64,000 nt of DNA from IMG/VR virus record IMGVR_UViG_3300028833_000069; one strand, 5' to 3'. The position numbers were made by a program, and so were the translations under genes. How positions within the stretch are numbered: position 1 is the first letter of the stretch; each line of letters opens with the position of its first letter. The notes beneath the pieces were generated by a model. The model was given only the letters and a program-made list of their open reading frames with translations, was not told the origin of the DNA and did not search any database. This document shows, piece after piece, positions 1-64,000 of the stretch. The stretch comes from a virus. Its lineage: Duplodnaviria > Heunggongvirae > Uroviricota > Caudoviricetes.

Positions 1-353
1 TTAACACCAATTCTACCATTTATAGCAGCTAACAAAGTAGCATCATTGTATCTATGATGCATTTGCTCATTGATTTTATCTCTGTCATCTTGAGAAAGAT
101 ATTTACCATATTTCATGATAATCTCTCTCTTTGTCATCCATTTTCTAACAACATCTCTGTAACCATTTTTAATATACTTGCTCTTTGGATCTCTCTCAAT
201 AAATGTATTAAGAGGATCAGACACTTCAAGTCTAAAGCCATTACCAGATTTAGTCTTTACTACTTTATAATGTCCCTCACCACCAACAAGTAAATCAGTA
301 AGGAGTTCTGTTAATTGATTTTTTAAATCTATGTCTCTAGAATTGATAGCATA

Positions 354-845
354 CTAAACAATAGTTTGAGCTGCCATCTCATAATTAGATACATAATTTC
401 TATTTACAGAATCTTCAACATCCTTAAGTTCTTTATCAATAACTTCATCTTGTACAGGATCTTGAGGATCTTTACCCATTATTGTTCTGTAAATATGGTT
501 TTCAAGTTTAGAAATAGCAAGTTTATGGATTCTATTTTCTATTTCTAATTGCTTGTCTCTATAAATATTTGAAAGAGTTTTAGAATCTTTACAAGAAATT
601 TTAGGTTGAAGCTTCTGAGTAAGATACTCACCAACAATAGCATCAATGTGCTTTCTTGTTAATGGTACAAATTCTACAGAGGTTGGATTCTCAACTCCAT
701 AGCCTTTCTCATAAGCCTCATATTGTTTTTTGTCAAGAATTCCATGATAGTAATTATATGCTTTATAAAGAGACTTTCTCTCAATAACAAGTTCTGTAAT
801 TGCACTATCACACTCTTTCATTAAATACTTTTTATCTTTACTCAT
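354..845 (-). CDS. hypothetical late protein
   Basis: 163-aa ORF from the track. It terminates at TAG, so read-through may extend the C-terminus. Confidence 0.35.
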   Translation of the reverse strand: MSKDKKYLMKECDSAITELVIERKSLYKAYNYYHGILDKKQYEAYEKGYGVENPTSVEFVPLTRKHIDAIVGEYLTQKLQPKISCKDSKTLSNIYRDKQLEIENRIHKLAISKLENHIYRTIMGKDPQDPVQDEVIDKELKDVEDSVNRNYVSNYEMAAQTIV

Positions 846-1084
846 CTCTTATAAGTAATTTACAATTTTCTTGTTCATAAAAACCTCCCTGTGGATGTAA
901 CTTTACATTCCTACTAAAGATTTCATGTAACTTAGATTCTTTTAATTGTTCTGTTACAAATTTTAAAAACTCTTCATCAGTTTGGCACGAAATAACCCAA
1001 GCAAGTGGGTCATAAACCTAACTATGCAAATAAAACTTGCATGTATAAATATAGCCATCTCTTTCTGTGCCATCCTTTAAGACA

Positions 1085-3382
1085 TCAATCCTTTTTGGGA
1101 ACTTGCAACAGTAGAGCATTTCTACTAAACCACGAACCTGCTCTTCTAAACTGTTCATTTCTTTGTATAACTTGTTGTTTAGGAATTTTTCCAAAATGTT
1201 TATATCCATACTCATCAGTATACCAACCTATTTCTTCTTGTGAAGCTTGTGGAACAGATTGTTGTATAGTTTTACCTATCATATCCTCATTTGCAAGCAG
1301 ACACATACCTAAACCAGCTACCATATCAAATTTTCTCTTATTTGCATAAGAATATCTTAGTAACTCATTTAGTAATTCAGGAAATTCTATATACTCACAG
1401 TAGTCTGTAATATAATCATTTATGAGGTCTAACTGATGATTAATAATATCATCTGTAGCAGGAGTACCATACTGATTAGGATTTGCTTTTCTAATAGTTG
1501 GCATTGTTGCTCTAGGTCTTTTTAAAAGCAAATCTGCACATTTCTTTTCTTTAAAATATGTAACAAGACTTATTTTAGTTGCTTCTATTAACCCTTTACA
1601 GTTATACATTCTCATCAGCTTAATAGCATTGTCAAATGCAATTCTAATATCTTTTGGTCTTTCCTTGTAAATTGCTACAGGTTTTGGTGGGGTTATACCC
1701 ATCATTCTTTTAAAGATAATAATACAAAACTCTGAAACATCAGATTGTCCAGATGATGTAGATGTATCATTATCAATAGAGTCTATACCAGCAACATATA
1801 AATTAGAAGGAACTAAACCATTTGAATCTTTTACAGGAAGCTCTACTATTTTGATTTTACTTCTAGAATCATATTCAAACTCAGGAACAGAAAATCTATC
1901 AACCAAATGTGGATCATCCTTCATTGGTCTAAATCTTAAAGTAATTCCTTGAGGAGGTTCAAATAATTTATGAATTTCAATATTAGCTAACTATGTAGAA
2001 AGTCTTTCTTTATCAAATTTATTCTCACCTTCAAGAATAAGAGCTTCTTCAGGAGTAAAGCAGTACTCTGCTTTATACATCATTAAATCTTTAGGATCGT
2101 TAATAAGAAGAGCTCTTCTATCCATATAGTATTTTTTAGCTCTTTCTTCATCAACTACACCTCTGTTATCATAGCCTATTTCTCCTTTATCTTGCTCACC
2201 AAACCACATTGTATAAGCAGGTATAAAATATCCTGTATAGGCTACTTCTTGTGCTTCATTATATCTATTTTTATAAGGAAGAACTTTATATTTTACAGGA
2301 TTATAAAACATTCTGGTGAGGCCTTCCAAGTTAGGGCCAGAGTCACCACCAGTTCCCCAAGCATATCTGATACCAAATTTAATACCATTGATTTCAGTCA
2401 AAGCTTCTCCCTTAATCCATGAAGCAATAAGGTGTTTATTAGAACCTGCTTCTTCAAACAGAAGCTTATCAGTTCTATCACCTCTGACTTTATCTGGCAC
2501 ATCTGCTACTTTACCTTCAATTTCTGACATCCACCCAGATTCATTTCTTTCCTCATCTAAAACAGATGCTCTCTTGAAGTTAGCAGTATCAATCACCATT
2601 CTTTGGTGAGCAAACATTCCTTTTGTATGAGTATTAAGGAAGTTTAATTGTGTCCACATTTTATCTGTCAACTTGTCCACAAAGAAATCATTTGGGGCAG
2701 TTGCCATAACTCTAGTATTTTCAAAAGCTGTATATAAATTAACAGATATTGATGCAGAAATCTCACTAGCACCGACTCCTCTGCTCTTAAAAGCAACTAC
2801 ATCCTTTTTTAATTTAGCAGCTAATTCCATATAATGGAAATACTCATACTACTTTGCTATAAATGTTGGAAATGTTTCATTTCTACCAGTAGCAGCACCT
2901 TTAATACCAACAACACTTTTCATTCTGTAATAGTTTAACCAGAAGTAATTGTCACCAGTAATATGATACTTACCAACAGTCATTCCATTCATACATCTAT
3001 CAAGTTCTCTATAGCAAAGATCTGCAAACATTACAGTACCAGGTATAAGAGAAGTATATTCACCTGTCTCTTCATAAGTCCTAGCCATTTCTGTAAAGTC
3101 ATCAGGATTAAAATCTAATCCTTTATCTTTTGTAATAGGTCTGTAGCCAGTTAATTCATAAGATAATTCAGGATCAAAATATTCAATAGGATCTCCTATC
3201 TTTACATCCCATTCACTATCTTCTTCTTGCTTTTCTTCAAGAACAATCTATTCTTCTTTATCTTCTTGGGGGATGTCCATAATAAATGTTCTTTTCTTAG
3301 TCTTCTTAGCATCAAGAGCAGCCGCCTCTTTAGACAGCTGCTCCTTTAATGCTTCTCTTTCTTCTTTAGAAAGTTTAGCCAT
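1085..3382 (-). CDS. terL: terminase large subunit (one reading frame with three in-frame TAG codons)
   Basis: Track ORFs 2849..3088, 1991..2830 and 1085..1924 are in one frame, each separated only by TAG (at 3248-3250, 2849-2851, 1991-1993). Manual translation extends the frame to the ATG at 3380-3382. An ATPase-like KSRGVGAS / LLFEEAG motif and a nuclease-like VAGIDSIDNDTSTSSG Asp motif are present. The frame ends on TGA. Confidence 0.7.
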
Positions 3383-3969
3383 TATTTCTTATCAAAGAAT
3401 CCTGGAGTTCTACCCCCTCTTAATCCAGTAGATTCTGCTTGCTCTGTTTTAAACTTTTCTTCTGCTTCTCTTTTAGCATCAAATAACTTAGGTAACTTAA
3501 TATAATCATCCATAATATCTTTAGATGTTGTTAAAAACTTACCAGTTACTTCATCCCTTTCAGAAAGGTCTAAATTCCTATATCTAGCGGTTAGTTTATG
3601 AACAGCATCATTCATAGCAGCTAAAAGAGGACCAAATAAAGAAGAGCTATCCTGTAGTTGATTATACCTATCAAAAGCAGCTTTAAACACAGGATCTTGT
3701 AATTCCTCTTTAGTTATACCAGTAGAAGCTACTGCCATATCATGTCTTTCTTGAGGAGTACTTTTATTTCCTGGAGCTAACCAATCAACTGCAAGATATA
3801 TATAAGTTAATTCTCTATATGCTTTAAGTCTTTTTTTACCAGTAGGATCTTCTTTACACTTATTTCTATCTACATCCCATAAATCTTTGAACTCTTTTAC
3901 TAATAAGATTTCAGGTTCATTAAGAGTTAAGGCATTGGACTTATTATCATAAACAAAAAACTTAACCAT
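3382..3969 (-). CDS. hypothetical protein, possibly terminase small subunit by position
   Basis: 195-aa ORF immediately upstream of terL, with a TAATG stop/start overlap. There is no motif support. Confidence 0.3.
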   Translation of the reverse strand: MVKFFVYDNKSNALTLNEPEILLVKEFKDLWDVDRNKCKEDPTGKKRLKAYRELTYIYLAVDWLAPGNKSTPQERHDMAVASTGITKEELQDPVFKAAFDRYNQLQDSSSLFGPLLAAMNDAVHKLTARYRNLDLSERDEVTGKFLTTSKDIMDDYIKLPKLFDAKREAEEKFKTEQAESTGLRGGRTPGFFDKK

Positions 3970-3980
3970 AAAATATATAA

Positions 3981-4391
3981 TTAGTGTAACACTGGTAGAC
4001 CTGTACAGCTATCAACTTCTATTAGTCTACCTCCAACTTTCTTTAACATGCAAGGACATTTCTTTTTTGGTTTGCCTCCATGTAATAATTTTTTGTAGTA
4101 ATCAAGTTTCATACCACACTTTGCTTTTGCAACAGCTTGCTATACAAGCTATACTACTTGTGCAGTAATTGCTTTTGGATCTGCACCTTCTGCTGCTAAA
4201 TTTTGAATAGCCTTAGCAGCATCTTGTACACTACCTGCATTTTGAATAAAGGCTTGTGCAATCTCAGGAGCATCGTTTTCAGAAAGACCACCATCAATCA
4301 GAATCTTAACAATTCCTTGTGTGAGTTCTTCCTCAGAAGGAGCCTGAGTTGCACCGCCTTCTTTAAATTTTTGTCTATTAAAGTATTGCAT
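3981..4391 (-). CDS. hypothetical protein with 2 in-frame TAG
   Basis: Track ORF 4149..4391 continues in frame through TAG at 4149-4151 and 4140-4142 to a TAA near 3981. The C-terminus is Lys- and Cys-rich. Confidence 0.3.
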
Positions 4392-4402
4392 AATTATAAA
4401 AA

Positions 4403-4639
4403 TTAATCCTCTCTACCAGACTTAACCAAAACAAGGTCTTTTGTAGAAAATAGGTTTTCTTGGAATGTACCATCAGTGGTAAACCAGAAACAACCAATTC
4501 CTTTTAATGTAGATATTTGATTATCTTTTAATCTATAAAGATTTTTATCAATCTTAGACACAACCATTACTGGTTTGTTAGGTATATCTTGTCTTAAAGT
4601 AACAACATCACCTGGCACAAAATATATTTTTTCTTCCAT
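4403..4639 (-). CDS. hypothetical small protein
   Basis: 78-aa ORF tightly packed upstream of the chaperonin genes. Confidence 0.35.
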   Translation of the reverse strand: MEEKIYFVPGDVVTLRQDIPNKPVMVVSKIDKNLYRLKDNQISTLKGIGCFWFTTDGTFQENLFSTKDLVLVKSGRED

Positions 4640-4642
4640 AAT

Positions 4643-4978
4643 TTATACATTTGGATTGTTATCAACTAATAAGAGGTTTTGCTCTGCAACAACCATATAT
4701 CCTGATTCAAAGAATACTGGTCTTGCACCTCTTATATCAAATAAAACATTGTCACCTTTATGAACAACCTCACATTTATTACCAACTGCTATAACTTTAC
4801 CCCACTTAAATGGTTGCTCTTTATAATCTAATTGGCCACTGTCAGGATTTTCAAATTCACCACCTGTTATTTCAAACTCATCAGCAGCAGCTTTTTTCTC
4901 ATAAGGATTGAATTCATAAGGGTCTACTAACAAATTAGTAAACACTGGTATAAAATTGTCTGTCATATCATTAAGCAT
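4643..4978 (-). CDS. GroES-like co-chaperonin
   Basis: 111 aa. The segment GKVIAVGN..VHKGDNVLF..YMVVAEQNLL resembles the GroES mobile-loop and roof region. It is adjacent to the GroEL-like gene. Confidence 0.5.
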   Translation of the reverse strand: MLNDMTDNFIPVFTNLLVDPYEFNPYEKKAAADEFEITGGEFENPDSGQLDYKEQPFKWGKVIAVGNKCEVVHKGDNVLFDIRGARPVFFESGYMVVAEQNLLLVDNNPNV

Positions 4979-6431
4979 TTAAAATTAAACAAGAACATGT
5001 TAAAATAATAGAAGCTGTATTAACAGCATTCTCTAAAGAAGTTTTTACAACTTCATATGGGTCTATTACACCTTCTTCATATAAATCACCAACCCATTCT
5101 CTAGTTTTAAAATTATATCCTGACCAGTTCATTGAAGCTGGAAGTAATTTACATTCTCCCGCACCAAAACAGTTTCTATATAATATATAATAAGGAGTAG
5201 TAAGTACATCCTTTAAATATTTTAATTCAGTACTTAATGCAATAGATGCTCTAAACAAAGCAGAGCCACCACCTGGAAGTACACCACCTCTTAAAGCAGC
5301 TCTTGTAGCACCAACAGCATCTTCTACTCTGTCTAATCTTTCTTTAACTTCTATTTCAGAATATCCTCCAACATAAATAGTCGCAATACCTGCTGTAAAA
5401 TTAGCAAGTCTTTTTCTCTGAAATTCTAAATCAGCTTCTTCAAGATTTCCTTTTTCTAAAAGTCCTTGGATAGCATTTACTTTTTCAGTAATAGCTTCCT
5501 CATTACTTTTATATCCAACAAAAGTACAAGTATCAGCAGTAGCAATTACTTTATCACAATAAAGTGTTTCTCCAAGAATATCTTTAATATCAGAAAGCAG
5601 AATACTTCTCTGAATACCAAAGTTAGGTGCTACTACCATACAAGAATCTAATTTATGTAAGTTATTTAAAAGATTTATTTTTATCTCAGAGTCAAAATCA
5701 GGAGCAATTAGCAACAGAGCCTTTTTCTTTCTGAGAGCTTCATTAGCTACCTCAGCAACTTTAGTTATCTCACTAATCTTTACATCTGAGATGTATACCA
5801 TTACATTTTGAAGTACACATGTATTCTCAGCAGTATTTACAAATCTTGAATCAAAATAACCATTGTCAAATTGAAAGCCTTCTGAAAATTCAATACCATC
5901 TGAGTTTGTCTTAGATTTCTCAAATTTAACAATCCCATTCTTACCTACTTTCTTGAAAGCATCTGCTACAAGTGTACCAATTTTAATATCATTATTGGCT
6001 GAAAGAGTTGCTACCTTAACAAGGTCTTTTTCAGTAATATCTCTTTTATATTCTTTCAACCAATTAACCACTTTTTCACAATCTTCTTGTAAATCTCTTT
6101 GGATTTGAATAGGATTTTCCCTACTATCTGCAAGAAGCTTTACAATTTCCCTAGAAAGAATAGTAGCAGTAGTACTACCATCACCAACATCACTAGATGT
6201 TTTCCTAGAAATATCTCTCACTGCATCAATACCCATTTGTACATAAGGGTCTTCATGAGTTACATAAGTAGCTACTGTACTACCATCTTTAGTGACATGT
6301 AAATGTCTACCAAGTTTAATCATTACATTCCTACCACTTGGTCCATAAGTAGCAGCTACACAATCAGAAACAAGATTAACACCTTTAATCAAGTTCTTTT
6401 TACATTCATCATTAAATTGTACATGTTCCAT
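4971..6431 (-). CDS. GroEL-like chaperonin (Cpn60 family)
   Basis: 486 aa. GDGSTTATIL matches the GroEL GDGTTTATVL ATP-binding motif. TYGPSGRNVMI and LPGGG segments are also present. Confidence 0.75.
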   Translation of the reverse strand: MEHVQFNDECKKNLIKGVNLVSDCVAATYGPSGRNVMIKLGRHLHVTKDGSTVATYVTHEDPYVQMGIDAVRDISRKTSSDVGDGSTTATILSREIVKLLADSRENPIQIQRDLQEDCEKVVNWLKEYKRDITEKDLVKVATLSANNDIKIGTLVADAFKKVGKNGIVKFEKSKTNSDGIEFSEGFQFDNGYFDSRFVNTAENTCVLQNVMVYISDVKISEITKVAEVANEALRKKKALLLIAPDFDSEIKINLLNNLHKLDSCMVVAPNFGIQRSILLSDIKDILGETLYCDKVIATADTCTFVGYKSNEEAITEKVNAIQGLLEKGNLEEADLEFQRKRLANFTAGIATIYVGGYSEIEVKERLDRVEDAVGATRAALRGGVLPGGGSALFRASIALSTELKYLKDVLTTPYYILYRNCFGAGECKLLPASMNWSGYNFKTREWVGDLYEEGVIDPYEVVKTSLENAVNTASIILTCSCLILNA

Positions 6432-6448
6432 TATAAGAAAATTTTAAT

Positions 6449-6739
6449 TTACCATTTATTAAGTGGACATTTTTTAGAAGCAACTCTTAATGCAGCTTCA
6501 TGTGGGCATCCACAACCACTGATATATCCTGGATGATATTCTGTAGATAAATCTTTTGTTTCAGGATTATACCATTTGTTTCTATCACATTTGCCTCCAC
6601 CAATTGTATCTGTGTGTAAAGGACATTTTAAACAAATAGGAAGCCTTTTATTAACTAATTCTTGTTCTCTATTAAGAACTCTATTAGTCCATCCTTCTGC
6701 TATTTGTCCAACCTAATCTAAAGAATCTATACCAAACAT
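6449..6739 (-). CDS. Cys-rich small protein with in-frame TAG
   Basis: Manual translation gives MFGIDSLD[TAG]VGQIAEGW...CLKCPLH...CGCPHE...KCPLNKW. It is missed by the ORF track because TAG at 6713-6715 splits it. Confidence 0.35.
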
Positions 6740-6741
6740 TG

Positions 6742-7341
6742 TTATTTTATTTTACCACCTATACCGATTCCAGCATGAACACCTACTTGTGGGCCATGCC
6801 CAAATGTACCAGTATTAACATTACCTTGTACTCCATAACCAGCACTAAAACCAAGATACCACACTATGCCTACTTTTTTAGGTTCTTTATATATTGTTGT
6901 TATCTTATTATTATACTGATGATCAAGATATATGTTGTCAATACCTGCTGCATAACCATGATAATCAACTTTTATTGCAGTAGAAGTACTATCAGTCTTT
7001 ATAGTATCACTGTACTGATTATACTCAATTGGTAATTGTACATAAGTACCATCTTGAGGAGTACTTTGAGTATCATTATTTAAAAAATAAATAGAATCTA
7101 CTCTAACAAGTGTGTCTCTCTTATAAAGAGTTCTTGTTTTTTCAATAATTCTTTCTTTTGTGACTGTTACTGTATCATGCACAGGCACATACTTAACAAC
7201 TGTCTTTGGCTCTGAACCTTTACAGTTAAACATTAAACATATACACAAAAAAATGTTAAACAAAAAAGATATTATAAATCCTTTATGTTTATTTAGATAT
7301 TCTTTCATTCCCATATTTTTTCTTATATAAAGCATATCCAC
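6742..7341 (-). CDS. putative membrane/lipoprotein
   Basis: 199 aa. An N-terminal hydrophobic segment ends in NCKGS, and the C-terminus is Gly-rich. Confidence 0.4.
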   Translation of the reverse strand: MDMLYIRKNMGMKEYLNKHKGFIISFLFNIFLCICLMFNCKGSEPKTVVKYVPVHDTVTVTKERIIEKTRTLYKRDTLVRVDSIYFLNNDTQSTPQDGTYVQLPIEYNQYSDTIKTDSTSTAIKVDYHGYAAGIDNIYLDHQYNNKITTIYKEPKKVGIVWYLGFSAGYGVQGNVNTGTFGHGPQVGVHAGIGIGGKIK

Positions 7342-7651
7342 TTCCTAATAAGAACAAACAGAAAGGAGATCCAATCGGCATCAACTTTCTGTTATACTCT
7401 GCTAAAGCTGCACTAATAGCTGCTTGGAGAGCTTGTTCATTAGGATATGTGGATTGTATATTCAGTCCACCATTTCTTATAACATGAGTTTCTTTCTAAT
7501 CTATAAGAACTCCAATGCCAACCCAGTAAATAATAGTAAACTCTTTACCATCATTTGCAATTACTGTTATACTATTATAACCTGGAGATTTAAGTGGTGG
7601 TCTAACATTGTTTATATTATATTCAATTACTTCACTTTGTTTAAAACCCAT
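7289..7651 (-). CDS. hypothetical protein with in-frame TAG
   Basis: Manual translation gives MGFKQSEVIEYNINN...VLID[TAG]KETHVIRNGG.... TAG lies at 7496-7498. It overlaps the next gene by about 50 nt. Confidence 0.3.
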
Positions 7652-7822
7652 ATTCTACTAAATCTACTCATTACTAACAGGCTATATTAGTAAGAATATG
7701 GATAATAATAATGCTTTAAGTTTCATTGTCTAATTCTTCAGGATCTTTAACTCCTTTAAAGACAAGATTATATATCATCATAGATATACATATTTGTTTT
7801 ATAAACCATTTCCAAATTTTTT

Positions 7823-8641
7823 TCATAATTCAATTGGATTACATTTAGCTAACTCCATCTTCATTTTTAAATCATTTATATGAAATTTTATTAACTTATC
7901 AACAGTTGATTTTAAATATTCAACAGGATAAGTTGCTTTTGGTTTCATATTTCTAACATGCACTATCTCTAATTTATCTATTTCCAAAGTTGGGTCTAAA
8001 TTCTGTAAACACCAAGCATATATAGATAACTGTAATTGATAATGAATTCCATTTACATCAGGTAGAGTGTTGAGAGGATACCTCATGTTCTTTGTTTTCA
8101 TTCTACCTGTATCAAATCTACCTTTAAAAGATATTTTGTCAACATCTTTCCAATCAATTATGGAAATATGTTTACCTTGTTTAACAACCAAATCTGCCAC
8201 ACCTACTATTGTGTAGTCTCCTATATTTACTTCCATTTTAAATTCTGGAAATAATCCAGACTCTGTAGTTAGGAAGTTGTCTACTTGACAAACAGGAAGT
8301 TTTGCAATACCGAAAGTATTTTGTAGAATTGTAACATCTTTTTTAAACATTTGTTCAATAGCTTCGTGTGTAGCTATACCAGCTGCTTTAGCTTCTTCAT
8401 TAGTATCTTTCCATTCTTTATTTATCTTTTCTAAAGAATCTTCATAAGCTTCTTTACCAACTTCAGCTATATACATAGGCAATATTCTTTTACTCCTTAA
8501 AAGACCAGTCTTAATTGCTGCAAACCTTTCTGGTTCCATTAACTTTTCTAAAGTTTTATAAGCAGCCCAAAACTCACCATCAAAACAGTGATATTGCTGA
8601 AGTAATACAGTTGTTGCAATTCTATTTTCTTCCATTATCAT
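7823..8641 (-). CDS. PD-(D/E)xK-type nuclease (RecB/Cas4/YqaJ-like)
   Basis: 272 aa. GVADLVV...IIDWKD and QLQLSIYA (QxxxY) motifs are typical of RecB-family nucleases. Confidence 0.45.
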   Translation of the reverse strand: MIMEENRIATTVLLQQYHCFDGEFWAAYKTLEKLMEPERFAAIKTGLLRSKRILPMYIAEVGKEAYEDSLEKINKEWKDTNEEAKAAGIATHEAIEQMFKKDVTILQNTFGIAKLPVCQVDNFLTTESGLFPEFKMEVNIGDYTIVGVADLVVKQGKHISIIDWKDVDKISFKGRFDTGRMKTKNMRYPLNTLPDVNGIHYQLQLSIYAWCLQNLDPTLEIDKLEIVHVRNMKPKATYPVEYLKSTVDKLIKFHINDLKMKMELAKCNPIEL

Positions 8642-9240
8642 TTAACATTTGTAAAATCAAGCAAGGTAGAAATTTGTTGAGATTTTTTTGATAAGTCACC
8701 TGTAATAAACTCCTTAGTAACTTTATGTTCAGACATAAATCCTAAAATAATAAATCCTATTGGAGTGTGAACTCCCTGAAGAGGACATACCACAATAGAT
8801 TTAAAACCATCTTCAGTTAATTCTTTATACATTCCAGGAAACACAGATTTAAGTTCTTTAATATCATCATACCAGACAATACCTTCCTTGTCTATCCTAT
8901 TTATAAAATGAGGTATTGCTGAAAGTAACATGTTATTAAACTAACTTGTCAATTCATCAATACCAAGTTTATTCTACTGAATTGTTGGAGTCATGTGTAG
9001 GAATTGTAAACCTGTCAGATTAGCTCCACCATTGTGATATTCAAATACAATAGCTCTATCTGCATCAGTTCTGTCTACTAAGTCTTTCATGACTTCTTTA
9101 ACTAACAAGACTTTCTCTTTTCTTGCTTTTAATGATTTTGCATGTGTATCCTCACTAGCATACTTTTCATGCCTTTTTTCAAAGTAAGGTTTCCAACTTG
9201 TAATATAAGTTACAATAGCAAATGCTAAAAAGAATAGCAT
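8638..9240 (-). CDS. membrane-anchored hypothetical protein with 2 in-frame TAG
   Basis: Track ORFs 8974..9240 and 8638..8931 are in one frame and joined through TAG at 8974-8976 and 8941-8943. The N-terminus has a TM helix. The gene ends on TGA. Confidence 0.4.
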
Positions 9241-9312
9241 TACACCTAGAATACCCCACTAATTAAAAAAATCTAATACTGTTGTAAGATTCATCTTTGT
9301 TATTTTCTCTAG

Positions 9313-9384
9313 AGCACCCTCCCAGAATCGAACTGAGATCTTTGGGTTACAAAGCCAAGGTAATAACCATTATACTAAGAGTGC
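9313..9384 (-). tRNA. tRNA-Thr(UGU)
   Basis: Cloverleaf with acceptor GCACTCT/AGGGTGC, T-loop TTCGATT and anticodon loop TTTGTAA. The anticodon stem has one mismatch. Confidence 0.55.
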
Positions 9385-9393
9385 ATAAATGTG

Positions 9394-9465
9394 CTGGCAG
9401 TACTGGAATCGAACCAGTATTGAGTGGTTAACAGCCACCTGTAATAACCTTTATACTAACTACCA
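9394..9465 (-). tRNA. tRNA-Asn(GUU)
   Basis: Acceptor TGGTAGT/ACTGCCA, anticodon stem GGTGG/CCACT, loop CTGTTAA, T-arm ACTGG-TTCGATT-CCAGT. Confidence 0.65.
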
Positions 9466-9471
9466 ATAAAG

Positions 9472-9547
9472 TGGATCTAGAGGAGACTCGAACCCTCAAC
9501 CTGCTGGTTGCAAACCAGCTGCTCTAGCCAATTGGAGCTATAGACCC
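9472..9547 (-). tRNA. tRNA-Ala(UGC)
   Basis: Acceptor GGGTCTA/TAGATCC, D-arm GCTC..GAGC, anticodon stem GCTGG/CCAGC, loop TTTGCAA. Confidence 0.65.
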
Positions 9548-9552
9548 AAAAG

Positions 9553-9626
9553 TAGTCTGGCTTGGATTTGAACCAAGGACCTCCATCTTATCAGGATGAC
9601 AATCTAACCAACTGATATACCAGACT
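9553..9626 (-). tRNA. tRNA-Ile(GAU)
   Basis: Perfect acceptor AGTCTGG/CCAGACT, anticodon loop CTGATAA, T-arm CTTGG-TTCAAAT-CCAAG. Confidence 0.7.
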
Positions 9627-9631
9627 ATGTG

Positions 9632-9706
9632 CGGTGTGTAGGGGATTTGAACCCCTGACTTCCTGCGTGACAGGCAGGCACTCTAGACCAGCTGAGCTAA
9701 CACACC
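9632..9706 (-). tRNA. tRNA-Asp(GUC)
   Basis: Acceptor GGTGTGT/ACACACC, anticodon stem CCTGC/GCAGG, loop CTGTCAC, T-arm AGGGG-TTCAAAT-CCCCT. Confidence 0.7.
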
Positions 9707-9713
9707 ATATAAG

Positions 9714-9787
9714 ACACACTGATGAGATTTGAACTCATGAATAGCAGTTTTGCAGACTGCCCCCTTAGACCACTTGGGTACAGTGTG
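9714..9787 (-). tRNA. tRNA-Cys(GCA)
   Basis: Acceptor CACACTG/CAGTGTG, anticodon stem GCAGT/ACTGC, loop CTGCAAA, T-arm ATGAG-TTCAAAT-CTCAT. Confidence 0.65.
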
Positions 9788-9790
9788 ATG

Positions 9791-9873
9791 TGGGAGTTGA
9801 GTGAGTCGAACACCCAGAGGCTAAGCCAAATGATTTACAGTCATCCCTGCTACCACTTACAGAATAAACTCCC
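9791..9873 (-). tRNA. tRNA-Tyr(GUA), class II
   Basis: Acceptor GGGAGTT/AACTCCC, anticodon loop CTGTAAA, long variable arm TGGCTTAGCCTCT, T-loop TTCGACT. Confidence 0.65.
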
Positions 9874-9880
9874 TAAATTG

Positions 9881-9953
9881 TCTGGATAGGAAGATTTGAA
9901 CTCCCGACCCCTTGCTCCCAAAGCAAGTGTTCTACCTACTGAACTACATCCAG
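9881..9953 (-). tRNA. tRNA-Pro(UGG)
   Basis: Acceptor CTGGATG/TATCCAG, D-arm GTTC..GAAC, anticodon stem CTTGC/GCAAG, loop TTTGGGA. Confidence 0.65.
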
Positions 9954-9959
9954 ATTATG

Positions 9960-10033
9960 TGCAGTAAAAAAGACTCGAACTCTCCCTCCCAGAATGGAAA
10001 TCTGGTGTGCTGAACCACTGACACTACTACTGC
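9960..10033 (-). tRNA. tRNA-Gly(UCC)
   Basis: Acceptor GCAGTAG/TTACTGC, anticodon stem CCAGA/TCTGG, loop TTTCCAT, T-loop TTCGAGT. Confidence 0.6.
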
Positions 10034-10038
10034 ATAAG

Positions 10039-10112
10039 AGCAATATAAAGGATTTGAACCCTCACTTCCTGACTGGCAGTCAAGTGTGCTAACCATTAAA
10101 CACTAATATTGC
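10039..10112 (-). tRNA. tRNA-Gly(GCC)
   Basis: Acceptor GCAATAT/ATATTGC, anticodon loop CTGCCAG, T-arm GAGGG-TTCAAAT-CCTTT. Confidence 0.55.
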
Positions 10113-10117
10113 ATAAG

Positions 10118-10148
10118 TTGCGGGGGTGGGACTCGAACCCACAACCTT
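10118..10148 (-). pseudogene. orphan 3' half of an initiator-like tRNA (T-arm GTGGG-TTCGAGT-CCCAC plus acceptor 3' strand CCCCGCA-A)
   Basis: The 3' end resembles bacterial tRNA-fMet (..CCCCCGCAAC). No matching 5' acceptor strand (TGCGGGG) exists nearby. The upstream sequence is the HNH coding region. Confidence 0.4.
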
Positions 10149-10380
10149 AAATTTTAGATTCTTGAAAATGATGCCATTGATGACAATTAGGACAAAGTAA
10201 AATACATTTATTCATTTCAGCTTTAATTTTGTCAAAGCTTAAATTACCTACTTCAGAACCACTAAAATCAAAAGATTTAGTAGAAGGATCTATATGATGA
10301 AACTATAGTATTTCAGGATGTTCTTTCCATCCACAAATAGCACAACATTTATCTTCTTTATACTTACGAAGAAAATTCAT
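10147..10380 (-). CDS. HNH homing endonuclease (77 aa) with one in-frame TAG
   Basis: Manual translation gives MNFLRKYKEDKCCAICGWKEHPEIL[TAG]FHHIDPSTKSF...NLS...LLCPNCHQWHHF. This is the CxxC...HH...N...CxxCH...H His-Me finger. TAG lies at 10303-10305. The gene sits between two Met-type tRNA sequences. Confidence 0.6.
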
Positions 10381-10453
10381 TCTTTTTTCTCTTCTTTTTC
10401 TGAAGTATTCTGTTCTTTTTCTCTAGTCTTTATACATAATTATAATTTTTAAG

Positions 10454-10525
10454 TTGCGCACGCAGGACTCGAACCTGGTCTAATGCTTATGAGACATTTA
10501 AGCTACCATTTGCTCCACCAGCGCA
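10454..10525 (-). tRNA. tRNA-Met(CAU) (elongator or Ile2-type; acceptor has 5 bp plus 2 mismatches)
   Basis: Anticodon stem AATGT/GCATT, loop CTCATAA, T-loop TTCGAGT, D-arm GAGC..GCTT. Confidence 0.5.
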
Positions 10526-10729
10526 ATATTTAATCTAAAATTAAGCTACCATTGCTACACCCCACTGAAATTTTGTGCAAAGGTACAACAAAAAATAGGA
10601 ACAAAAAACCCAAAATGTTCTTTTATAAAATAAAGCTCTCATTTTAAAACAAGAGGCTTAAACTTGTTTTTAATTTATCTACCTTTTTTATAGGAAGTAT
10701 TTGTAGTATCTTTGTAGAAAATTTTAAAT

Positions 10730-11620
10730 ATGAATCAAAATATATCAGAATTAGTAAAAGACCTGAAAACTCTTCCATTATTTAAAACTGGTGGAGGTAT
10801 ACACATTAAACCAGAGAATAAAGGAAAATTTACAGAGACTATGAAAAGAACTGGCAAAACCGCTGAAGAACTTTCACATAGTAAGAATGAATTAACAAGA
10901 AAGAGAGCATAGTTTGCACTTAATGCAAGAAAATGGAAACACCAAGAGGGTGGCACTATTGGATTATTTCAAGGTAAAAACTATTATAAACACAGTGCAA
11001 CTCAAGATAATTCACCATTGTATGATCCATATAAATTTAAAAATCTTGTTTATTCACCAGAAGATGAGGATGAAAGAAGAGAAGAAGAAATAATAGAAAT
11101 TCCTGAAGAAGTCCCTGTTACTAACCCCACCCTTACCAAAAAGACTACAGCTCCTAGAAATACAACATATTATAGACCTGCTTATCAAGGTAAAGAACAA
11201 TGGGTAAAGGATTTATATCAAGCCTATATAAATGCAGGTGCTTCTGAGAGTTTAGCACACACTCTTATAGCTCAGGATGCTATTGAAACAGCCTGGGGCA
11301 AGAAGACAGTGGGTAATTACAATTATGGTAATATACATGCTGGTAGTTCATGGAGAGGTGCAGTTGTTAATGCAAATGATAGAGATGCCACTGGAAATCC
11401 TTATAGAACAGGATTTAGAAGTTATAATAATATGAATGAATATGTAGCAGATAAATTATCATTGCTTACAAGATTATATGGAATAACAAATACTGATACT
11501 CCAGCTGTTGTAAAAGCTAAATTAGAAGGAGCAAACAGAAATGGTTATAAATATGCTGAGGCTGGACAACCTAGTTTATTAGCAACAACTGCTTCTGTAG
11601 CAAGAATGTTTCAATCATAA
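10730..11620 (+). CDS. peptidoglycan glucosaminidase (FlgJ-like Glucosaminidase domain), one in-frame TAG
   Basis: Track ORFs 10730..10912 and 11018..11620 share a frame and are continuous through TAG at 10910-10912. The domain motif is AQDAIETAWGKKTVGNYNYGNI...GNPYRTGFRSYNNMNEYVADKLSLL. Confidence 0.6.
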
Positions 11621-11624
11621 AACA

Positions 11625-11660
11625 AGAAACCCCAATAGGAAATTCCTACTGGGGTTTTAT
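11625..11660. terminator. bidirectional hairpin terminator between convergent genes
   Basis: AACCCCAATAGGAA-ATTCCTACTGGGGTT stem followed by TTTTATTTTTAT. Confidence 0.5.
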
Positions 11661-11662
11661 TT

Positions 11663-12826
11663 TTATACAGTATAAGTCAAACTTATAATTTGATTATCTG
11701 CTGTTAGTACTCTAGTTTCAATTACTGGATTGAAATCTTTAAATGCATCAGAGTACATACTAGGTTTTATTGCAAAGTCTTTAACTTTAGTAACAACTTT
11801 AGTATTACTATAGTCTGCTTTGTATGGTTTGAAGATTGTGCTTACTGCTATAGGTTCTCCTCCTTTAAATATAACTTTTTCAGATTCAACTGAACATAAG
11901 TTAATACCTAAATAATTAGGAAAAGTATCAAGCTTTATTGGAAATTCTTGATCTACAGTATCTTCTCTTATTGGAAGCTCTATAATATTTAGTTCATCAC
12001 ATTCTTTACAAGGCTCTTCAACTTCTTTATTAAGTTCTTCCATGTCTTTTGCTGAAATTAAAGTATAACCTTCAAGTTCTTCTTTTGTATCACATAAAAA
12101 GTTGCCTTCAACTATTTCTTTACCGTCTGCCTTAAAAGAAGCTTCTACTTTTTTATCATTTGCCTTGAATTCAACATGCAATGTTCTTACAATAGGTTCA
12201 CCATTTTCTTTAACAACTACTACATCATCAAATGCAGCACTTGTAATAACACTTCTTTTTGGGAATATAAAGAAATCAATACCAAAGAAATCAAGTGCTT
12301 CTTGAGCTTCTTCAAATGTCATGTCGTGCTTAATTTCAATGCAATTTACATTCTTTTCCACAGGTTTTTCCATAGGTTTAAAATTAACTTCTACTTCAGA
12401 GGGACTCATATATCTATAAATACCATCAACATTTATAAGAACATCTTCTTCTTTTAAAATAGTGTCGTCTAATCTTGAAACAATACAGATTTCCTTACCT
12501 GGTACAATGTATATACCAAAATTACCTTCTTTTATAGGACCATTATGTATTTGATACTTAATTCTTACAGATCCTTCTAAATCAAATGGTACAACTTTAT
12601 TAAGATTATTAAGATATTTCTCTGCATCTTCTTTTGTATCAAAGAAATTCTTAATCACTACATAAGGACACCAATCTGGTATATATCCAAACATTTCTTC
12701 TTTTTCTAAATCTAAATGAAATGCAGCAGCTTCTTTCTTAGCTTGCTGTTCCTTTTGCTCTGCTTTCTCTTCAAGAGCTTTTACAAATTCGTCTAAAATT
12801 TTGTCAAATTCCATATTCATTAACAT
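11663..12826 (-). CDS. hypothetical late (probably structural) protein
   Basis: 387-aa acidic ORF. No recognisable motif. Confidence 0.45.
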   Translation of the reverse strand: MLMNMEFDKILDEFVKALEEKAEQKEQQAKKEAAAFHLDLEKEEMFGYIPDWCPYVVIKNFFDTKEDAEKYLNNLNKVVPFDLEGSVRIKYQIHNGPIKEGNFGIYIVPGKEICIVSRLDDTILKEEDVLINVDGIYRYMSPSEVEVNFKPMEKPVEKNVNCIEIKHDMTFEEAQEALDFFGIDFFIFPKRSVITSAAFDDVVVVKENGEPIVRTLHVEFKANDKKVEASFKADGKEIVEGNFLCDTKEELEGYTLISAKDMEELNKEVEEPCKECDELNIIELPIREDTVDQEFPIKLDTFPNYLGINLCSVESEKVIFKGGEPIAVSTIFKPYKADYSNTKVVTKVKDFAIKPSMYSDAFKDFNPVIETRVLTADNQIISLTYTV

Positions 12827-12844
12827 TTAATTGTTATCGAGTAA

Positions 12845-13240
12845 TTATACAGGAGTGTAATATTGATATTTCTTTGGCTGCAATGTCTGCCCAACAGCAT
12901 TGACTGCATTGTTACCGATTTGTGCAGTTGTCTAAAGAGCATTGGCTCCAATGTTTCCTGCTGTTTGCAAACCGTTCGTCGCAACAGAACCTGCTGCTTG
13001 CATTCCTGTATTGGCCAATTGTCCACCTGCTCTAATACCAGCATTAGCTACTTGTGCAGTTGTCTGAAGACCTGTACCTACTGCACTTGCACCTACATCC
13101 AAAGCTGTTCCTAAAATAGATCCAATAGCTTGTCCACCAACTTTAAGGCCTTGTTTAATGCCATTACCAATTTTCTGCATAAAGTCTATAAAACCACCTG
13201 CATCTAATTTTTTAGGCTAATAATACTTTAAATTACTCAT
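12845..13240 (-). CDS. Gly/Ala/Asn-rich small protein with 2 in-frame TAG
   Basis: Track ORF 12932..13180 extends through TAG at 12932-12934 to a TAA at 12845. A plausible start is MSNLKYY[TAG]PKKLD at 13238-13240. Confidence 0.3.
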
Positions 13241-13243
13241 ATC

Positions 13244-13801
13244 TTATAATGTGTTATCTTTAATTATATTTTTAATAAGTTTTACATGTAATTCAGCAAT
13301 TCTTTGTCTTCCCTTTTCTGACATTATAAATCTACAGTCTTTTTCTGTATCCATGAAAAAATTCTCAGTTAAAATTGCAGGACATTTTGTATATTTAACT
13401 ATTTGATAGTTAGCTTCTTTATGCCCTCTACATTTCCATTCTGGAAAATCTTTTTTAAACATATCTACCATTCTGTTAGCAATAATGTCAGATTTAGTTT
13501 TACCAGTAGAAGTAAAAACTTCCCAACCAGTACCACCACCTGCATTTGCATGTATAGATATAAGGAAGCAATTTTTTTCAGCATTTGCTCTCCTACATCT
13601 CATATTAAGAGATATATCTTTATCTTCTGGAACTAAAATAGTATATGGTATTTTTTCAATATCTAACATTTTAGCTATCCTTTTTACTATATCTCTGGTA
13701 AACTCCCATTCAAATAACTAGGAGCTGTCATTCCAAATAGGGCTTCTTTTACCAGGTGTTTCCTGGCCATGCCCATTATCAAGTAATACTTTGTTAATCA
13801 T
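13244..13801 (-). CDS. N-acetylmuramoyl-L-alanine amidase (Amidase_3), one in-frame TAG
   Basis: N-terminus MINKVLLDNGHGQETPGKRSPIWNDSS[TAG]LFEWEFTRDIV.... Downstream lie LISIHANAGGGTGWEVF and PAILTENFFMD. TAG is at 13718-13720. Confidence 0.65.
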
Positions 13802-13956
13802 GATTGTGATCAATAGTAGATAAATAATTTAAACTGTCTTCAAAATCTAAGAACCATTGTTCATTAGTAGCTTCATTCTTTTCAACAGCAATAATAAAAA
13901 CATCATTTAGTAAAAGAATAGCTTTAGATACTTTTTTCAATAACCATTTCCTCATT

Positions 13957-14259
13957 TTAATTCTCTTTTGGAATATATAATGTGCAAACACATTTATCAT
14001 GTAGCCTATATTGCTCACATGGGCAATGTTTGTCTCCATCATCTTCATGATGGCAAGGACACTCACCTTTACATCTGTTAATGCCTCTTATAATACCTTG
14101 CACAATTTTCTCATTTGGATTTAAGATAAAACCTTCTCTGCAATTTTTACTTACATAATCTAAATCAATAGAATGATCTTGCATATCCTTTTCTTTTTTC
14201 ATGTTCAGCACCTTTATTTGATCTTTCAAAAGTTTCCTCAAAAAGGGTAGTAATATCAT
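13957..14259 (-). CDS. Cys/His-rich small protein (possible Zn-binding)
   Basis: CKGECPCHHEDDGDKHCPCEQY cluster. It overlaps track ORF 13794..14066 in another frame. Confidence 0.3.
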   Translation of the reverse strand: MILLPFLRKLLKDQIKVLNMKKEKDMQDHSIDLDYVSKNCREGFILNPNEKIVQGIIRGINRCKGECPCHHEDDGDKHCPCEQYRLHDKCVCTLYIPKEN

Positions 14260-14866
14260 CTAAAGATAGTTCTGGATTATTCCAAGCTGTTTTGAAATCA
14301 GAAACTGGAAATAATCTACCTTCCCTCTCTCTGTCACCATACCTTTCATCGGTATATTTTAAAATCTTTTCATACTCTCTTTTAAGAGTAGGATTGTTAG
14401 GATATTTATCATACTCAGCTTTTGCTCTAGCAAGTATATCCTTTTGAGCATTATATCCATTCATATATATGTCATGGCCACTATTTATAACCCATAACAT
14501 ATAATCTATTTCTGGATATTTACCAGTTTTATTAGATTTAAGCCAGTTATTATAATGTCTAGCTCTATCACCTAACATCTGGAACAAACCTGTTGCTGTA
14601 GAATCTGGATTAGCAGCTTTAATGTTAAAACTTGACTCTTGCATTATATTGCCCATTAAAGCAGCAGCATTTCTTTTACTAACTCCTTTCTCAAGTAAGT
14701 AGTTCCACAAATCTGACATTAAATCATATTGGCTTGGTGTAAAATATTGCTCATTACCAATACCTTTTAAATATGATTCAATATCAGCTTTTGCTTTAAA
14801 TGGCCCAGATTCTTTTATAGTACCACCAGGTTGCAATTTCTTAATTGGTATATAAAATCTACTCAT
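14165..14866 (-). CDS. lysozyme-like peptidoglycan hydrolase domain protein
   Basis: The NAAALMGNIMQESSFNIKAANPDSTATGLFQM motif is typical of phage tail/lysozyme-like PG hydrolase families. Confidence 0.5.
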   Translation of the reverse strand: MSRFYIPIKKLQPGGTIKESGPFKAKADIESYLKGIGNEQYFTPSQYDLMSDLWNYLLEKGVSKRNAAALMGNIMQESSFNIKAANPDSTATGLFQMLGDRARHYNNWLKSNKTGKYPEIDYMLWVINSGHDIYMNGYNAQKDILARAKAEYDKYPNNPTLKREYEKILKYTDERYGDREREGRLFPVSDFKTAWNNPELSLDDITTLFEETFERSNKGAEHEKRKGYARSFY

Positions 14867-14882
14867 ATCTATTATAATTTAG

Positions 14883-14972
14883 TAGCCCCTGAGGGACTCG
14901 AACCCTCACAACCTCCAACAGAAGGATATAACAGTTTTAGAGACTGGTGTACTGCCATTATACTAAGGGGCA
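14883..14972 (-). tRNA. suppressor tRNA with anticodon CUA (reads UAG), class II with long variable arm
   Basis: Anticodon stem CAGT/ACTG with a 7-nt loop CTCTAAA (U33, CUA at 34-36, A37). The anticodon is complementary to plus 14938-14940 tag. D-arm GTAT-AATGGCA-GTAC. Variable arm of about 23 nt with a CCTTC/GGAGG stem. T-arm GAGGG-TTCGAGT-CCCTC. Acceptor GCCCCT/AGGGGC with a 1:72 mismatch. Confidence 0.6.
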
Positions 14973-14996
14973 AAACAAGCTCTTCATAGAAGAGCC

Positions 14997-15167
14997 TTAT
15001 TCACAAACTTTATCAGCAATTGCAGTACCAACTAAAGCACCAAAAGCTCCAGCCATTACTGTAAACAAACCAACATACCAAGTAATTGCAAAACCAATTA
15101 AAGACAATGCTACATATCCTGTTCCACCAATTACTTTTCTCCAATTCTTTTTAAACCATTCTTTCAT
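14997..15167 (-). CDS. small membrane protein (56 aa), holin/spanin candidate
   Basis: Manual translation MKEWFKKNWRKVIGGTGYVALSLIGFAITWYVGLFTVMAGAFGALVGTAIADKVCE. It lies next to the PG hydrolases. Confidence 0.3.
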   Translation of the reverse strand: MKEWFKKNWRKVIGGTGYVALSLIGFAITWYVGLFTVMAGAFGALVGTAIADKVCE

Positions 15168-15289
15168 ACTTTTCTTTCTTAATTTCTTCTAACATTAAAC
15201 CTACTTTAAGATAAGCTTCATCTCTTATAGGATCTATACCATATACTCTGTTATAACAATACATTATACAGCTATCTAAAAATTCTAAC

Positions 15290-15433
15290 TCACTCATTTT
15301 CAATTAATCCCAACCCACTCAATCCTATAAAGAACATAGTAGGAATCATTACTAAACAAACTACTGACATACCAGCAAATATTAAACCAGCATATAAGCA
15401 GTAGCCAAACATTTTAAAATACTTCTTAATCAT
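15290..15433 (-). CDS. small membrane protein (47 aa), holin candidate
   Basis: Manual translation MIKKYFKMFGYCLYAGLIFAGMSVVCLVMIPTMFFIGLSGLGLIENE. Confidence 0.25.
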   Translation of the reverse strand: MIKKYFKMFGYCLYAGLIFAGMSVVCLVMIPTMFFIGLSGLGLIENE

Positions 15434-15660
15434 TTTTTCTTACTTGCTACTTTTAAAATATAATCTATTACTTCAGCTGCATATATAAACTTAACTCTTA
15501 ATACAATATGAGTAAGAGAACTTACAATAATTGTACCATTAACATAGTTAAATATTACTTTAGGCCATCCTTTTTGAGAATATGCCTGACTGAACTCTTT
15601 ATCTTCTCTAACATACCCAAACATTATGAGTAATTCCTTAAGATTATTTACATCATTCAT
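15430..15660 (-). CDS. hypothetical protein
   Basis: 76-aa track ORF. Confidence 0.3.
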   Translation of the reverse strand: MNDVNNLKELLIMFGYVREDKEFSQAYSQKGWPKVIFNYVNGTIIVSSLTHIVLRVKFIYAAEVIDYILKVASKKK

Positions 15661-15740
15661 ATTACATTTTGTTTAATTTTACAGTGCAAAGGTACTACTT
15701 TTTTAAGCCTAAAAAAACCCAAACTGTTAAAAACAAATTT

Positions 15741-15775
15741 AGCTCCCTCATTGTGTAATGAGAGAGCTAAATTTT
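15741..15775. terminator. hairpin terminator
   Basis: TTAGCTCCCTCATT-GTGTA-ATGAGAGAGCTAA followed by ATTTTTT, just downstream of the gene ending at 15780. Confidence 0.5.
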
Positions 15776-15779
15776 TTGA

Positions 15780-16580
15780 TTAACTAAGTGTCCTGTTCTC
15801 CATTTCGTTTATATAGATAATACCATTTGTAGAATCATAATCAAATACATGCCACAATGGGAATTGCATATAATTAGCATCTGGAGTTGTTCCAGAAGCT
15901 TGTGTTGCTCTAGAAGAATCAATTTCAATTATAGGATTATTTAATAAACTTACAGTAACTTTAGCACCAGTATTGGATATTTGTACTCCAGCTGTTTTAG
16001 ATTGTGTGGAGTAATTAAATATATAAAACTTTAACTTGTAAGAATTATCCCAAGTTTTAATAGAGGTTGTTTCTATACCTCCAGGAAGCTCTTTATCCCT
16101 ACCACCAACTCCATCATCAATATCTAAACTAAGTACAGCATTACCAATTGTTTTATCAACTCCTACATCATTAAACATTACTCTACCTAATTGATTATCG
16201 TTAGAATCATAAACAAATGCCCAGCTGTCTAAGTCTTGAGTAGCACTAGATGCACCTATATTCCAAGTAAGTACTGATGATAAAATTCTATCTCTTTTGG
16301 TTAAAGGTATTTGCTATATATAACTAGTAGTTACAACATAATTTGTAACATCTTGATAAACATTAGTGTTATCTTTAAAAGTCAAAGTACTTCCAATCCA
16401 TTCTGAAGAGAGTTGTATATATTCAGAAGTGATATAGTCAACACCTTGAGTGTTATGAGTAATGAGTGTGCCATTATAATAAACATCAATCTTTGATGTA
16501 TCATATAAAGTTCCTAATTCAGATTGTAAGAAACATAATCTTACAGCTCTAGGATATAAGTATTTCTTAGATATTAACAT
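15780..16580 (-). CDS. hypothetical late protein with one in-frame TAG (possible fiber/receptor-binding type)
   Basis: Track ORFs 16314..16580 and 15780..16178 share a frame and are continuous through TAG at 16314-16316. The sequence is rich in Thr/Ser/Asn/Gly. Confidence 0.4.
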
Positions 16581-16837
16581 TATTGTAAGTATTTGTAGTT
16601 TATAAAGTCATCTAGCTAACTTTGAGTATAGTAATATTTTTCATCAAGTATGGCTTTAAGATTTTTAGTATTCCAAGATATACTTTTTTCTTTTACCCAA
16701 GGATAATTAACATTTATATATTTGTCAAGTGGTGTCCCTGAAGTATTACCCATAACAGGTTCTGTTACTTTTGCTTTAGGAGCATATAAACCTCTCTTAG
16801 GACCATCTTTTACAACTCTGTTGTCATGTCTAGCTTG

Positions 16838-17329
16838 CTACTCAACAATTGCTTTATAATTACTTTGTCTATTAGCTTGTTCTCTTATAGCAGCACTTTT
16901 AGCAGCAGCTTTTTCAGCATTTCTTCCCAGAAATCTGTTATAAGCAGCATCAACAAAAGCTTTAAAGTTTTCTGAAGTAAAAGGCACTTCTTTCCCATTT
17001 AAAGGAAGTTTAGCAGATAAATACTTTCCTCTTGGTTGTGGACCACCTAAAGTTAAAGCTTTACTTATAAAAGGTCTAGCTACACTAGAACCAGGCACAG
17101 CAACTGCTGTAACAGCTTCCATGCTGTGCGTATTAGGGTCTCCTGCAATATACCTACCAACAGTAGGCCAGCCTGTTAATTCAAGGAACTAATTTCCTCC
17201 ATATAAGAAATAATCTTTAGCATCTCTTAAATGGTCTTTAATCAACTCTACTCTCTAATTAAGAGGTAATGCTGGTAATGCAGAAGGAACTCCTCCTTGC
17301 TATAATTTATAAGGTTTATAATATGTCAT
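16838..17329 (-). CDS. hypothetical protein with three in-frame TAG
   Basis: MTYYKPYKL[TAG]QGGVPSALPALPLN[TAG]RVELIK...GGN[TAG]FLELTGW... continues into track ORF 16838..17122. Confidence 0.4.
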
Positions 17330-17652
17330 TATTTAAATAATTTAATTATTCTACTCCACAAAGAAGGCTTATCTTCAGCATTATGCCAAGCTTCTCTTGC
17401 TTGTCTTAACCACATTTCTTTAGAATCAGTATCTTCTACATAACCTCCCCATTCATATGGATCATACCTATATACTTTTGCTTCTGTTTTAGAACCTACT
17501 GCTGGCCAAGTTACTTTATGATCTGTACCATTCATACTCTTAGGAGTAATTAAAACTGTTGTGTCATTTGGTGTTGCAGATAATAATCTTATGTCTGCTT
17601 TAATGGTATCATTACCATTTTTAGTGTACCAAGTTTGTTTAGTTTTGCTCAT
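17329..17652 (-). CDS. hypothetical protein
   Basis: 107-aa track ORF. Confidence 0.4.
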   Translation of the reverse strand: MSKTKQTWYTKNGNDTIKADIRLLSATPNDTTVLITPKSMNGTDHKVTWPAVGSKTEAKVYRYDPYEWGGYVEDTDSKEMWLRQAREAWHNAEDKPSLWSRIIKLFK

Positions 17653-17977
17653 ATCTATACATTACTAATTTGTTATCTTCACTGTCAAACTCACCTTTGG
17701 TAAATCCAAGATTCTCATAATACTTTACTAACTTGGTTTTACTAGGATCTACTTTTAAATAAGGAACACATTCTTTGTATATATTACATCCTTCTTCTAT
17801 TAAAGCCTTTCCTAAACCCCTCCCCCTCATCTCTGGAAAAACCCAAAGGTCAGATAAACAAGCATATTCAGGGTCATCTGAAAACTTTGAAACTCTAATC
17901 ATACTTTTCATATCAGGAATAAATATATAAGTAGTAAGCATGTCTCCCCAATCTTGTGAATGCTTTATAAATTCCAT
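17639..17977 (-). CDS. GNAT family N-acetyltransferase
   Basis: LWVFPEMRGRGLGKALIEE matches the acetyl-CoA-binding motif A (R/Q-x-x-G-x-G/A). Confidence 0.55.
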   Translation of the reverse strand: MEFIKHSQDWGDMLTTYIFIPDMKSMIRVSKFSDDPEYACLSDLWVFPEMRGRGLGKALIEEGCNIYKECVPYLKVDPSKTKLVKYYENLGFTKGEFDSEDNKLVMYRYEQN

Positions 17978-18284
17978 ACAACAAAAAATTTTTGCAAAAT
18001 TACAACAAAAAGTATTAAATAAAAAGACAAAACTATAAAAAATAAAATAAACACTTCATTGGTAAATGAGACTACTAATTTCATTTTTAGTAAAAGAAGC
18101 ACAAGTAGTCCTTACACATGTGTGTGCACATGTATATATAATAAGGTGTAAGATTGTACAAGATTCAAAATTGTATATATAGGCTAGATGTACAAAGTGT
18201 ATGGTAATCGGCCCCCTCCCCTCAACGGAGGAAAACCCAAAACTGAATCCTCTTTTGATTTTACAAACCAAAACACAAACCATT

Positions 18285-18575
18285 ATGATACTCATTGGAC
18301 ATCACATTGGTCAGTGCATCATCTGCTCTGACAACAGCAACACTTACTTTGTTGCAAAACCAGGTCAACCTTTTGACCTTGCTGAACATCGTGCTTGCTT
18401 AGCACATGTGGCACAATTAGAAATTTTGGAAGGCAACTTCACTGCTTACAAGGCATTGAAGAAACTTCCACACATTGTTCATCTCCAGCAAGAGCAATAT
18501 GCTTTATTGGAGAGAGCAGCAGAGACTCACAACTCTGACATCTTTGGGGCTATGGCAGATATGCTTCTGCCTTAG
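18285..18575 (+). CDS. hypothetical protein in GC-rich island
   Basis: ATG at 18285. Local GC is about 45-47% versus about 33% in flanks, with GC3-rich codons. Confidence 0.35.
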   Translation: MILIGHHIGQCIICSDNSNTYFVAKPGQPFDLAEHRACLAHVAQLEILEGNFTAYKALKKLPHIVHLQQEQYALLERAAETHNSDIFGAMADMLLP

Positions 18576-18688
18576 TCTCTGAGCCTATGCTTCCTTGATT
18601 GGGGGCATAGGCACTTATTTATTTAGTTAACTGAACAGTGTCCGCATTGGGCTGTTCTAATTATTTACCTTTTAAACTAGTTTTTGAT

Positions 18689-19246
18689 ATGAAATTAGAT
18701 GAATTCAAAGCCAGTGAGAGCAAACTTGCTCAGTTAGGCTTTAAAGTTGACGACGGTTCCAAGAACCTGAACCAGGCATTTATGCCTCAGTCTTTTGCAG
18801 AGGGTGACATCATTGAGTCTCTTGATACTGCATTGGTTTCCAATGAGGTAGAGATTGCAGGTGAGAAGCGCACTGTAATTGGTGTAGCCTGCAAGATTAC
18901 CAACAAGGCAGGTGTCAGCAGAACTCAGGTTGTTGCATACAACACTCTGACAGGCTCTCTGATTATGGAGAAGAATGCTCTGACCACTGCTCCTCGCAAG
19001 CCTCGCTTTGCTGCACTGTTTGGTGCTCAATTTGAGGAGGTAAGGAATGAGAAGGGTGAACTGTTGGGCCGTGCATTCCCATTCCCCTTCAAGGTCAAGA
19101 TTGATCAGGAGGTTGATGCATTCAACACTGTCTTCCAGGATGGCAGCACAATCTTTGAGGATGAGAATGGTGCAAAGCACTATCGCACCACAGAGGAGCC
19201 TGCTAAGAAAGGCATTTCTACAGGTGCTAATCTGATTCGTCGCTAA
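18689..19246 (+). CDS. hypothetical protein in GC-rich island
   Basis: 185 aa from MKLDEFKASESKL. Codon usage is atypical for this genome. Hairpin terminators follow at 18590-18620 and 19250-19300. Confidence 0.4.
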   Translation: MKLDEFKASESKLAQLGFKVDDGSKNLNQAFMPQSFAEGDIIESLDTALVSNEVEIAGEKRTVIGVACKITNKAGVSRTQVVAYNTLTGSLIMEKNALTTAPRKPRFAALFGAQFEEVRNEKGELLGRAFPFPFKVKIDQEVDAFNTVFQDGSTIFEDENGAKHYRTTEEPAKKGISTGANLIRR

Positions 19247-20039
19247 TGAGGCAGACCAGGACTGTAAAGGCATACCACCATAGTGGCTGTGCCTTTACTC
19301 TCCTTCCTCAACTTCCTTTTGGTGTAAAATCAAGTATTATTCCAATTCTTGGACAGACATCTGAGATATTGGGAGTACAGCCATACATAATCCCAACCTT
19401 ATTAGACAACAGGTATTACTACTTGTTGATAAGAGATAACATTGTTAAGCAGGCAATGCTTTGCACTGAAGAAGAGGAAGGGGGGATTATAGGGGGGAAA
19501 GTATAACAGGAAAGGGATTAAATATAAATATATTATAATACTCTTTCTTTGTTAGATAGAGGTGTGGAGGAAGATTTATTTCTTTCTCAGGGCACTTTCT
19601 GGTTTAATCTGAGCAGTTAACCAGACCTGTTAACAAGTACTGTTAAACAGGCTATAAATAAGCTTTAAAGGTATTCTGAGAAACTACTTGAAATGTACAC
19701 TGTTAGTGATGAACTAATAAGGAGATGTAATGGCAGAATACTAGCCTAGGAGTCATTGGTTTGGCTACTAGGTACAATTAGGTTAAGTGATGTGATTGTT
19801 CATGGCGCGGTTTATTAGGAGTGTACTGCTTGTGAAAGTAGTACCTCCACCTTCTTTTTGGGTTACAGACATTGGTAATGGATTGAGCTAGTTGGCACTT
19901 CATTTTAAGATTTTGATGCTCATTTGATAATGAGACTTCTAAATTAGTTTTTAATAATCTGGCTTTTTTAGAGGTATAAAAAGTATTAATTTTGCAGTGT
20001 TTTAGGTACAAATATATACATTAACAGGCTGACATAAAA

Positions 20040-20108
20040 GTGAAATAGCATTTTTTATACCTATTTTGTCATTTTCAGGCAAGTGAAATGTCATTTTTTA
20101 TACCTATA
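20040..20108. repeat. two 25-bp direct repeats GTGAAAT(A/G)(G/T)CATTTTTTATACCTAT
   Basis: Copies at 20040-20064 and 20084-20108. A TTCTATACT tandem and the palindrome GCAGGATTTCATCCTGC (20138-20154) follow. The repeats lie upstream of the first plus-strand gene. Confidence 0.5.
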
Positions 20109-20243
20109 AATTCTATACTAATTCTATACTCAATGCAGCAGGATTTCATCCTGCCTCTAACTAATTAATTATCAATGAGTTATAACCAAAATCAATTTGT
20201 AGTAGTTCAGCATGATATTTAGCTGACTCCAGAACAGCTTTTA

Positions 20244-20909
20244 GTGTATGTTATTATTAAGAAAGGAATGGATGGTGCAAGTCACATTTCTTATGTTAAT
20301 ATAGGTACAATAATGGCAGTTTCAAACCTTAATAAGTCTACAATTCTTAAATATCTTGAAGTTATTGAAGAAAAAGGATATTTTAAGATTGTAAAATGTG
20401 GTGCTAATTTGCACTATAACTCTTATGTCTTTCCACAAGAACATAGAGATGAGAAATTTGAAAGATTTGCTTTTGAGATGATTGAGAGACCAGACTTAAC
20501 TCCAACAGAAAAAGCATATCTAATAGCTTTACAAAAGCATTTGTTCATAGATTTTGAATCTGGAGTAGGTAGAGTATCATACTCAGATTTGGAATTATGC
20601 CAAAAAATACAAGGTAGTAGAAAAAAACTTATGGAAGTTATGAAATCTCTAAAAGAAAAAGGTATTATTGATCAAGAAACAGAAATCTTTAAAAGAGATA
20701 AAGAAACTGGACTTAGAGTAAGACAAAGAGATTTTATACTTAATAACTATAATACTGCTGCTATAAAAAGAATTGAAAAGAAACTTGATGAGAAAGTAGA
20801 TAGAAAAGAAGTAGAAGATATAGTAAATAAAGCTGTATCTAAAGCTATTAGAAAACTTCTGTTGTCTAGTGCTGATATTCAGGATATTATTGCTGATGGT
20901 GAAGCTTGA
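20244..20909 (+). CDS. putative DNA-binding (HTH/winged-helix-like) regulator or replication-initiator-like protein
   Basis: 221 aa, basic, first gene of the plus-strand module downstream of the direct repeats. The assignment is weak. Confidence 0.3.
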   Translation: MYVIIKKGMDGASHISYVNIGTIMAVSNLNKSTILKYLEVIEEKGYFKIVKCGANLHYNSYVFPQEHRDEKFERFAFEMIERPDLTPTEKAYLIALQKHLFIDFESGVGRVSYSDLELCQKIQGSRKKLMEVMKSLKEKGIIDQETEIFKRDKETGLRVRQRDFILNNYNTAAIKRIEKKLDEKVDRKEVEDIVNKAVSKAIRKLLLSSADIQDIIADGEA

Positions 20910-21203
20910 CTTTACTTAAAGTTGTATGTGTGGTAAAGTGTGTAACTATCTGATTACTAATGTTTTACACCTTTAATCTTCACTTATTTTCAACACTTGG
21001 GTGAGGTCGGCGCGGGGCTTTTCTAATTCAGAAAAATTCCTTTATTTCAGATTTAGGAGAGTTTTGGGTGGGTTTAGACAATTTCTAAGTTTTTGAAATT
21101 TTCAAATCATCTTCTTTTTTCCTCTTTACATCCAATTTCTCCTTTTTTCTTATTTTGAAATTTTCAAACTCAGATTTAAAGCTCTGAGTGATACAAAATA
21201 TAT

Positions 21204-21596
21204 ATGGCAATTGTTGCAAAAGTCCTTCTGACCATTAACTTGGAGGGAGGCCTCACTGGAGCAGTGAGCAATGCTGGTTCTAAGAAAGAGAAGCAGAGAA
21301 TGAAGAAAAGTACTTTCTGGAATGGGAAAGGACCTTTACCAAAAGGTTATTACCACTCTCAGGAGAAGTACAATGAGAGACCTCAGACAGACTGTATTCA
21401 GAAATTGAGTATCAGTGAGGACAACTACCGTGCTTATGTTGCACCTATTCCAAAAGAGAAAGGTGAGACAAAGCAGGAAGCAGCCAAGAGAGTTTGGTGG
21501 AACAAGTTAGAGCCCAAACAGAGGCTTGAGTTTCATCTTGGAGAGATTTGTCAGTCTCTTGGTGGTAAGAGTTATACTTATGAAGTGATTGACTGA
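21204..21596 (+). CDS. hypothetical protein
   Basis: Track ORF. Confidence 0.4.
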   Translation: MAIVAKVLLTINLEGGLTGAVSNAGSKKEKQRMKKSTFWNGKGPLPKGYYHSQEKYNERPQTDCIQKLSISEDNYRAYVAPIPKEKGETKQEAAKRVWWNKLEPKQRLEFHLGEICQSLGGKSYTYEVID

Positions 21597-21820
21597 TGAA
21601 ATCTGGTGAAACACTGCTTTGTAGACATGGCAGTATAAACCAGGTTATTCCCTTGCCTAAAAATCCTGTTGGGTATATGTCTACTATGCCTAAAGGTACA
21701 GTAATGGAGCATTGTACTCCTACTGGTAAGCAAGGAAGGAAAGCATTTCATAAGACTTACTGGACATCTAATGGAGATGGTACAGTAAGGATTGATAGGG
21801 AATATTCTAATTGTAAGTAG
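21596..21820 (+). CDS. hypothetical protein
   Basis: Track ORF, ATGA overlap with the upstream gene. Confidence 0.35.
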   Translation: MKSGETLLCRHGSINQVIPLPKNPVGYMSTMPKGTVMEHCTPTGKQGRKAFHKTYWTSNGDGTVRIDREYSNCK

Positions 21821-21822
21821 TT

Positions 21823-22068
21823 ATGTGTATCTTCCTGTTATCTATAGCTTTTATGCTTTTAGTTCTCTTAGTAACTATCCTATGGAGTACCATGTACAAC
21901 TGTTCATTTTCTTTGTTTAAAAGAAAATTTCAATTCAGATTGGTTGGTACTCAAGTTTTTATGCATGGAAATGCTAAGAGCTTATGGATTAGTTTTTGGG
22001 GTTTGTTAGCAATTATTCTTGCTCTTTTAACAACCAGTGTACTTGGTACTATGTACCTTGTACTTTAA
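21823..22068 (+). CDS. small membrane protein
   Basis: Two hydrophobic helices. Confidence 0.35.
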   Translation: MCIFLLSIAFMLLVLLVTILWSTMYNCSFSLFKRKFQFRLVGTQVFMHGNAKSLWISFWGLLAIILALLTTSVLGTMYLVL

Positions 22069-22135
22069 TCTAGGGATGCATCTATTGGTTTAGGTGCATC
22101 TCACACACTTCTTTTGAATTGTAGCCATTTTTAGT

Positions 22136-23059
22136 GTGCCTTGTCTGCTTGTGATAAGTGGACAAGGTTTTTTATTGACAATTATTATTTCTAGAAATAT
22201 GAGACAACAATTTTTTGGTACAACTGGTTTGACCAGTACTTCTGCTAACCATATTGCAAATATGGCAAAGGAGTTTATCCAGTCTCAGGAAATGTATCTT
22301 AACAACTTGTGTTTAGTTAATGAGACTACACAAGCTGGTGGTAATTCCTATCAGACTGGTATTGCTACTCCTAAAGAGCAGTTTAACAATGTAAACACTA
22401 TCTTGCAAAAGGTATCATTAACAACTCAACTTATCTCTTGGTTGAGAGAAGCTCTTAAGGAGAAATCTAATGCTCAACTTTGTATCATGACCTTTGATGA
22501 GTGGTGTGACAAACAAGGTATTGAGTTAAAGTCACCTAACAAGGAGTCTTATCTTACCAGGGAAGCAGTTATTGAGAGTTGGGATGTTAACAAATTTAAT
22601 TCTTATCTACAAGCACAGACATTTGCATCTGTTTTTGGTAAGTTTGTACATATTGATGGTACTTTCAATCATGCAAGAAAAGAACTTACTAATGTGTTTA
22701 CCAAGCCTGTATCTGTTGAGGATTCTGGTATGGACATTACTGTAAGGACAAAACAAGCAGCATATACTCTTGAAGAAGTAGATGCTAAGTTCTTTGAGTT
22801 GCAGAACTTGCAGAGAGAGTATCAAGCTAAGTTCAACAAGTATGAGCATGAAATTACCACAGCACTTGAAGAAAACAAGGCAGCTGTAGATACTGCTTAT
22901 GCAGGTGCTTATGCATCTTATAGAAAGGCATATGATGCAGCTTATGCTCAGTATAATGTTTGGAAAAATCAAGAGGTTAGTAATCTTGCTAATCTTAAGA
23001 TAGTTATTCCAGAGGCTCTTGTAAGTATTTACAATGAGATTTCTGGTCTTGGTAAGTAA
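22136..23059 (+). CDS. hypothetical protein
   Basis: 307 aa. The true start is probably the internal MRQQFF. Confidence 0.4.
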   Translation: MPCLLVISGQGFLLTIIISRNMRQQFFGTTGLTSTSANHIANMAKEFIQSQEMYLNNLCLVNETTQAGGNSYQTGIATPKEQFNNVNTILQKVSLTTQLISWLREALKEKSNAQLCIMTFDEWCDKQGIELKSPNKESYLTREAVIESWDVNKFNSYLQAQTFASVFGKFVHIDGTFNHARKELTNVFTKPVSVEDSGMDITVRTKQAAYTLEEVDAKFFELQNLQREYQAKFNKYEHEITTALEENKAAVDTAYAGAYASYRKAYDAAYAQYNVWKNQEVSNLANLKIVIPEALVSIYNEISGLGK

Positions 23060-23692
23060 CAGCCTAGATTGCTAGGGGAATTACTGTATATGTAAGGGAG
23101 TAAGTATTATTTACTAATTACTGCAAGTAATATTAAACAATAGTTTAGTTAACTATAGCCTGATGTTGTTCCCCAACTGGTACGGGCTAGTACAAGAGAT
23201 TTAGGGTTTTCCTAAATTTTTTACAAAGAGGTATCAAGTGATGTTTTTTGTTTTTGCTTTTGTAGATACCTCTTGTTCTTAATCTTGTTTTTGCTATTGT
23301 TTCTTTTTATACTGAAACCTTATGTAGCCACCCCAAGGAGAAGTAGTTGGTTCTGCTTCTCCTTTCTATGAAATTACAATATAACATTCTTTTTACACTT
23401 AAAGATGGTACTACAAGAAAAGTTTCAACTTGTGTAGAAATGAGTTCTCATGTAGTTCCTTTAAAAACAGTTTGTGATTTTGAAGCTATACCTATACAAG
23501 ATATAGTAAATATCACAACAGAAACAAAGTTAGATATTATAAATTGTTAAACATTATGAAATACAAAAAACATCTTAAAAACCTTGCTGATCGGCAAGCA
23601 TTTTATGCAAATCACTCCAACAGTGCTATGAATGCAGGAGTAGCTAAAAAAGGTCATCAATTTACCAAACCTGGTAGTAACAAGAGCTGATT

Positions 23693-24187
23693 ATGAAAAG
23701 GTATCTTGTTCTATTTCTATGGTTTGCTTGTTTTCTTACTGGTATTTTAGGTTTTGTTTATAAACCTTTTACTGCTGGTAAAATTGTAACACCTGTAACT
23801 CAAAAAGTAGATGGTTATTACACTACTTTTGAATTTGATTATAAGTGTTATAATTGTGGTGGTATTCATCATTATAGTGAAAGGTTCCATAAATATGAAC
23901 TTAATGACAAAGTACCTAGCAAATTCAAAGAAAACAAGTATTATGGACAAACTATTTGGTCTTCACTTTTATTTGTAACTCTTATTGTTTCTGGTTTTAT
24001 TCTTTTTCCAATGACAATTTGTTCTTCTAAATGTTTTGATGAGGAATATGAAGAAGGAGCAACTGTGGAGTTAATGAATGAATACTATAAATGTAGGAGT
24101 GATTGTGAAATCAGACATGTTTGTAAACTTGCTAATGCAAAAAGTAATAAACTTAATAAATTTCTAGGAAATGAAACATTTTCTTAA
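23693..24187 (+). CDS. Cys-rich membrane protein
   Basis: N-terminal TM, CYNCGGIHHY motif, second TM. Confidence 0.4.
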   Translation: MKRYLVLFLWFACFLTGILGFVYKPFTAGKIVTPVTQKVDGYYTTFEFDYKCYNCGGIHHYSERFHKYELNDKVPSKFKENKYYGQTIWSSLLFVTLIVSGFILFPMTICSSKCFDEEYEEGATVELMNEYYKCRSDCEIRHVCKLANAKSNKLNKFLGNETFS

Positions 24188-24698
24188 CATAATTTTGATT
24201 GTTGCAAGTTTTGTATGTGCTGTTGTATTTATTGCTTCTGATCCTATTTGTGTAGGTGACGTTATTGGTATTCCTAAGGTAGAACATGATGTTACTTACA
24301 TGGGATATAGTGGTAAATATACAACACTTACATACACTTACAAAAACAAAGAAGGAATTGTTTTTAATAAATGTGAGAGATTTATTGATGAGGAAGCTTT
24401 TGAAAGTTCAATTCATGCCCAAAGAATTTTATCACAAGGAAAAGTATATGGAGAAACTTGGTATAGTGTTCTTGCTAAAGTAATTATTTGTGTTATTTGG
24501 ATAGCTTGGGTAATTATAACAATTTGTACTTGGTCTTGTTATGGAGAAGATTTTAAATATAATGATCCTCCAGATAAGTATAATTGTTTTAAATATTGTG
24601 CTGTTCATAACATATGTCTTTTACTGAACAATGGCAATTATCCACAAACAAGTGAATTCTTTGGTTATGAGAAAGTTTCAGATACTATACAAAGCTGA
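24171..24698 (+). CDS. membrane protein
   Basis: Two TM segments. Confidence 0.4.
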   Translation: MKHFLNIILIVASFVCAVVFIASDPICVGDVIGIPKVEHDVTYMGYSGKYTTLTYTYKNKEGIVFNKCERFIDEEAFESSIHAQRILSQGKVYGETWYSVLAKVIICVIWIAWVIITICTWSCYGEDFKYNDPPDKYNCFKYCAVHNICLLLNNGNYPQTSEFFGYEKVSDTIQS

Positions 24699-24821
24699 TA
24701 ATGATAGACTTAAAACAGATGTTGTAATCCTTAAAGAAGGTGAGAAAGCCAATAAGGAAACATTTGATAAACATTTAGGTCTGTTATATGGTTATACTCT
24801 CTGCTGGTCCCAAATTGAGTA

Positions 24822-26027
24822 AGGTTATGTGATTTCCTTAATCACTTCAAAGCTCAGTTTGGCAGTAGGGGTATAAAGAGGTGACACAAAGCCAATTCCT
24901 CTTACAGTTGGGAGCTCTAAGAACTCCACAAAGTGCAGTTTCGAGCGGAGTGCACATAAACAGGTGAATCTCTATTCCTGTTATCCAGTCTTATTTTTAC
25001 TGGCCTAGGTGGATTGGACTCCCACCTAGGTTTCAATGTAATGTGAATTGCAATAAACATTACAGGAGAGGTTGCAAACTCTCATTGGTATGTAGTATAA
25101 GGGAGTACTCTGCTGGGCCACTTTATTAGGTGACTCGGCGGGAGCATAGGTTAGAACCCTATCATACTAACAATTAACAAATCCTGGTATGTCCCAGGTT
25201 ACATAGAGATGTTTACTAGTCAAACAAGGAATGAGCAATGCATGGCTATCCTTGTTATGAGGATGTTGGACTGGTAAAGCATTTCAACCTTACTATGTAT
25301 TAGTAACTAGGAGAGAATATTTGTAAGGGTTATTCTTGAAAACTGTTTGGGAACTGAAATTAGACAAGAGAGTCATACCAAACAAGAAAGTGAGTTTTAC
25401 TGCTTTTCTAGAGGGCAAGTTTAGATCTTTCTACTTTTTATTATATAATAGGTTGTCATGTGCAAGGTTACTTCAATAAATTAGCTCAGCGATAGAGCAA
25501 AAGTTTTTGGGTACTTTTGGTTGGGGGTTTGAATCCCTCATTTATTAAAATTAACCCTTGTACTCTTACTCCTATTATTTGGTTATGCTCCCTTGATTGG
25601 GAGTGTAACCTCTTTGTTCCACAAACAAGGAAGTGTAATAAGGCTATACCTACTTTCAAGACATATAGCTGCTTGTCACAGAGGGTGTGTGGAACTTTAC
25701 AATGAAACCGAGGAAGTGCTCTATTTAGCCTCTAGAGCCGAGGGTTGGGAAGGTCTGGGGATACTTGCTAAAAAGGTATGCTCCTTAAATTTGTAGGTTT
25801 CAGTAAAAACTCAGGACTTAATGGCAATTAACAGTCCTAAATTGTGTGGAATTGAATGCAAAGGACACACATCTATGCAGTTTGAGAGTATCTGCATTAT
25901 TACAGTTGAAAGACAACAACTATAAAAATCTATAAGGATATTGCAGAGTGACTACTAGATTAGTCAAGACTGTTATGAAGGCCAAGGTGGTGAAAATCCT
26001 CAATAATAGAGTCTTATATCCTTATTT
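24822..26027. ncRNA. candidate large structured noncoding RNA region (GC-richer, hairpin-dense, no credible ORF)
   Basis: About 1.2 kb with only two overlapping 60-aa track ORFs. It contains strong hairpins (CCTAGGTGG-ATTGGACTC-CCACCTAGG; GAGAG-GTTGCAAA-CTCTC) and an embedded degenerate tRNA-like sequence at 25474-25553. It abuts tRNA-Met. Confidence 0.3.
25451..25474 (+). repeat. conserved box GGTTGTCA-N8-GTTACTTC (copy 1), followed by a degenerate tRNA-like sequence
   Basis: GGTTGTCATGTGCAAGGTTACTTC, then AATAAAT-TA-GCTC-AGCGATA-GAGC...GGGGG-TTTGAAT-CCCTC-ATTTATT. No valid anticodon arm. Confidence 0.5.
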
Positions 26028-26103
26028 TCTCCATTAGCTCAGTTGGTCTAGTAGCAATACACTCATAATGTAGAGGTCCCTGGTTCAAGTCCAGGATGGA
26101 GAA
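26028..26103 (+). tRNA. tRNA-Met(CAU)
   Basis: Acceptor TCTCCAT/ATGGAGA, anticodon loop CTCATAA, T-arm CCTGG-TTCAAGT-CCAGG. Confidence 0.6.
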
Positions 26104-26182
26104 CTATCAACATAACAGAAACAAAGCTGAGATACTAATAGGGAAAAGTGATAAGGCTAACAGAAACATTGTTGATTTTACA

Positions 26183-26278
26183 GTGGCAGAGTGGAACGCA
26201 TAAGCTTGACTAAACCTCAAGCAAAAACCATCAGAGGCTCATAACCTCTGGATAGCAGGTTGGACTCCTGTTGCCGCA
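26183..26278 (+). ncRNA. tRNA-like element with CAU anticodon loop and a hairpin insertion replacing the D-arm
   Basis: Acceptor GTGGCAG/TTGCCGC pairs. Anticodon arm AGAGG-CTCATAA-CCTCT. T-arm CAGG-TTGGACT-CCTG. About 43 nt including the hairpin GCTTGA-CTAAACC-TCAAGC lie between acceptor and anticodon stem. Confidence 0.35.
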
Positions 26279-26311
26279 ACTAAAAACAAAACTAAAAATC
26301 TTAAACAACTT

Positions 26312-26569
26312 ATGAAAAAGAAGTATGATTTACATCAGCAATTCTTTGTAGTATTTGCTATAAATGAAAGGTCTGAAACATTTGAAACCTTTAAACTTGG
26401 AACTATTCAGAATCAAACATTAGGTTTGCATGATACAATTGAAAGTGCACCAAATAATGAACTTTCTGATGGAGAAGTAGCTCAAGCATTATCATCTTCA
26501 CTTGAAAGATGCTTTGGAGATAACTATCGGTATAAACTAATTTCATTGGTTAACTGGTATGCAATATAA
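26312..26569 (+). CDS. hypothetical protein
   Basis: Track ORF. Confidence 0.4.
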   Translation: MKKKYDLHQQFFVVFAINERSETFETFKLGTIQNQTLGLHDTIESAPNNELSDGEVAQALSSSLERCFGDNYRYKLISLVNWYAI

Positions 26570-26586
26570 TTTAAAATTGAACAATC

Positions 26587-27399
26587 ATGGAAATTAATGA
26601 ACAACTTTTGGAGGATATTCTTTCTGGTAAATTGAAAGGTACATTTGTACTTAAAAATGGGTTTAAGGTTAGTAGTGATAGACTTTGCAAAAAAGAAAAG
26701 GATGTCGCTTATAAGTACTGGTTAAAAGGATTTTCTCCTTTATATGCAATAGATGGTACTCCTAACTCTATATTTGCTAGAAATTATGCTATTGTAGATT
26801 TTATACCTAAATATCATACAATAGATTTTGAGATGCTAGAATATTGCAGAAAAGATTTTGAATTTATGCAAACATTATCAAAAGCAATAAATAATATGAA
26901 TACACTTGAAATTGAGATCCCTGAAGGGAAAGAAGTGGACTGGGACGAGTCAAAGAAACAGAATAGAATTATTCTGAAAGATAAGCAATTGACTTACAAA
27001 GATATTTGTAAAAAGTTATTTGGGAACAAAGAATTTTTCTTTACAAATAATACTGGAGTAATTGAAAGTAGTTCTCCTGTTCATAATGAATATTTAGTTA
27101 ATGCAATAAATAATTCAACTTCCTATCACCAACTTGAGTGTATTCTTGCAAAGAATATGCTTGCTAATGTTGCAAAGTATTTGAATGGTGAGTGGAAACC
27201 ATCATATACTAGTGAAGGTCATTATGATGCATGGGTTTTATTTATAACTCCTAATAAGGATTATATTGGATATGTGAAAATAGGCAATTGTGGATTCAAT
27301 AGTAATGTTTTGTTCAAGTCCAAAGAAATTGCATGGCAAGCAGTAGAAATCCTTGGAAAAGAAACTATTAAACTTGCATTAGAGCCATTAGGAATATGA
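26587..27399 (+). CDS. hypothetical protein (paralog of 27561..28094)
   Basis: Shared segment EIPEGKEVDWDESKKQNRIILKDK versus TIPENHEIDWQESAKQEKIVFKKKD. Confidence 0.45.
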   Translation: MEINEQLLEDILSGKLKGTFVLKNGFKVSSDRLCKKEKDVAYKYWLKGFSPLYAIDGTPNSIFARNYAIVDFIPKYHTIDFEMLEYCRKDFEFMQTLSKAINNMNTLEIEIPEGKEVDWDESKKQNRIILKDKQLTYKDICKKLFGNKEFFFTNNTGVIESSSPVHNEYLVNAINNSTSYHQLECILAKNMLANVAKYLNGEWKPSYTSEGHYDAWVLFITPNKDYIGYVKIGNCGFNSNVLFKSKEIAWQAVEILGKETIKLALEPLGI

Positions 27400-27560
27400 T
27401 TGATCCAGTACTTATATATTTTATACTTGGTATAGTTTTCTTTGCTGCTTATTTAACAGTTAGTAGTAATCCAGAGTCTGTATTTTTATTTGTACTTTCT
27501 GTACTATTCTTTATAGTTGGTCTTTTAAAATTTAGTAAATATTAAATTCTATGATATATT

Positions 27561-28094
27561 ATGGAAGTAGAAGAACTAAAAATAACAATTCCTGAAAATC
27601 ATGAAATTGATTGGCAAGAAAGTGCTAAACAAGAGAAAATAGTGTTTAAGAAAAAGGATACTAAACCAAGAAGTTGGGAGGAGTATTGTGCAAATCACAG
27701 AGGTGATTATTATTTCATAACTACTGACAGTCAAGTAATAGGACTAGGATTTATTCCAGCAGTAAAAAATCCATTAGATGTTAATCTAGGTAAAAACACT
27801 CTTCCAACCAAAGAACTTGCAGAAGCATTCCTTACTATGATGCAGTTAATGTCTTTGAGACAAGACTGGATTCATAAATGGTCAATAGATAATGGAATGA
27901 CTGTTGATTGGAAACCTGATTGGAAAGACCATAAGCAATTAAAAGCAAACATTATTTATAATGGTACAGGCTTTGATGTTATATATTTTATGGACTTAAA
28001 ATCTAGGCCATTATCTTTTCCAACAAAAGAAGTAGCTGTAGATTTCATGAATACATTTGAAGACCTGTTAGAAATTGCAAAACCACTTTTATGA
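27561..28094 (+). CDS. hypothetical protein (paralog of 26587..27399)
   Basis: See the paralog entry. Confidence 0.45.
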   Translation: MEVEELKITIPENHEIDWQESAKQEKIVFKKKDTKPRSWEEYCANHRGDYYFITTDSQVIGLGFIPAVKNPLDVNLGKNTLPTKELAEAFLTMMQLMSLRQDWIHKWSIDNGMTVDWKPDWKDHKQLKANIIYNGTGFDVIYFMDLKSRPLSFPTKEVAVDFMNTFEDLLEIAKPLL

Positions 28095-28287
28095 GTCTGA
28101 TGGATGATTATGAATTCTCTATTATGCATCGAGAAGATGATGATAAATGGAGAGATATGGCAGAAGAATCTTGTATAAAACACTTTCAAGAATGAGAACA
28201 ATAATTGGAATAATTGCTGTAATTGTGCTTACAATTGGCATAATTGTTAATTTGTGTTGGGAACCAAATAATAATAAAAAATAAATT

Positions 28288-28860
28288 ATGAAAAAGATCT
28301 TTTATCTTCTTGTTGCACTCTTTTGTGTAACACTTTCTTATGCAGCTCCTGCTAGTAAAGCAAAAGAAGTTGCAGAAGCTACAAGTACTGTAGCAAATGC
28401 TGTTAGTACTGTACATGATGATGTAACTGGTACTGTTAGTACTGTTTACAATGATGCTAAAGCTTTAGGTACTACTCTCTATGCAGATGGTAAAGAAGCT
28501 CTTACTGAACTTTATCCTGAAGTGAAAGCAGCAGTTATTGAGATTGCGAAGGGTATTGGTGTAGCAGCAGAACACCTCTATGTAGTACTTGTGAAGAAGT
28601 ATGTTGTAGAAGGTGTAGTACAGTTGATACCATTTCTAGTAGGTATATTCTTGATCATTATTGGCTGGATTAAATTGGAAAAGTATGTGAAAGCCAATAC
28701 AAAAATGATGTGGCCTATTTTGTATCCTATTTGTATTGTTGTTGCAGGTATCATTGCAGTATGTAATGTTGATTACAACACAATGTTTATGGGATTGATC
28801 AATCCTGAATATGGTGCTGTTAATTACATTCTGGAGTATGCCAAGGAAATGATAAAATGA
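28288..28860 (+). CDS. secreted/membrane protein
   Basis: Signal peptide MKKIFYLLVALFCVTLSYA plus two C-terminal TM helices. Confidence 0.45.
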   Translation: MKKIFYLLVALFCVTLSYAAPASKAKEVAEATSTVANAVSTVHDDVTGTVSTVYNDAKALGTTLYADGKEALTELYPEVKAAVIEIAKGIGVAAEHLYVVLVKKYVVEGVVQLIPFLVGIFLIIIGWIKLEKYVKANTKMMWPILYPICIVVAGIIAVCNVDYNTMFMGLINPEYGAVNYILEYAKEMIK

Positions 28861-29321
28861 AAAAGGCTATTCCTTTTATAGTTGTAGTATTTCTGCTTAT
28901 TGTCAATATAGTCTTGTGTTTTCCTAAATATCATTACTTTAAACAAGGTGATATTGTAAAAAATACAGTTCATAGTAAGTGCATGTCTACTCAAGGGTAT
29001 AATGCATATTCCTTTAAATATATTGACAGTAAGGGAAATACTAAAACTGTTGAAGCAGAATTTCCTCGTAAAGATAGATTTAATACAGTACAATTTAAAA
29101 AAGGTTACTACTATAAAACCAATGCTTGGTTTACTACATTACAAGTGTTACTATGGATTGTTTTTATAATATCTTTTATTGCACTAATCTGTGATACAAA
29201 CTGTTATATAAACAAGATTGAACATGGATATAGTAGATGTGTAGAACCTGGAAAACATAGTTGTATGTTTTGTGTTGATAATCCTTTATATGAGGATAAA
29301 CCTTGTTCCTTCTGGGGATAA
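28857..29321 (+). CDS. Cys-rich membrane protein
   Basis: N- and C-terminal TM helices with C-x-C and CxxC clusters. Confidence 0.4.
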   Translation: MKKAIPFIVVVFLLIVNIVLCFPKYHYFKQGDIVKNTVHSKCMSTQGYNAYSFKYIDSKGNTKTVEAEFPRKDRFNTVQFKKGYYYKTNAWFTTLQVLLWIVFIISFIALICDTNCYINKIEHGYSRCVEPGKHSCMFCVDNPLYEDKPCSFWG

Positions 29322-29326
29322 GGTAT

Positions 29327-29398
29327 GGCCCATTCTTCTAACGGTTAGGAAGACAGGTTTTCATCCTGGTAATAGGAGTTCGACTCTCCTATGGGCTT
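29327..29398 (+). tRNA. tRNA-Glu(UUC)
   Basis: Acceptor GGCCCAT/ATGGGCT, anticodon stem CAGG/CCTG, loop TTTTCAT, T-arm AGGAG-TTCGACT-CTCCT. Confidence 0.6.
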
Positions 29399-29439
29399 CA
29401 TTTAAATAACTGAAGTTAAATATTAAAAATTGTCTTATT

Positions 29440-29602
29440 ATGAATTTTACAACTTATGACATTAAGGTTGAAAACCGTCGTGGTAGAAGAGCTGGGTTGA
29501 ACATGCCCAGACTGTTTAACTGTAGAAAAATGACTAAAGCTAGGATAGCTAATGGTCATTATGGTTATCTCTGTCATACTGGAGGTATACAACCTAATTA
29601 AA
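29440..29602 (+). CDS. small basic protein (54 aa)
   Basis: MNFTTYDIKVENRRGRRAGLNMPRLF.... Below the track size cutoff. Confidence 0.25.
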
Positions 29603-38243: not shown

Positions 38244-38578
38244 AATTCATAGTATCATTACAGAGCGTTGGAGATGTTATCACTAACAGTTCTTCTGAAG
38301 TATTTGTTATTGCAGGAGATGCTCATGATAAGAAACAAATAATCAATGTTTGTAAATCTTTTATTGAGCAGGAAGGTAGTTCTGGAATTGGTGGTGAATG
38401 TACAGTTAAACTTTTAGAAAGAAAAGAACTTCTTGCACATCCATACAGACATGGAATTACTGTTGAGAAATATAAAGGTTTACCTGGTCCATTTATAGTT
38501 ATAGATATTGATTGGAACAGAGAAATGTCTATAGAATGGATAAAAGGTCACTTTGATATAATTGAAACAATAGTATGA
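38230..38578 (+). CDS. paralog family member 2 (LQSVGDVITNSSSEVFVI)
   Basis: Track ORF 38189..38578. The likely start is MKFIVSLQ at 38230. Confidence 0.5.
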
Positions 38579-39009
38579 AATCTCTATTTATTATTCCTAT
38601 ACAAAGTGTATCTGATATAATAACAAACAGCTCTTCTGAAATGTTTGTTGCTATTGCACCAAAAGATAGTAATTATAGTGTTTTTATCATTGAAAAAATT
38701 CTTGAAGATATTCATAAAGAAGATCGAAAGAAGGTTGAAGATTATTACAAGTCCTGTAATAATTGGCAACAGACATTAGATTACATGGATACTACTAGAC
38801 TTGATTCTGGAAGTGGAGATGGTGGGGAATGTGACATTGAGGTACTCACATGGAAAGAAATTTCTCATTATATTAGAAAATGTAATAGGTCTAAATATGA
38901 TAAAAAGAATGGAGTTTATCTTAAAATTGAAATAGATCATAATAGAAAAAGGTCTATTGATTGGATAAGAAATAACTTAGATGTTGTTTATTTTGAAGAT
39001 CATTCATAA
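38575..39009 (+). CDS. paralog family member 3 (IQSVSDIITNSSSEMFVA)
   Basis: The C-terminus shares NR..SI.WI with member 2. Confidence 0.5.
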   Translation: MKSLFIIPIQSVSDIITNSSSEMFVAIAPKDSNYSVFIIEKILEDIHKEDRKKVEDYYKSCNNWQQTLDYMDTTRLDSGSGDGGECDIEVLTWKEISHYIRKCNRSKYDKKNGVYLKIEIDHNRKRSIDWIRNNLDVVYFEDHS

Positions 39010-39893
39010 TGAAAGACTTTACTCATTTTGGTGTTAAGCAAAGGAAATTTCCAGAATATAACTATAATGCTATATGGACTAATTTGAAAACAATAAGGTT
39101 AGGTAACGGCTATGCAAAAGAGCTACCACCTAATTGTGCAGAATTCTATGATGTTTCATTAGGTACTAAGTGTAATCTGGAATGTCCTTTCTGTTATACT
39201 AACGCTCTACATACTGGGGAGTTCTATAAAGATGTTTGTGAAAAAGCTAAAAGATTTTTTGGAATGATGTCTAACAATCAAAAGCCATTTCAAATAGCTA
39301 TTGGTAGTCAGGGAGAACCTACTATTCATCCAGAATTTATTGCTTTTTTACAGACTATTTATGAACTTAGGATTGTGCCTAACTATACTACTAATGGTAT
39401 TACTTTAGCTTCTGGTAATAAAGAGTTATTAGATGCTACAGAGAAGTACTGTGGTGGTGTAGCAGTATCTGCAAATACTTGGAATCCTACTATTAACAAT
39501 ATTTGGAAACAGGCAGTGGAAAACTTGATGAAGATTGATATAAATATCAATTTACATTATGTTATTTCAGACAAAGAATCTGTTGATAGGTTTATTAGGG
39601 AGGTATATCCATATGCAGATAATATTTTGTACTTTGTATTACTTCCCTTGATGAATTCAGGAAGAAGTACAAGTAAATACACAGAGGATGCTTTTGAGTA
39701 TCTTCTTTCAAAAGATTTAGATTGGTCTAAAATTGCTTTTGGTGCTCATTTCTATGACTTACTTAAAAAGCAAGATAAACTTAAATGCTGGTTATACCCA
39801 CCTGAAAGTTTGTCAAAAAATCTAATTCTTGGTGATAAAATAACAATAACAAAGAGTTCTTTTCATAAAGAACCTATTTGGCAAGAAGAATGA
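39009..39893 (+). CDS. radical SAM protein
   Basis: CNLECPFC (C-x3-C-x2-C) cluster near the N-terminus. 294 aa. Confidence 0.55.
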   Translation: MKDFTHFGVKQRKFPEYNYNAIWTNLKTIRLGNGYAKELPPNCAEFYDVSLGTKCNLECPFCYTNALHTGEFYKDVCEKAKRFFGMMSNNQKPFQIAIGSQGEPTIHPEFIAFLQTIYELRIVPNYTTNGITLASGNKELLDATEKYCGGVAVSANTWNPTINNIWKQAVENLMKIDININLHYVISDKESVDRFIREVYPYADNILYFVLLPLMNSGRSTSKYTEDAFEYLLSKDLDWSKIAFGAHFYDLLKKQDKLKCWLYPPESLSKNLILGDKITITKSSFHKEPIWQEE

Positions 39894-40717
39894 AATATAA
39901 TTTTAAAGCAAAAGAAACTACTGAAGGTATTATTGCATTCATAAAAGCATGGTTTGATCAAAATGGACCAGGATGTAATGCAGTAGTTGGTATTTCTGGA
40001 GGTAAAGATTCTACTATTGTAGCAAAACTTTGTGTTGAAGCTCTTGGTAGTGACAGAGTTATAGGAGTAATGCTTCCTAATAATCATCAACATGATTTAG
40101 ATGTTGCTAAAGAAGTATGTCAGTATTTAGGTATTAAAAGCCATTTAATTGACATTGCAAGCACTTTTGAAGATGTTAGATGTAGTATTGAGGATGAGAC
40201 TAAAAAGTCACTCTCAGAACAAGCTCTGACTAATCTTGCACCTAGAATCAGAATGACTTATCTTAGAGCATATGCACAGTGTTTTAATGGTAGACTGATC
40301 AACACTTCTAATCTTAGTGAAGATTGGGTTGGTTATGCAACTGTTGATGGTGACAGTGCAGGAGATATGTCTCCATTGTGTTTACTTACTGTACAAGAGG
40401 TAAAAGCAATTGGACATTATCTTGGTATACCTGATAAGTTTGTAGAGAAAGTTCCTGAAGATGGTCTTGTTGGTAAATCTGATGAAGACAATCTTGGTGT
40501 AACTTATGCTGCAATAGATAAGTGGATTAGAGAAGGTATTTGTGATGAAAAAGATCTTCAAGTAATTAACAAGAAATTCCAAGCAAATAAATTCAAGATT
40601 GTAAAGATGGCAGGTATGCCATGTTTCTGGCCTGAATATGATATGCTTTTTGAAGGAACTCCTGATAAGGAATTTGTTTCAAAACTTGGAATGGCACAAG
40701 ATCCTAGATTACAATGA
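39878..40717 (+). CDS. nadE: NH3-dependent NAD+ synthetase
   Basis: PP-loop VVGISGGKDSTIVAKL, then TRMTYLRAYA...GTSN-like and GDMSPLCLLTVQEV segments as in NadE. Confidence 0.7.
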   Translation: MARRMKYNFKAKETTEGIIAFIKAWFDQNGPGCNAVVGISGGKDSTIVAKLCVEALGSDRVIGVMLPNNHQHDLDVAKEVCQYLGIKSHLIDIASTFEDVRCSIEDETKKSLSEQALTNLAPRIRMTYLRAYAQCFNGRLINTSNLSEDWVGYATVDGDSAGDMSPLCLLTVQEVKAIGHYLGIPDKFVEKVPEDGLVGKSDEDNLGVTYAAIDKWIREGICDEKDLQVINKKFQANKFKIVKMAGMPCFWPEYDMLFEGTPDKEFVSKLGMAQDPRLQ

Positions 40718-41259
40718 AAAAAGTTCTTATTATAATTGATTGCCAAAATGACTTCTGTAAAGAAGGTGGTGCTCTTGCAAATAAAGAATGTATTGGAGCA
40801 GTAGATAATCTTTGTAAAGATTTTAACAAAATCTGGGAAAAAGATATGACTGTTCTTGTTACAAGAGATACTCATCAAAGGAAATCTTATTTTGGAACTG
40901 TTGAAGGTAAACATTTACCAATTCTTCATTGTGTTCAAGATAGTGCAGGTTGGTGTTTAAGAGATGATCTTGCTGCTAAGCTTGATACACTTGGAGTTAA
41001 TTACACATATATTGACAAACCTACATTTGGATTTGATAGTTGGAAAGGTATTATTGGTGTTGTACCTTTTGACGGAATGGAAATTCATATTGTTGGAGTT
41101 TGTACTGATATTTGTGTAGTAACAAATGCTTTACTTTTGAAGACAGCATATCCTAGTGCAGAAGTATATGTACATACAGATTATACTGCTGGTACATCTA
41201 TTGAAGCACATACAGCTGCTATTAAGACAATGAAAAGTTGTCACATTAACTGTATATGA
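40714..41259 (+). CDS. pncA: nicotinamidase (isochorismatase family)
   Basis: LIIIDCQNDFC...GG, TRDTH and the catalytic Cys segment VGVCTDICV align with PncA. Confidence 0.65.
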   Translation: MKKVLIIIDCQNDFCKEGGALANKECIGAVDNLCKDFNKIWEKDMTVLVTRDTHQRKSYFGTVEGKHLPILHCVQDSAGWCLRDDLAAKLDTLGVNYTYIDKPTFGFDSWKGIIGVVPFDGMEIHIVGVCTDICVVTNALLLKTAYPSAEVYVHTDYTAGTSIEAHTAAIKTMKSCHINCI

Positions 41260-41450
41260 GTGATAAAGTAAATAATGGTTGCACAGTGAGCTTAACACCA
41301 TTTATGCTAATTTTCATTCTATTCTTTATAGCTAAATGCTTTAAGTTAATAGAATGGAGTTGGTGGTGGGTGTTTAGCCCATTGTGGATACCTACACTTA
41401 TTCTTCTTGTAATATTTATAGTTTACATACTATTAAAATGCTTTCTGTAA
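41256..41450 (+). CDS. small membrane protein
   Basis: 64-aa hydrophobic ORF. Confidence 0.3.
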   Translation: MSDKVNNGCTVSLTPFMLIFILFFIAKCFKLIEWSWWWVFSPLWIPTLILLVIFIVYILLKCFL

Positions 41451-42271
41451 ATAACATACCTGTAAAGGTTGAGCATTTCCAAGATAATACACAAAAAATT
41501 AACTTACCTGAATTTGAAAGTAATGTTTTCAATATTAAATGGAAATATTCAAATGATGAAGAGTTAGTTACACTTGTATATATTTGTGGTTATCTTAGAG
41601 ATAATTATCAAGATTGTACAATAACCTTGGAAATGTTATATGTTCCTAATGCCAGAATGGATAGAGTAGAAGAAAGAGGTGATGTATTTACCTTAAAGTA
41701 TTTCTGCAATATTATTAACAGTTTACAATTTGAAAGTGTAACAGTATTTGATACTCATTCAAAAGTAACTGATGCTCTGGTAGATAGGATGAACAAAATA
41801 TCTACTGAAGAACTATTACAAAAAGTACTTGACATTATACATGTTGGCTATTTTGATAATAAGTTTAAAAGTATGACTATAGTATTCCCTGATAGAGGTG
41901 CTTATGATAGATACAGTACTCTTGAAATTCTTAAACCTTTTAGAAAGATTATAGGAAATAAGTCAAGAGACTGGAAAACAGGCACTTTGCAAGATCAGGA
42001 GTTATATGGAGTAGATAATTTAGAAACAGGAGTTCCTGTACTAATTATTGATGACATATTATCTTCTGGTGGAACTGTTTGTAAAACAATTGCAAATATT
42101 AGGGAAGTTGTTAACTGCCCAATTTATGTATATGTTTCTCACTGTGAAAATAAGCTTATAGAAAATGATACAGAAAATTGGGAATACATACAGAAAAATG
42201 TAAATAAGTTATACACAACTAATGGGATTTACTCATGTGATTGTGAAAAAATTCAAAAAATTGTATGGTAA
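41438..42271 (+). CDS. PRPP-synthetase-like phosphoribosyltransferase (divergent Prs; alternatively an ADP-ribose pyrophosphokinase-like enzyme)
   Basis: YVPNARMDRVEERGD (compare Prs PYFGYARQDR), FDTHS (compare DLHA) and the PRPP-binding loop VLIIDDILSSGGT. The track ORF begins at 41384. Confidence 0.55.
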   Translation: MLSVNNIPVKVEHFQDNTQKINLPEFESNVFNIKWKYSNDEELVTLVYICGYLRDNYQDCTITLEMLYVPNARMDRVEERGDVFTLKYFCNIINSLQFESVTVFDTHSKVTDALVDRMNKISTEELLQKVLDIIHVGYFDNKFKSMTIVFPDRGAYDRYSTLEILKPFRKIIGNKSRDWKTGTLQDQELYGVDNLETGVPVLIIDDILSSGGTVCKTIANIREVVNCPIYVYVSHCENKLIENDTENWEYIQKNVNKLYTTNGIYSCDCEKIQKIVW

Positions 42272-43446
42272 ATGTAAATACTGCAAGTATGTTGGATAAT
42301 GATCTCTATAAGTTTAGCATGAGCTATGCTTATATGAAATTATTTCCAGAAGCAGAAGGTACATTTGAATTCTGTGATAGAAATAAAACAGTTTATACAA
42401 GTGAGTTTGTTCAAGCTCTTTCCTCAGAGCTGCATAAACTTGCTGAAAGAATGTTACTGTCAACAGAAAGAAGTTGGTGTGTTAAACACATACAGTATAT
42501 TCCTGAGTGGTATTGGGAATGGTTAGAATCTTTCTATTTCAATCCTAATCTTATTAAGGTCTCTCTTACTAAGGAAGGAATGTTGAATATAGCAGTAACT
42601 GATAAACTGTATAAGGTAACTTTGTATGAAGTACCAATTCTATACACAGTAGCAGAACTCTGCTATAAATTTTCTGGTACAGAATTGTCTCATGAGCAAT
42701 TCAAAGAGATAATTAGTAAGACAGAGAGTAAATGTAAGATTGCTGATGAAGCAGAAATGTTTTTCTCTGAATTTGGTACTAGAAGAAGATTCAGTTATGA
42801 AGTACAAGACATTGTAATTAAAACTTGTAAGAGTTGTTCTCACTGTGTTGGTACTTCTAATGTACATTTTGCAATGAAATATGACATGAAGCCTATTGGT
42901 ACTGTTGCACATGAGTGGGTTATGTTCCACGGTGCAATGTATGGCTACAATGAGGCTAATTACATGGCATATAAGAATTGGGTAAAGGTTTATGATGGTA
43001 ATCTTGGTATTGCCTTAACTGATACCTATACCTCTGATGTCTTTTTCAAGAATTTTTCTTTACAACATGCAAAATTGTTTGATGGTATAAGACAAGATTC
43101 TGGTGATGAAAAAGAATTTGTAGAGAAAGCTTTAGTAAAGTATAACGAGTTGGGAATCAATCCACTTACTAAAACTATTGTTTTCTCAAATGCTCTTGAT
43201 TTCCCAAAAGCTGCAACTATAGCAGAATACTGTAAAGGAAAGATAAAAGCTTCCTTTGGTATTGGTACAAATCTGACTAATGATATTGATGGTATAAAAC
43301 CACAAAATATTGTTATGAAACTTATGCAATGCAGAATGAACAACAAACAAAGTTGGATGCATTGTGTAAAAATTTCAGATGATAAAGGTAAGGTAATGGG
43401 AAATCCTGATGAAATTAAAACTGCCTTTTACAAATTAGGTCTATGA
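42265..43446 (+). CDS. pncB: nicotinate phosphoribosyltransferase
   Basis: Collinear with E. coli PncB: LDNDLYKFSM, FGTRRRFSYEVQD, VGTSN, GTVAHEW, LGIALTD, RQDSGDE, VFSNALD, SFGIGT, KPQNIVMKL. Confidence 0.75.
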   Translation: MVNVNTASMLDNDLYKFSMSYAYMKLFPEAEGTFEFCDRNKTVYTSEFVQALSSELHKLAERMLLSTERSWCVKHIQYIPEWYWEWLESFYFNPNLIKVSLTKEGMLNIAVTDKLYKVTLYEVPILYTVAELCYKFSGTELSHEQFKEIISKTESKCKIADEAEMFFSEFGTRRRFSYEVQDIVIKTCKSCSHCVGTSNVHFAMKYDMKPIGTVAHEWVMFHGAMYGYNEANYMAYKNWVKVYDGNLGIALTDTYTSDVFFKNFSLQHAKLFDGIRQDSGDEKEFVEKALVKYNELGINPLTKTIVFSNALDFPKAATIAEYCKGKIKASFGIGTNLTNDIDGIKPQNIVMKLMQCRMNNKQSWMHCVKISDDKGKVMGNPDEIKTAFYKLGL

Positions 43447-43928
43447 AAAATTTTCCAGTAGATTATGAAGGAAAAACCTACTGGATTAGTAGGTCTGTAG
43501 CTGTTGCAGGTTTCATCTTTAGAAAAGATAATAATGGTAATTTACTAGTACTTGCTAACAAAAGAGGACCAGGTTGTCCTGATAATGTTGGCAAGTGGGT
43601 ATGCCCATGTGGTTATCTTGACTATGGAGAAACCCTCAAGCAAGCTATTGTAAGAGAAATCCATGAAGAAACAGGAGTAACTATCCCAATAAGTATATTG
43701 AGACTGGTTAGAATTGATGATGTACCAGAAGGTAGACAAAATGTAACAATTGAGTTTATTGCTGATGCAGGTGTCTTAACTCCTGAATGTGTTGCTTTAT
43801 CTAAAGAATTCTGTGAAAAGGATGAAGTAGATGAAGTTATGTGGATGCCAGTAGCTAACATAGATGAGTATGAATGGGCATTTAATCATGATAAACTTAT
43901 TAAAGATTTTCAATGTTACCTAAAGTAG
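43443..43928 (+). CDS. Nudix hydrolase
   Basis: Nudix box GYLDYGETLKQAIVREIHEETGV. The gene ends on TAG at 43926-43928. Confidence 0.65.
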   Translation: MKNFPVDYEGKTYWISRSVAVAGFIFRKDNNGNLLVLANKRGPGCPDNVGKWVCPCGYLDYGETLKQAIVREIHEETGVTIPISILRLVRIDDVPEGRQNVTIEFIADAGVLTPECVALSKEFCEKDEVDEVMWMPVANIDEYEWAFNHDKLIKDFQCYLK

Positions 43929-44503
43929 CTCACCTATTTTTAACAGCAAAATGTTCAAATAATTGTCCAAAATGCTGTAACAACAATTACACTGTAGATG
44001 AGATTCCTTTCTTAACAGAAGAGGAATTCTCTACAGTGGAAACTGTTTGTTTAACAGGAGGAGAACCATTCCTTCTTGACAACCTAGAAGAAATAGTAAA
44101 TGTTATAAGACCACATGTCAGAAACATTTATGTATACACTTCAGGTACTGAATTATTATCTTATCTAGGAAAGCATGAGCTTCCCTTCATAAACGGCATT
44201 TCCTTTAGTCCTAAGAGCAGAAAAGATTGGGATAGTATAACTACACTAACCAAAAATATTATGCTCTTAAAAAGGATTTCTGAAAAGGATAATAGATTGT
44301 ATATATTCTTAAAACAAGAAGATAGAGCAAACTATACATTGGATCGTTTTGGTCCAAGACTAAGAACAATTGAGTATTTAGCAGATGCACTGAATGCTAA
44401 AATGTATTTTAGGACTTGGCTAGATGAGATAACTTCTCCTGATGGAGAAATCTTTAGAAGAATTAACTTAGAAGACATGAAGAAATGGAAAAAGAAAGAA
44501 TAG
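43913..44503 (+). CDS. small radical SAM protein (activase/QueE-like size)
   Basis: CSNNCPKC cluster and LTGGEPFL. 196 aa. Confidence 0.5.
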   Translation: MLPKVAHLFLTAKCSNNCPKCCNNNYTVDEIPFLTEEEFSTVETVCLTGGEPFLLDNLEEIVNVIRPHVRNIYVYTSGTELLSYLGKHELPFINGISFSPKSRKDWDSITTLTKNIMLLKRISEKDNRLYIFLKQEDRANYTLDRFGPRLRTIEYLADALNAKMYFRTWLDEITSPDGEIFRRINLEDMKKWKKKE

Positions 44504-45108
44504 CAATTTTTGGAGGTTCTTTTAATCCAATTCATAAGGGACATCTTGACATAATTAGCGCTCTTACTAATAGGATGTGCTTTATGGGTTCTTATTATTC
44601 AGAAGTTTGGGTAAGTGTTACACCACAAAACCCATTAAAACCTGAATCAGGTAATTTCTGGGATAGATTTAAGATGGTAAAAGATGCTCTAAATGATAGA
44701 TTCACTGGAAATGCTACATTTAAATATGTTGTTCCTACTTTTATCCAAGGTTGTACAAATCTAATCTTTATGTCTAATACTCTTAGAACTTTGAAAGAAG
44801 TTTATCCAGAGTATGAGTTTGAGCTTGTAATAGGAGCTGATTGTTTAGAGAGTTTTAATAAATGGCATGATTACCAGTATATTATTGATAATTTTGATAT
44901 TGTTATTATTGATCGAGAAGGTTATGTAACAGAAGTACCTAGTTATTTTAATAAAAGTAGAGTAACTCATTTAAAACTTAATAATACAATTAGTTCCACA
45001 CAAGTAAGAAATCTTATTAAAGAGAATAATCCTGAATGGGAAAAATTAGTTGTATCTTCAACAGTAAAAACAATTAAAGATAAAAAGCTATATGAATATA
45101 GTAAATAA
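44485..45108 (+). CDS. nadD: nicotinate-nucleotide adenylyltransferase
   Basis: IAIFGGSFNPIHKGHL is the (H/T)xGH nucleotidyltransferase motif at a NadD-like position. 207 aa. Confidence 0.65.
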   Translation: MEKERIAIFGGSFNPIHKGHLDIISALTNRMCFMGSYYSEVWVSVTPQNPLKPESGNFWDRFKMVKDALNDRFTGNATFKYVVPTFIQGCTNLIFMSNTLRTLKEVYPEYEFELVIGADCLESFNKWHDYQYIIDNFDIVIIDREGYVTEVPSYFNKSRVTHLKLNNTISSTQVRNLIKENNPEWEKLVVSSTVKTIKDKKLYEYSK

Positions 45109-45589
45109 AACAGGTAATTTATTAGATGCTACTACAGACATTATTATGCATCAAGTCAATGATGCAGGTGTAATGGGAAGTGGTGTTGCAGCAGCAATTG
45201 CTCATAAGTGGCCTTATGTGCAACAACAATACACAGTTGCTCAACAGCAAGGGCATCTTAAATTAGGAGAAATCATTATGTCTTGCACAAGTGAGTTTCC
45301 TGATAGTAAATGTCACCCATTAGTAGCTAATTTATGTGCTCAAGATTTGTATCAGAGAGAACACTCTTTCTTGAGTACAGGTATTCCTACAAGCTATGAT
45401 GCTTTGTGGATGTGTCTAACTAAACTTGCAAGATATTGTAAAGAGAATGGTTTTAGTACTATTGCTATGCCATATCTTATGAGTTCTTGTAGAGGTGGTG
45501 CTAATTGGAATGTAGTAATTACTATGGTTCAAGAAGCTTTTTATGATTTAGAAGGTACAATCGAGGTTTGGCAGTTGCCAGCCCACTAA
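45092..45589 (+). CDS. macro domain (ADP-ribose binding/processing) protein
   Basis: GNLLDATTDIIMHQVNDAGVMGSGVAAAI matches the macro-domain signature. Confidence 0.6.
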   Translation: MNIVNKTGNLLDATTDIIMHQVNDAGVMGSGVAAAIAHKWPYVQQQYTVAQQQGHLKLGEIIMSCTSEFPDSKCHPLVANLCAQDLYQREHSFLSTGIPTSYDALWMCLTKLARYCKENGFSTIAMPYLMSSCRGGANWNVVITMVQEAFYDLEGTIEVWQLPAH

Positions 45590-45867
45590 ACATATATTTT
45601 ATGATAACCATCAAAGTTGTATTTGTTCAGCAACCTTTATCTGAACAGGAAGCCTCGCGGTTAAGAAACTATACTTTTGCAGTTGAAACTGTTGCTGGAA
45701 TGGAACTACATGTGGGTGATTGTCTACAAACAGAAAGATATAGTTCCCTTCTACAAGTTCGAGAAGTAATAAATGAGCAGTATGAGTACTATAGTCCTGT
45801 TACAGGTGAATTGAGCAGAGAAGCTAGACCTGGTTACTTGCAGCTCAAACTGCTAAAAGTACATTGA
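45568..45867 (+). CDS. hypothetical protein
   Basis: Track ORF with slightly GC-richer codons. Confidence 0.35.
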   Translation: MAVASPLNIYFMITIKVVFVQQPLSEQEASRLRNYTFAVETVAGMELHVGDCLQTERYSSLLQVREVINEQYEYYSPVTGELSREARPGYLQLKLLKVH

Positions 45868-46421
45868 CATGTTGAAAAAAGAAGACATGCATTGTTATGC
45901 ATGTTGACATTGTTAACAGGTTCATAGCCTTTCCTTATGGAAACAAGCAAATATGAACCAGCCCTAGAGGTTGCACCTTGTTACAAGGTAAAGAAATAAT
46001 TGTAACTACTGCATCTCCTAGCAGGAAAACATAATTTACATTTTTTGGTTCCTTTATATAAGTTATTCATCTTTCTCAATCATGAAAGGTAGCTCTTATG
46101 TAAATACCCAGGAGTCCTGGTAGAGTTTAAAAGAACAAGTAGCCTTGTAGTTCCTACCAAATGAAACAAATCCATAGTCCCAATAGTACCTAATTTATTA
46201 GCGGGGTAAGCAAATAATGTATGACTATGAGAATATAAGGTAACTCATTACTGGCAATAATGAAGTTTGTTTAATGAAAGCTAAATTGTTATAAGTGTAT
46301 CTCCAGATTTATTAAAAAGTAAAGGCTGTGTTGATGTTCGGGAAGAGAACTACAGTACAGGGATATGCTACTAGAAGTGCAGTTATGCTTCTGCTTAACT
46401 TCTAGAATAACAATTTTATGG
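45868..46421. ncRNA. ORF-free hairpin-rich region upstream of tRNA-Trp (candidate structured RNA)
   Basis: About 550 nt with no track ORF. Palindrome CATGCATTGTTATGCATG and several 6-9 bp hairpins. Confidence 0.2.
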
Positions 46422-46494
46422 GTAGGTGTAACTCAATTGGTAGAGTGCTGGTCTCCAAAACCAGATGTTGTGGGTTCGATTCCTGCCACCTATG
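46422..46494 (+). tRNA. tRNA-Trp(CCA)
   Basis: Acceptor GTAGGTG/CACCTAT, D-arm ACTC-AATTGGTA-GAGT, anticodon stem CTGGT/ACCAG, loop CTCCAAA, T-loop TTCGATT. Confidence 0.65.
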
Positions 46495-46515
46495 CTAATA
46501 TAAAACAATAAAAAC

Positions 46516-46929
46516 ATGTGTGTAGTAGATGAAAAGAAATTTAGAATCAGTTTAAAAAGAATTCCTATTTATAAAGTTGTTTTAGATGCAGGAGATGCAT
46601 ATAAATCACCATTTCATGGGCAATGCTTTAAAAAGGAATTTCCAATTACTCAACATCCTCAACAAGAAGGTGAACCTAAATACTATCCTGGATATGGATT
46701 TGAGTTTGGTAAAGGATTTGTATTTGCAACTTGTTCTCTTGGAGCTGCTTTTGAAGTTGTGCATCATCTTCATGTTTCATCTGAATATTCTAGAGAAAAG
46801 TTTAGTTGTGTAATACTAGAAGGATATATTCCAGCATTTACAAGATATGCTATAAGTACTTCTAGGCATAATATGTTTATTTGTGCAAGAAAAATTGTTT
46901 TAACTAAAGCTATAACTTATAATTTATGA
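46516..46929 (+). CDS. hypothetical protein
   Basis: Track ORF. Confidence 0.4.
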   Translation: MCVVDEKKFRISLKRIPIYKVVLDAGDAYKSPFHGQCFKKEFPITQHPQQEGEPKYYPGYGFEFGKGFVFATCSLGAAFEVVHHLHVSSEYSREKFSCVILEGYIPAFTRYAISTSRHNMFICARKIVLTKAITYNL

Positions 46930-47255
46930 ATATCTATTGGTTGAAAAAGCTTCGTGGAGAAGCTAATAGAAAAATTCAAGCCTGTTTTGATAATGGCTAT
47001 ATTAAGATAATCAAGAAACTTGATAATGATAAACATGAGGATCTCACTTGTTCAGATGGTTATTATAGAAATCCAACATATATGTGGAATGGAGGTTATT
47101 CATATAGTAGGGTTCAAATAAAACCAGATGATATTGACTCTGTTAAAGATTATTTGATGATTGGAAGAAGACTGTATATATTAGATAGACTTAGGTATCT
47201 TAAAAACACTAGGAAAAATCAATATATACAAGAAACTCTTAATAAGTTAAATTAA
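46926..47255 (+). CDS. hypothetical protein
   Basis: Track ORF. Confidence 0.4.
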   Translation: MNIYWLKKLRGEANRKIQACFDNGYIKIIKKLDNDKHEDLTCSDGYYRNPTYMWNGGYSYSRVQIKPDDIDSVKDYLMIGRRLYILDRLRYLKNTRKNQYIQETLNKLN

Positions 47256-47263
47256 AAAATGAT

Positions 47264-47334
47264 TGTCCTTTAGTATAATGGTATTACACCTGATTTTGGT
47301 TCAGAGAATAGGGGTTCGATTCCTCTAAGGACAA
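47264..47334 (+). tRNA. tRNA-Gln(UUG)
   Basis: Perfect acceptor TGTCCTT/AAGGACA, D-arm GTAT-AATGGTA-TTAC, anticodon loop TTTTGGT, T-arm AGGGG-TTCGATT-CCTCT. Confidence 0.55.
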
Positions 47335-47349
47335 CTAAAATGTTTACAT

Positions 47350-47718
47350 ATGGGAAGCTTTATGGATAAACTTAAAAAGTTAAGGAGTGAAATAAGAGAG
47401 ATTAACAAAGAAAGATTTAAAGATATTTCTATTGAAAATCCTAAACTGTTACACATACTTGCTAACGATGGAAATTATACAGGTCTTGTTAACTCTGTAA
47501 AAATAGAAGAATTTACCACTACTTTTTGTTTTCAATTTTGTGTATACAGACATTATTCTGTAGATGATGAAAAATTTAAAAGTTGTGGATTAAAAAGTGT
47601 TTCTGTATCAGTAGATACTGAAAATTTGGATTTAAAAGTACATGATATTGATATAGTATCATATACTGGAGCTATTATGGAAATGTGTAAAGATAAAGGA
47701 GCATATTATGATGACTAA
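47350..47718 (+). CDS. hypothetical protein
   Basis: Track ORF. Confidence 0.4.
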   Translation: MGSFMDKLKKLRSEIREINKERFKDISIENPKLLHILANDGNYTGLVNSVKIEEFTTTFCFQFCVYRHYSVDDEKFKSCGLKSVSVSVDTENLDLKVHDIDIVSYTGAIMEMCKDKGAYYDD

Positions 47719-48145
47719 CAATTCTGAAAAACTTGAAAAACTTCTTAAAAAGAAAGAAGAAACTGAAAGGTTATTAGGTGAGATAAAAACAGAAATAGCA
47801 ACTACTGAGAGTAAAATTAGTGGTGAGAAATTTCTAAATCAATATATTGTTGTAAATGAACCTCATGAGACTTGTATAGGGTTTGTTAAAAGAGTTTCTA
47901 GAGAACCTACAGGTATACATGAATTCTTTTGTACACCTGTCTTAACTCATACACATCCTCTCATAGGTAGACAATCATTTAGCATTAGAACAGAGGGCTT
48001 GATAATAATTTCAGCACTTACTGTTAAAAATGAGTTGAAGATTATCAATAGAGATCAGTTTGACCAAGAAGTTGATCGTTTTATGTCTAACATGTCTGAT
48101 TGTGTAAATAATCAAATGATGGAAAATGGCAACAGTAATAACTAA
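47708..48145 (+). CDS. hypothetical protein
   Basis: Track ORF. Confidence 0.4.
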   Translation: MMTNNSEKLEKLLKKKEETERLLGEIKTEIATTESKISGEKFLNQYIVVNEPHETCIGFVKRVSREPTGIHEFFCTPVLTHTHPLIGRQSFSIRTEGLIIISALTVKNELKIINRDQFDQEVDRFMSNMSDCVNNQMMENGNSNN

Positions 48146-48311
48146 GAATGATTATATAACTCTCAAAGGTTTTCATTGTGATAAAGGAAAACATAGATTT
48201 AGAGAAAATCCTTTTGGTATTACATGGTGTGTAATTTGTGGACAATTATCTGTCAATAATCATGGTTTAGTTCCTTTGTTACAAGAAGAAGATAAACTTA
48301 TCATAAGGTAA
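48126..48311 (+). CDS. small Cys-containing protein
   Basis: CDKGKH...CVICGQ pattern. Confidence 0.3.
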   Translation: MATVITKNDYITLKGFHCDKGKHRFRENPFGITWCVICGQLSVNNHGLVPLLQEEDKLIIR

Positions 48312-48314
48312 TTT

Positions 48315-48593
48315 ATGAGATCTGAAATGAAAAAATGTAGCATTATGTATAATGCAAAAATGGAATTTTATCAACTTAGAATTCCAAGGCTAAATTCTGA
48401 AGGTGCTCTTTATTTATATACTATATCATTAGGATTTAAAAATCATGAAGAAGCAGAATTAGCTGCTACAATTTTACTTAATGCTGATGATAAATATTTT
48501 GAATTTATTCAAGATATTGAAAATTTATTACAAAAAGTTCTTCCAGTGGTGGAAATACTTATTGGATGTGATGGAAATTGGAATAAATTATGA
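48315..48593 (+). CDS. hypothetical protein
   Basis: Track ORF. Confidence 0.35.
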   Translation: MRSEMKKCSIMYNAKMEFYQLRIPRLNSEGALYLYTISLGFKNHEEAELAATILLNADDKYFEFIQDIENLLQKVLPVVEILIGCDGNWNKL

Positions 48594-48652
48594 TATGTGC
48601 TCAATGTAAATTCTATAATCTCACAGAATAAACCTGATATTTCAGGTGGTTA

Positions 48653-48728
48653 GACATCTTAGCTCAGTTGGTATTAGAGCACCTCACCTTTAATGAGGGG
48701 GTCCTGGGTTCAAATCCCAGAGGTGTCA
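48653..48728 (+). tRNA. tRNA-Lys(UUU) with unusual C at position 33
   Basis: Acceptor GACATCT/AGGTGTC, D-arm GCTC-AGTTGGTATTA-GAGC, perfect anticodon stem CCTCA/TGAGG, loop CCTTTAA, T-arm CTGGG-TTCAAAT-CCCAG. Confidence 0.55.
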
Positions 48729-48745
48729 CTAAAAATAAATATAAA

Positions 48746-48916
48746 ATGAGTAGTGTTGATGTGATTACAGAAGTAGTAATGTATATTATTAACAATTTAA
48801 GTATTAAATTAGAACAAACAGGTAGAAATAGTATAACTGCTAAACTTTTATTAAAAGATAAAGTAATAAGTGAAGATACTGTTAATTATGAACCTAGACA
48901 AACTTTATTTTGTTAG
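48746..48916 (+). CDS. hypothetical small protein
   Basis: Track ORF 48668..48916 overlaps tRNA-Lys. The likely start is MSSVDV at 48746. Confidence 0.3.
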   Translation: MSSVDVITEVVMYIINNLSIKLEQTGRNSITAKLLLKDKVISEDTVNYEPRQTLFC

Positions 48917-49155
48917 TTATGCATGAAGAATTAAAAACAAATAGAAATACCTATAATTCTTTGAGAGAAGAATTTGGAATTTTAGCATCTATTGGTGGTA
49001 TGGTTGATTGTATACAAAAGGTTATACAGACATATCCTCATCTTCAAAATGAACCACTAGACAAAGTTCTTGAGTATTTAGAGATGAGAGCAGTAGATTT
49101 TGATAGCAAAATAATGCAAAAGTATTTAATATTTAACAAAGATGAAATGTTATGA
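48910..49155 (+). CDS. hypothetical protein
   Basis: Track ORF. Confidence 0.35.
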   Translation: MLVMHEELKTNRNTYNSLREEFGILASIGGMVDCIQKVIQTYPHLQNEPLDKVLEYLEMRAVDFDSKIMQKYLIFNKDEML

Positions 49156-49272
49156 TATACTCTGCAATTGAATCAGTTAAAAAATTAGGTTGCAATTACT
49201 TATTTCTTGATAAGAATACAATTTCACAAGATATAATTGATGATTTAAAATCTAAAGGTTATACTGTTATAA

Positions 49273-49689
49273 TTGGTCAAGGAGAAGTTGCAAGAATTAA
49301 AATATCTTGGTAATATGAATGAAATTAAAACTAAGTTAGAAAGTATAGTATCTTATTTGAATAGTCATTTCAATCAAGATTCAGATGAGTATAGTATATG
49401 TCAAGGGCCAAAACCTCAAGTAATAAAATATGATGAACATACTGCTATCTCATTGTGGGCATGTGGTGCAATTGTTTGTATTGGTTCATTATTATATTTT
49501 ATTGGTGAAGATGATGGAAACTGGTTCATCAGAGAAGAGGGCAGAGATTATGCTTTTCAAGGCTGTTTTAGTATTGGATGGGCAGATAGTTTTGTAAATG
49601 CTATGACAGCATTAAAGAAGTATACTGAAGAAAACGGTACTCCAATTTATTATTTTGGTACTGACATTCTTTGTCATTATAAACTGTAA
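49273..49689 (+). CDS. hypothetical protein
   Basis: Track ORF. Confidence 0.4.
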   Translation: MVKEKLQELKYLGNMNEIKTKLESIVSYLNSHFNQDSDEYSICQGPKPQVIKYDEHTAISLWACGAIVCIGSLLYFIGEDDGNWFIREEGRDYAFQGCFSIGWADSFVNAMTALKKYTEENGTPIYYFGTDILCHYKL

Positions 49690-49692
49690 GTT

Positions 49693-50028
49693 ATGACTGA
49701 TATATTTGGAAATAAATTAGAAGTTGGAGATTTTGTTGTACATTTAAGAGATAGTGACACTAGATTATATAGAATAGTTGCTTTTATGCCAACAAATTCT
49801 AACACTGATAAAGTTTTACTTAGTAGTCATTATTTGAGTAGTGTTAGTAATACTCAAGAATATTATGATATATCAAAAGCTTTATATGAAATAAAAGGTA
49901 TTAAATATGGAAATGTTTATCATGCATGTAATCTTGTTAAAACATTTAAACCAAGTTGGTATCCACTTCCAATAAGTGACAAAGATTTCAATTATGTTAA
50001 TGATATAAAACAAAGATATGGCTTATGA
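49693..50028 (+). CDS. hypothetical protein
   Basis: Track ORF. Confidence 0.4.
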   Translation: MTDIFGNKLEVGDFVVHLRDSDTRLYRIVAFMPTNSNTDKVLLSSHYLSSVSNTQEYYDISKALYEIKGIKYGNVYHACNLVKTFKPSWYPLPISDKDFNYVNDIKQRYGL

Positions 50029-50354
50029 ATGGATGTGTTTTCAGAAATAGTAATGGATCTTTATATTTTACTGAATATGGAAATCATGCTACTAAGAATC
50101 TAGAAAAAGGTAAATGGATTATGGGAAAAGGTGCTCATGCCTTATCTATAAATCCAGGTACATTTCCAGAAGTAAAGTGGGAGGATGATAAGCCTACTCC
50201 TGTTGATATGTCTATTGCTAAACAAAAGATAGATAAACAAACTATAGAAAATATTATAGAATTGTTTATTTCCTGGAATGGTGAAAGTGAACCTATTGAT
50301 ACAGCAAATCTTAAATATGCTGTTGACTATGTTGAAGAATGTCTAAACTCTTAA
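50025..50354 (+). CDS. hypothetical protein
   Basis: Track ORF. Confidence 0.4.
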   Translation: MNGCVFRNSNGSLYFTEYGNHATKNLEKGKWIMGKGAHALSINPGTFPEVKWEDDKPTPVDMSIAKQKIDKQTIENIIELFISWNGESEPIDTANLKYAVDYVEECLNS

Positions 50355-50357
50355 TCT

Positions 50358-50735
50358 ATGATAACAGAATTACATGATGTACATGTTTCAAGAGAACTTG
50401 CTATTTTATTGAAAAAGGCTGGCTTTAATTGGGCATGTAGAGGATTTTTTGATGATACTGGATTTCATGATGGTAGTGTAGAATGTACTAATTATAATTC
50501 AGATACATGCAAATATCTTAAAGCTCCAACACTTGAAGTAGCACAGAAATGGTTAAGGGAAACACAAAAATATCAAGTAGCAGTTCTTCCAGATGGGCTT
50601 AAAGGTTATACTTTTTTATGTTTTCTTTATAATGAATCTATAACACAACCATTTAAACATTATTCTACATATGAGGAAGCATTGGAAGCTGGTATTAAGA
50701 AAGTGCTTGAACTAATTTTAATGGAAGGAGAATAA
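50358..50735 (+). CDS. hypothetical protein
   Basis: Track ORF. Confidence 0.4.
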   Translation: MITELHDVHVSRELAILLKKAGFNWACRGFFDDTGFHDGSVECTNYNSDTCKYLKAPTLEVAQKWLRETQKYQVAVLPDGLKGYTFLCFLYNESITQPFKHYSTYEEALEAGIKKVLELILMEGE

Positions 50736-50737
50736 TT

Positions 50738-50974
50738 ATGTCAGAATTAGGATTAGATATGCTTGATGGTTGTCTAAAAGTATTTACATGGATGACTGGA
50801 ATTTGCATAGTTATCATGATATTAGGATTAAGCATTTGGGAATTAGAAGTGCCTAAAGACCATTGTATCAAGTGTGGTAGAGTTATCTGCAATGAAAACT
50901 ATTGCCCTGATTGTGGTACACCAACAGATAGTGTTGATACATATAACTATTGGAATAACCCAAATAGAAAATAG
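50738..50974 (+). CDS. small membrane protein with CxxC...CxxC zinc ribbon
   Basis: CIKCGRVICNENYCPDCG. Confidence 0.35.
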   Translation: MSELGLDMLDGCLKVFTWMTGICIVIMILGLSIWELEVPKDHCIKCGRVICNENYCPDCGTPTDSVDTYNYWNNPNRK

Positions 50975-50998
50975 TTCTAAGGAAAGGAAATTAAGAAT

Positions 50999-51268
50999 AT
51001 GGAAGGTTTTAAAATGACAGGTAATTTTTATGATGATGTAAAAATTGTAGGTGAAGCTGTTGCACAACTACATAGTATGCTTGATTTCCTTGAAAAAGAG
51101 TGCATTGAGAAAGATAAGGGAAAAACTGCTACTGAGATATTCATCTATGTAAATAACATGAAAAATGAGGCTAGCAGAATGGTAGAACAAAGTAAACAGT
51201 TGATGCGTGCTTCAGACATTGAGCAGTATGGACCACTGAGTAAATATGTTAGACCATATCTTGCATAA
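50999..51268 (+). CDS. hypothetical protein
   Basis: Track ORF. Confidence 0.35.
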   Translation: MEGFKMTGNFYDDVKIVGEAVAQLHSMLDFLEKECIEKDKGKTATEIFIYVNNMKNEASRMVEQSKQLMRASDIEQYGPLSKYVRPYLA

Positions 51269-51452
51269 AGTGTAAATATAATAAAATTAGAATGCTTGAA
51301 TTACTTAAACTCAAAGAAAAATGCAAAAATGATTTAGCTACATTTGTAGAAGTTGCTTTTGGTATAAAACTTTCTGATACAGAAAAACAAAAAATAAGAG
51401 AATATCAAAAACATCCAAAAGAAATAACTATTATAAAAAGAAGGTAAGAATT

Positions 51453-51899
51453 ATGGATATTGGAAGTAGAAATGGCTATCCTAGTGCAGCATTATCAAAT
51501 TTTGCACCACATCCATTTATGATAGATGGAGTTGGATGTAATTCAATGGAAGGGTTTTTGCAGTCACTGAAGTTTGAGTCAATTGACATGCAAAAATATG
51601 TATGTACTTTAGTTGGTAAAGCTGCCAAATTTAAAGGAAAAGATAAGAAGTGGTGGAAAACTCAAACATTATATTGGTTAGGACAACCTATTGCTCGTCA
51701 GTCTGATGAATATCAAAAATTATTAGATAGAGCATATAATGCATTAAATGAGAATCCAGGATTTAGAAAAGCATTAGAAGCAACAAAGGGATGTACATTG
51801 ACACATTCTATTGGAAAGACTGACAAAACAAAAACAATATTAACTCAATCAGAGTTTTGCTCAAGATTAACAAAACTTAGAGATATTGGAAAATTGTAA
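51453..51899 (+). CDS. NADAR (YbiA/DUF1768) domain protein
   Basis: LSNFAPHPFMIDGVGCNSMEGFLQSLKF...WW...YWLGQPIARQ fits the NADAR signature (SNF..pF..dG..y.S.E..fQ..KF). Confidence 0.6.
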   Translation: MDIGSRNGYPSAALSNFAPHPFMIDGVGCNSMEGFLQSLKFESIDMQKYVCTLVGKAAKFKGKDKKWWKTQTLYWLGQPIARQSDEYQKLLDRAYNALNENPGFRKALEATKGCTLTHSIGKTDKTKTILTQSEFCSRLTKLRDIGKL

Positions 51900-52128
51900 T
51901 GGTATGGAAGAGAAAATTACAGGTTGGATAGCAAGGGATGAGAATACAAGTTTATATTTATTCCTAGAAAAGCCTAAAAAATATAAAACTTATAAATGTT
52001 GGGACTGTGAAAATGAAGTAGGTCTTAGTAGTAATAATAAGGAACTTAATAAAAACTTGTTTCCACAAGTCAAATGGGAAGATGAAGAACCAACTAAAGT
52101 AGAATTGACAATTAAAATCAAAGAATAA
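51886..52128 (+). CDS. hypothetical protein
   Basis: Track ORF. Confidence 0.35.
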   Translation: MENCNGMEEKITGWIARDENTSLYLFLEKPKKYKTYKCWDCENEVGLSSNNKELNKNLFPQVKWEDEEPTKVELTIKIKE

Positions 52129-52721
52129 TGATGTTTGAATTTCCTTGGTTTAGCAAAAGTTTTGGTCCAAGAGATACTGAAATTTTTGAAATTGATGTAC
52201 GAAAAACTTATGCAAGTACACCTGATAAAACAACAAATGTGATAGAAATTGTTTTAGTACCAACATTAAGCATTTCAAAAGTCAATAATTTTAATTATAC
52301 AATTACCTTTACATTCTTGTGCTGGTCTTTTTCATTTACTTATTGGAAGATTAAATGGATGAAGAGTTAACAATTAAAATTTGTGAGTAGTTATGATTGC
52401 TTTATTTAGGACTCCAAAACAAGCTGAAATAGATAAATGCATTGAGATTTATCACAAATACTCATCAAAAGAAATTACACTTGAAATGTTAAAAGAATGC
52501 AGAAATGAAACAGCACTTGGCTTGATTGATTGTAAAAAGATTATCCAAAAATATATTGATGAAACATATTTATAAATGCTTTAATTATTATGGAAGAGAA
52601 AATTAAAAAATATGAAATTTGGAAAAACAATTTTTTAAATAATCTTATTAAGTTTAATAATGAAATGCTTATAAATGCGCGTAATCAATTAAGAAACAAA
52701 AAAATTTAAAGATGAGTAGAT

Positions 52722-53066
52722 ATGTTTGACAGTACAAATGTAAATGTTTCTTATTGCAATAGATATTCACAAGTAGTAAATATCTTACCTGCATGTATTG
52801 GTACCTTGCAAAAAAGTTCACCATTAAGTAAAATCATTAAGTGTAACATTGATTCTGAGTTTGCAATAAAGGCATTTGACAAATTTGATCCACATATAGT
52901 GAGAACTGTCACAAAATCATATAAGTATACTTCTGGTTGTTATGAAGAAACAGAAAAAATACCTATTGTAGTGCTTCAAGTAATGGTATTTGGAAATAAT
53001 GAGTGCTTAATTGAATTTATTACAAAAGAAGAACTTAATAATCAAAGTTGTGAACAACATGAATAA
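52722..53066 (+). CDS. hypothetical protein
   Basis: Track ORF. Confidence 0.35.
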   Translation: MFDSTNVNVSYCNRYSQVVNILPACIGTLQKSSPLSKIIKCNIDSEFAIKAFDKFDPHIVRTVTKSYKYTSGCYEETEKIPIVVLQVMVFGNNECLIEFITKEELNNQSCEQHE

Positions 53067-53360
53067 AGCTTACATTGTAATTGAATACCCAGATAAATAT
53101 ACCAAAGAAGAAGTATTGAAATCAGTTATTCAAGAACTTGATACTAAATCACTAGCTGCTATTGGTATTAAAGTTTATCCAGTAGAAAACAATTAAGATT
53201 CATTGGTAATATGGCAGATTGGCGTGATAAAAATATTCCAGAAAAATGTAGGGATTGTGAGTACTGTGAAAAATATACAGATTTATATACTCCTTACTAT
53301 ATGAGTTACTGGCAATATTCATGTAAAAGAAATAAAATTTGCTGCAAATAAGTTAGTAAA

Positions 53361-53771
53361 ATGAAAAGTGAACAATATAATAGTCATGTCCGAGATTTAT
53401 TGTATGCCTTAATTACTTCTGCATGTTCAAATTGGAGAAATTCTAAGTATCTTCATGTTATGTATCATGGTAAAAAAGGAGTTCAACAATATGATAACAT
53501 TATTCAAAAAGTTAAAGATATTGAACACAGAGGTGTTGATAATCTAAAAGAAGATGAACTTTATTTTTTACTTTCAAACTTGAATGGTGGTGTTCATTAT
53601 CATGGACAATATATAAACAGACACCTTTTTGCAGAAAGATTATATTTTAAGTTACAGAAAGTAAGGTCAGGAGTTTTTAACAAAAATCCTTTAATACATA
53701 GATTAACAAATCTTAAATGGCTTTGGTTATATGTAGGAGGAATAAAGGATTTAAATACTTGTAAAGATTAG
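53361..53771 (+). CDS. hypothetical protein
   Basis: Track ORF. Confidence 0.4.
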   Translation: MKSEQYNSHVRDLLYALITSACSNWRNSKYLHVMYHGKKGVQQYDNIIQKVKDIEHRGVDNLKEDELYFLLSNLNGGVHYHGQYINRHLFAERLYFKLQKVRSGVFNKNPLIHRLTNLKWLWLYVGGIKDLNTCKD

Positions 53772-53772
53772 T

Positions 53773-54237
53773 ATGATACCAAAATTGATTTTTGATAAAG
53801 AGAAAAACAGAAAAGGATATAGAGGTACAGATGAAGAATTTGAAAAATTCTGTAAGTTATTTGATACTTTTTCTGAATTTTCTTTTGATGCGCATCATGA
53901 CAATATAAATTGCTTATTAAGTTGTTTTGATGGTTATGAAGATTGGCATCAACCTCATATTGTTGATTATGGATATGCATTAACACCTGAGGCTGTTGAG
54001 AAGTATATTCTTGCTAATTATGGGGATAATAATCCAAATAAGTACTTTATAGAAGTTGGATTGATGTCTTTTGATTATGAGAAACCTTGGAAACAAGGTA
54101 CTTATATAGATAAAGATGGTAATGATACTCAGGAAGACTACTATGATGTAGAAGGCATTGAAGAAGAAATGAAGCATCCTTACATAGATAATCGCTTTAT
54201 TACATTTAATGTGCATGATTTAACAAACAAAAGGTAA
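53773..54237 (+). CDS. hypothetical acidic protein
   Basis: Track ORF. Confidence 0.4.
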   Translation: MIPKLIFDKEKNRKGYRGTDEEFEKFCKLFDTFSEFSFDAHHDNINCLLSCFDGYEDWHQPHIVDYGYALTPEAVEKYILANYGDNNPNKYFIEVGLMSFDYEKPWKQGTYIDKDGNDTQEDYYDVEGIEEEMKHPYIDNRFITFNVHDLTNKR

Positions 54238-54712
54238 TTATGACTAAGAAAGAATTTATATTAGCCATAAATGAACAATATGGTACTACTGGATTTAGTA
54301 GCATAATCTGGCATCCTGAATGTAAAAAATGGAGAGCTATGAAAGTTATAGGTGGTAATAAGGTTTGTATGTGGCTTACAACATCATATAAACATAAAAT
54401 ACAGAAGGAAAATGGTTTATGTGGATAATTGATTTTTTTAAAAAGTTATTCAAGAAAGATTCTCTTCGGGATAAATGTATAGCAGCATATGGTGAGGAGT
54501 TTGGCAAGCTATATGATTCATTAAATTCAGGTGTACCAATTGGAGGTTTTGCACAAACAGCTATTGTTCTAGATATGATAGAAGCTGTTAAAAAAGGAAG
54601 ACCTTATGTTCCTCAAAAACCTAAAATTGAAGTTACAGGTATTTATATTCCTGGTAAAGGTACTTATGAAAAGGATAAGAATGGTAACATGGTATTAGTA
54701 AAATAAAGTAAT

Positions 54713-55162
54713 ATGCCAATACAAGAACATGTTAGATTATGTATTTTAAACTATCCTAGTATATTTCGTAATGCACTAGATGTTTATGACCATTTATTCT
54801 ATACTATTGGTAATGGTTATGAATGGAAAAATGGTGAATTAGTACATATTGGAGGAAATACTTTTGAAGCTCATACTATTGCAGAAGCAATTGCTAATGA
54901 GGTTGATAAAAATATAAAGTTTGCAAGAAGAGAAAAAGATTTTCTTAATGGTGTCTATCAATTTTCAGTAGATTATATGTGTGAAAATATACATACAATT
55001 ATGGAAGTAGATAAAAGAGTTAATGATTTTTCTCCATCTGCTGATTTTAGTTTTTATCCTATTAGTCAATATTCAAAATGCTTAAATATACCAAAGGATA
55101 TTAAACCTGATTGGTTAGAAGCAATTAAAAAACTTAATGAAATAAAAGAAAAGTTATGTTAG
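54713..55162 (+). CDS. hypothetical protein
   Basis: Track ORF. Confidence 0.4.
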   Translation: MPIQEHVRLCILNYPSIFRNALDVYDHLFYTIGNGYEWKNGELVHIGGNTFEAHTIAEAIANEVDKNIKFARREKDFLNGVYQFSVDYMCENIHTIMEVDKRVNDFSPSADFSFYPISQYSKCLNIPKDIKPDWLEAIKKLNEIKEKLC

Positions 55163-55350
55163 GTATTTATTTAACTGGATTTATTGTAACATTACTGATA
55201 ATGTTTGCAGTAATGTTGGAAGCACATCAAGATATTACTCTGTCAGGTGTATTTTGGAGTATTGTCTTTGCAATTTTCTGGGTATTTACTGTTCCTGGAA
55301 TGTTTATATTCAATTTAATTGATTATATAAAGTATAAAAGAGGGTACTGA
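55156..55350 (+). CDS. small membrane protein
   Basis: Two TM helices. Confidence 0.35.
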   Translation: MLGIYLTGFIVTLLIMFAVMLEAHQDITLSGVFWSIVFAIFWVFTVPGMFIFNLIDYIKYKRGY

Positions 55351-55363
55351 TAAGGTACCTTAT

Positions 55364-55449
55364 GCAGGAGTGTCGTAAGTGGTAGCCGAGACAGACTTAA
55401 AATCTGTTGTCCAGTGATGGATGTGTGGGTTCAAGTCCCATCTCCTGTA
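55364..55449 (+). tRNA. tRNA-Leu(UAA), class II
   Basis: Acceptor GCAGGAG/CTCCTGT, anticodon stem ACAGA/TCTGT, loop CTTAAAA, long variable arm TGTCCAGTGATGGATGT, T-arm GTGGG-TTCAAGT-CCCAT. Confidence 0.6.
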
Positions 55450-55452
55450 CTA

Positions 55453-55871
55453 TGTTACTATCATTAGATCAATATAATAAAAGAGAGCACTTTTTCAAAG
55501 AGAAATATAAAGAATACATGGAAAAACTTATTGTAATAAATAAATCAGAAAATAGTAGCAATAAAGAAGAATGTAGGACTAAAAGAAAAGCTCTTAAAGA
55601 AGAATATGCTCAATATAACAGATATGATTCTAATGTTTTTACAGAATTAAATGGAGGTTATATAATAACTCATCCAAATAGTAAAAATGCAGAACATCTG
55701 TTAAAAGTGTTAAATGAGAATAAAGGCAAACAATTTGTAGTAAATGATCAACCATGTATACTAAATACAATATTAGTAAGTCTTGATGATTATTACTATA
55801 AGTTTATAAAAAACAATGGTGGTTGGCCTGTACTCATAAGTTGTTGTGTCCCATTACAAAAATTTCAATAA
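55453..55871 (+). CDS. hypothetical protein
   Basis: Track ORF 55407..55871 overlaps tRNA-Leu. The likely start is MLLSLDQY at 55453. Confidence 0.4.
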
Positions 55872-56066
55872 ATGGAAGATTTGATTATTTTCTTATCAGG
55901 TATTGTTGGTACCTTTATGGGTATAATTATATTTTTAAAGTATGGAGTTAAAGATACTATTTCTGACAATTTACTTCCAATACTTTTTATATCACTTGGT
56001 TGGCCTGTAATGTTACCTATGTGTTTTGTTATATTTTTAGTAGTTTTTATAAAAGACTCATTATGA
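55872..56066 (+). CDS. small membrane protein
   Basis: Two TM helices. Confidence 0.35.
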   Translation: MEDLIIFLSGIVGTFMGIIIFLKYGVKDTISDNLLPILFISLGWPVMLPMCFVIFLVVFIKDSL

Positions 56067-56668
56067 AATATATATTTGGTATTGATATAGATGAAGTACT
56101 GCGAGGTACATTATCTAAAATGGTAGAAGTGTATAATAGAGAATTCAAAGATAATAAGACAATGGAGGATGTTCATAGTTTTGTAGTTGAAGAAAGTTTT
56201 CCTAGAATTACTCAAGAAACAGGTATTAAAGCTGGGGATTGGTTCTTTCAATTACATAGCAAAGAAATCTTTGAAGATTCTGAAATGTTATCTGGTGCTT
56301 TAGAAGCAATTGAAATTCTCAAAAAGTTTGGTGAGATAATAATTGTATCTTATCAAAAAACACTTCTTAATAAGAAACAAGCTATAGATTGGCTTGACAA
56401 GCATGGTATTACTTATGATGGTTTGTGTTTTCTTAAAAACAAGTCTATTGTACATGTAGATTATTTTATTGATGACAATGATTGGAATTTTAAGAAAAGT
56501 ACTGCTAGAATAGGTATTCTTATAAAGGCTCCTTATAATAAAGAGGTTAATGTAGAGGAGTTAAAACAGCAATCTTATTGTGATGATATTCAAAGATTTG
56601 ACTCATTACATGATTTTGCTAAGTATTTTGAACATTGTCATGCATGTGAACTCTATGATTGTAGATAA
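56066..56668 (+). CDS. 5'(3')-deoxyribonucleotidase-like HAD-family phosphatase
   Basis: MKYIFGIDIDEVL (DxDx[TV] HAD motif I at the N-terminus) as in NT5C-type nucleotidases. The track ORF starts at 56000. Confidence 0.5.
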   Translation, partial: KYIFGIDIDEVLRGTLSKMVEVYNREFKDNKTMEDVHSFVVEESFPRITQETGIKAGDWFFQLHSKEIFEDSEMLSGALEAIEILKKFGEIIIVSYQKTLLNKKQAIDWLDKHGITYDGLCFLKNKSIVHVDYFIDDNDWNFKKSTARIGILIKAPYNKEVNVEELKQQSYCDDIQRFDSLHDFAKYFEHCHACELYDCR

Positions 56669-57269
56669 TTTTGATAAAATAGAACCTCTGCTCTATTTTG
56701 AACGTGATGGTAGAACAATCATTTTAGTTTGGGTTGTAAGTAGACATAAAGATGGTAACACTACTGTTAAAGGTAGTAACAGAGTTAGAACCATTAAATC
56801 TTATCATTTTCAATCTAAGGAGCATTTCCTAGAAAAGAAAGATGAGATTAAAACATTATGTGATACATTTAATTGTAGAGCATATATATGTCTTAATACA
56901 AAACCATTGCTTAAAACATTGTTTAAACTACAAGAGATCATTCAAGACAATATACAGGGTTTAATGTCTTCTAAGCAAATAATATCTTTAAGAGGTACTA
57001 TTGATTCTGCTATCATGAAATCAGAAGGTATTAAGGGACATAAATTCTGGTTAATTGATGTTGATACTAAAGATGAAGGTGTGCTTAATAAAGTATTACA
57101 GGAAATAAATTCTGCTCAAAGTGGTTTTGAAAATCCTGTTGAAGCTGTTATTGATACAGTTAGTGGCAGGCATGTAATTACAAGACCTTTTGACAGAAGA
57201 GTTCTTACTTCATCTGATGTTGTTAGTTTACAGACTCAATGTCTTGCTTTATTATATTGTAATGTATGA
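56580..57269 (+). CDS. hypothetical protein
   Basis: 229-aa track ORF overlapping the previous gene end. Confidence 0.35.
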   Translation: MMIFKDLTHYMILLSILNIVMHVNSMIVDNFDKIEPLLYFERDGRTIILVWVVSRHKDGNTTVKGSNRVRTIKSYHFQSKEHFLEKKDEIKTLCDTFNCRAYICLNTKPLLKTLFKLQEIIQDNIQGLMSSKQIISLRGTIDSAIMKSEGIKGHKFWLIDVDTKDEGVLNKVLQEINSAQSGFENPVEAVIDTVSGRHVITRPFDRRVLTSSDVVSLQTQCLALLYCNV

Positions 57270-57514
57270 CAAAGGCAGAAATTTGTTATTGGATTAGTAA
57301 AGGATGGTTTGTTGGCAAGGTTGTTATACAAAAAGAACATAAAGATAAATATCCTAAAGTATTACATCATAGCTGCTTTCTTAAAGTAAAGAAAAATTTA
57401 CTGTATGGTATCTATAATCCACAATTTACTCTGACTGATTTAAATACTGGCAGGAAAAAACCTAGAAAGTTTGACTTTATTGTTCTATGTGAACATGTTC
57501 AAAAAATTGAGTAA
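57266..57514 (+). CDS. hypothetical protein
   Basis: Track ORF. Confidence 0.35.
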   Translation: MTKAEICYWISKGWFVGKVVIQKEHKDKYPKVLHHSCFLKVKKNLLYGIYNPQFTLTDLNTGRKKPRKFDFIVLCEHVQKIE

Positions 57515-57777
57515 TGGCAAGTTATAATGGTCATGAATTGTTTGTTGAAAAATCATCTAGAGATGGTAGACTATTTACTCCAAAAGAACAAGAAAGTGAT
57601 ATACCTTTCATAGAAGGATCTGATTGTGTAGATACAACTGAAGAAGAAATTAAAGCAGGTGTTGAATACTATAAAAAATATGGGCATTGCAAAATTCACA
57701 TGTTCTATGATGAACAATGTTGGTGTTATTATAGAAGAAAATGTGGAATTTGTGGTGCTGAAATAGGATTGATATGA
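57514..57777 (+). CDS. hypothetical Cys-containing protein
   Basis: Track ORF with CWCYYRRKCGICGAEIG. Confidence 0.35.
   Translation: MASYNGHELFVEKSSRDGRLFTPKEQESDIPFIEGSDCVDTTEEEIKAGVEYYKKYGHCKIHMFYDEQCWCYYRRKCGICGAEIGLI

Positions 57778-64000: not shown

What the first reader, a model, noticed from the sequence alone, without database searches (positions are those of the whole stretch)
41438..43446. Prs-like plus PncB pair: canonical PRPP route or an Adps/Namat-type ADPR-PP shortcut?
The PRTase at 41438-42271 keeps Prs landmarks (ARxDR-like VPNARMDRVEERGD, the DxHS-like FDTHS, the PRPP loop VLIIDDILSSGGT) but is very divergent from housekeeping Prs. It sits directly upstream of a PncB that is close to enterobacterial NaPRT. 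A divergent Prs next to an NAPRTase-family enzyme is also the layout of the ADPR-pyrophosphokinase/nicotinamide-ADPR-transferase pathway. Sequence alone cannot say which chemistry applies. The flanking PncA/NadD/NadE argue for the nicotinate route.
Basis: inference. Interest (0 to 1): 0.6.

Follow-up and report, generated by a model that had tools for sequence, protein, structure and literature searches.

The report
Adps-clade kinase feeding phage PncB
A large gut or rumen phage carries a complete nicotinate-route NAD+ rebuilding operon in which the enzyme expected to make PRPP descends from the phage ADP-ribose pyrophosphokinase (Adps) family but is paired with an ordinary bacterial-type PncB, a hybrid of two known phage NAD+ strategies.

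Summary
Both genes are real, overlap by 7 nt and evolve at the same rate (dN/dS 0.13).

**PncB (42265-43446)** is a canonical nicotinate phosphoribosyltransferase. It scores 411 bits on TIGR01514 (cut-off 270). Its closest solved relative is from Porphyromonas, not an enterobacterium. It lacks the Namat adenine clamp.

**The Prs-like protein (41438-42271)** is not a housekeeping Prs. It separates from class I and class III Prs with 100% bootstrap and nests among phage Adps-type proteins. Its nearest relatives (about 40% identity) sit almost invariably in PncA–Prs-like–Namat-like–NadE modules.

The layout is therefore a hybrid: an Adps-clade enzyme joined to PncB. Two lines of evidence favour PRPP → NaMN → NaAD → NAD+:

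- An adenylyltransferase lies in 64 of 80 further PncB-type phage loci and in most of the 15 surveyed first, but in only 3 of 78 Namat-like-type loci.
- The window subclade alone has regained the Ser/Thr that binds the ribose-5-phosphate phosphate in true Prs (0 of 130 Namat-like-linked homologues have it). It has also lost the Adps donor-pocket residues.

Best reading: it supplies PRPP, probably from ribose-5-phosphate released from ADP-ribose by the adjacent Nudix. It could instead make ADPR-PP that the Nudix trims to PRPP; the net reaction is the same. This is a new variant of a known kind and needs biochemical testing.

The parts
39878..40717 (+). NadE, a single-domain NAD+ synthetase that amidates NaAD to NAD+. 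From its size (279 aa, no glutaminase domain) it is probably NH3-dependent.
   Evidence: PF02540 at 163 bits and TIGR00552 at 151.8 bits against a cut-off of 63.65. It overlaps the upstream radical-SAM gene by 16 nt and PncA by 4 nt. It is more similar to the NadE of PncA–Prs-like–Namat-like–NadE modules (188-260 bits) than to the NadE of most PncB-only clusters (36-74 bits).
40714..41259 (+). PncA, a nicotinamidase of the isochorismatase fold, converting nicotinamide to nicotinate plus NH3.
   Evidence: PF00857 at 59.3 bits. The sequence shows IIDCQNDF, RDTH, HCVQDSAG, a Lys in IDKPTFG and GVCTDICV. From memory these correspond to the nicotinamidase catalytic and metal-binding motifs. A homologue sits directly upstream of nearly every related Prs-like gene.
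41256..41450 (+). Small hydrophobic 64-aa ORF of unknown role, probably a membrane protein.
   Evidence: phrog_1374 at 50.7 bits. A 69-aa counterpart lies at the same position in L004 and L005, with 48% identity in L005.
41438..42271 (+). Prs-like pyrophosphokinase of the phage Adps-type clade. It carries a Prs-like PP loop (DDILSSGGTVCK). It is the proposed PRPP supplier for PncB.
   Evidence: - Profile and fold: TIGR01251 at 69.5 bits, below the 113 cut-off. The AlphaFold model has pLDDT 89.5 and a full-length Prs fold with TM 0.72-0.77.
- Similarity: 31-37% identity to Namat-linked phage proteins, 43% to P0003 and P0021, and 18-21% to E. coli, B. subtilis and human Prs.
- Phylogeny: trees.
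- Residues: K175, R73, H107, D152, D205 and D206 are conserved. Ser210 matches E. coli Thr225.
- Selection: dN/dS 0.13.
42265..43446 (+). PncB, a canonical nicotinate phosphoribosyltransferase (nicotinate + PRPP to NaMN).
   Evidence: TIGR01514 at 410.9 bits against a cut-off of 269.55, with PF17767 and PF04095. The best solved match is 2im5 at 390 bits, 48% identity over 383 residues. The GTVAHEW, FGTRRR and SFGIGTNLTND motifs are present. There is no TRD-anchored Namat clamp. Its start overlaps the Prs-like stop by 7 nt.
43443..43928 (+). Nudix hydrolase, a predicted ADP-ribose-type pyrophosphatase. It would convert ADPR to AMP plus ribose-5-phosphate, or ADPR-PP to AMP plus PRPP.
   Evidence: PF00293 at 59.4 bits, with weak matches to the Nudix domain of bifunctional NMNAT/Nudix enzymes and to the ADPR-responsive repressor NtrR. 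It has a canonical Nudix box followed by a Pro 16 residues downstream. That Pro is conserved in the homologues found in other PncB clusters. Homologues accompany PncB in L020, L026-L029 and L034.
43913..44503 (+). Small radical-SAM-like protein (196 aa, CX3CX2C near the N-terminus). Its role in the cluster is unknown.
   Evidence: Weak PF04055 match (18.4 bits, below cut-off) and phrog_31524 and phrog_13987. It is conserved in the relatives at 68% identity with dN/dS 0.13-0.15.
44485..45108 (+). NadD-type nicotinate-mononucleotide adenylyltransferase (NaMN + ATP to NaAD).
   Evidence: PF01467 at 59.2 bits. TIGR00482 scores 105.3 bits, just under its 112.45 cut-off. It is the most divergent gene of the cluster, only 37% identical to the IMG/VR relative.
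45092..45589 (+). Macro-domain protein. It is either an ADPR-derivative hydrolase or phosphatase (Adpp-like), or a DarG-like ADP-ribosyl glycohydrolase.
   Evidence: PF01661 at 29.4 bits, the DarG macro model at 64.6 bits (cut-off 250), PADLOC DarG at 62.1 bits, and phrog_335 'phosphatase' at 93.5 bits. Homologues lie between the Namat-like gene and NadE in many sister modules.

Best explanation
The pair belongs to a nine-gene operon at 39878-45589 with overlapping reading frames. The operon lets a large phage rebuild NAD+ from the debris of NAD+ cleavage, using the deamidated (Preiss-Handler) route.

**Steps shown by family membership**
- PncA turns nicotinamide into nicotinate.
- PncB joins nicotinate to PRPP to give NaMN.
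- NadD adenylylates NaMN to NaAD.
- NadE amidates NaAD to NAD+.

**Shown by phylogeny.** The Prs-like enzyme is not a borrowed housekeeping Prs. It is a descendant of the phage Adps-type family, whose partner is normally a Namat-like enzyme.

**Inferred**
- In this lineage the Namat-like partner was replaced by PncB plus a Nudix and NadD.
- The kinase was retained to supply PRPP.
- It now most likely accepts ribose-5-phosphate. It has regained the phosphate-binding Ser/Thr of true Prs enzymes and lost the residues that form the Adps donor-ATP pocket.
- The ribose-5-phosphate comes from ADP-ribose cut by the adjacent Nudix.
- The Macro protein probably trims modified ADP-ribose to ADP-ribose.

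**Net reaction:** ADP-ribose + nicotinamide + ATP → NAD+.
For: **Cluster composition and selection**
- Every gene overlaps the next by 4-19 nt.
- The Prs-like gene and PncB are the two most conserved genes of the cluster against its relatives. Both are 81% identical, with dN/dS 0.13 and 0.13-0.14.

**Ancestry of the Prs-like enzyme**
- tblastn finds 1421 phage records. The best hits are Namat-linked genes at 31-37% identity.
- The best solved cellular Prs scores only 40 bits.
- Neighbour-joining trees split all Prs from all Adps-type proteins at 100% bootstrap.
- The window family groups with P0092 and P0106 at 76%. That group lies inside the PncA–Prs-like–Namat-like–NadE clade at 78%.

**PncB makes a mononucleotide**
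- An adenylyltransferase lies in the flanks of 64 of 80 further PncB-type viral loci and in most of loci L020-L034.
- It lies in only 3 of 78 Namat-like-type viral loci.
- The second Prs-like + PncB lineage, L039, recruited a non-homologous NadR-type adenylyltransferase.

**Substrate switch of the kinase**
- PP-loop position 6 corresponds to E. coli Thr225. That side chain binds the phosphate modelled in the R5P phosphate site (PMC6332680).
- This position is Ser or Thr in the window family, L039, L038 and every Prs examined. It is never Ser or Thr in 130 unique Namat-like-linked homologues.
- ICP1 Adps donor-pocket residues Cys197, Cys215 and Phe221 (PMC13586617) correspond to Gln187, Leu208 and Val214 here.

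**Nudix.** It carries a Pro 16 residues after the Nudix box, the ADP-ribose pyrophosphatase hallmark (from memory).
Against: - No assay exists. SpβL1 Adps did not make PRPP (10.1101/2024.02.11.579819), so its descendants may not either.
- Overall the protein is no closer to Prs profiles than validated Adps are. TIGR01251 gives 69.5 bits for the window protein, 98 for ICP1 Adps and 70 for BPS10C.
- The three Ser/Thr lineages form one subclade at 76% bootstrap, so the correlation may rest on a single evolutionary event.
- Phe221 is not universal among Namat-like-linked homologues: 22 of 130 have L, M, V or A.
- L039 has no recognisable Nudix in its flanks.
- The trees are neighbour-joining, not maximum likelihood.
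- The Nudix substrate is inferred only from weak profile matches and one motif.
Confidence: 0.5

Rival explanations
1. The kinase is still a true Adps (ADP-ribose + ATP → ADPR-PP + AMP). The adjacent Nudix then cuts ADPR-PP into AMP + PRPP, which PncB uses. The net reaction and the rest of the pathway are identical to the best explanation. Only the order of the kinase and the Nudix is swapped.
For: - Its phylogenetic position is inside the Adps-type clade.
- The catalytic Lys and the acceptor residues shared with ICP1 Adps are all conserved: K175, R73, H107, D152, D205 and D206.
- There is a chemical precedent: NudC converts ADPR-PP to PRPP in vitro (10.1101/2024.02.11.579819).
- The Nudix gene directly follows PncB.
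- No change of specificity needs to be assumed.
Against: - The subclade-specific return of Ser/Thr at the R5P-phosphate position, and the loss of three donor-pocket residues, are left unexplained.
- Homologues of this Nudix travel with PncB clusters that have no Prs-like gene at all, so the Nudix is not dedicated to ADPR-PP.
- L039 has the kinase and PncB but no detectable Nudix.
Confidence: 0.25
2. This is an ADPR-PP shortcut with a nicotinate acceptor. The kinase makes ADPR-PP and PncB itself transfers nicotinate onto it, giving NaAD directly. NadE then amidates NaAD.
For: - The kinase and PncB are translationally coupled and co-evolve at the same rate.
- A related type II phosphoribosyltransferase, KVP40 Nampt, can use ADPR-PP as a poor substrate.
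- The sister modules (PncA–Prs-like–Namat-like–NadE, without NadD) look as if they perform exactly this chemistry with a Namat-like enzyme.
Against: - PncB scores above the equivalog cut-off for canonical NaPRT.
- It is 48% identical to a cellular enzyme.
- It has no adenine clamp and no insertion.
- NadD would be superfluous. Yet an adenylyltransferase accompanies PncB in both Prs-like + PncB lineages and in most PncB-type phage loci, while it is nearly absent from Namat-like-type loci.
Confidence: 0.08
3. This is plain Preiss-Handler salvage with a host-derived housekeeping Prs. The PRTase is simply a fast-evolving copy of a bacterial or archaeal Prs picked up as an auxiliary metabolic gene.
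For: - It has the Prs fold and Prs catalytic motifs.
- Its PP loop resembles archaeal class III Prs: DDILSSGGTV against DDILSTGGTI/L.
- Phage pncB–nadD–nadE clusters are already described as auxiliary metabolic genes (PMC11662467).
Against: - It separates from all class I and class III Prs at 100% bootstrap.
- It is 43% identical to Namat-like-linked proteins but only 18-21% identical to Prs.
- It scores 26-40 bits against archaeal Prs, whereas B. subtilis Prs scores 119-141 bits against the same proteins.
- None of the other PncB-type viral loci examined (13, 80) carries any Prs-like gene.
Confidence: 0.03
4. The kinase pyrophosphorylates some other ribose derivative. Candidates are ADPR-1''-phosphate-derived species, ribose-1,5-bisphosphate, or a product of the neighbouring radical-SAM-like enzyme. 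It would then feed a reaction not considered here.
For: - The hairpin (TLQDQEL) and PP loop of the window family are unlike both Adps and Prs.
- A conserved small radical-SAM-like gene of unknown role sits inside the cluster.
- A Macro protein implies that modified ADP-ribose species are handled.
Against: - Nothing positive supports it.
- All other genes are accounted for by the nicotinate route.
- PncB needs PRPP.
Confidence: 0.1

Closest known systems
NARP1 (Adps + Namat) of phages Bas63, SpβL1 and ICP1 (Osterman et al. preprint 10.1101/2024.02.11.579819; Adps structure PMC13586617; Namat structure PMC12774641)
   Same: - The kinase belongs to the same phage clade as validated Adps.
- It has a similar length (277 aa, against 280 aa for ICP1 Adps).
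- It lacks the C-terminal regulatory helices.
- It keeps the catalytic Lys and the acceptor residues.
- It sits immediately upstream of a type II phosphoribosyltransferase.
- The likely purpose is also the same: rebuilding NAD+ after NADase-based defence.
   Different: - The partner is PncB, not Namat. It has no NAMPT_N domain and no GSxΦxΦxΦTRD clamp.
- The base is nicotinate, not nicotinamide.
- NadD and NadE are needed.
- The PP loop carries Ser210 and Val214 where Adps have G/Y/K/R and Phe.
- 97% of the Adps clade has a Namat neighbour, so this gene is among the exceptions.
Phage-encoded Preiss-Handler clusters (pncB–nadD–nadE) of gut jumbo phages (Li et al. 2024, PMC11662467)
   Same: - It has the same enzymes: PncB, NadD and NadE, here with PncA and a Nudix as well.
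- It comes from the same gut or rumen habitat.
- 56 of 80 further IMG/VR loci show the order PncA > PncB > NadD > NadE.
   Different: - Those clusters have no Prs-like gene and rely on host PRPP.
- The window adds an Adps-clade kinase, translationally coupled to PncB.
- The paper does not mention Prs or Adps.
NARP1-AP (Adps–Adpp–Namat, with a Macro-domain ADPR-1''-phosphate phosphatase; 10.64898/2026.01.28.702374)
   Same: A Macro-domain gene is part of the operon and matches the phage family phrog_335, which is annotated 'phosphatase'.
   Different: - The window Macro resembles DarG-type macrodomains most.
- Relatedness to Poa1p or Adpp was not tested.
- It lies at the end of a nicotinate-route cluster.
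Class III (archaeal) PRPP synthases: M. jannaschii, S. solfataricus, T. volcanium
   Same: - It is short, with no allosteric C-terminal module.
- It has the K-x-RD-x-x-TG hairpin and a near-identical PP loop (DDILS[ST]GGT[VIL]).
- These enzymes are the functional analogy for what the window enzyme is proposed to do.
   Different: - Only about 25% identity, with 26-40 bits by phmmer.
- It does not group with them in the trees.
- The PP-loop similarity is best read as convergence or reversion.

Membership tests
Adps (ADPR-PP synthetase of NARP1) | Falls in the phage clade that is separated from cellular Prs | tested here: met
   The split between Prs and Adps-type proteins has 100% bootstrap. 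The window protein is nested with Namat-linked Bacillus and Staphylococcus phage proteins at 86%. Validated ICP1 Adps lies further out but on the same side of the split.
Adps (ADPR-PP synthetase of NARP1) | A Namat homologue in the immediate neighbourhood (97% of the clade) | tested here: not met
   The downstream gene is PncB. No Nampt or Namat homologue lies in the window cluster or in the flanks of its relatives.
Adps (ADPR-PP synthetase of NARP1) | Donor-ATP pocket and PP-loop signature (ICP1 Cys197, Cys215, Gly217, Phe221) | tested here: not met
   The window has Gln187, Leu208, Ser210 and Val214. Of 130 Namat-like-linked homologues, 129 keep a hydrophobic residue at the 197 position, 113 keep Cys at 215, none has Ser/Thr at 217, and 108 have Phe at 221.
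Adps (ADPR-PP synthetase of NARP1) | Catalytic Lys185 and acceptor residues Arg87, His121, Asp161, Asp212 and Asp213 | tested here: met
   K175, R73, H107, D152, D205 and D206 are invariant in alignment A1. These residues are shared with Prs, so this does not discriminate.
Adps (ADPR-PP synthetase of NARP1) | Converts ADP-ribose + ATP to ADPR-PP and does not use ribose-5-phosphate | not testable with these tools
   This needs an enzyme assay.
PRPP synthase (Prs, EC 2.7.6.1) | Reaches the curated score of the Prs family model | tested here: not met
   TIGR01251 scores 69.5 bits against a cut-off of 113. All equivalog models are far below their cut-offs.
PRPP synthase (Prs, EC 2.7.6.1) | Hydroxyl residue in the R5P-binding loop that holds the 5-phosphate (E. 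coli Thr225) | tested here: met
   Ser210 in DDILSSGGTVCK aligns with Thr225 in DDMIDTGGTLCK.
PRPP synthase (Prs, EC 2.7.6.1) | Two-domain Prs fold | tested here: met
   The AlphaFold model has pLDDT 89.5. Foldseek top hits are human PRPS1 and T. volcanium Prs, with TM 0.72-0.77 over the full length.
PRPP synthase (Prs, EC 2.7.6.1) | Groups with cellular Prs in a phylogeny | tested here: not met
   It is separated from class I and class III Prs at 100% bootstrap.
PncB (nicotinate phosphoribosyltransferase, TIGR01514 type) | Equivalog model score above the cut-off, with the NAPRTase_N + NAPRTase architecture | tested here: met
   TIGR01514 scores 410.9 bits against 269.55. PF17767 scores 88.2 bits and PF04095 200.2 bits.
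PncB (nicotinate phosphoribosyltransferase, TIGR01514 type) | Conserved His of the ATP-coupled phospho-enzyme (GT-x-AHE motif; its role is recalled from the Salmonella enzyme) | tested here: met
   GTVAHEW is present, with His at position 216. It aligns with GTHPHEW of 2im5. Whether it is phosphorylated cannot be tested.
Namat (nicotinamide ADPR-transferase) | Nampt-type core (NF006629, NAMPT_N) and the adenine-clamp helix motif G-S-X-Φ-X-Φ-X-Φ-T-R-D | tested here: not met
   The window PncB has no NF006629 or PF18127 hit and no TRD-anchored motif. All seven Namat proteins linked to classical Adps carry GS[YF][TS][YF].. before TRD.
Phage Preiss-Handler NAD+ cluster (PMC11662467) | pncB, nadD and nadE clustered on a phage genome | tested here: met
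   All three genes lie within 39878-45108, together with PncA. The window is phage-like: it has 24 tRNAs and relatives in IMG/VR.
NARP1-AP phosphatase Adpp | Macro-domain protein in the operon, related to Poa1p, that dephosphorylates ADPR-1''-phosphate | tested here: inconclusive
   The Macro domain is present and matches phrog_335 'phosphatase'. The best named relatives are DarG-type macrodomains. No Adpp sequence was available for comparison.

The most novel reading that the evidence does not exclude
The window enzyme is a natural revertant. It would be an Adps-lineage kinase that switched back to ribose-5-phosphate when its Namat-like partner was replaced by PncB–Nudix–NadD. That would pinpoint the residues that set ADP-ribose versus ribose-5-phosphate specificity: PP-loop Ser/Thr against K/R/Y/G, and the Phe221 and Cys197 pocket.

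By the same logic its many sister modules (PncA–Adps-like–Namat-like–NadE, without NadD) would form an undescribed deamidated NARP1. In that pathway nicotinate is joined to ADPR-PP to give NaAD directly. These modules occur in at least 130 distinct phage and gut Clostridia loci. The bacterial loci were not checked for prophages or mis-binned phage contigs.
Probability: 0.35. Interest if true: 0.8.

Novelty: new variant of a known kind. Interest (0 to 1): 0.6.

Why it matters
NAD+ depletion is a major bacterial anti-phage strategy, and phage NAD+ rebuilding pathways (NARP1, 2 and 3) are an active field. This locus matters in four ways.

- **The Adps family is not tied to Namat.** One branch has been rewired into the classical nicotinate pathway. 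This would be a route from ADP-ribose plus nicotinamide back to NAD+ of five core enzymes plus the Nudix, with a phage-owned PRPP supply that probably escapes regulation.
- **It offers a natural experiment for substrate choice.** A handful of residues differ between this branch and 130 Namat-like-linked relatives. Swapping them could show what makes a Prs-fold enzyme choose ADP-ribose or ribose-5-phosphate.
- **It affects annotation.** A 'ribose-phosphate pyrophosphokinase' next to a 'nicotinate phosphoribosyltransferase' in phage genomes can mean three different chemistries.
- **The comparison exposed an unnoticed module.** A very common PncA–Adps-like–Namat-like–NadE module occurs in gut phages and Clostridia. 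It may be a deamidated version of NARP1.

Tried and rejected
- **Megablast against GenBank phages.** The cluster found nothing. The phage is known only from metagenomes.
- **Looking for Adps among solved structures.** Neither the PDB sequence copy nor the Foldseek PDB library (to April 2026) shows an Adps entry, so no direct structural comparison was possible.
- **PHROG membership as a discriminator.** phrog_619 scores the window protein (193 bits) the same as E. coli Prs (193 bits), so it cannot separate Adps from Prs.
- **Individual ICP1 Adps residues as signatures.**
  - Phe92 and Phe223 are not conserved even among Namat-linked proteins.
  - Phe221 alone is imperfect: 22 of 130 exceptions.
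- **More relatives of the second PncB-linked lineage.** A viral-contig scan with P0106 found none.
- **The 181-aa ORF of L039 as a hidden Nudix.** It has no Nudix box and no family hit.
- **Host-derived housekeeping Prs.** Rejected on phylogeny.
- **PncB as a disguised Namat or Nampt.** Rejected on family models and motif.
- **Not attempted:**
  - a maximum-likelihood phylogeny, because no such program was available;
  - ligand docking or co-folding;
  - a metagenome-contig scan.


Full report
**1. Observation**

Both ORFs are present as described.

- The Prs-like gene runs 41438-42271 (277 aa). The ATG at 41438 agrees with the N-termini of the closest homologues.
- PncB runs 42265-43446 (393 aa). 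Its ATG overlaps the Prs-like stop codon.
- Pfam and NCBIfam confirm a weak Prs match: TIGR01251 at 69.5 bits against a cut-off of 113.
- They confirm a strong PncB match: TIGR01514 at 410.9 bits against a cut-off of 269.55.

The pair lies in an unbroken chain of genes whose ends overlap by 4-19 nt:

| Gene | Coordinates |
|---|---|
| NadE | 39878-40717 |
| PncA | 40714-41259 |
| 64-aa hydrophobic ORF | 41256-41450 |
| Prs-like | 41438-42271 |
| PncB | 42265-43446 |
| Nudix | 43443-43928 |
| small radical-SAM-like protein | 43913-44503 |
| NadD | 44485-45108 |
| Macro domain | 45092-45589 |

The window is about 31% GC. It carries 24 tRNA genes. It has no near-identical GenBank phage. Relatives at 81-86% protein identity exist in IMG/VR and Logan contigs of up to 169 kb, with the same gene order.

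Against those relatives the Prs-like gene and PncB are the two best conserved genes of the cluster. Both are 81% identical, with dN/dS 0.13 and 0.13-0.14. NadD is only 37% identical. The genes are therefore real and under purifying selection.

**2. What PncB is**

- The best solved relative is Porphyromonas gingivalis NaPRT (2im5): 390 bits and 48% identity over 383 residues.
- The proteobacterial enzymes score 196-241 bits. 'Close to enterobacterial NaPRT' is therefore imprecise.
- PncB keeps the GTVAHEW, FGTRRR and SFGIGTNLTND motifs.
- It does not hit the Nampt-type model NF006629, which every Namat tested here hits.
- It has nothing resembling the Namat adenine-clamp helix G-S-X-Φ-X-Φ-X-Φ-T-R-D (PMC12774641; test).

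It is a canonical PncB.

**3. What the Prs-like protein is**

*Similarity to phage and cellular proteins*

- tblastn against GenBank phages finds 1421 records. The best are Bacillus phage genes at 31-37% identity (E 1e-28 to 1e-34).
- Each of the three top hits whose locus was inspected is followed by a 495-573 aa Nampt-like gene, which is the NARP1 layout.
- Validated ICP1 Adps (ORF228, the NrsA of PMC11559045 and the protein of the structure paper PMC13586617) is also a hit.
- The best solved cellular Prs scores only 40 bits. B. subtilis Prs scores 119-141 bits against the same archaeal enzymes.

*Phylogeny*

I built neighbour-joining trees with bootstrap. They held E. coli, B. subtilis and human Prs, six archaeal class III Prs, seven Namat-linked phage proteins and 60-120 metagenomic homologues. 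The E. coli sequence came from the genome.

| Grouping | Bootstrap |
|---|---|
| All Prs against all phage-type proteins | 100% |
| Window family + P0092 + P0106 | 76% |
| That subclade inside the clade of its ~40%-identical relatives | 78% |
| That clade + Bacillus and Staphylococcus Namat-linked proteins | 86% |

ICP1, Sf14 and Pae01 branch further out. The window enzyme therefore descends from within the Adps-type radiation.

*Residues and fold*

- It shares the family's short length and lacks the C-terminal helices.
- It keeps the catalytic Lys (K175) and the acceptor residues R73, H107, D152, D205 and D206.
- The AlphaFold model is confident (pLDDT 89.5) and has a full-length Prs fold.

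**4. The relatives and their neighbourhoods**

*Relatives of the Prs-like protein.* I surveyed 78 IMG/VR loci holding 35-42% identical relatives, and 76 bacterial loci.

- The bacterial loci are mostly Lachnospiraceae, Ruminococcus and Oscillospiraceae genomes, many of them MAGs. I did not check them for prophages or mis-binned phage contigs.
- In essentially all of these loci the order is PncA > Prs-like > Nampt-family gene > (Macro) > NadE.
- In bacteria a Nudix gene sometimes precedes the module. In L018 it carries the NrtR winged-helix domain.
- The Nampt-family partners keep the start of the Namat clamp (GSFSFQC or GSFSMQC). Most then have a 9-40 residue insertion before TRD. One group has the classical G-A-Y-T-Y-Q-Y-V-T-R-D.

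*Relatives of PncB.* From the PncB side I examined 95 viral loci.

- Fifteen came from the window PncB. Of these, 13 lack a Prs-like gene and the two window-family contigs have one.
- Eighty came from the L039 PncB. None of these has a Prs-like gene.
- The dominant order is PncA > PncB > NadD > NadE (56 of 80), or variants with a Nudix.
- Such pncB–nadD–nadE clusters have already been described bioinformatically in gut jumbo phages (PMC11662467).
- Only the window family and one other contig combine a Prs-like gene with PncB. That contig is L039, ordered NadR-type adenylyltransferase > x > PncB > NadE > PncA > Prs-like.
- The two PncBs are only 41% identical.
- The window's PncA and NadE resemble those of the Namat-like-type modules. 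Its PncB, Nudix and NadD resemble those of the PncB-type modules.

The simplest history is that a PncA–kinase–Namat-like–NadE module had its Namat-like gene replaced by PncB, Nudix and NadD.

**5. Which chemistry**

Two comparative results bear on this.

*(a) Adenylyltransferase distribution.*

| Locus type | Loci with an adenylyltransferase in the flanks |
|---|---|
| Further PncB-type viral loci | 64 of 80 |
| PncB-type loci L020-L034 | most |
| Both Prs-like + PncB lineages | both, using non-homologous enzymes |
| Namat-like-type viral loci | 3 of 78 |
| Bacterial loci | 3 of 76 |

The last two counts come from an HMM search. A partner that makes a mononucleotide needs an adenylyltransferase. 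One that makes a dinucleotide does not. This argues that the window PncB makes NaMN from PRPP.

*(b) The PP loop.*

- In E. coli Prs the R5P-binding loop is Asp224-Lys231. The Thr225 side chain holds the phosphate modelled in the R5P phosphate site (PMC6332680).
- In ICP1 Adps the same loop (Cys215-Ser220) instead organises the donor ATP. Ile194, Val195, Cys197, Cys215, Phe221 and Phe223 form the donor pocket (PMC13586617).
- The table compares the 130 unique Namat-like-linked homologues with the window:

| Position (ICP1 numbering) | 130 Namat-like-linked homologues | Window |
|---|---|---|
| Thr225-equivalent (Gly217) | K, R, Y, F, G or A; never S or T | Ser210 |
| Cys215 | Cys in 113 | Leu208 |
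| Phe221 | Phe in 108 | Val214 |
| Cys197 | hydrophobic in 129 | Gln187 |

- L039 has Ser, Met and His at the 217, 221 and 197 positions and keeps Cys at 215.
- L038 has Thr, Ile and Ile at the 217, 215 and 221 positions and keeps Leu at 197.
- Every Prs examined, including four archaeal ones, has Thr.
- The window loop DDILSSGGTVCK is nearly that of E. coli (DDMIDTGGTLCK) and of archaeal Prs (DDILSTGGTI).

The only members of the family without a Namat-like partner have regained the R5P-phosphate ligand and lost the Adps donor pocket. This favours a return to ribose-5-phosphate as acceptor.

**6. Where the ribose-5-phosphate comes from**

- The Nudix next to PncB has a canonical Nudix box followed by a Pro 16 residues downstream. 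From memory this is the ADP-ribose pyrophosphatase hallmark. The Pro is conserved in its divergent homologues in other PncB clusters.
- It also has weak matches to the ADPR-hydrolysing Nudix domain of NadM-type enzymes.
- ADP-ribose → AMP + R5P, followed by R5P → PRPP, would recycle the product of NADase-based defence.
- The reverse order is chemically possible. Osterman et al. showed that NudC converts ADPR-PP to PRPP. The net reaction is the same, so the operon's function does not depend on which order is used.
- The Macro protein matches the phage 'phosphatase' family phrog_335 and DarG-type macrodomains.
- A Macro-domain ADPR-1''-phosphate phosphatase is a known NARP1 accessory (10.64898/2026.01.28.702374).

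**7. Verdict and limits**

The kinase is of Adps descent and the transferase is a plain PncB.

| Reading | My probability |
|---|---|
| Kinase now makes PRPP from ribose-5-phosphate | about 0.5 |
| Kinase is still an Adps and the Nudix trims its product to PRPP | about 0.25 |
| PncB uses ADPR-PP directly | under 0.1 |

Limits of the analysis:

- No biochemistry has been done.
- The trees are neighbour-joining.
- The three Ser/Thr lineages may represent one evolutionary event.
- The Nudix and Macro substrates are inferred.
- Neighbour detection used my own ORF calls and phmmer within ±8-10 kb.

I found no paper in the searchable library that links nicotinate, PncA or NadE with ADPR-PP chemistry.

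The pair is a new variant of known systems. The sister modules are an untested lead of higher potential interest.

Noticed in passing
L043-L120 (IMG/VR) and L201-L276 (bacterial genomes); also L006, L009, L014, L016 and L018: The module PncA > Adps-like > Namat-like > (Macro) > NadE is very common and rarely has an adenylyltransferase nearby (3 of 78 viral and 3 of 76 bacterial loci). It occurs in gut and rumen phage contigs. It also occurs in Lachnospiraceae, Ruminococcus and Oscillospiraceae genomes, some preceded by a Nudix gene that in L018 carries the NrtR domain. The Namat-like partner keeps GSFSFQC or GSFSMQC, then has a 9-40 aa insertion before TRD. One group keeps the classical GAYTYQYVTRD. 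This looks like a deamidated NARP1 (nicotinate + ADPR-PP → NaAD → NAD+). I found no description of it in the searchable literature.
   Followed up: partly
window 14882-14972 (-) and 48653-48729 (+): Two suppressor-type tRNAs are present: anticodon CTA (reads UAG) and anticodon TTA (reads UAA). They are among 24 tRNA genes, including an array of 11 at 9312-10525. Long standard-code ORFs are sparse in 1-35 kb and in 45.6-56 kb. Part of the genome may use a recoded stop codon. The NAD cluster itself reads cleanly in code 11.
   Followed up: no
window 37647-39009 (+): Three tandem paralogous genes (198, about 112-129, and 144 aa) share an N-terminal motif QSV(S/G)D(I/V)ITNSSSE(L/V/M)FV. They have no PHROG hit. 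They lie directly upstream of a 294-aa radical-SAM protein (39009-39893) that gives weak matches to the prokaryotic viperin (pVip) models. The arrangement resembles substrates or partners of a radical-SAM enzyme.
   Followed up: no
window 43913-44503 (+): A 196-aa radical-SAM-like protein (CX3CX2C at residues 14-21) is embedded between the Nudix and NadD. It is conserved in relatives at 68% identity with dN/dS 0.13-0.15. It has no obvious role in NAD+ synthesis.
   Followed up: partly
window 35936-37650 (+); L077, L078, L086, L095, L096, L101, L109, L116, L118: An RtcB RNA ligase and a small protein matching the PHROG 'tRNA amidotransferase' family (phrog_1460) sit just upstream of the NAD cluster. 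In nine related phage loci RtcB is inserted between the Adps-like and Namat-like genes. This suggests that RNA-repair and NAD+-repair counter-defence genes travel together.
   Followed up: no
L039 2458-8801: This is a second, independent Prs-like + PncB cluster. Its order is NadR-type adenylyltransferase > 181-aa unknown > PncB > NadE > PncA > Prs-like. Next to it lie genes with the Flavoprotein (PF02441) and DFP (PF04127) domains, which from memory are the CoaBC halves, so this phage may also encode coenzyme A biosynthesis steps.
   Followed up: partly
window 4971-6431 (-), 31074-32936 (+), 7823-8641 (-): The window also encodes a GroEL-like chaperonin, a 620-aa SPFH/Band-7 protein and a PD-(D/E)XK nuclease. 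This is consistent with a large phage with many host-like functions.
   Followed up: no

What the first reader, a model, noticed from the sequence alone, without database searches (positions are those of the whole stretch)
43443..43928. TAG is used as a real stop in the early module, implying a temporal dual code
The Nudix gene ends on TAG (43926-43928). The downstream gene starts by overlap, so TAG functions as a terminator there. Late genes need TAG read-through. This fits the model in which the suppressor tRNA is produced only later in infection, so that recoding gates late-gene expression. I found no in-frame TAG in any early gene that I translated.
Basis: partly seen in the sequence, partly recalled or inferred. 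Interest (0 to 1): 0.55.

Follow-up and report, generated by a model that had tools for sequence, protein, structure and literature searches.

The report
Block-wise amber recoding in crAss-like phage
This gut-type phage reads TAG as glutamine in its virion and lysis genes but places TAG only at gene ends in its metabolic gene block, a two-code layout already described for crAss-like phages, with one notable exception in a replication-initiator-like gene.

Summary
The Nudix gene (43443-43928) has an intact Nudix domain and ends on TAG. Orthologues end at the same aligned position on TGA or TAA, so the TAG marks the true C-terminus.

The wider pattern is also real:
- The minus-strand virion/lysis block (1-18055) has 20 in-frame TAGs in 10 of 26 genes. 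They align with CAA/CAG or Gln in relatives.
- The plus-strand block (18.1-64 kb, 87 genes) has TAG at the ends of seven genes and internally in one (Fisher p = 1e-10).

The exception contradicts "no in-frame TAG in early genes". A DnaD-like HTH gene (20175-20909) carries TAG at codon 16. Every relative found has a TAG at codon 11 or 16.

The tRNA(CUA) lies inside the lysis cassette, behind a terminator-like hairpin. That fits late expression, but timing cannot be shown from sequence. Internal and terminal TAGs share the same context, and read-through of Nudix would add only five residues.

The temporal two-code model is already published for crAss-like phages (Yutin 2021; Borges 2021), so this is a new example, not a new mechanism. 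ARAGORN's "ochre suppressor" is probably a tRNA-Lys variant.

The parts
43443..43928 (+). Nudix hydrolase CDS. TAG stop at 43926-43928; next in-frame stop TAA at 43941-43943.
   Evidence: Pfam NUDIX E = 4.8e-16. Sequence. Orthologues stop on TGA or TAA at the same aligned position.
43913..44503 (+). Radical-SAM-like CDS overlapping the Nudix end by 16 nt. It also ends on TAG (44501-44503); the backup TAA is 17 codons later.
   Evidence: PHROG radical SAM hits. The L004 orthologue has the same start and a TAA stop at the aligned position.
14882..14972 (-). Amber suppressor tRNA, anticodon CUA, 91 nt, with a 20-nt insertion forming a long variable arm. Its D-arm is nearly identical to the phage tRNA-Gln(UUG) at 47264-47335.
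   Evidence: ARAGORN. Rfam tRNA 52.1 bits with anticodon loop CUCUAAA. Alignment to tRNA-Gln. 91/91 identical in L025.
14973..14996 (-). Terminator-like hairpin GGCTCTTC-TAT-GAAGAGCT followed by TGTTT, abutting the 5' end of the suppressor tRNA.
   Evidence: Read. Conserved in L025. Not called by the terminator scan.
13244..15774 (-). Lysis cassette, in order: strong terminator 15735-15774; possible -7 box TACCTTTG; four small genes (15430-15660, 15290-15433, 15151-15297, 14997-15167, two of them membrane-like); hairpin; tRNA(CUA); lysozyme-like gene 14165-14866; two small genes; Amidase_3 gene 13244-13801 with in-frame TAG at 13718-13720.
   Evidence: (Pfam Phage_lysozyme2 and Amidase_3 on the L025 orthologues).
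1085..3382 (-). Large terminase with in-frame TAGs at 3248-3250, 2849-2851 and 1991-1993.
   Evidence: tblastn to Crassvirales terminases covers 98% of the query, which starts downstream of the first TAG and spans the second and third. The second and third TAGs align with CAA in L001 and with Gln in MT835470, L003 and cr55_1; the first TAG is also TAG in L001.
3..848 (-). Portal protein, N-terminal part (runs off the window), with in-frame TAG at 354-356.
   Evidence: TAG aligns with CAG in L001, and a nearby CAA aligns with TAG in L001.
20175..20909 (+). HTH_36 / DnaD-like (replication-initiator-like) gene. It is the only plus-block gene with an internal TAG (20220-20222, codon 16).
   Evidence: Pfam HTH_36 starts at the residue right after the TAG. 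The conserved N-terminus spans the TAG in homologues. Relatives carry TAG at codon 11 or 16. PHROG DnaD-like/replication initiation, E = 4e-6.
21596..21820 (+). Plus-block gene ending on TAG (21818-21820).
   Evidence: The TAG is conserved in L025.
48746..48916 (+). Small plus-block ORF ending on TAG (48914-48916).
50738..50974 (+). Plus-block gene ending on TAG (50972-50974); TAA two codons later.
53361..53771 (+). Plus-block gene ending on TAG (53769-53771).
54713..55162 (+). Plus-block gene ending on TAG (55160-55162).
37216..37650 (+). YqeY-like protein, TAG-free, next to RtcB. A candidate helper for charging tRNA-Gln-type tRNAs; this role is inferred.
   Evidence: Pfam YqeY E = 5.6e-32. 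PHROG 'tRNA amidotransferase' E = 6e-20. The YqeY domain of Deinococcus GlnRS is described in PMC1865053 (abstract only seen).

Best explanation
The window comes from a large crAss-like phage (Crassvirales, Zeta-type traits) that uses two coding regimes in two divergent gene blocks.

In the minus-strand virion and lysis block, TAG is a glutamine codon, decoded by the phage's own tRNA(CUA). In the plus-strand auxiliary and metabolic block (NAD+ salvage including Nudix, RtcB, YqeY, tRNAs, tmRNA), genes are written so that the host's standard code suffices. There TAG occurs only at natural C-termini, where RF1 can terminate, and where later read-through would add only 2-18 residues before a TAA or TGA.

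The suppressor tRNA gene sits inside the lysis cassette, behind a terminator-like hairpin and 15 nt ahead of the lysozyme-like gene. It is therefore most likely made with, and only when, that late operon is transcribed. This would delay full-length TerL, portal, tail and amidase proteins until then.

One plus-block gene, a DnaD-like HTH protein next to the probable origin, carries a conserved amber codon near its 5' end. It is probably gated by the same tRNA.

Shown: the codon distribution, TAG = Gln, the tRNA and its position, and the orthologue stops. Inferred: the timing of tRNA production and its regulatory consequence.
For: Phage identity:
- TerL matches Crassvirales terminases, best hit 46% identity.
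- A relative's contig is 169 kb.
- The window has a group I intron and 24 tRNAs, as described for the Zeta group.

TAG distribution:
- 20 in-frame TAGs lie in 10 of 26 minus-block genes, spread along the genes.
- The plus block has 1 internal and 7 terminal TAGs in 87 genes. Fisher p = 1.2e-10, with equal TAG trinucleotide density in both blocks.

TAG = Gln:
- In the confidently called late genes, 11 aligned sites pair TAG in one genome with CAA or CAG in L001, 10 with TAG in the window and 1 with TAG in L001. Two more such sites are seen against L025.
- Gln sits at the second and third TerL TAG sites in relatives with 30-51% identity.

tRNA(CUA):
- It is confirmed by ARAGORN and Infernal and is 100% conserved in L025.
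- It is flanked by a holin-like gene plus hairpin on one side and a lysozyme-like gene on the other.

Terminal TAGs interchange with TAA or TGA in orthologues: Nudix, the radical-SAM-like gene and the PRPP-synthetase-like gene.

Internal and terminal TAGs show no difference in cis context, so any distinction must act in trans.

Bacteroidetes-type -7 boxes (TAnnTTTG) lie 23-34 nt upstream of three late-block operon heads and in none of 20 plus-block gaps.

The published model matches.
Against: - No expression data exist; timing is inferred only from gene position.
- The hairpin in front of the tRNA could be a processing site rather than a terminator, and the scan tool did not call it.
- The plus block is called 'early' only by gene content. 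Most of its genes have no annotation.
- The HTH/DnaD-like gene in that block needs read-through. If it is an early replication initiator, the suppressor must be active before the late phase.
- Backup stops after terminal TAGs are no closer than expected (Mann-Whitney p = 0.15), so there is no sign of selection for them.
- The tRNA has an unusual long variable arm. Charging with Gln is inferred from substitutions, not shown.
- Only 64 kb of a genome of about 169 kb was examined.
Confidence: 0.7

Rival explanations
1. One code throughout. The suppressor is present whenever phage genes are translated, and TAG is read as Gln everywhere. Plus-block 'terminal' TAGs are simply read through to the next TAA or TGA. 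The lack of internal TAGs there would reflect history (recently acquired standard-code genes) or stronger selection against an inefficiently decoded codon, not timing.
For: - Every terminal TAG is followed by TAA or TGA within 2-18 codons.
- The +4 context of internal and terminal TAGs is the same.
- One plus-block gene does require read-through.
- Zeta phages with apparently idle suppressors, and with TAG followed by TAA, have been reported.
Against: - Terminal TAGs coincide exactly with orthologues' TAA or TGA stops.
- The first TAG in each of those seven plus-block genes lies in the last 20% of the code-15 ORF, which is very unlikely for a sense codon.
- Backup distances are not shorter than background.
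- The depletion is strong (p = 1e-10) despite equal TAG trinucleotide density.
Confidence: 0.15
2. The block-wise recoding is real, but its main role is not a timer. It might keep lysis and virion genes silent outside a productive infection (carrier state, or uptake by other cells or phages). It might damage host translation by read-through of host TAG stops. Or it might be a neutral result of TAG rarity plus acquisition of a suppressor.
For: - These ideas are discussed for Zeta phages and in the recoding literature.
- Only 10 of 26 late-block genes carry a TAG, and GroEL, GroES and the exonuclease-like gene have none. Gating of the block is therefore incomplete.
Against: - The tRNA sits within the lysis cassette.
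- Amber codons persist in TerL, portal and amidase, and near the 5' end of the HTH gene, across relatives. This argues for a selected regulatory coupling.
- Nothing here excludes additional roles.
Confidence: 0.12
3. The pattern is a chance or compositional effect, or comes from mis-called genes, so TAG is an ordinary stop everywhere.
For: None of weight. AT-rich genomes contain many short spurious ORFs.
Against: - TerL homology runs across the second and third TAGs at 98% query coverage.
- Coding potential is positive on both sides of the TAGs.
- TAG interchanges with Gln codons in relatives.
- A dedicated tRNA(CUA) is present.
Confidence: 0.01

Closest known systems
Amber-reassigned (code 15) crAss-like phages whose recoding is confined to late genes (Yutin et al. 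2021, PMC7886860), and the temporal code-switch model of Borges et al. (bioRxiv 10.1101/2021.08.26.457843)
   Same: - TAG = Gln in the terminase, portal and lysis genes.
- A phage-encoded tRNA(CUA).
- A separate block compatible with the standard code.
- Lysis genes recoded, with the suppressor gene placed at the lysis cassette.
- Low GC content, many tRNAs and a group I intron.
   Different: - The suppressor has a class-II-like long variable arm and sits directly behind a terminator-like hairpin.
- A replication-initiator-like gene in the standard-code block carries a conserved 5'-proximal amber codon.
- No release-factor gene was seen in the part of the window annotated here.
Zeta crAss-like phages such as Lera (PMC12386605)
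   Same: - Genome of about 170 kb in the relative, 20-30 tRNAs, suppressor tRNAs, mobile introns.
- TAG at ORF ends followed shortly by another stop.
   Different: Lera uses TGA recoding and its tRNA(CUA) appears idle. Here the amber suppressor is clearly in use: 20 internal TAGs in 18 kb.
Theta (HDV-like) ribozyme-associated suppressor tRNAs of recoded gut phages (PMC10879173)
   Same: A suppressor tRNA proposed to trigger the code switch for lysis and structural genes.
   Different: No HDV-like ribozyme was found next to this tRNA. Only 15 nt separate it from the next gene. Its 5' side carries a hairpin plus T-tract instead.
Mgcod-type 'multiple genetic code' phage annotation (bioRxiv 10.1101/2022.06.29.495998; abstract only seen)
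   Same: The genome is divided into blocks that use different stop-codon sets.
   Different: That work is an annotation tool. It makes no claim about TAG terminators aligning with orthologue stops.

Membership tests
Block-wise amber-recoded (code 11 / code 15) phage | In-frame TAGs inside conserved virion or lysis genes, at positions where homologues have Gln | tested here: met
   TerL, portal, amidase and other genes. TAG aligns with CAA/CAG in L001 and L025. Gln is present at the TerL sites in distant relatives.
Block-wise amber-recoded (code 11 / code 15) phage | Phage-encoded tRNA with anticodon CUA | tested here: met
   14882-14972(-): ARAGORN and Infernal at 52.1 bits with loop CUCUAAA.
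Block-wise amber-recoded (code 11 / code 15) phage | A genome block translatable with the standard code (no internal TAG) | tested here: met
   86 of 87 plus-block genes have no internal TAG. The exception is the HTH gene 20175-20909.
Block-wise amber-recoded (code 11 / code 15) phage | TAG acts as a terminator in the standard-code block | tested here: inconclusive
   Terminal TAGs align with TAA or TGA stops of orthologues. Actual termination versus a short read-through cannot be told from DNA.
Block-wise amber-recoded (code 11 / code 15) phage | The suppressor is expressed later than the standard-code genes (temporal switch) | not testable with these tools
   There are only positional hints: the tRNA lies inside the lysis cassette behind a hairpin, and the two blocks differ in -7-box usage.
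Block-wise amber-recoded (code 11 / code 15) phage | The host uses the standard code | not tested
   The host is unknown. Crassvirales hosts are Bacteroidota according to the literature.
Crassvirales (Zeta-like) | TerL and portal homologous to crAss-like phages, a genome of 145-192 kb, introns, many tRNAs | tested here: met
   TerL tblastn gives 137 records, mostly crAss-like. The relative's contig is 169,151 bp. A group I intron scores 87.7 bits. No phylogeny was built, so the assignment to a group is provisional.
NUDIX hydrolase | Nudix fold and Nudix box GX5EX7REUXEEXGU | tested here: met
   Pfam PF00293 E = 4.8e-16 over the full profile. The box GYLDYGE…RE..EE.GV can be read in the translation.
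Theta-ribozyme-linked suppressor tRNA | A minimal HDV-like ribozyme within about 5 nt of the tRNA end | tested here: not met
   An Rfam E-value scan of 14700-15060 finds only the tRNA. Whether Rfam 15 holds a dedicated theta-ribozyme model was not checked.
Ochre (TAA) suppressor tRNA | Anticodon UUA in the canonical register, and in-frame TAA codons in genes | tested here: not met
   Infernal places the loop of 48653-48729 as CCUUUAA, meaning anticodon UUU with C33. The closest tRNA is a tRNA-Lys(UUU) in L017. Every same-frame TAA junction has an ATG 1-7 codons downstream.

The most novel reading that the evidence does not exclude
The suppressor tRNA may do more than license late structural proteins. 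The amber codon kept within the first 16 codons of the DnaD-like HTH gene beside the probable origin looks like a selected translational gate. It sits at codon 11 in one allele group and codon 16 in the other, and a paralogue in L025 has one at codon 9. If so, the appearance of tRNA(CUA) would also flip a replication or transcription switch.

Together with three other features, this would amount to a dedicated, self-reinforcing code-switch module rather than passive recoding. Those features are the tRNA's class-II-like variable arm, its position behind a terminator-like hairpin in the lysis operon, and a TAG-free YqeY protein that could help charge it.
Probability: 0.25. Interest if true: 0.6.

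Novelty: new member of a known kind. Interest (0 to 1): 0.3.

Why it matters
The window is a clean, quantified example of a phage genome written in two codes. This matters for annotation, because standard-code gene calling splits TerL, portal and lysis genes into fragments.

It also gives concrete handles for testing the still unproven timing model. These are a suppressor gene embedded in the lysis operon, a pair of predicted Nudix C-termini, and a single amber-gated regulator-like gene. The mechanism itself is not new.

Tried and rejected
- **Megablast** of 18 kb and 15 kb of the window against GenBank phages found no near relatives.
- **One search was flawed.** I pasted a protein whose residues after position 77 were not from the window. 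Only the weak L024 hit to residues 21-73 is valid, and I did not use it. The search was redone with the correct sequence.
- **Relatives of the suppressor tRNA.** A degenerate DNA pattern found nothing in IMG/VR. The neighbouring lysozyme-like protein as query also found nothing. L025 was eventually reached through the HTH protein.
- **Sigma-70 promoter scan** of 13-21 kb: 41 sites against 36 expected, so uninformative.
- **Full Bacteroidetes promoter pattern** TTTG-N17-21-TAnnTTTG: 7 matches against 4.2 expected, not significant.
- **k-mer search for a shared plus-block promoter** found only A-rich words.
- **Theta/HDV-like ribozyme** next to the tRNA: none found.
- **Ochre suppressor:** rejected.
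- **Selection for close backup stops** after terminal TAGs: not significant (p = 0.15).
- **Termination versus read-through context (+4 base):** no difference.
- **tRNA host for the group I intron:** none found. The host turned out to be a tmRNA gene.
- **Excluded from the counts as doubtful:** ORF 7289-7726 (5 TAGs, mixed orthologue codons including TAA) and ORF 10147-10437.
Full report
**What the window is.** The window has about 31% GC and carries 24 tRNA genes. Genes diverge from a strand switch near 18.1 kb, which is also the minimum of cumulative GC skew.

The minus-strand block (1-18055) encodes:
- the start of a portal protein;
- a large terminase;
- GroES and GroEL;
- an exonuclease-like protein;
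- an array of 11 tRNAs;
- endolysin-like, lysozyme-like and Amidase_3 proteins;
- tail-like proteins.

The terminase matches Crassvirales terminases over 98% of a query spanning its second and third in-frame TAGs. The best hit is MT835470 at 46% identity, and RefSeq Crassvirales hits are 26-30%. No near-identical phage is in GenBank.

IMG/VR and Logan assemblies hold closer relatives:
- L001 and L004 come from a 169,151-bp contig and are 70-90% identical in DNA.
- L025 comes from a 144,677-bp contig and is 86-94% identical.

The size of the relative's contig, the tRNA load and a group I intron match the Zeta group of crAss-like phages described by Yutin et al..

**The observation.** The Nudix CDS runs from 43443 to the TAG at 43926-43928. 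It matches Pfam NUDIX over the whole profile (E = 4.8e-16), and the domain ends five residues before the TAG. It belongs to a tightly coupled NAD+ gene cluster: NadE, an isochorismatase-fold protein, a PRPP-synthetase-like protein, a NAPRTase-like protein, Nudix, a radical-SAM-like protein, an NMNAT-like protein and a Macro-domain protein. The next gene starts at ATG 43913, inside the Nudix gene, and this start is conserved in L004.

**Does TAG terminate there?** The overlap alone proves nothing. The useful evidence is comparative.
- Among 20 Nudix orthologues, L009, L011 and L012 end …NFYLK-TGA and L014 ends …CYFK-TAA. These are exactly aligned with the window's …CYLK-TAG. L004 ends on TGA four codons earlier.
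- The next gene also ends on TAG (44501-44503), and its L004 orthologue ends on TAA at the same aligned residue.
- Conversely, the PRPP-synthetase-like gene ends on TAA here and on TAG in L004.

Terminal TAG therefore behaves in evolution as one of three interchangeable stop codons. Read-through would add only Q-L-T-Y-F to Nudix before TAA 43941-43943. DNA alone cannot show which product is made.

**The module pattern.** I called genes with TAA and TGA as the only stops and a codon-usage score, then curated the starts.

| Block | Genes | Codons | Internal TAGs | Terminal TAGs |
|---|---|---|---|---|
| Minus strand (1-18055) | 26 | 5175 | 20, in 10 genes | none, since ORFs were called with TAG as sense |
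| Plus strand (18.1-64 kb) | 87 | 12241 | 1 | 7 genes |

In the minus block the TAGs are spread along the genes, and coding potential is positive on both sides of those tested (both flanks at least 25 codons). In the plus block the terminal TAGs each lie 2-18 codons before the next TAA or TGA.

- Against Gln codons the contrast is 20:151 versus 1:418 (Fisher p = 1.2e-10).
- At the late-block rate, 47 internal TAGs would be expected in the plus block.
- TAG trinucleotides over all frames are equally dense in the two blocks. The difference therefore lies in the reading frame, not in base composition.

**What TAG encodes.** In the confidently called late genes (portal, TerL, 3981-4391, 8638-9294, 10730-11620, 12845-13240), 11 aligned sites pair TAG in one genome with CAA or CAG in L001. 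Ten have the TAG in the window and one has it in L001. Against L025 there are two more such sites, one in 10730-11620 and one in the HTH gene. The second and third TerL TAG sites carry Gln in MT835470 and L003, and the third also in cr55_1. TAG is therefore Gln, genetic code 15, as metaproteomics has shown for other crAss-like phages (PMC9523058; abstract only seen).

**The suppressor.** tRNA(CUA) at 14882-14972 (minus strand) is a sound tRNA at 52.1 bits with loop CUCUAAA.
- Its acceptor and D-arm closely resemble the phage's own tRNA-Gln(UUG).
- It carries a 20-nt insertion that forms a long variable arm (CCUUC-UGUU-GGAGG), which is unusual for a Gln-type tRNA.
- It is 91/91 identical in L025, while the flanks are about 97% identical.

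It lies inside what looks like the lysis cassette. After a strong terminator (15735-15774) come a TACCTTTG box, four small genes (two with membrane-like sequences), then a hairpin plus T-tract (14973-14996) that touches the tRNA's first base. The tRNA follows, and 15 nt later the lysozyme-like gene. Further on is the amidase gene with TAG at codon 28. There is no room for a separate promoter directly in front of the tRNA, and no HDV-like theta ribozyme beside it.

This placement fits co-expression with lysis genes, possibly throttled by the hairpin. It resembles the 'code change module upstream of the lysis cassette' of Borges et al.. It remains inference.

**Promoters.** The sigma-70 scan was uninformative. 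The Bacteroidetes -7 box TAnnTTTG lies 23-34 nt upstream of three late-block operon heads (10730, 15660, 17977) and in none of about 20 plus-block gaps. This hints that the two blocks use different promoter types, but the numbers are small. I found no shared plus-block motif.

**The exception.** The gene at 20175-20909 has TAG at codon 16: MSYNQNQFVVVQHDI-TAG-LTPEQLLVY….
- The Pfam HTH_36 match begins at the residue right after the TAG.
- The next ATG is 15 codons further on, which would truncate the domain.
- Homologues conserve the sequence on both sides of the TAG.
- In DNA, every relative recovered has an in-frame TAG. It is at codon 16 in L029 and L031, and at codon 11 in L025, L030 and L032/L033. 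Each allele has a sense codon where the other has TAG.
- A paralogue in L025 has TAG at codon 9.

The protein weakly matches DnaD-like helicase loaders and replication initiators (E = 4e-6 to 1e-3). It sits beside about 900 nt of non-coding DNA with repeats, near the GC-skew minimum.

So the statement 'no in-frame TAG in early genes' does not hold for the whole block. Either this gene is deliberately gated by the suppressor, or the suppressor is needed earlier than 'late'.

**Checks that did not discriminate.**
- The base after TAG does not differ between internal and terminal TAGs.
- Backup stops are no closer than after TAA or TGA stops (median 6 versus 15 codons, p = 0.15, n = 7).

**The second 'suppressor'.** ARAGORN calls 48653-48729 a tRNA with anticodon UUA. 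Three results argue against an ochre suppressor:
- Infernal aligns it in the canonical register with stem CCUCA/UGAGG and loop CCUUUAA, which gives anticodon UUU with C at position 33.
- Its closest relative is a tRNA-Lys(UUU) in L017.
- All same-frame TAA junctions have an ATG within 1-7 codons.

It is most likely a tRNA-Lys variant.

**Comparison with what is known.** Recoding confined to late genes in crAss-like phages, TAG = Gln, suppressor tRNAs and code changes over short evolutionary distances are described by Yutin et al. 2021. The idea that early genes use the host code and a later suppressor unlocks structural and lysis genes is the central model of Borges et al.. TAG at ORF ends followed by another stop has been noted in Zeta phages. 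The finding is therefore a new instance of a known arrangement. The temporal step is as unproven here as in the literature I could read.

**Verdict.** Novelty: a new member of a known kind. Interest: 0.3.

Noticed in passing
window 34345-35616 (+); L004:1194-1570: A phage-encoded tmRNA gene is split by a group I intron. L004 has an intact tmRNA (Rfam RF00023, 93.2 bits; tag ASRRRPVRLVA*). The window copy aligns to tmRNA positions 1-348 up to about 34706 and resumes at 35594-35614. The insertion, in the T-loop region, is about 885 nt. It contains Rfam Intron_gpI (34686-34926, 87.7 bits) and a minus-strand ORF 35066-35509 with no family match.
   Followed up: partly
window 20175-20909 (+), TAG at 20220-20222; L025, L029-L033: This is the only internal TAG in the plus-strand block. 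It lies at codon 16 of a DnaD-like HTH_36 gene. All relatives found keep a TAG at codon 11 or 16, and an L025 paralogue has one at codon 9.
   Followed up: yes
window 14882-14972 (-): The amber suppressor tRNA has a 20-nt class-II-like variable arm, yet its D-arm and acceptor are of tRNA-Gln type and TAG reads as Gln. It is 100% identical in L025. A suppressor in L022 is of ordinary length, 73 nt.
   Followed up: partly
window 48653-48729 (+): ARAGORN calls this 'tRNA-Stop(tta)'. In the canonical register Infernal reads the anticodon as UUU, with C33 in place of the near-universal U33. It is most similar to a tRNA-Lys(UUU). There is no sign of TAA read-through.
   Followed up: yes
window 39890-45589 (+): A translationally coupled NAD+ gene cluster: NadE, an isochorismatase-fold protein (nicotinamidase-like), PRPP-synthetase-like, NAPRTase-like, Nudix, radical-SAM-like, cytidylyltransferase-like (NMNAT-like) and Macro domain. 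From my own knowledge it resembles phage NAD+ reconstitution pathways that counter NAD-depleting defences; this was not tested.
   Followed up: no
window 35936-37650 (+): An RtcB RNA ligase (E = 6e-64) is followed by a YqeY-like protein (E = 5.6e-32). Both are free of TAG codons. They may serve tRNA repair and tRNA-Gln charging functions relevant to the code switch.
   Followed up: no
window 18056-20170: The divergent region at the GC-skew minimum has about 40% GC against 31% elsewhere, and about 900 nt with no ORF. A 21-nt motif CTNCTAAWTTNRTTTTTRRTA occurs three times, at 18072, 18669 and 19936 only. 27-nt direct repeats lie at 20038-20064 and 20081-20107, with an inverted copy at 19967-19991, just upstream of the HTH gene. 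This may be an origin or operator region.
   Followed up: partly
L021:10001-10453: A more distant relative has an in-frame TGA at the conserved Trp of the Nudix motif (REY-TGA-ISRS). In that TGA-recoded phage the Nudix gene itself needs read-through, so in relatives recoding is not always excluded from this module.
   Followed up: no
window 4643-6431 (-): GroES-like and GroEL-like genes, as judged from their translations, lie in the virion block. Neither contains a TAG.
   Followed up: no
window 10730, 15660, 17977 (gene starts): Bacteroidetes-type -7 boxes (TAnnTTTG) lie 23-34 nt upstream of three late-block operon heads. None occur in about 20 plus-block intergenic gaps, which hints at different promoter types for the two blocks.
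   Followed up: partly
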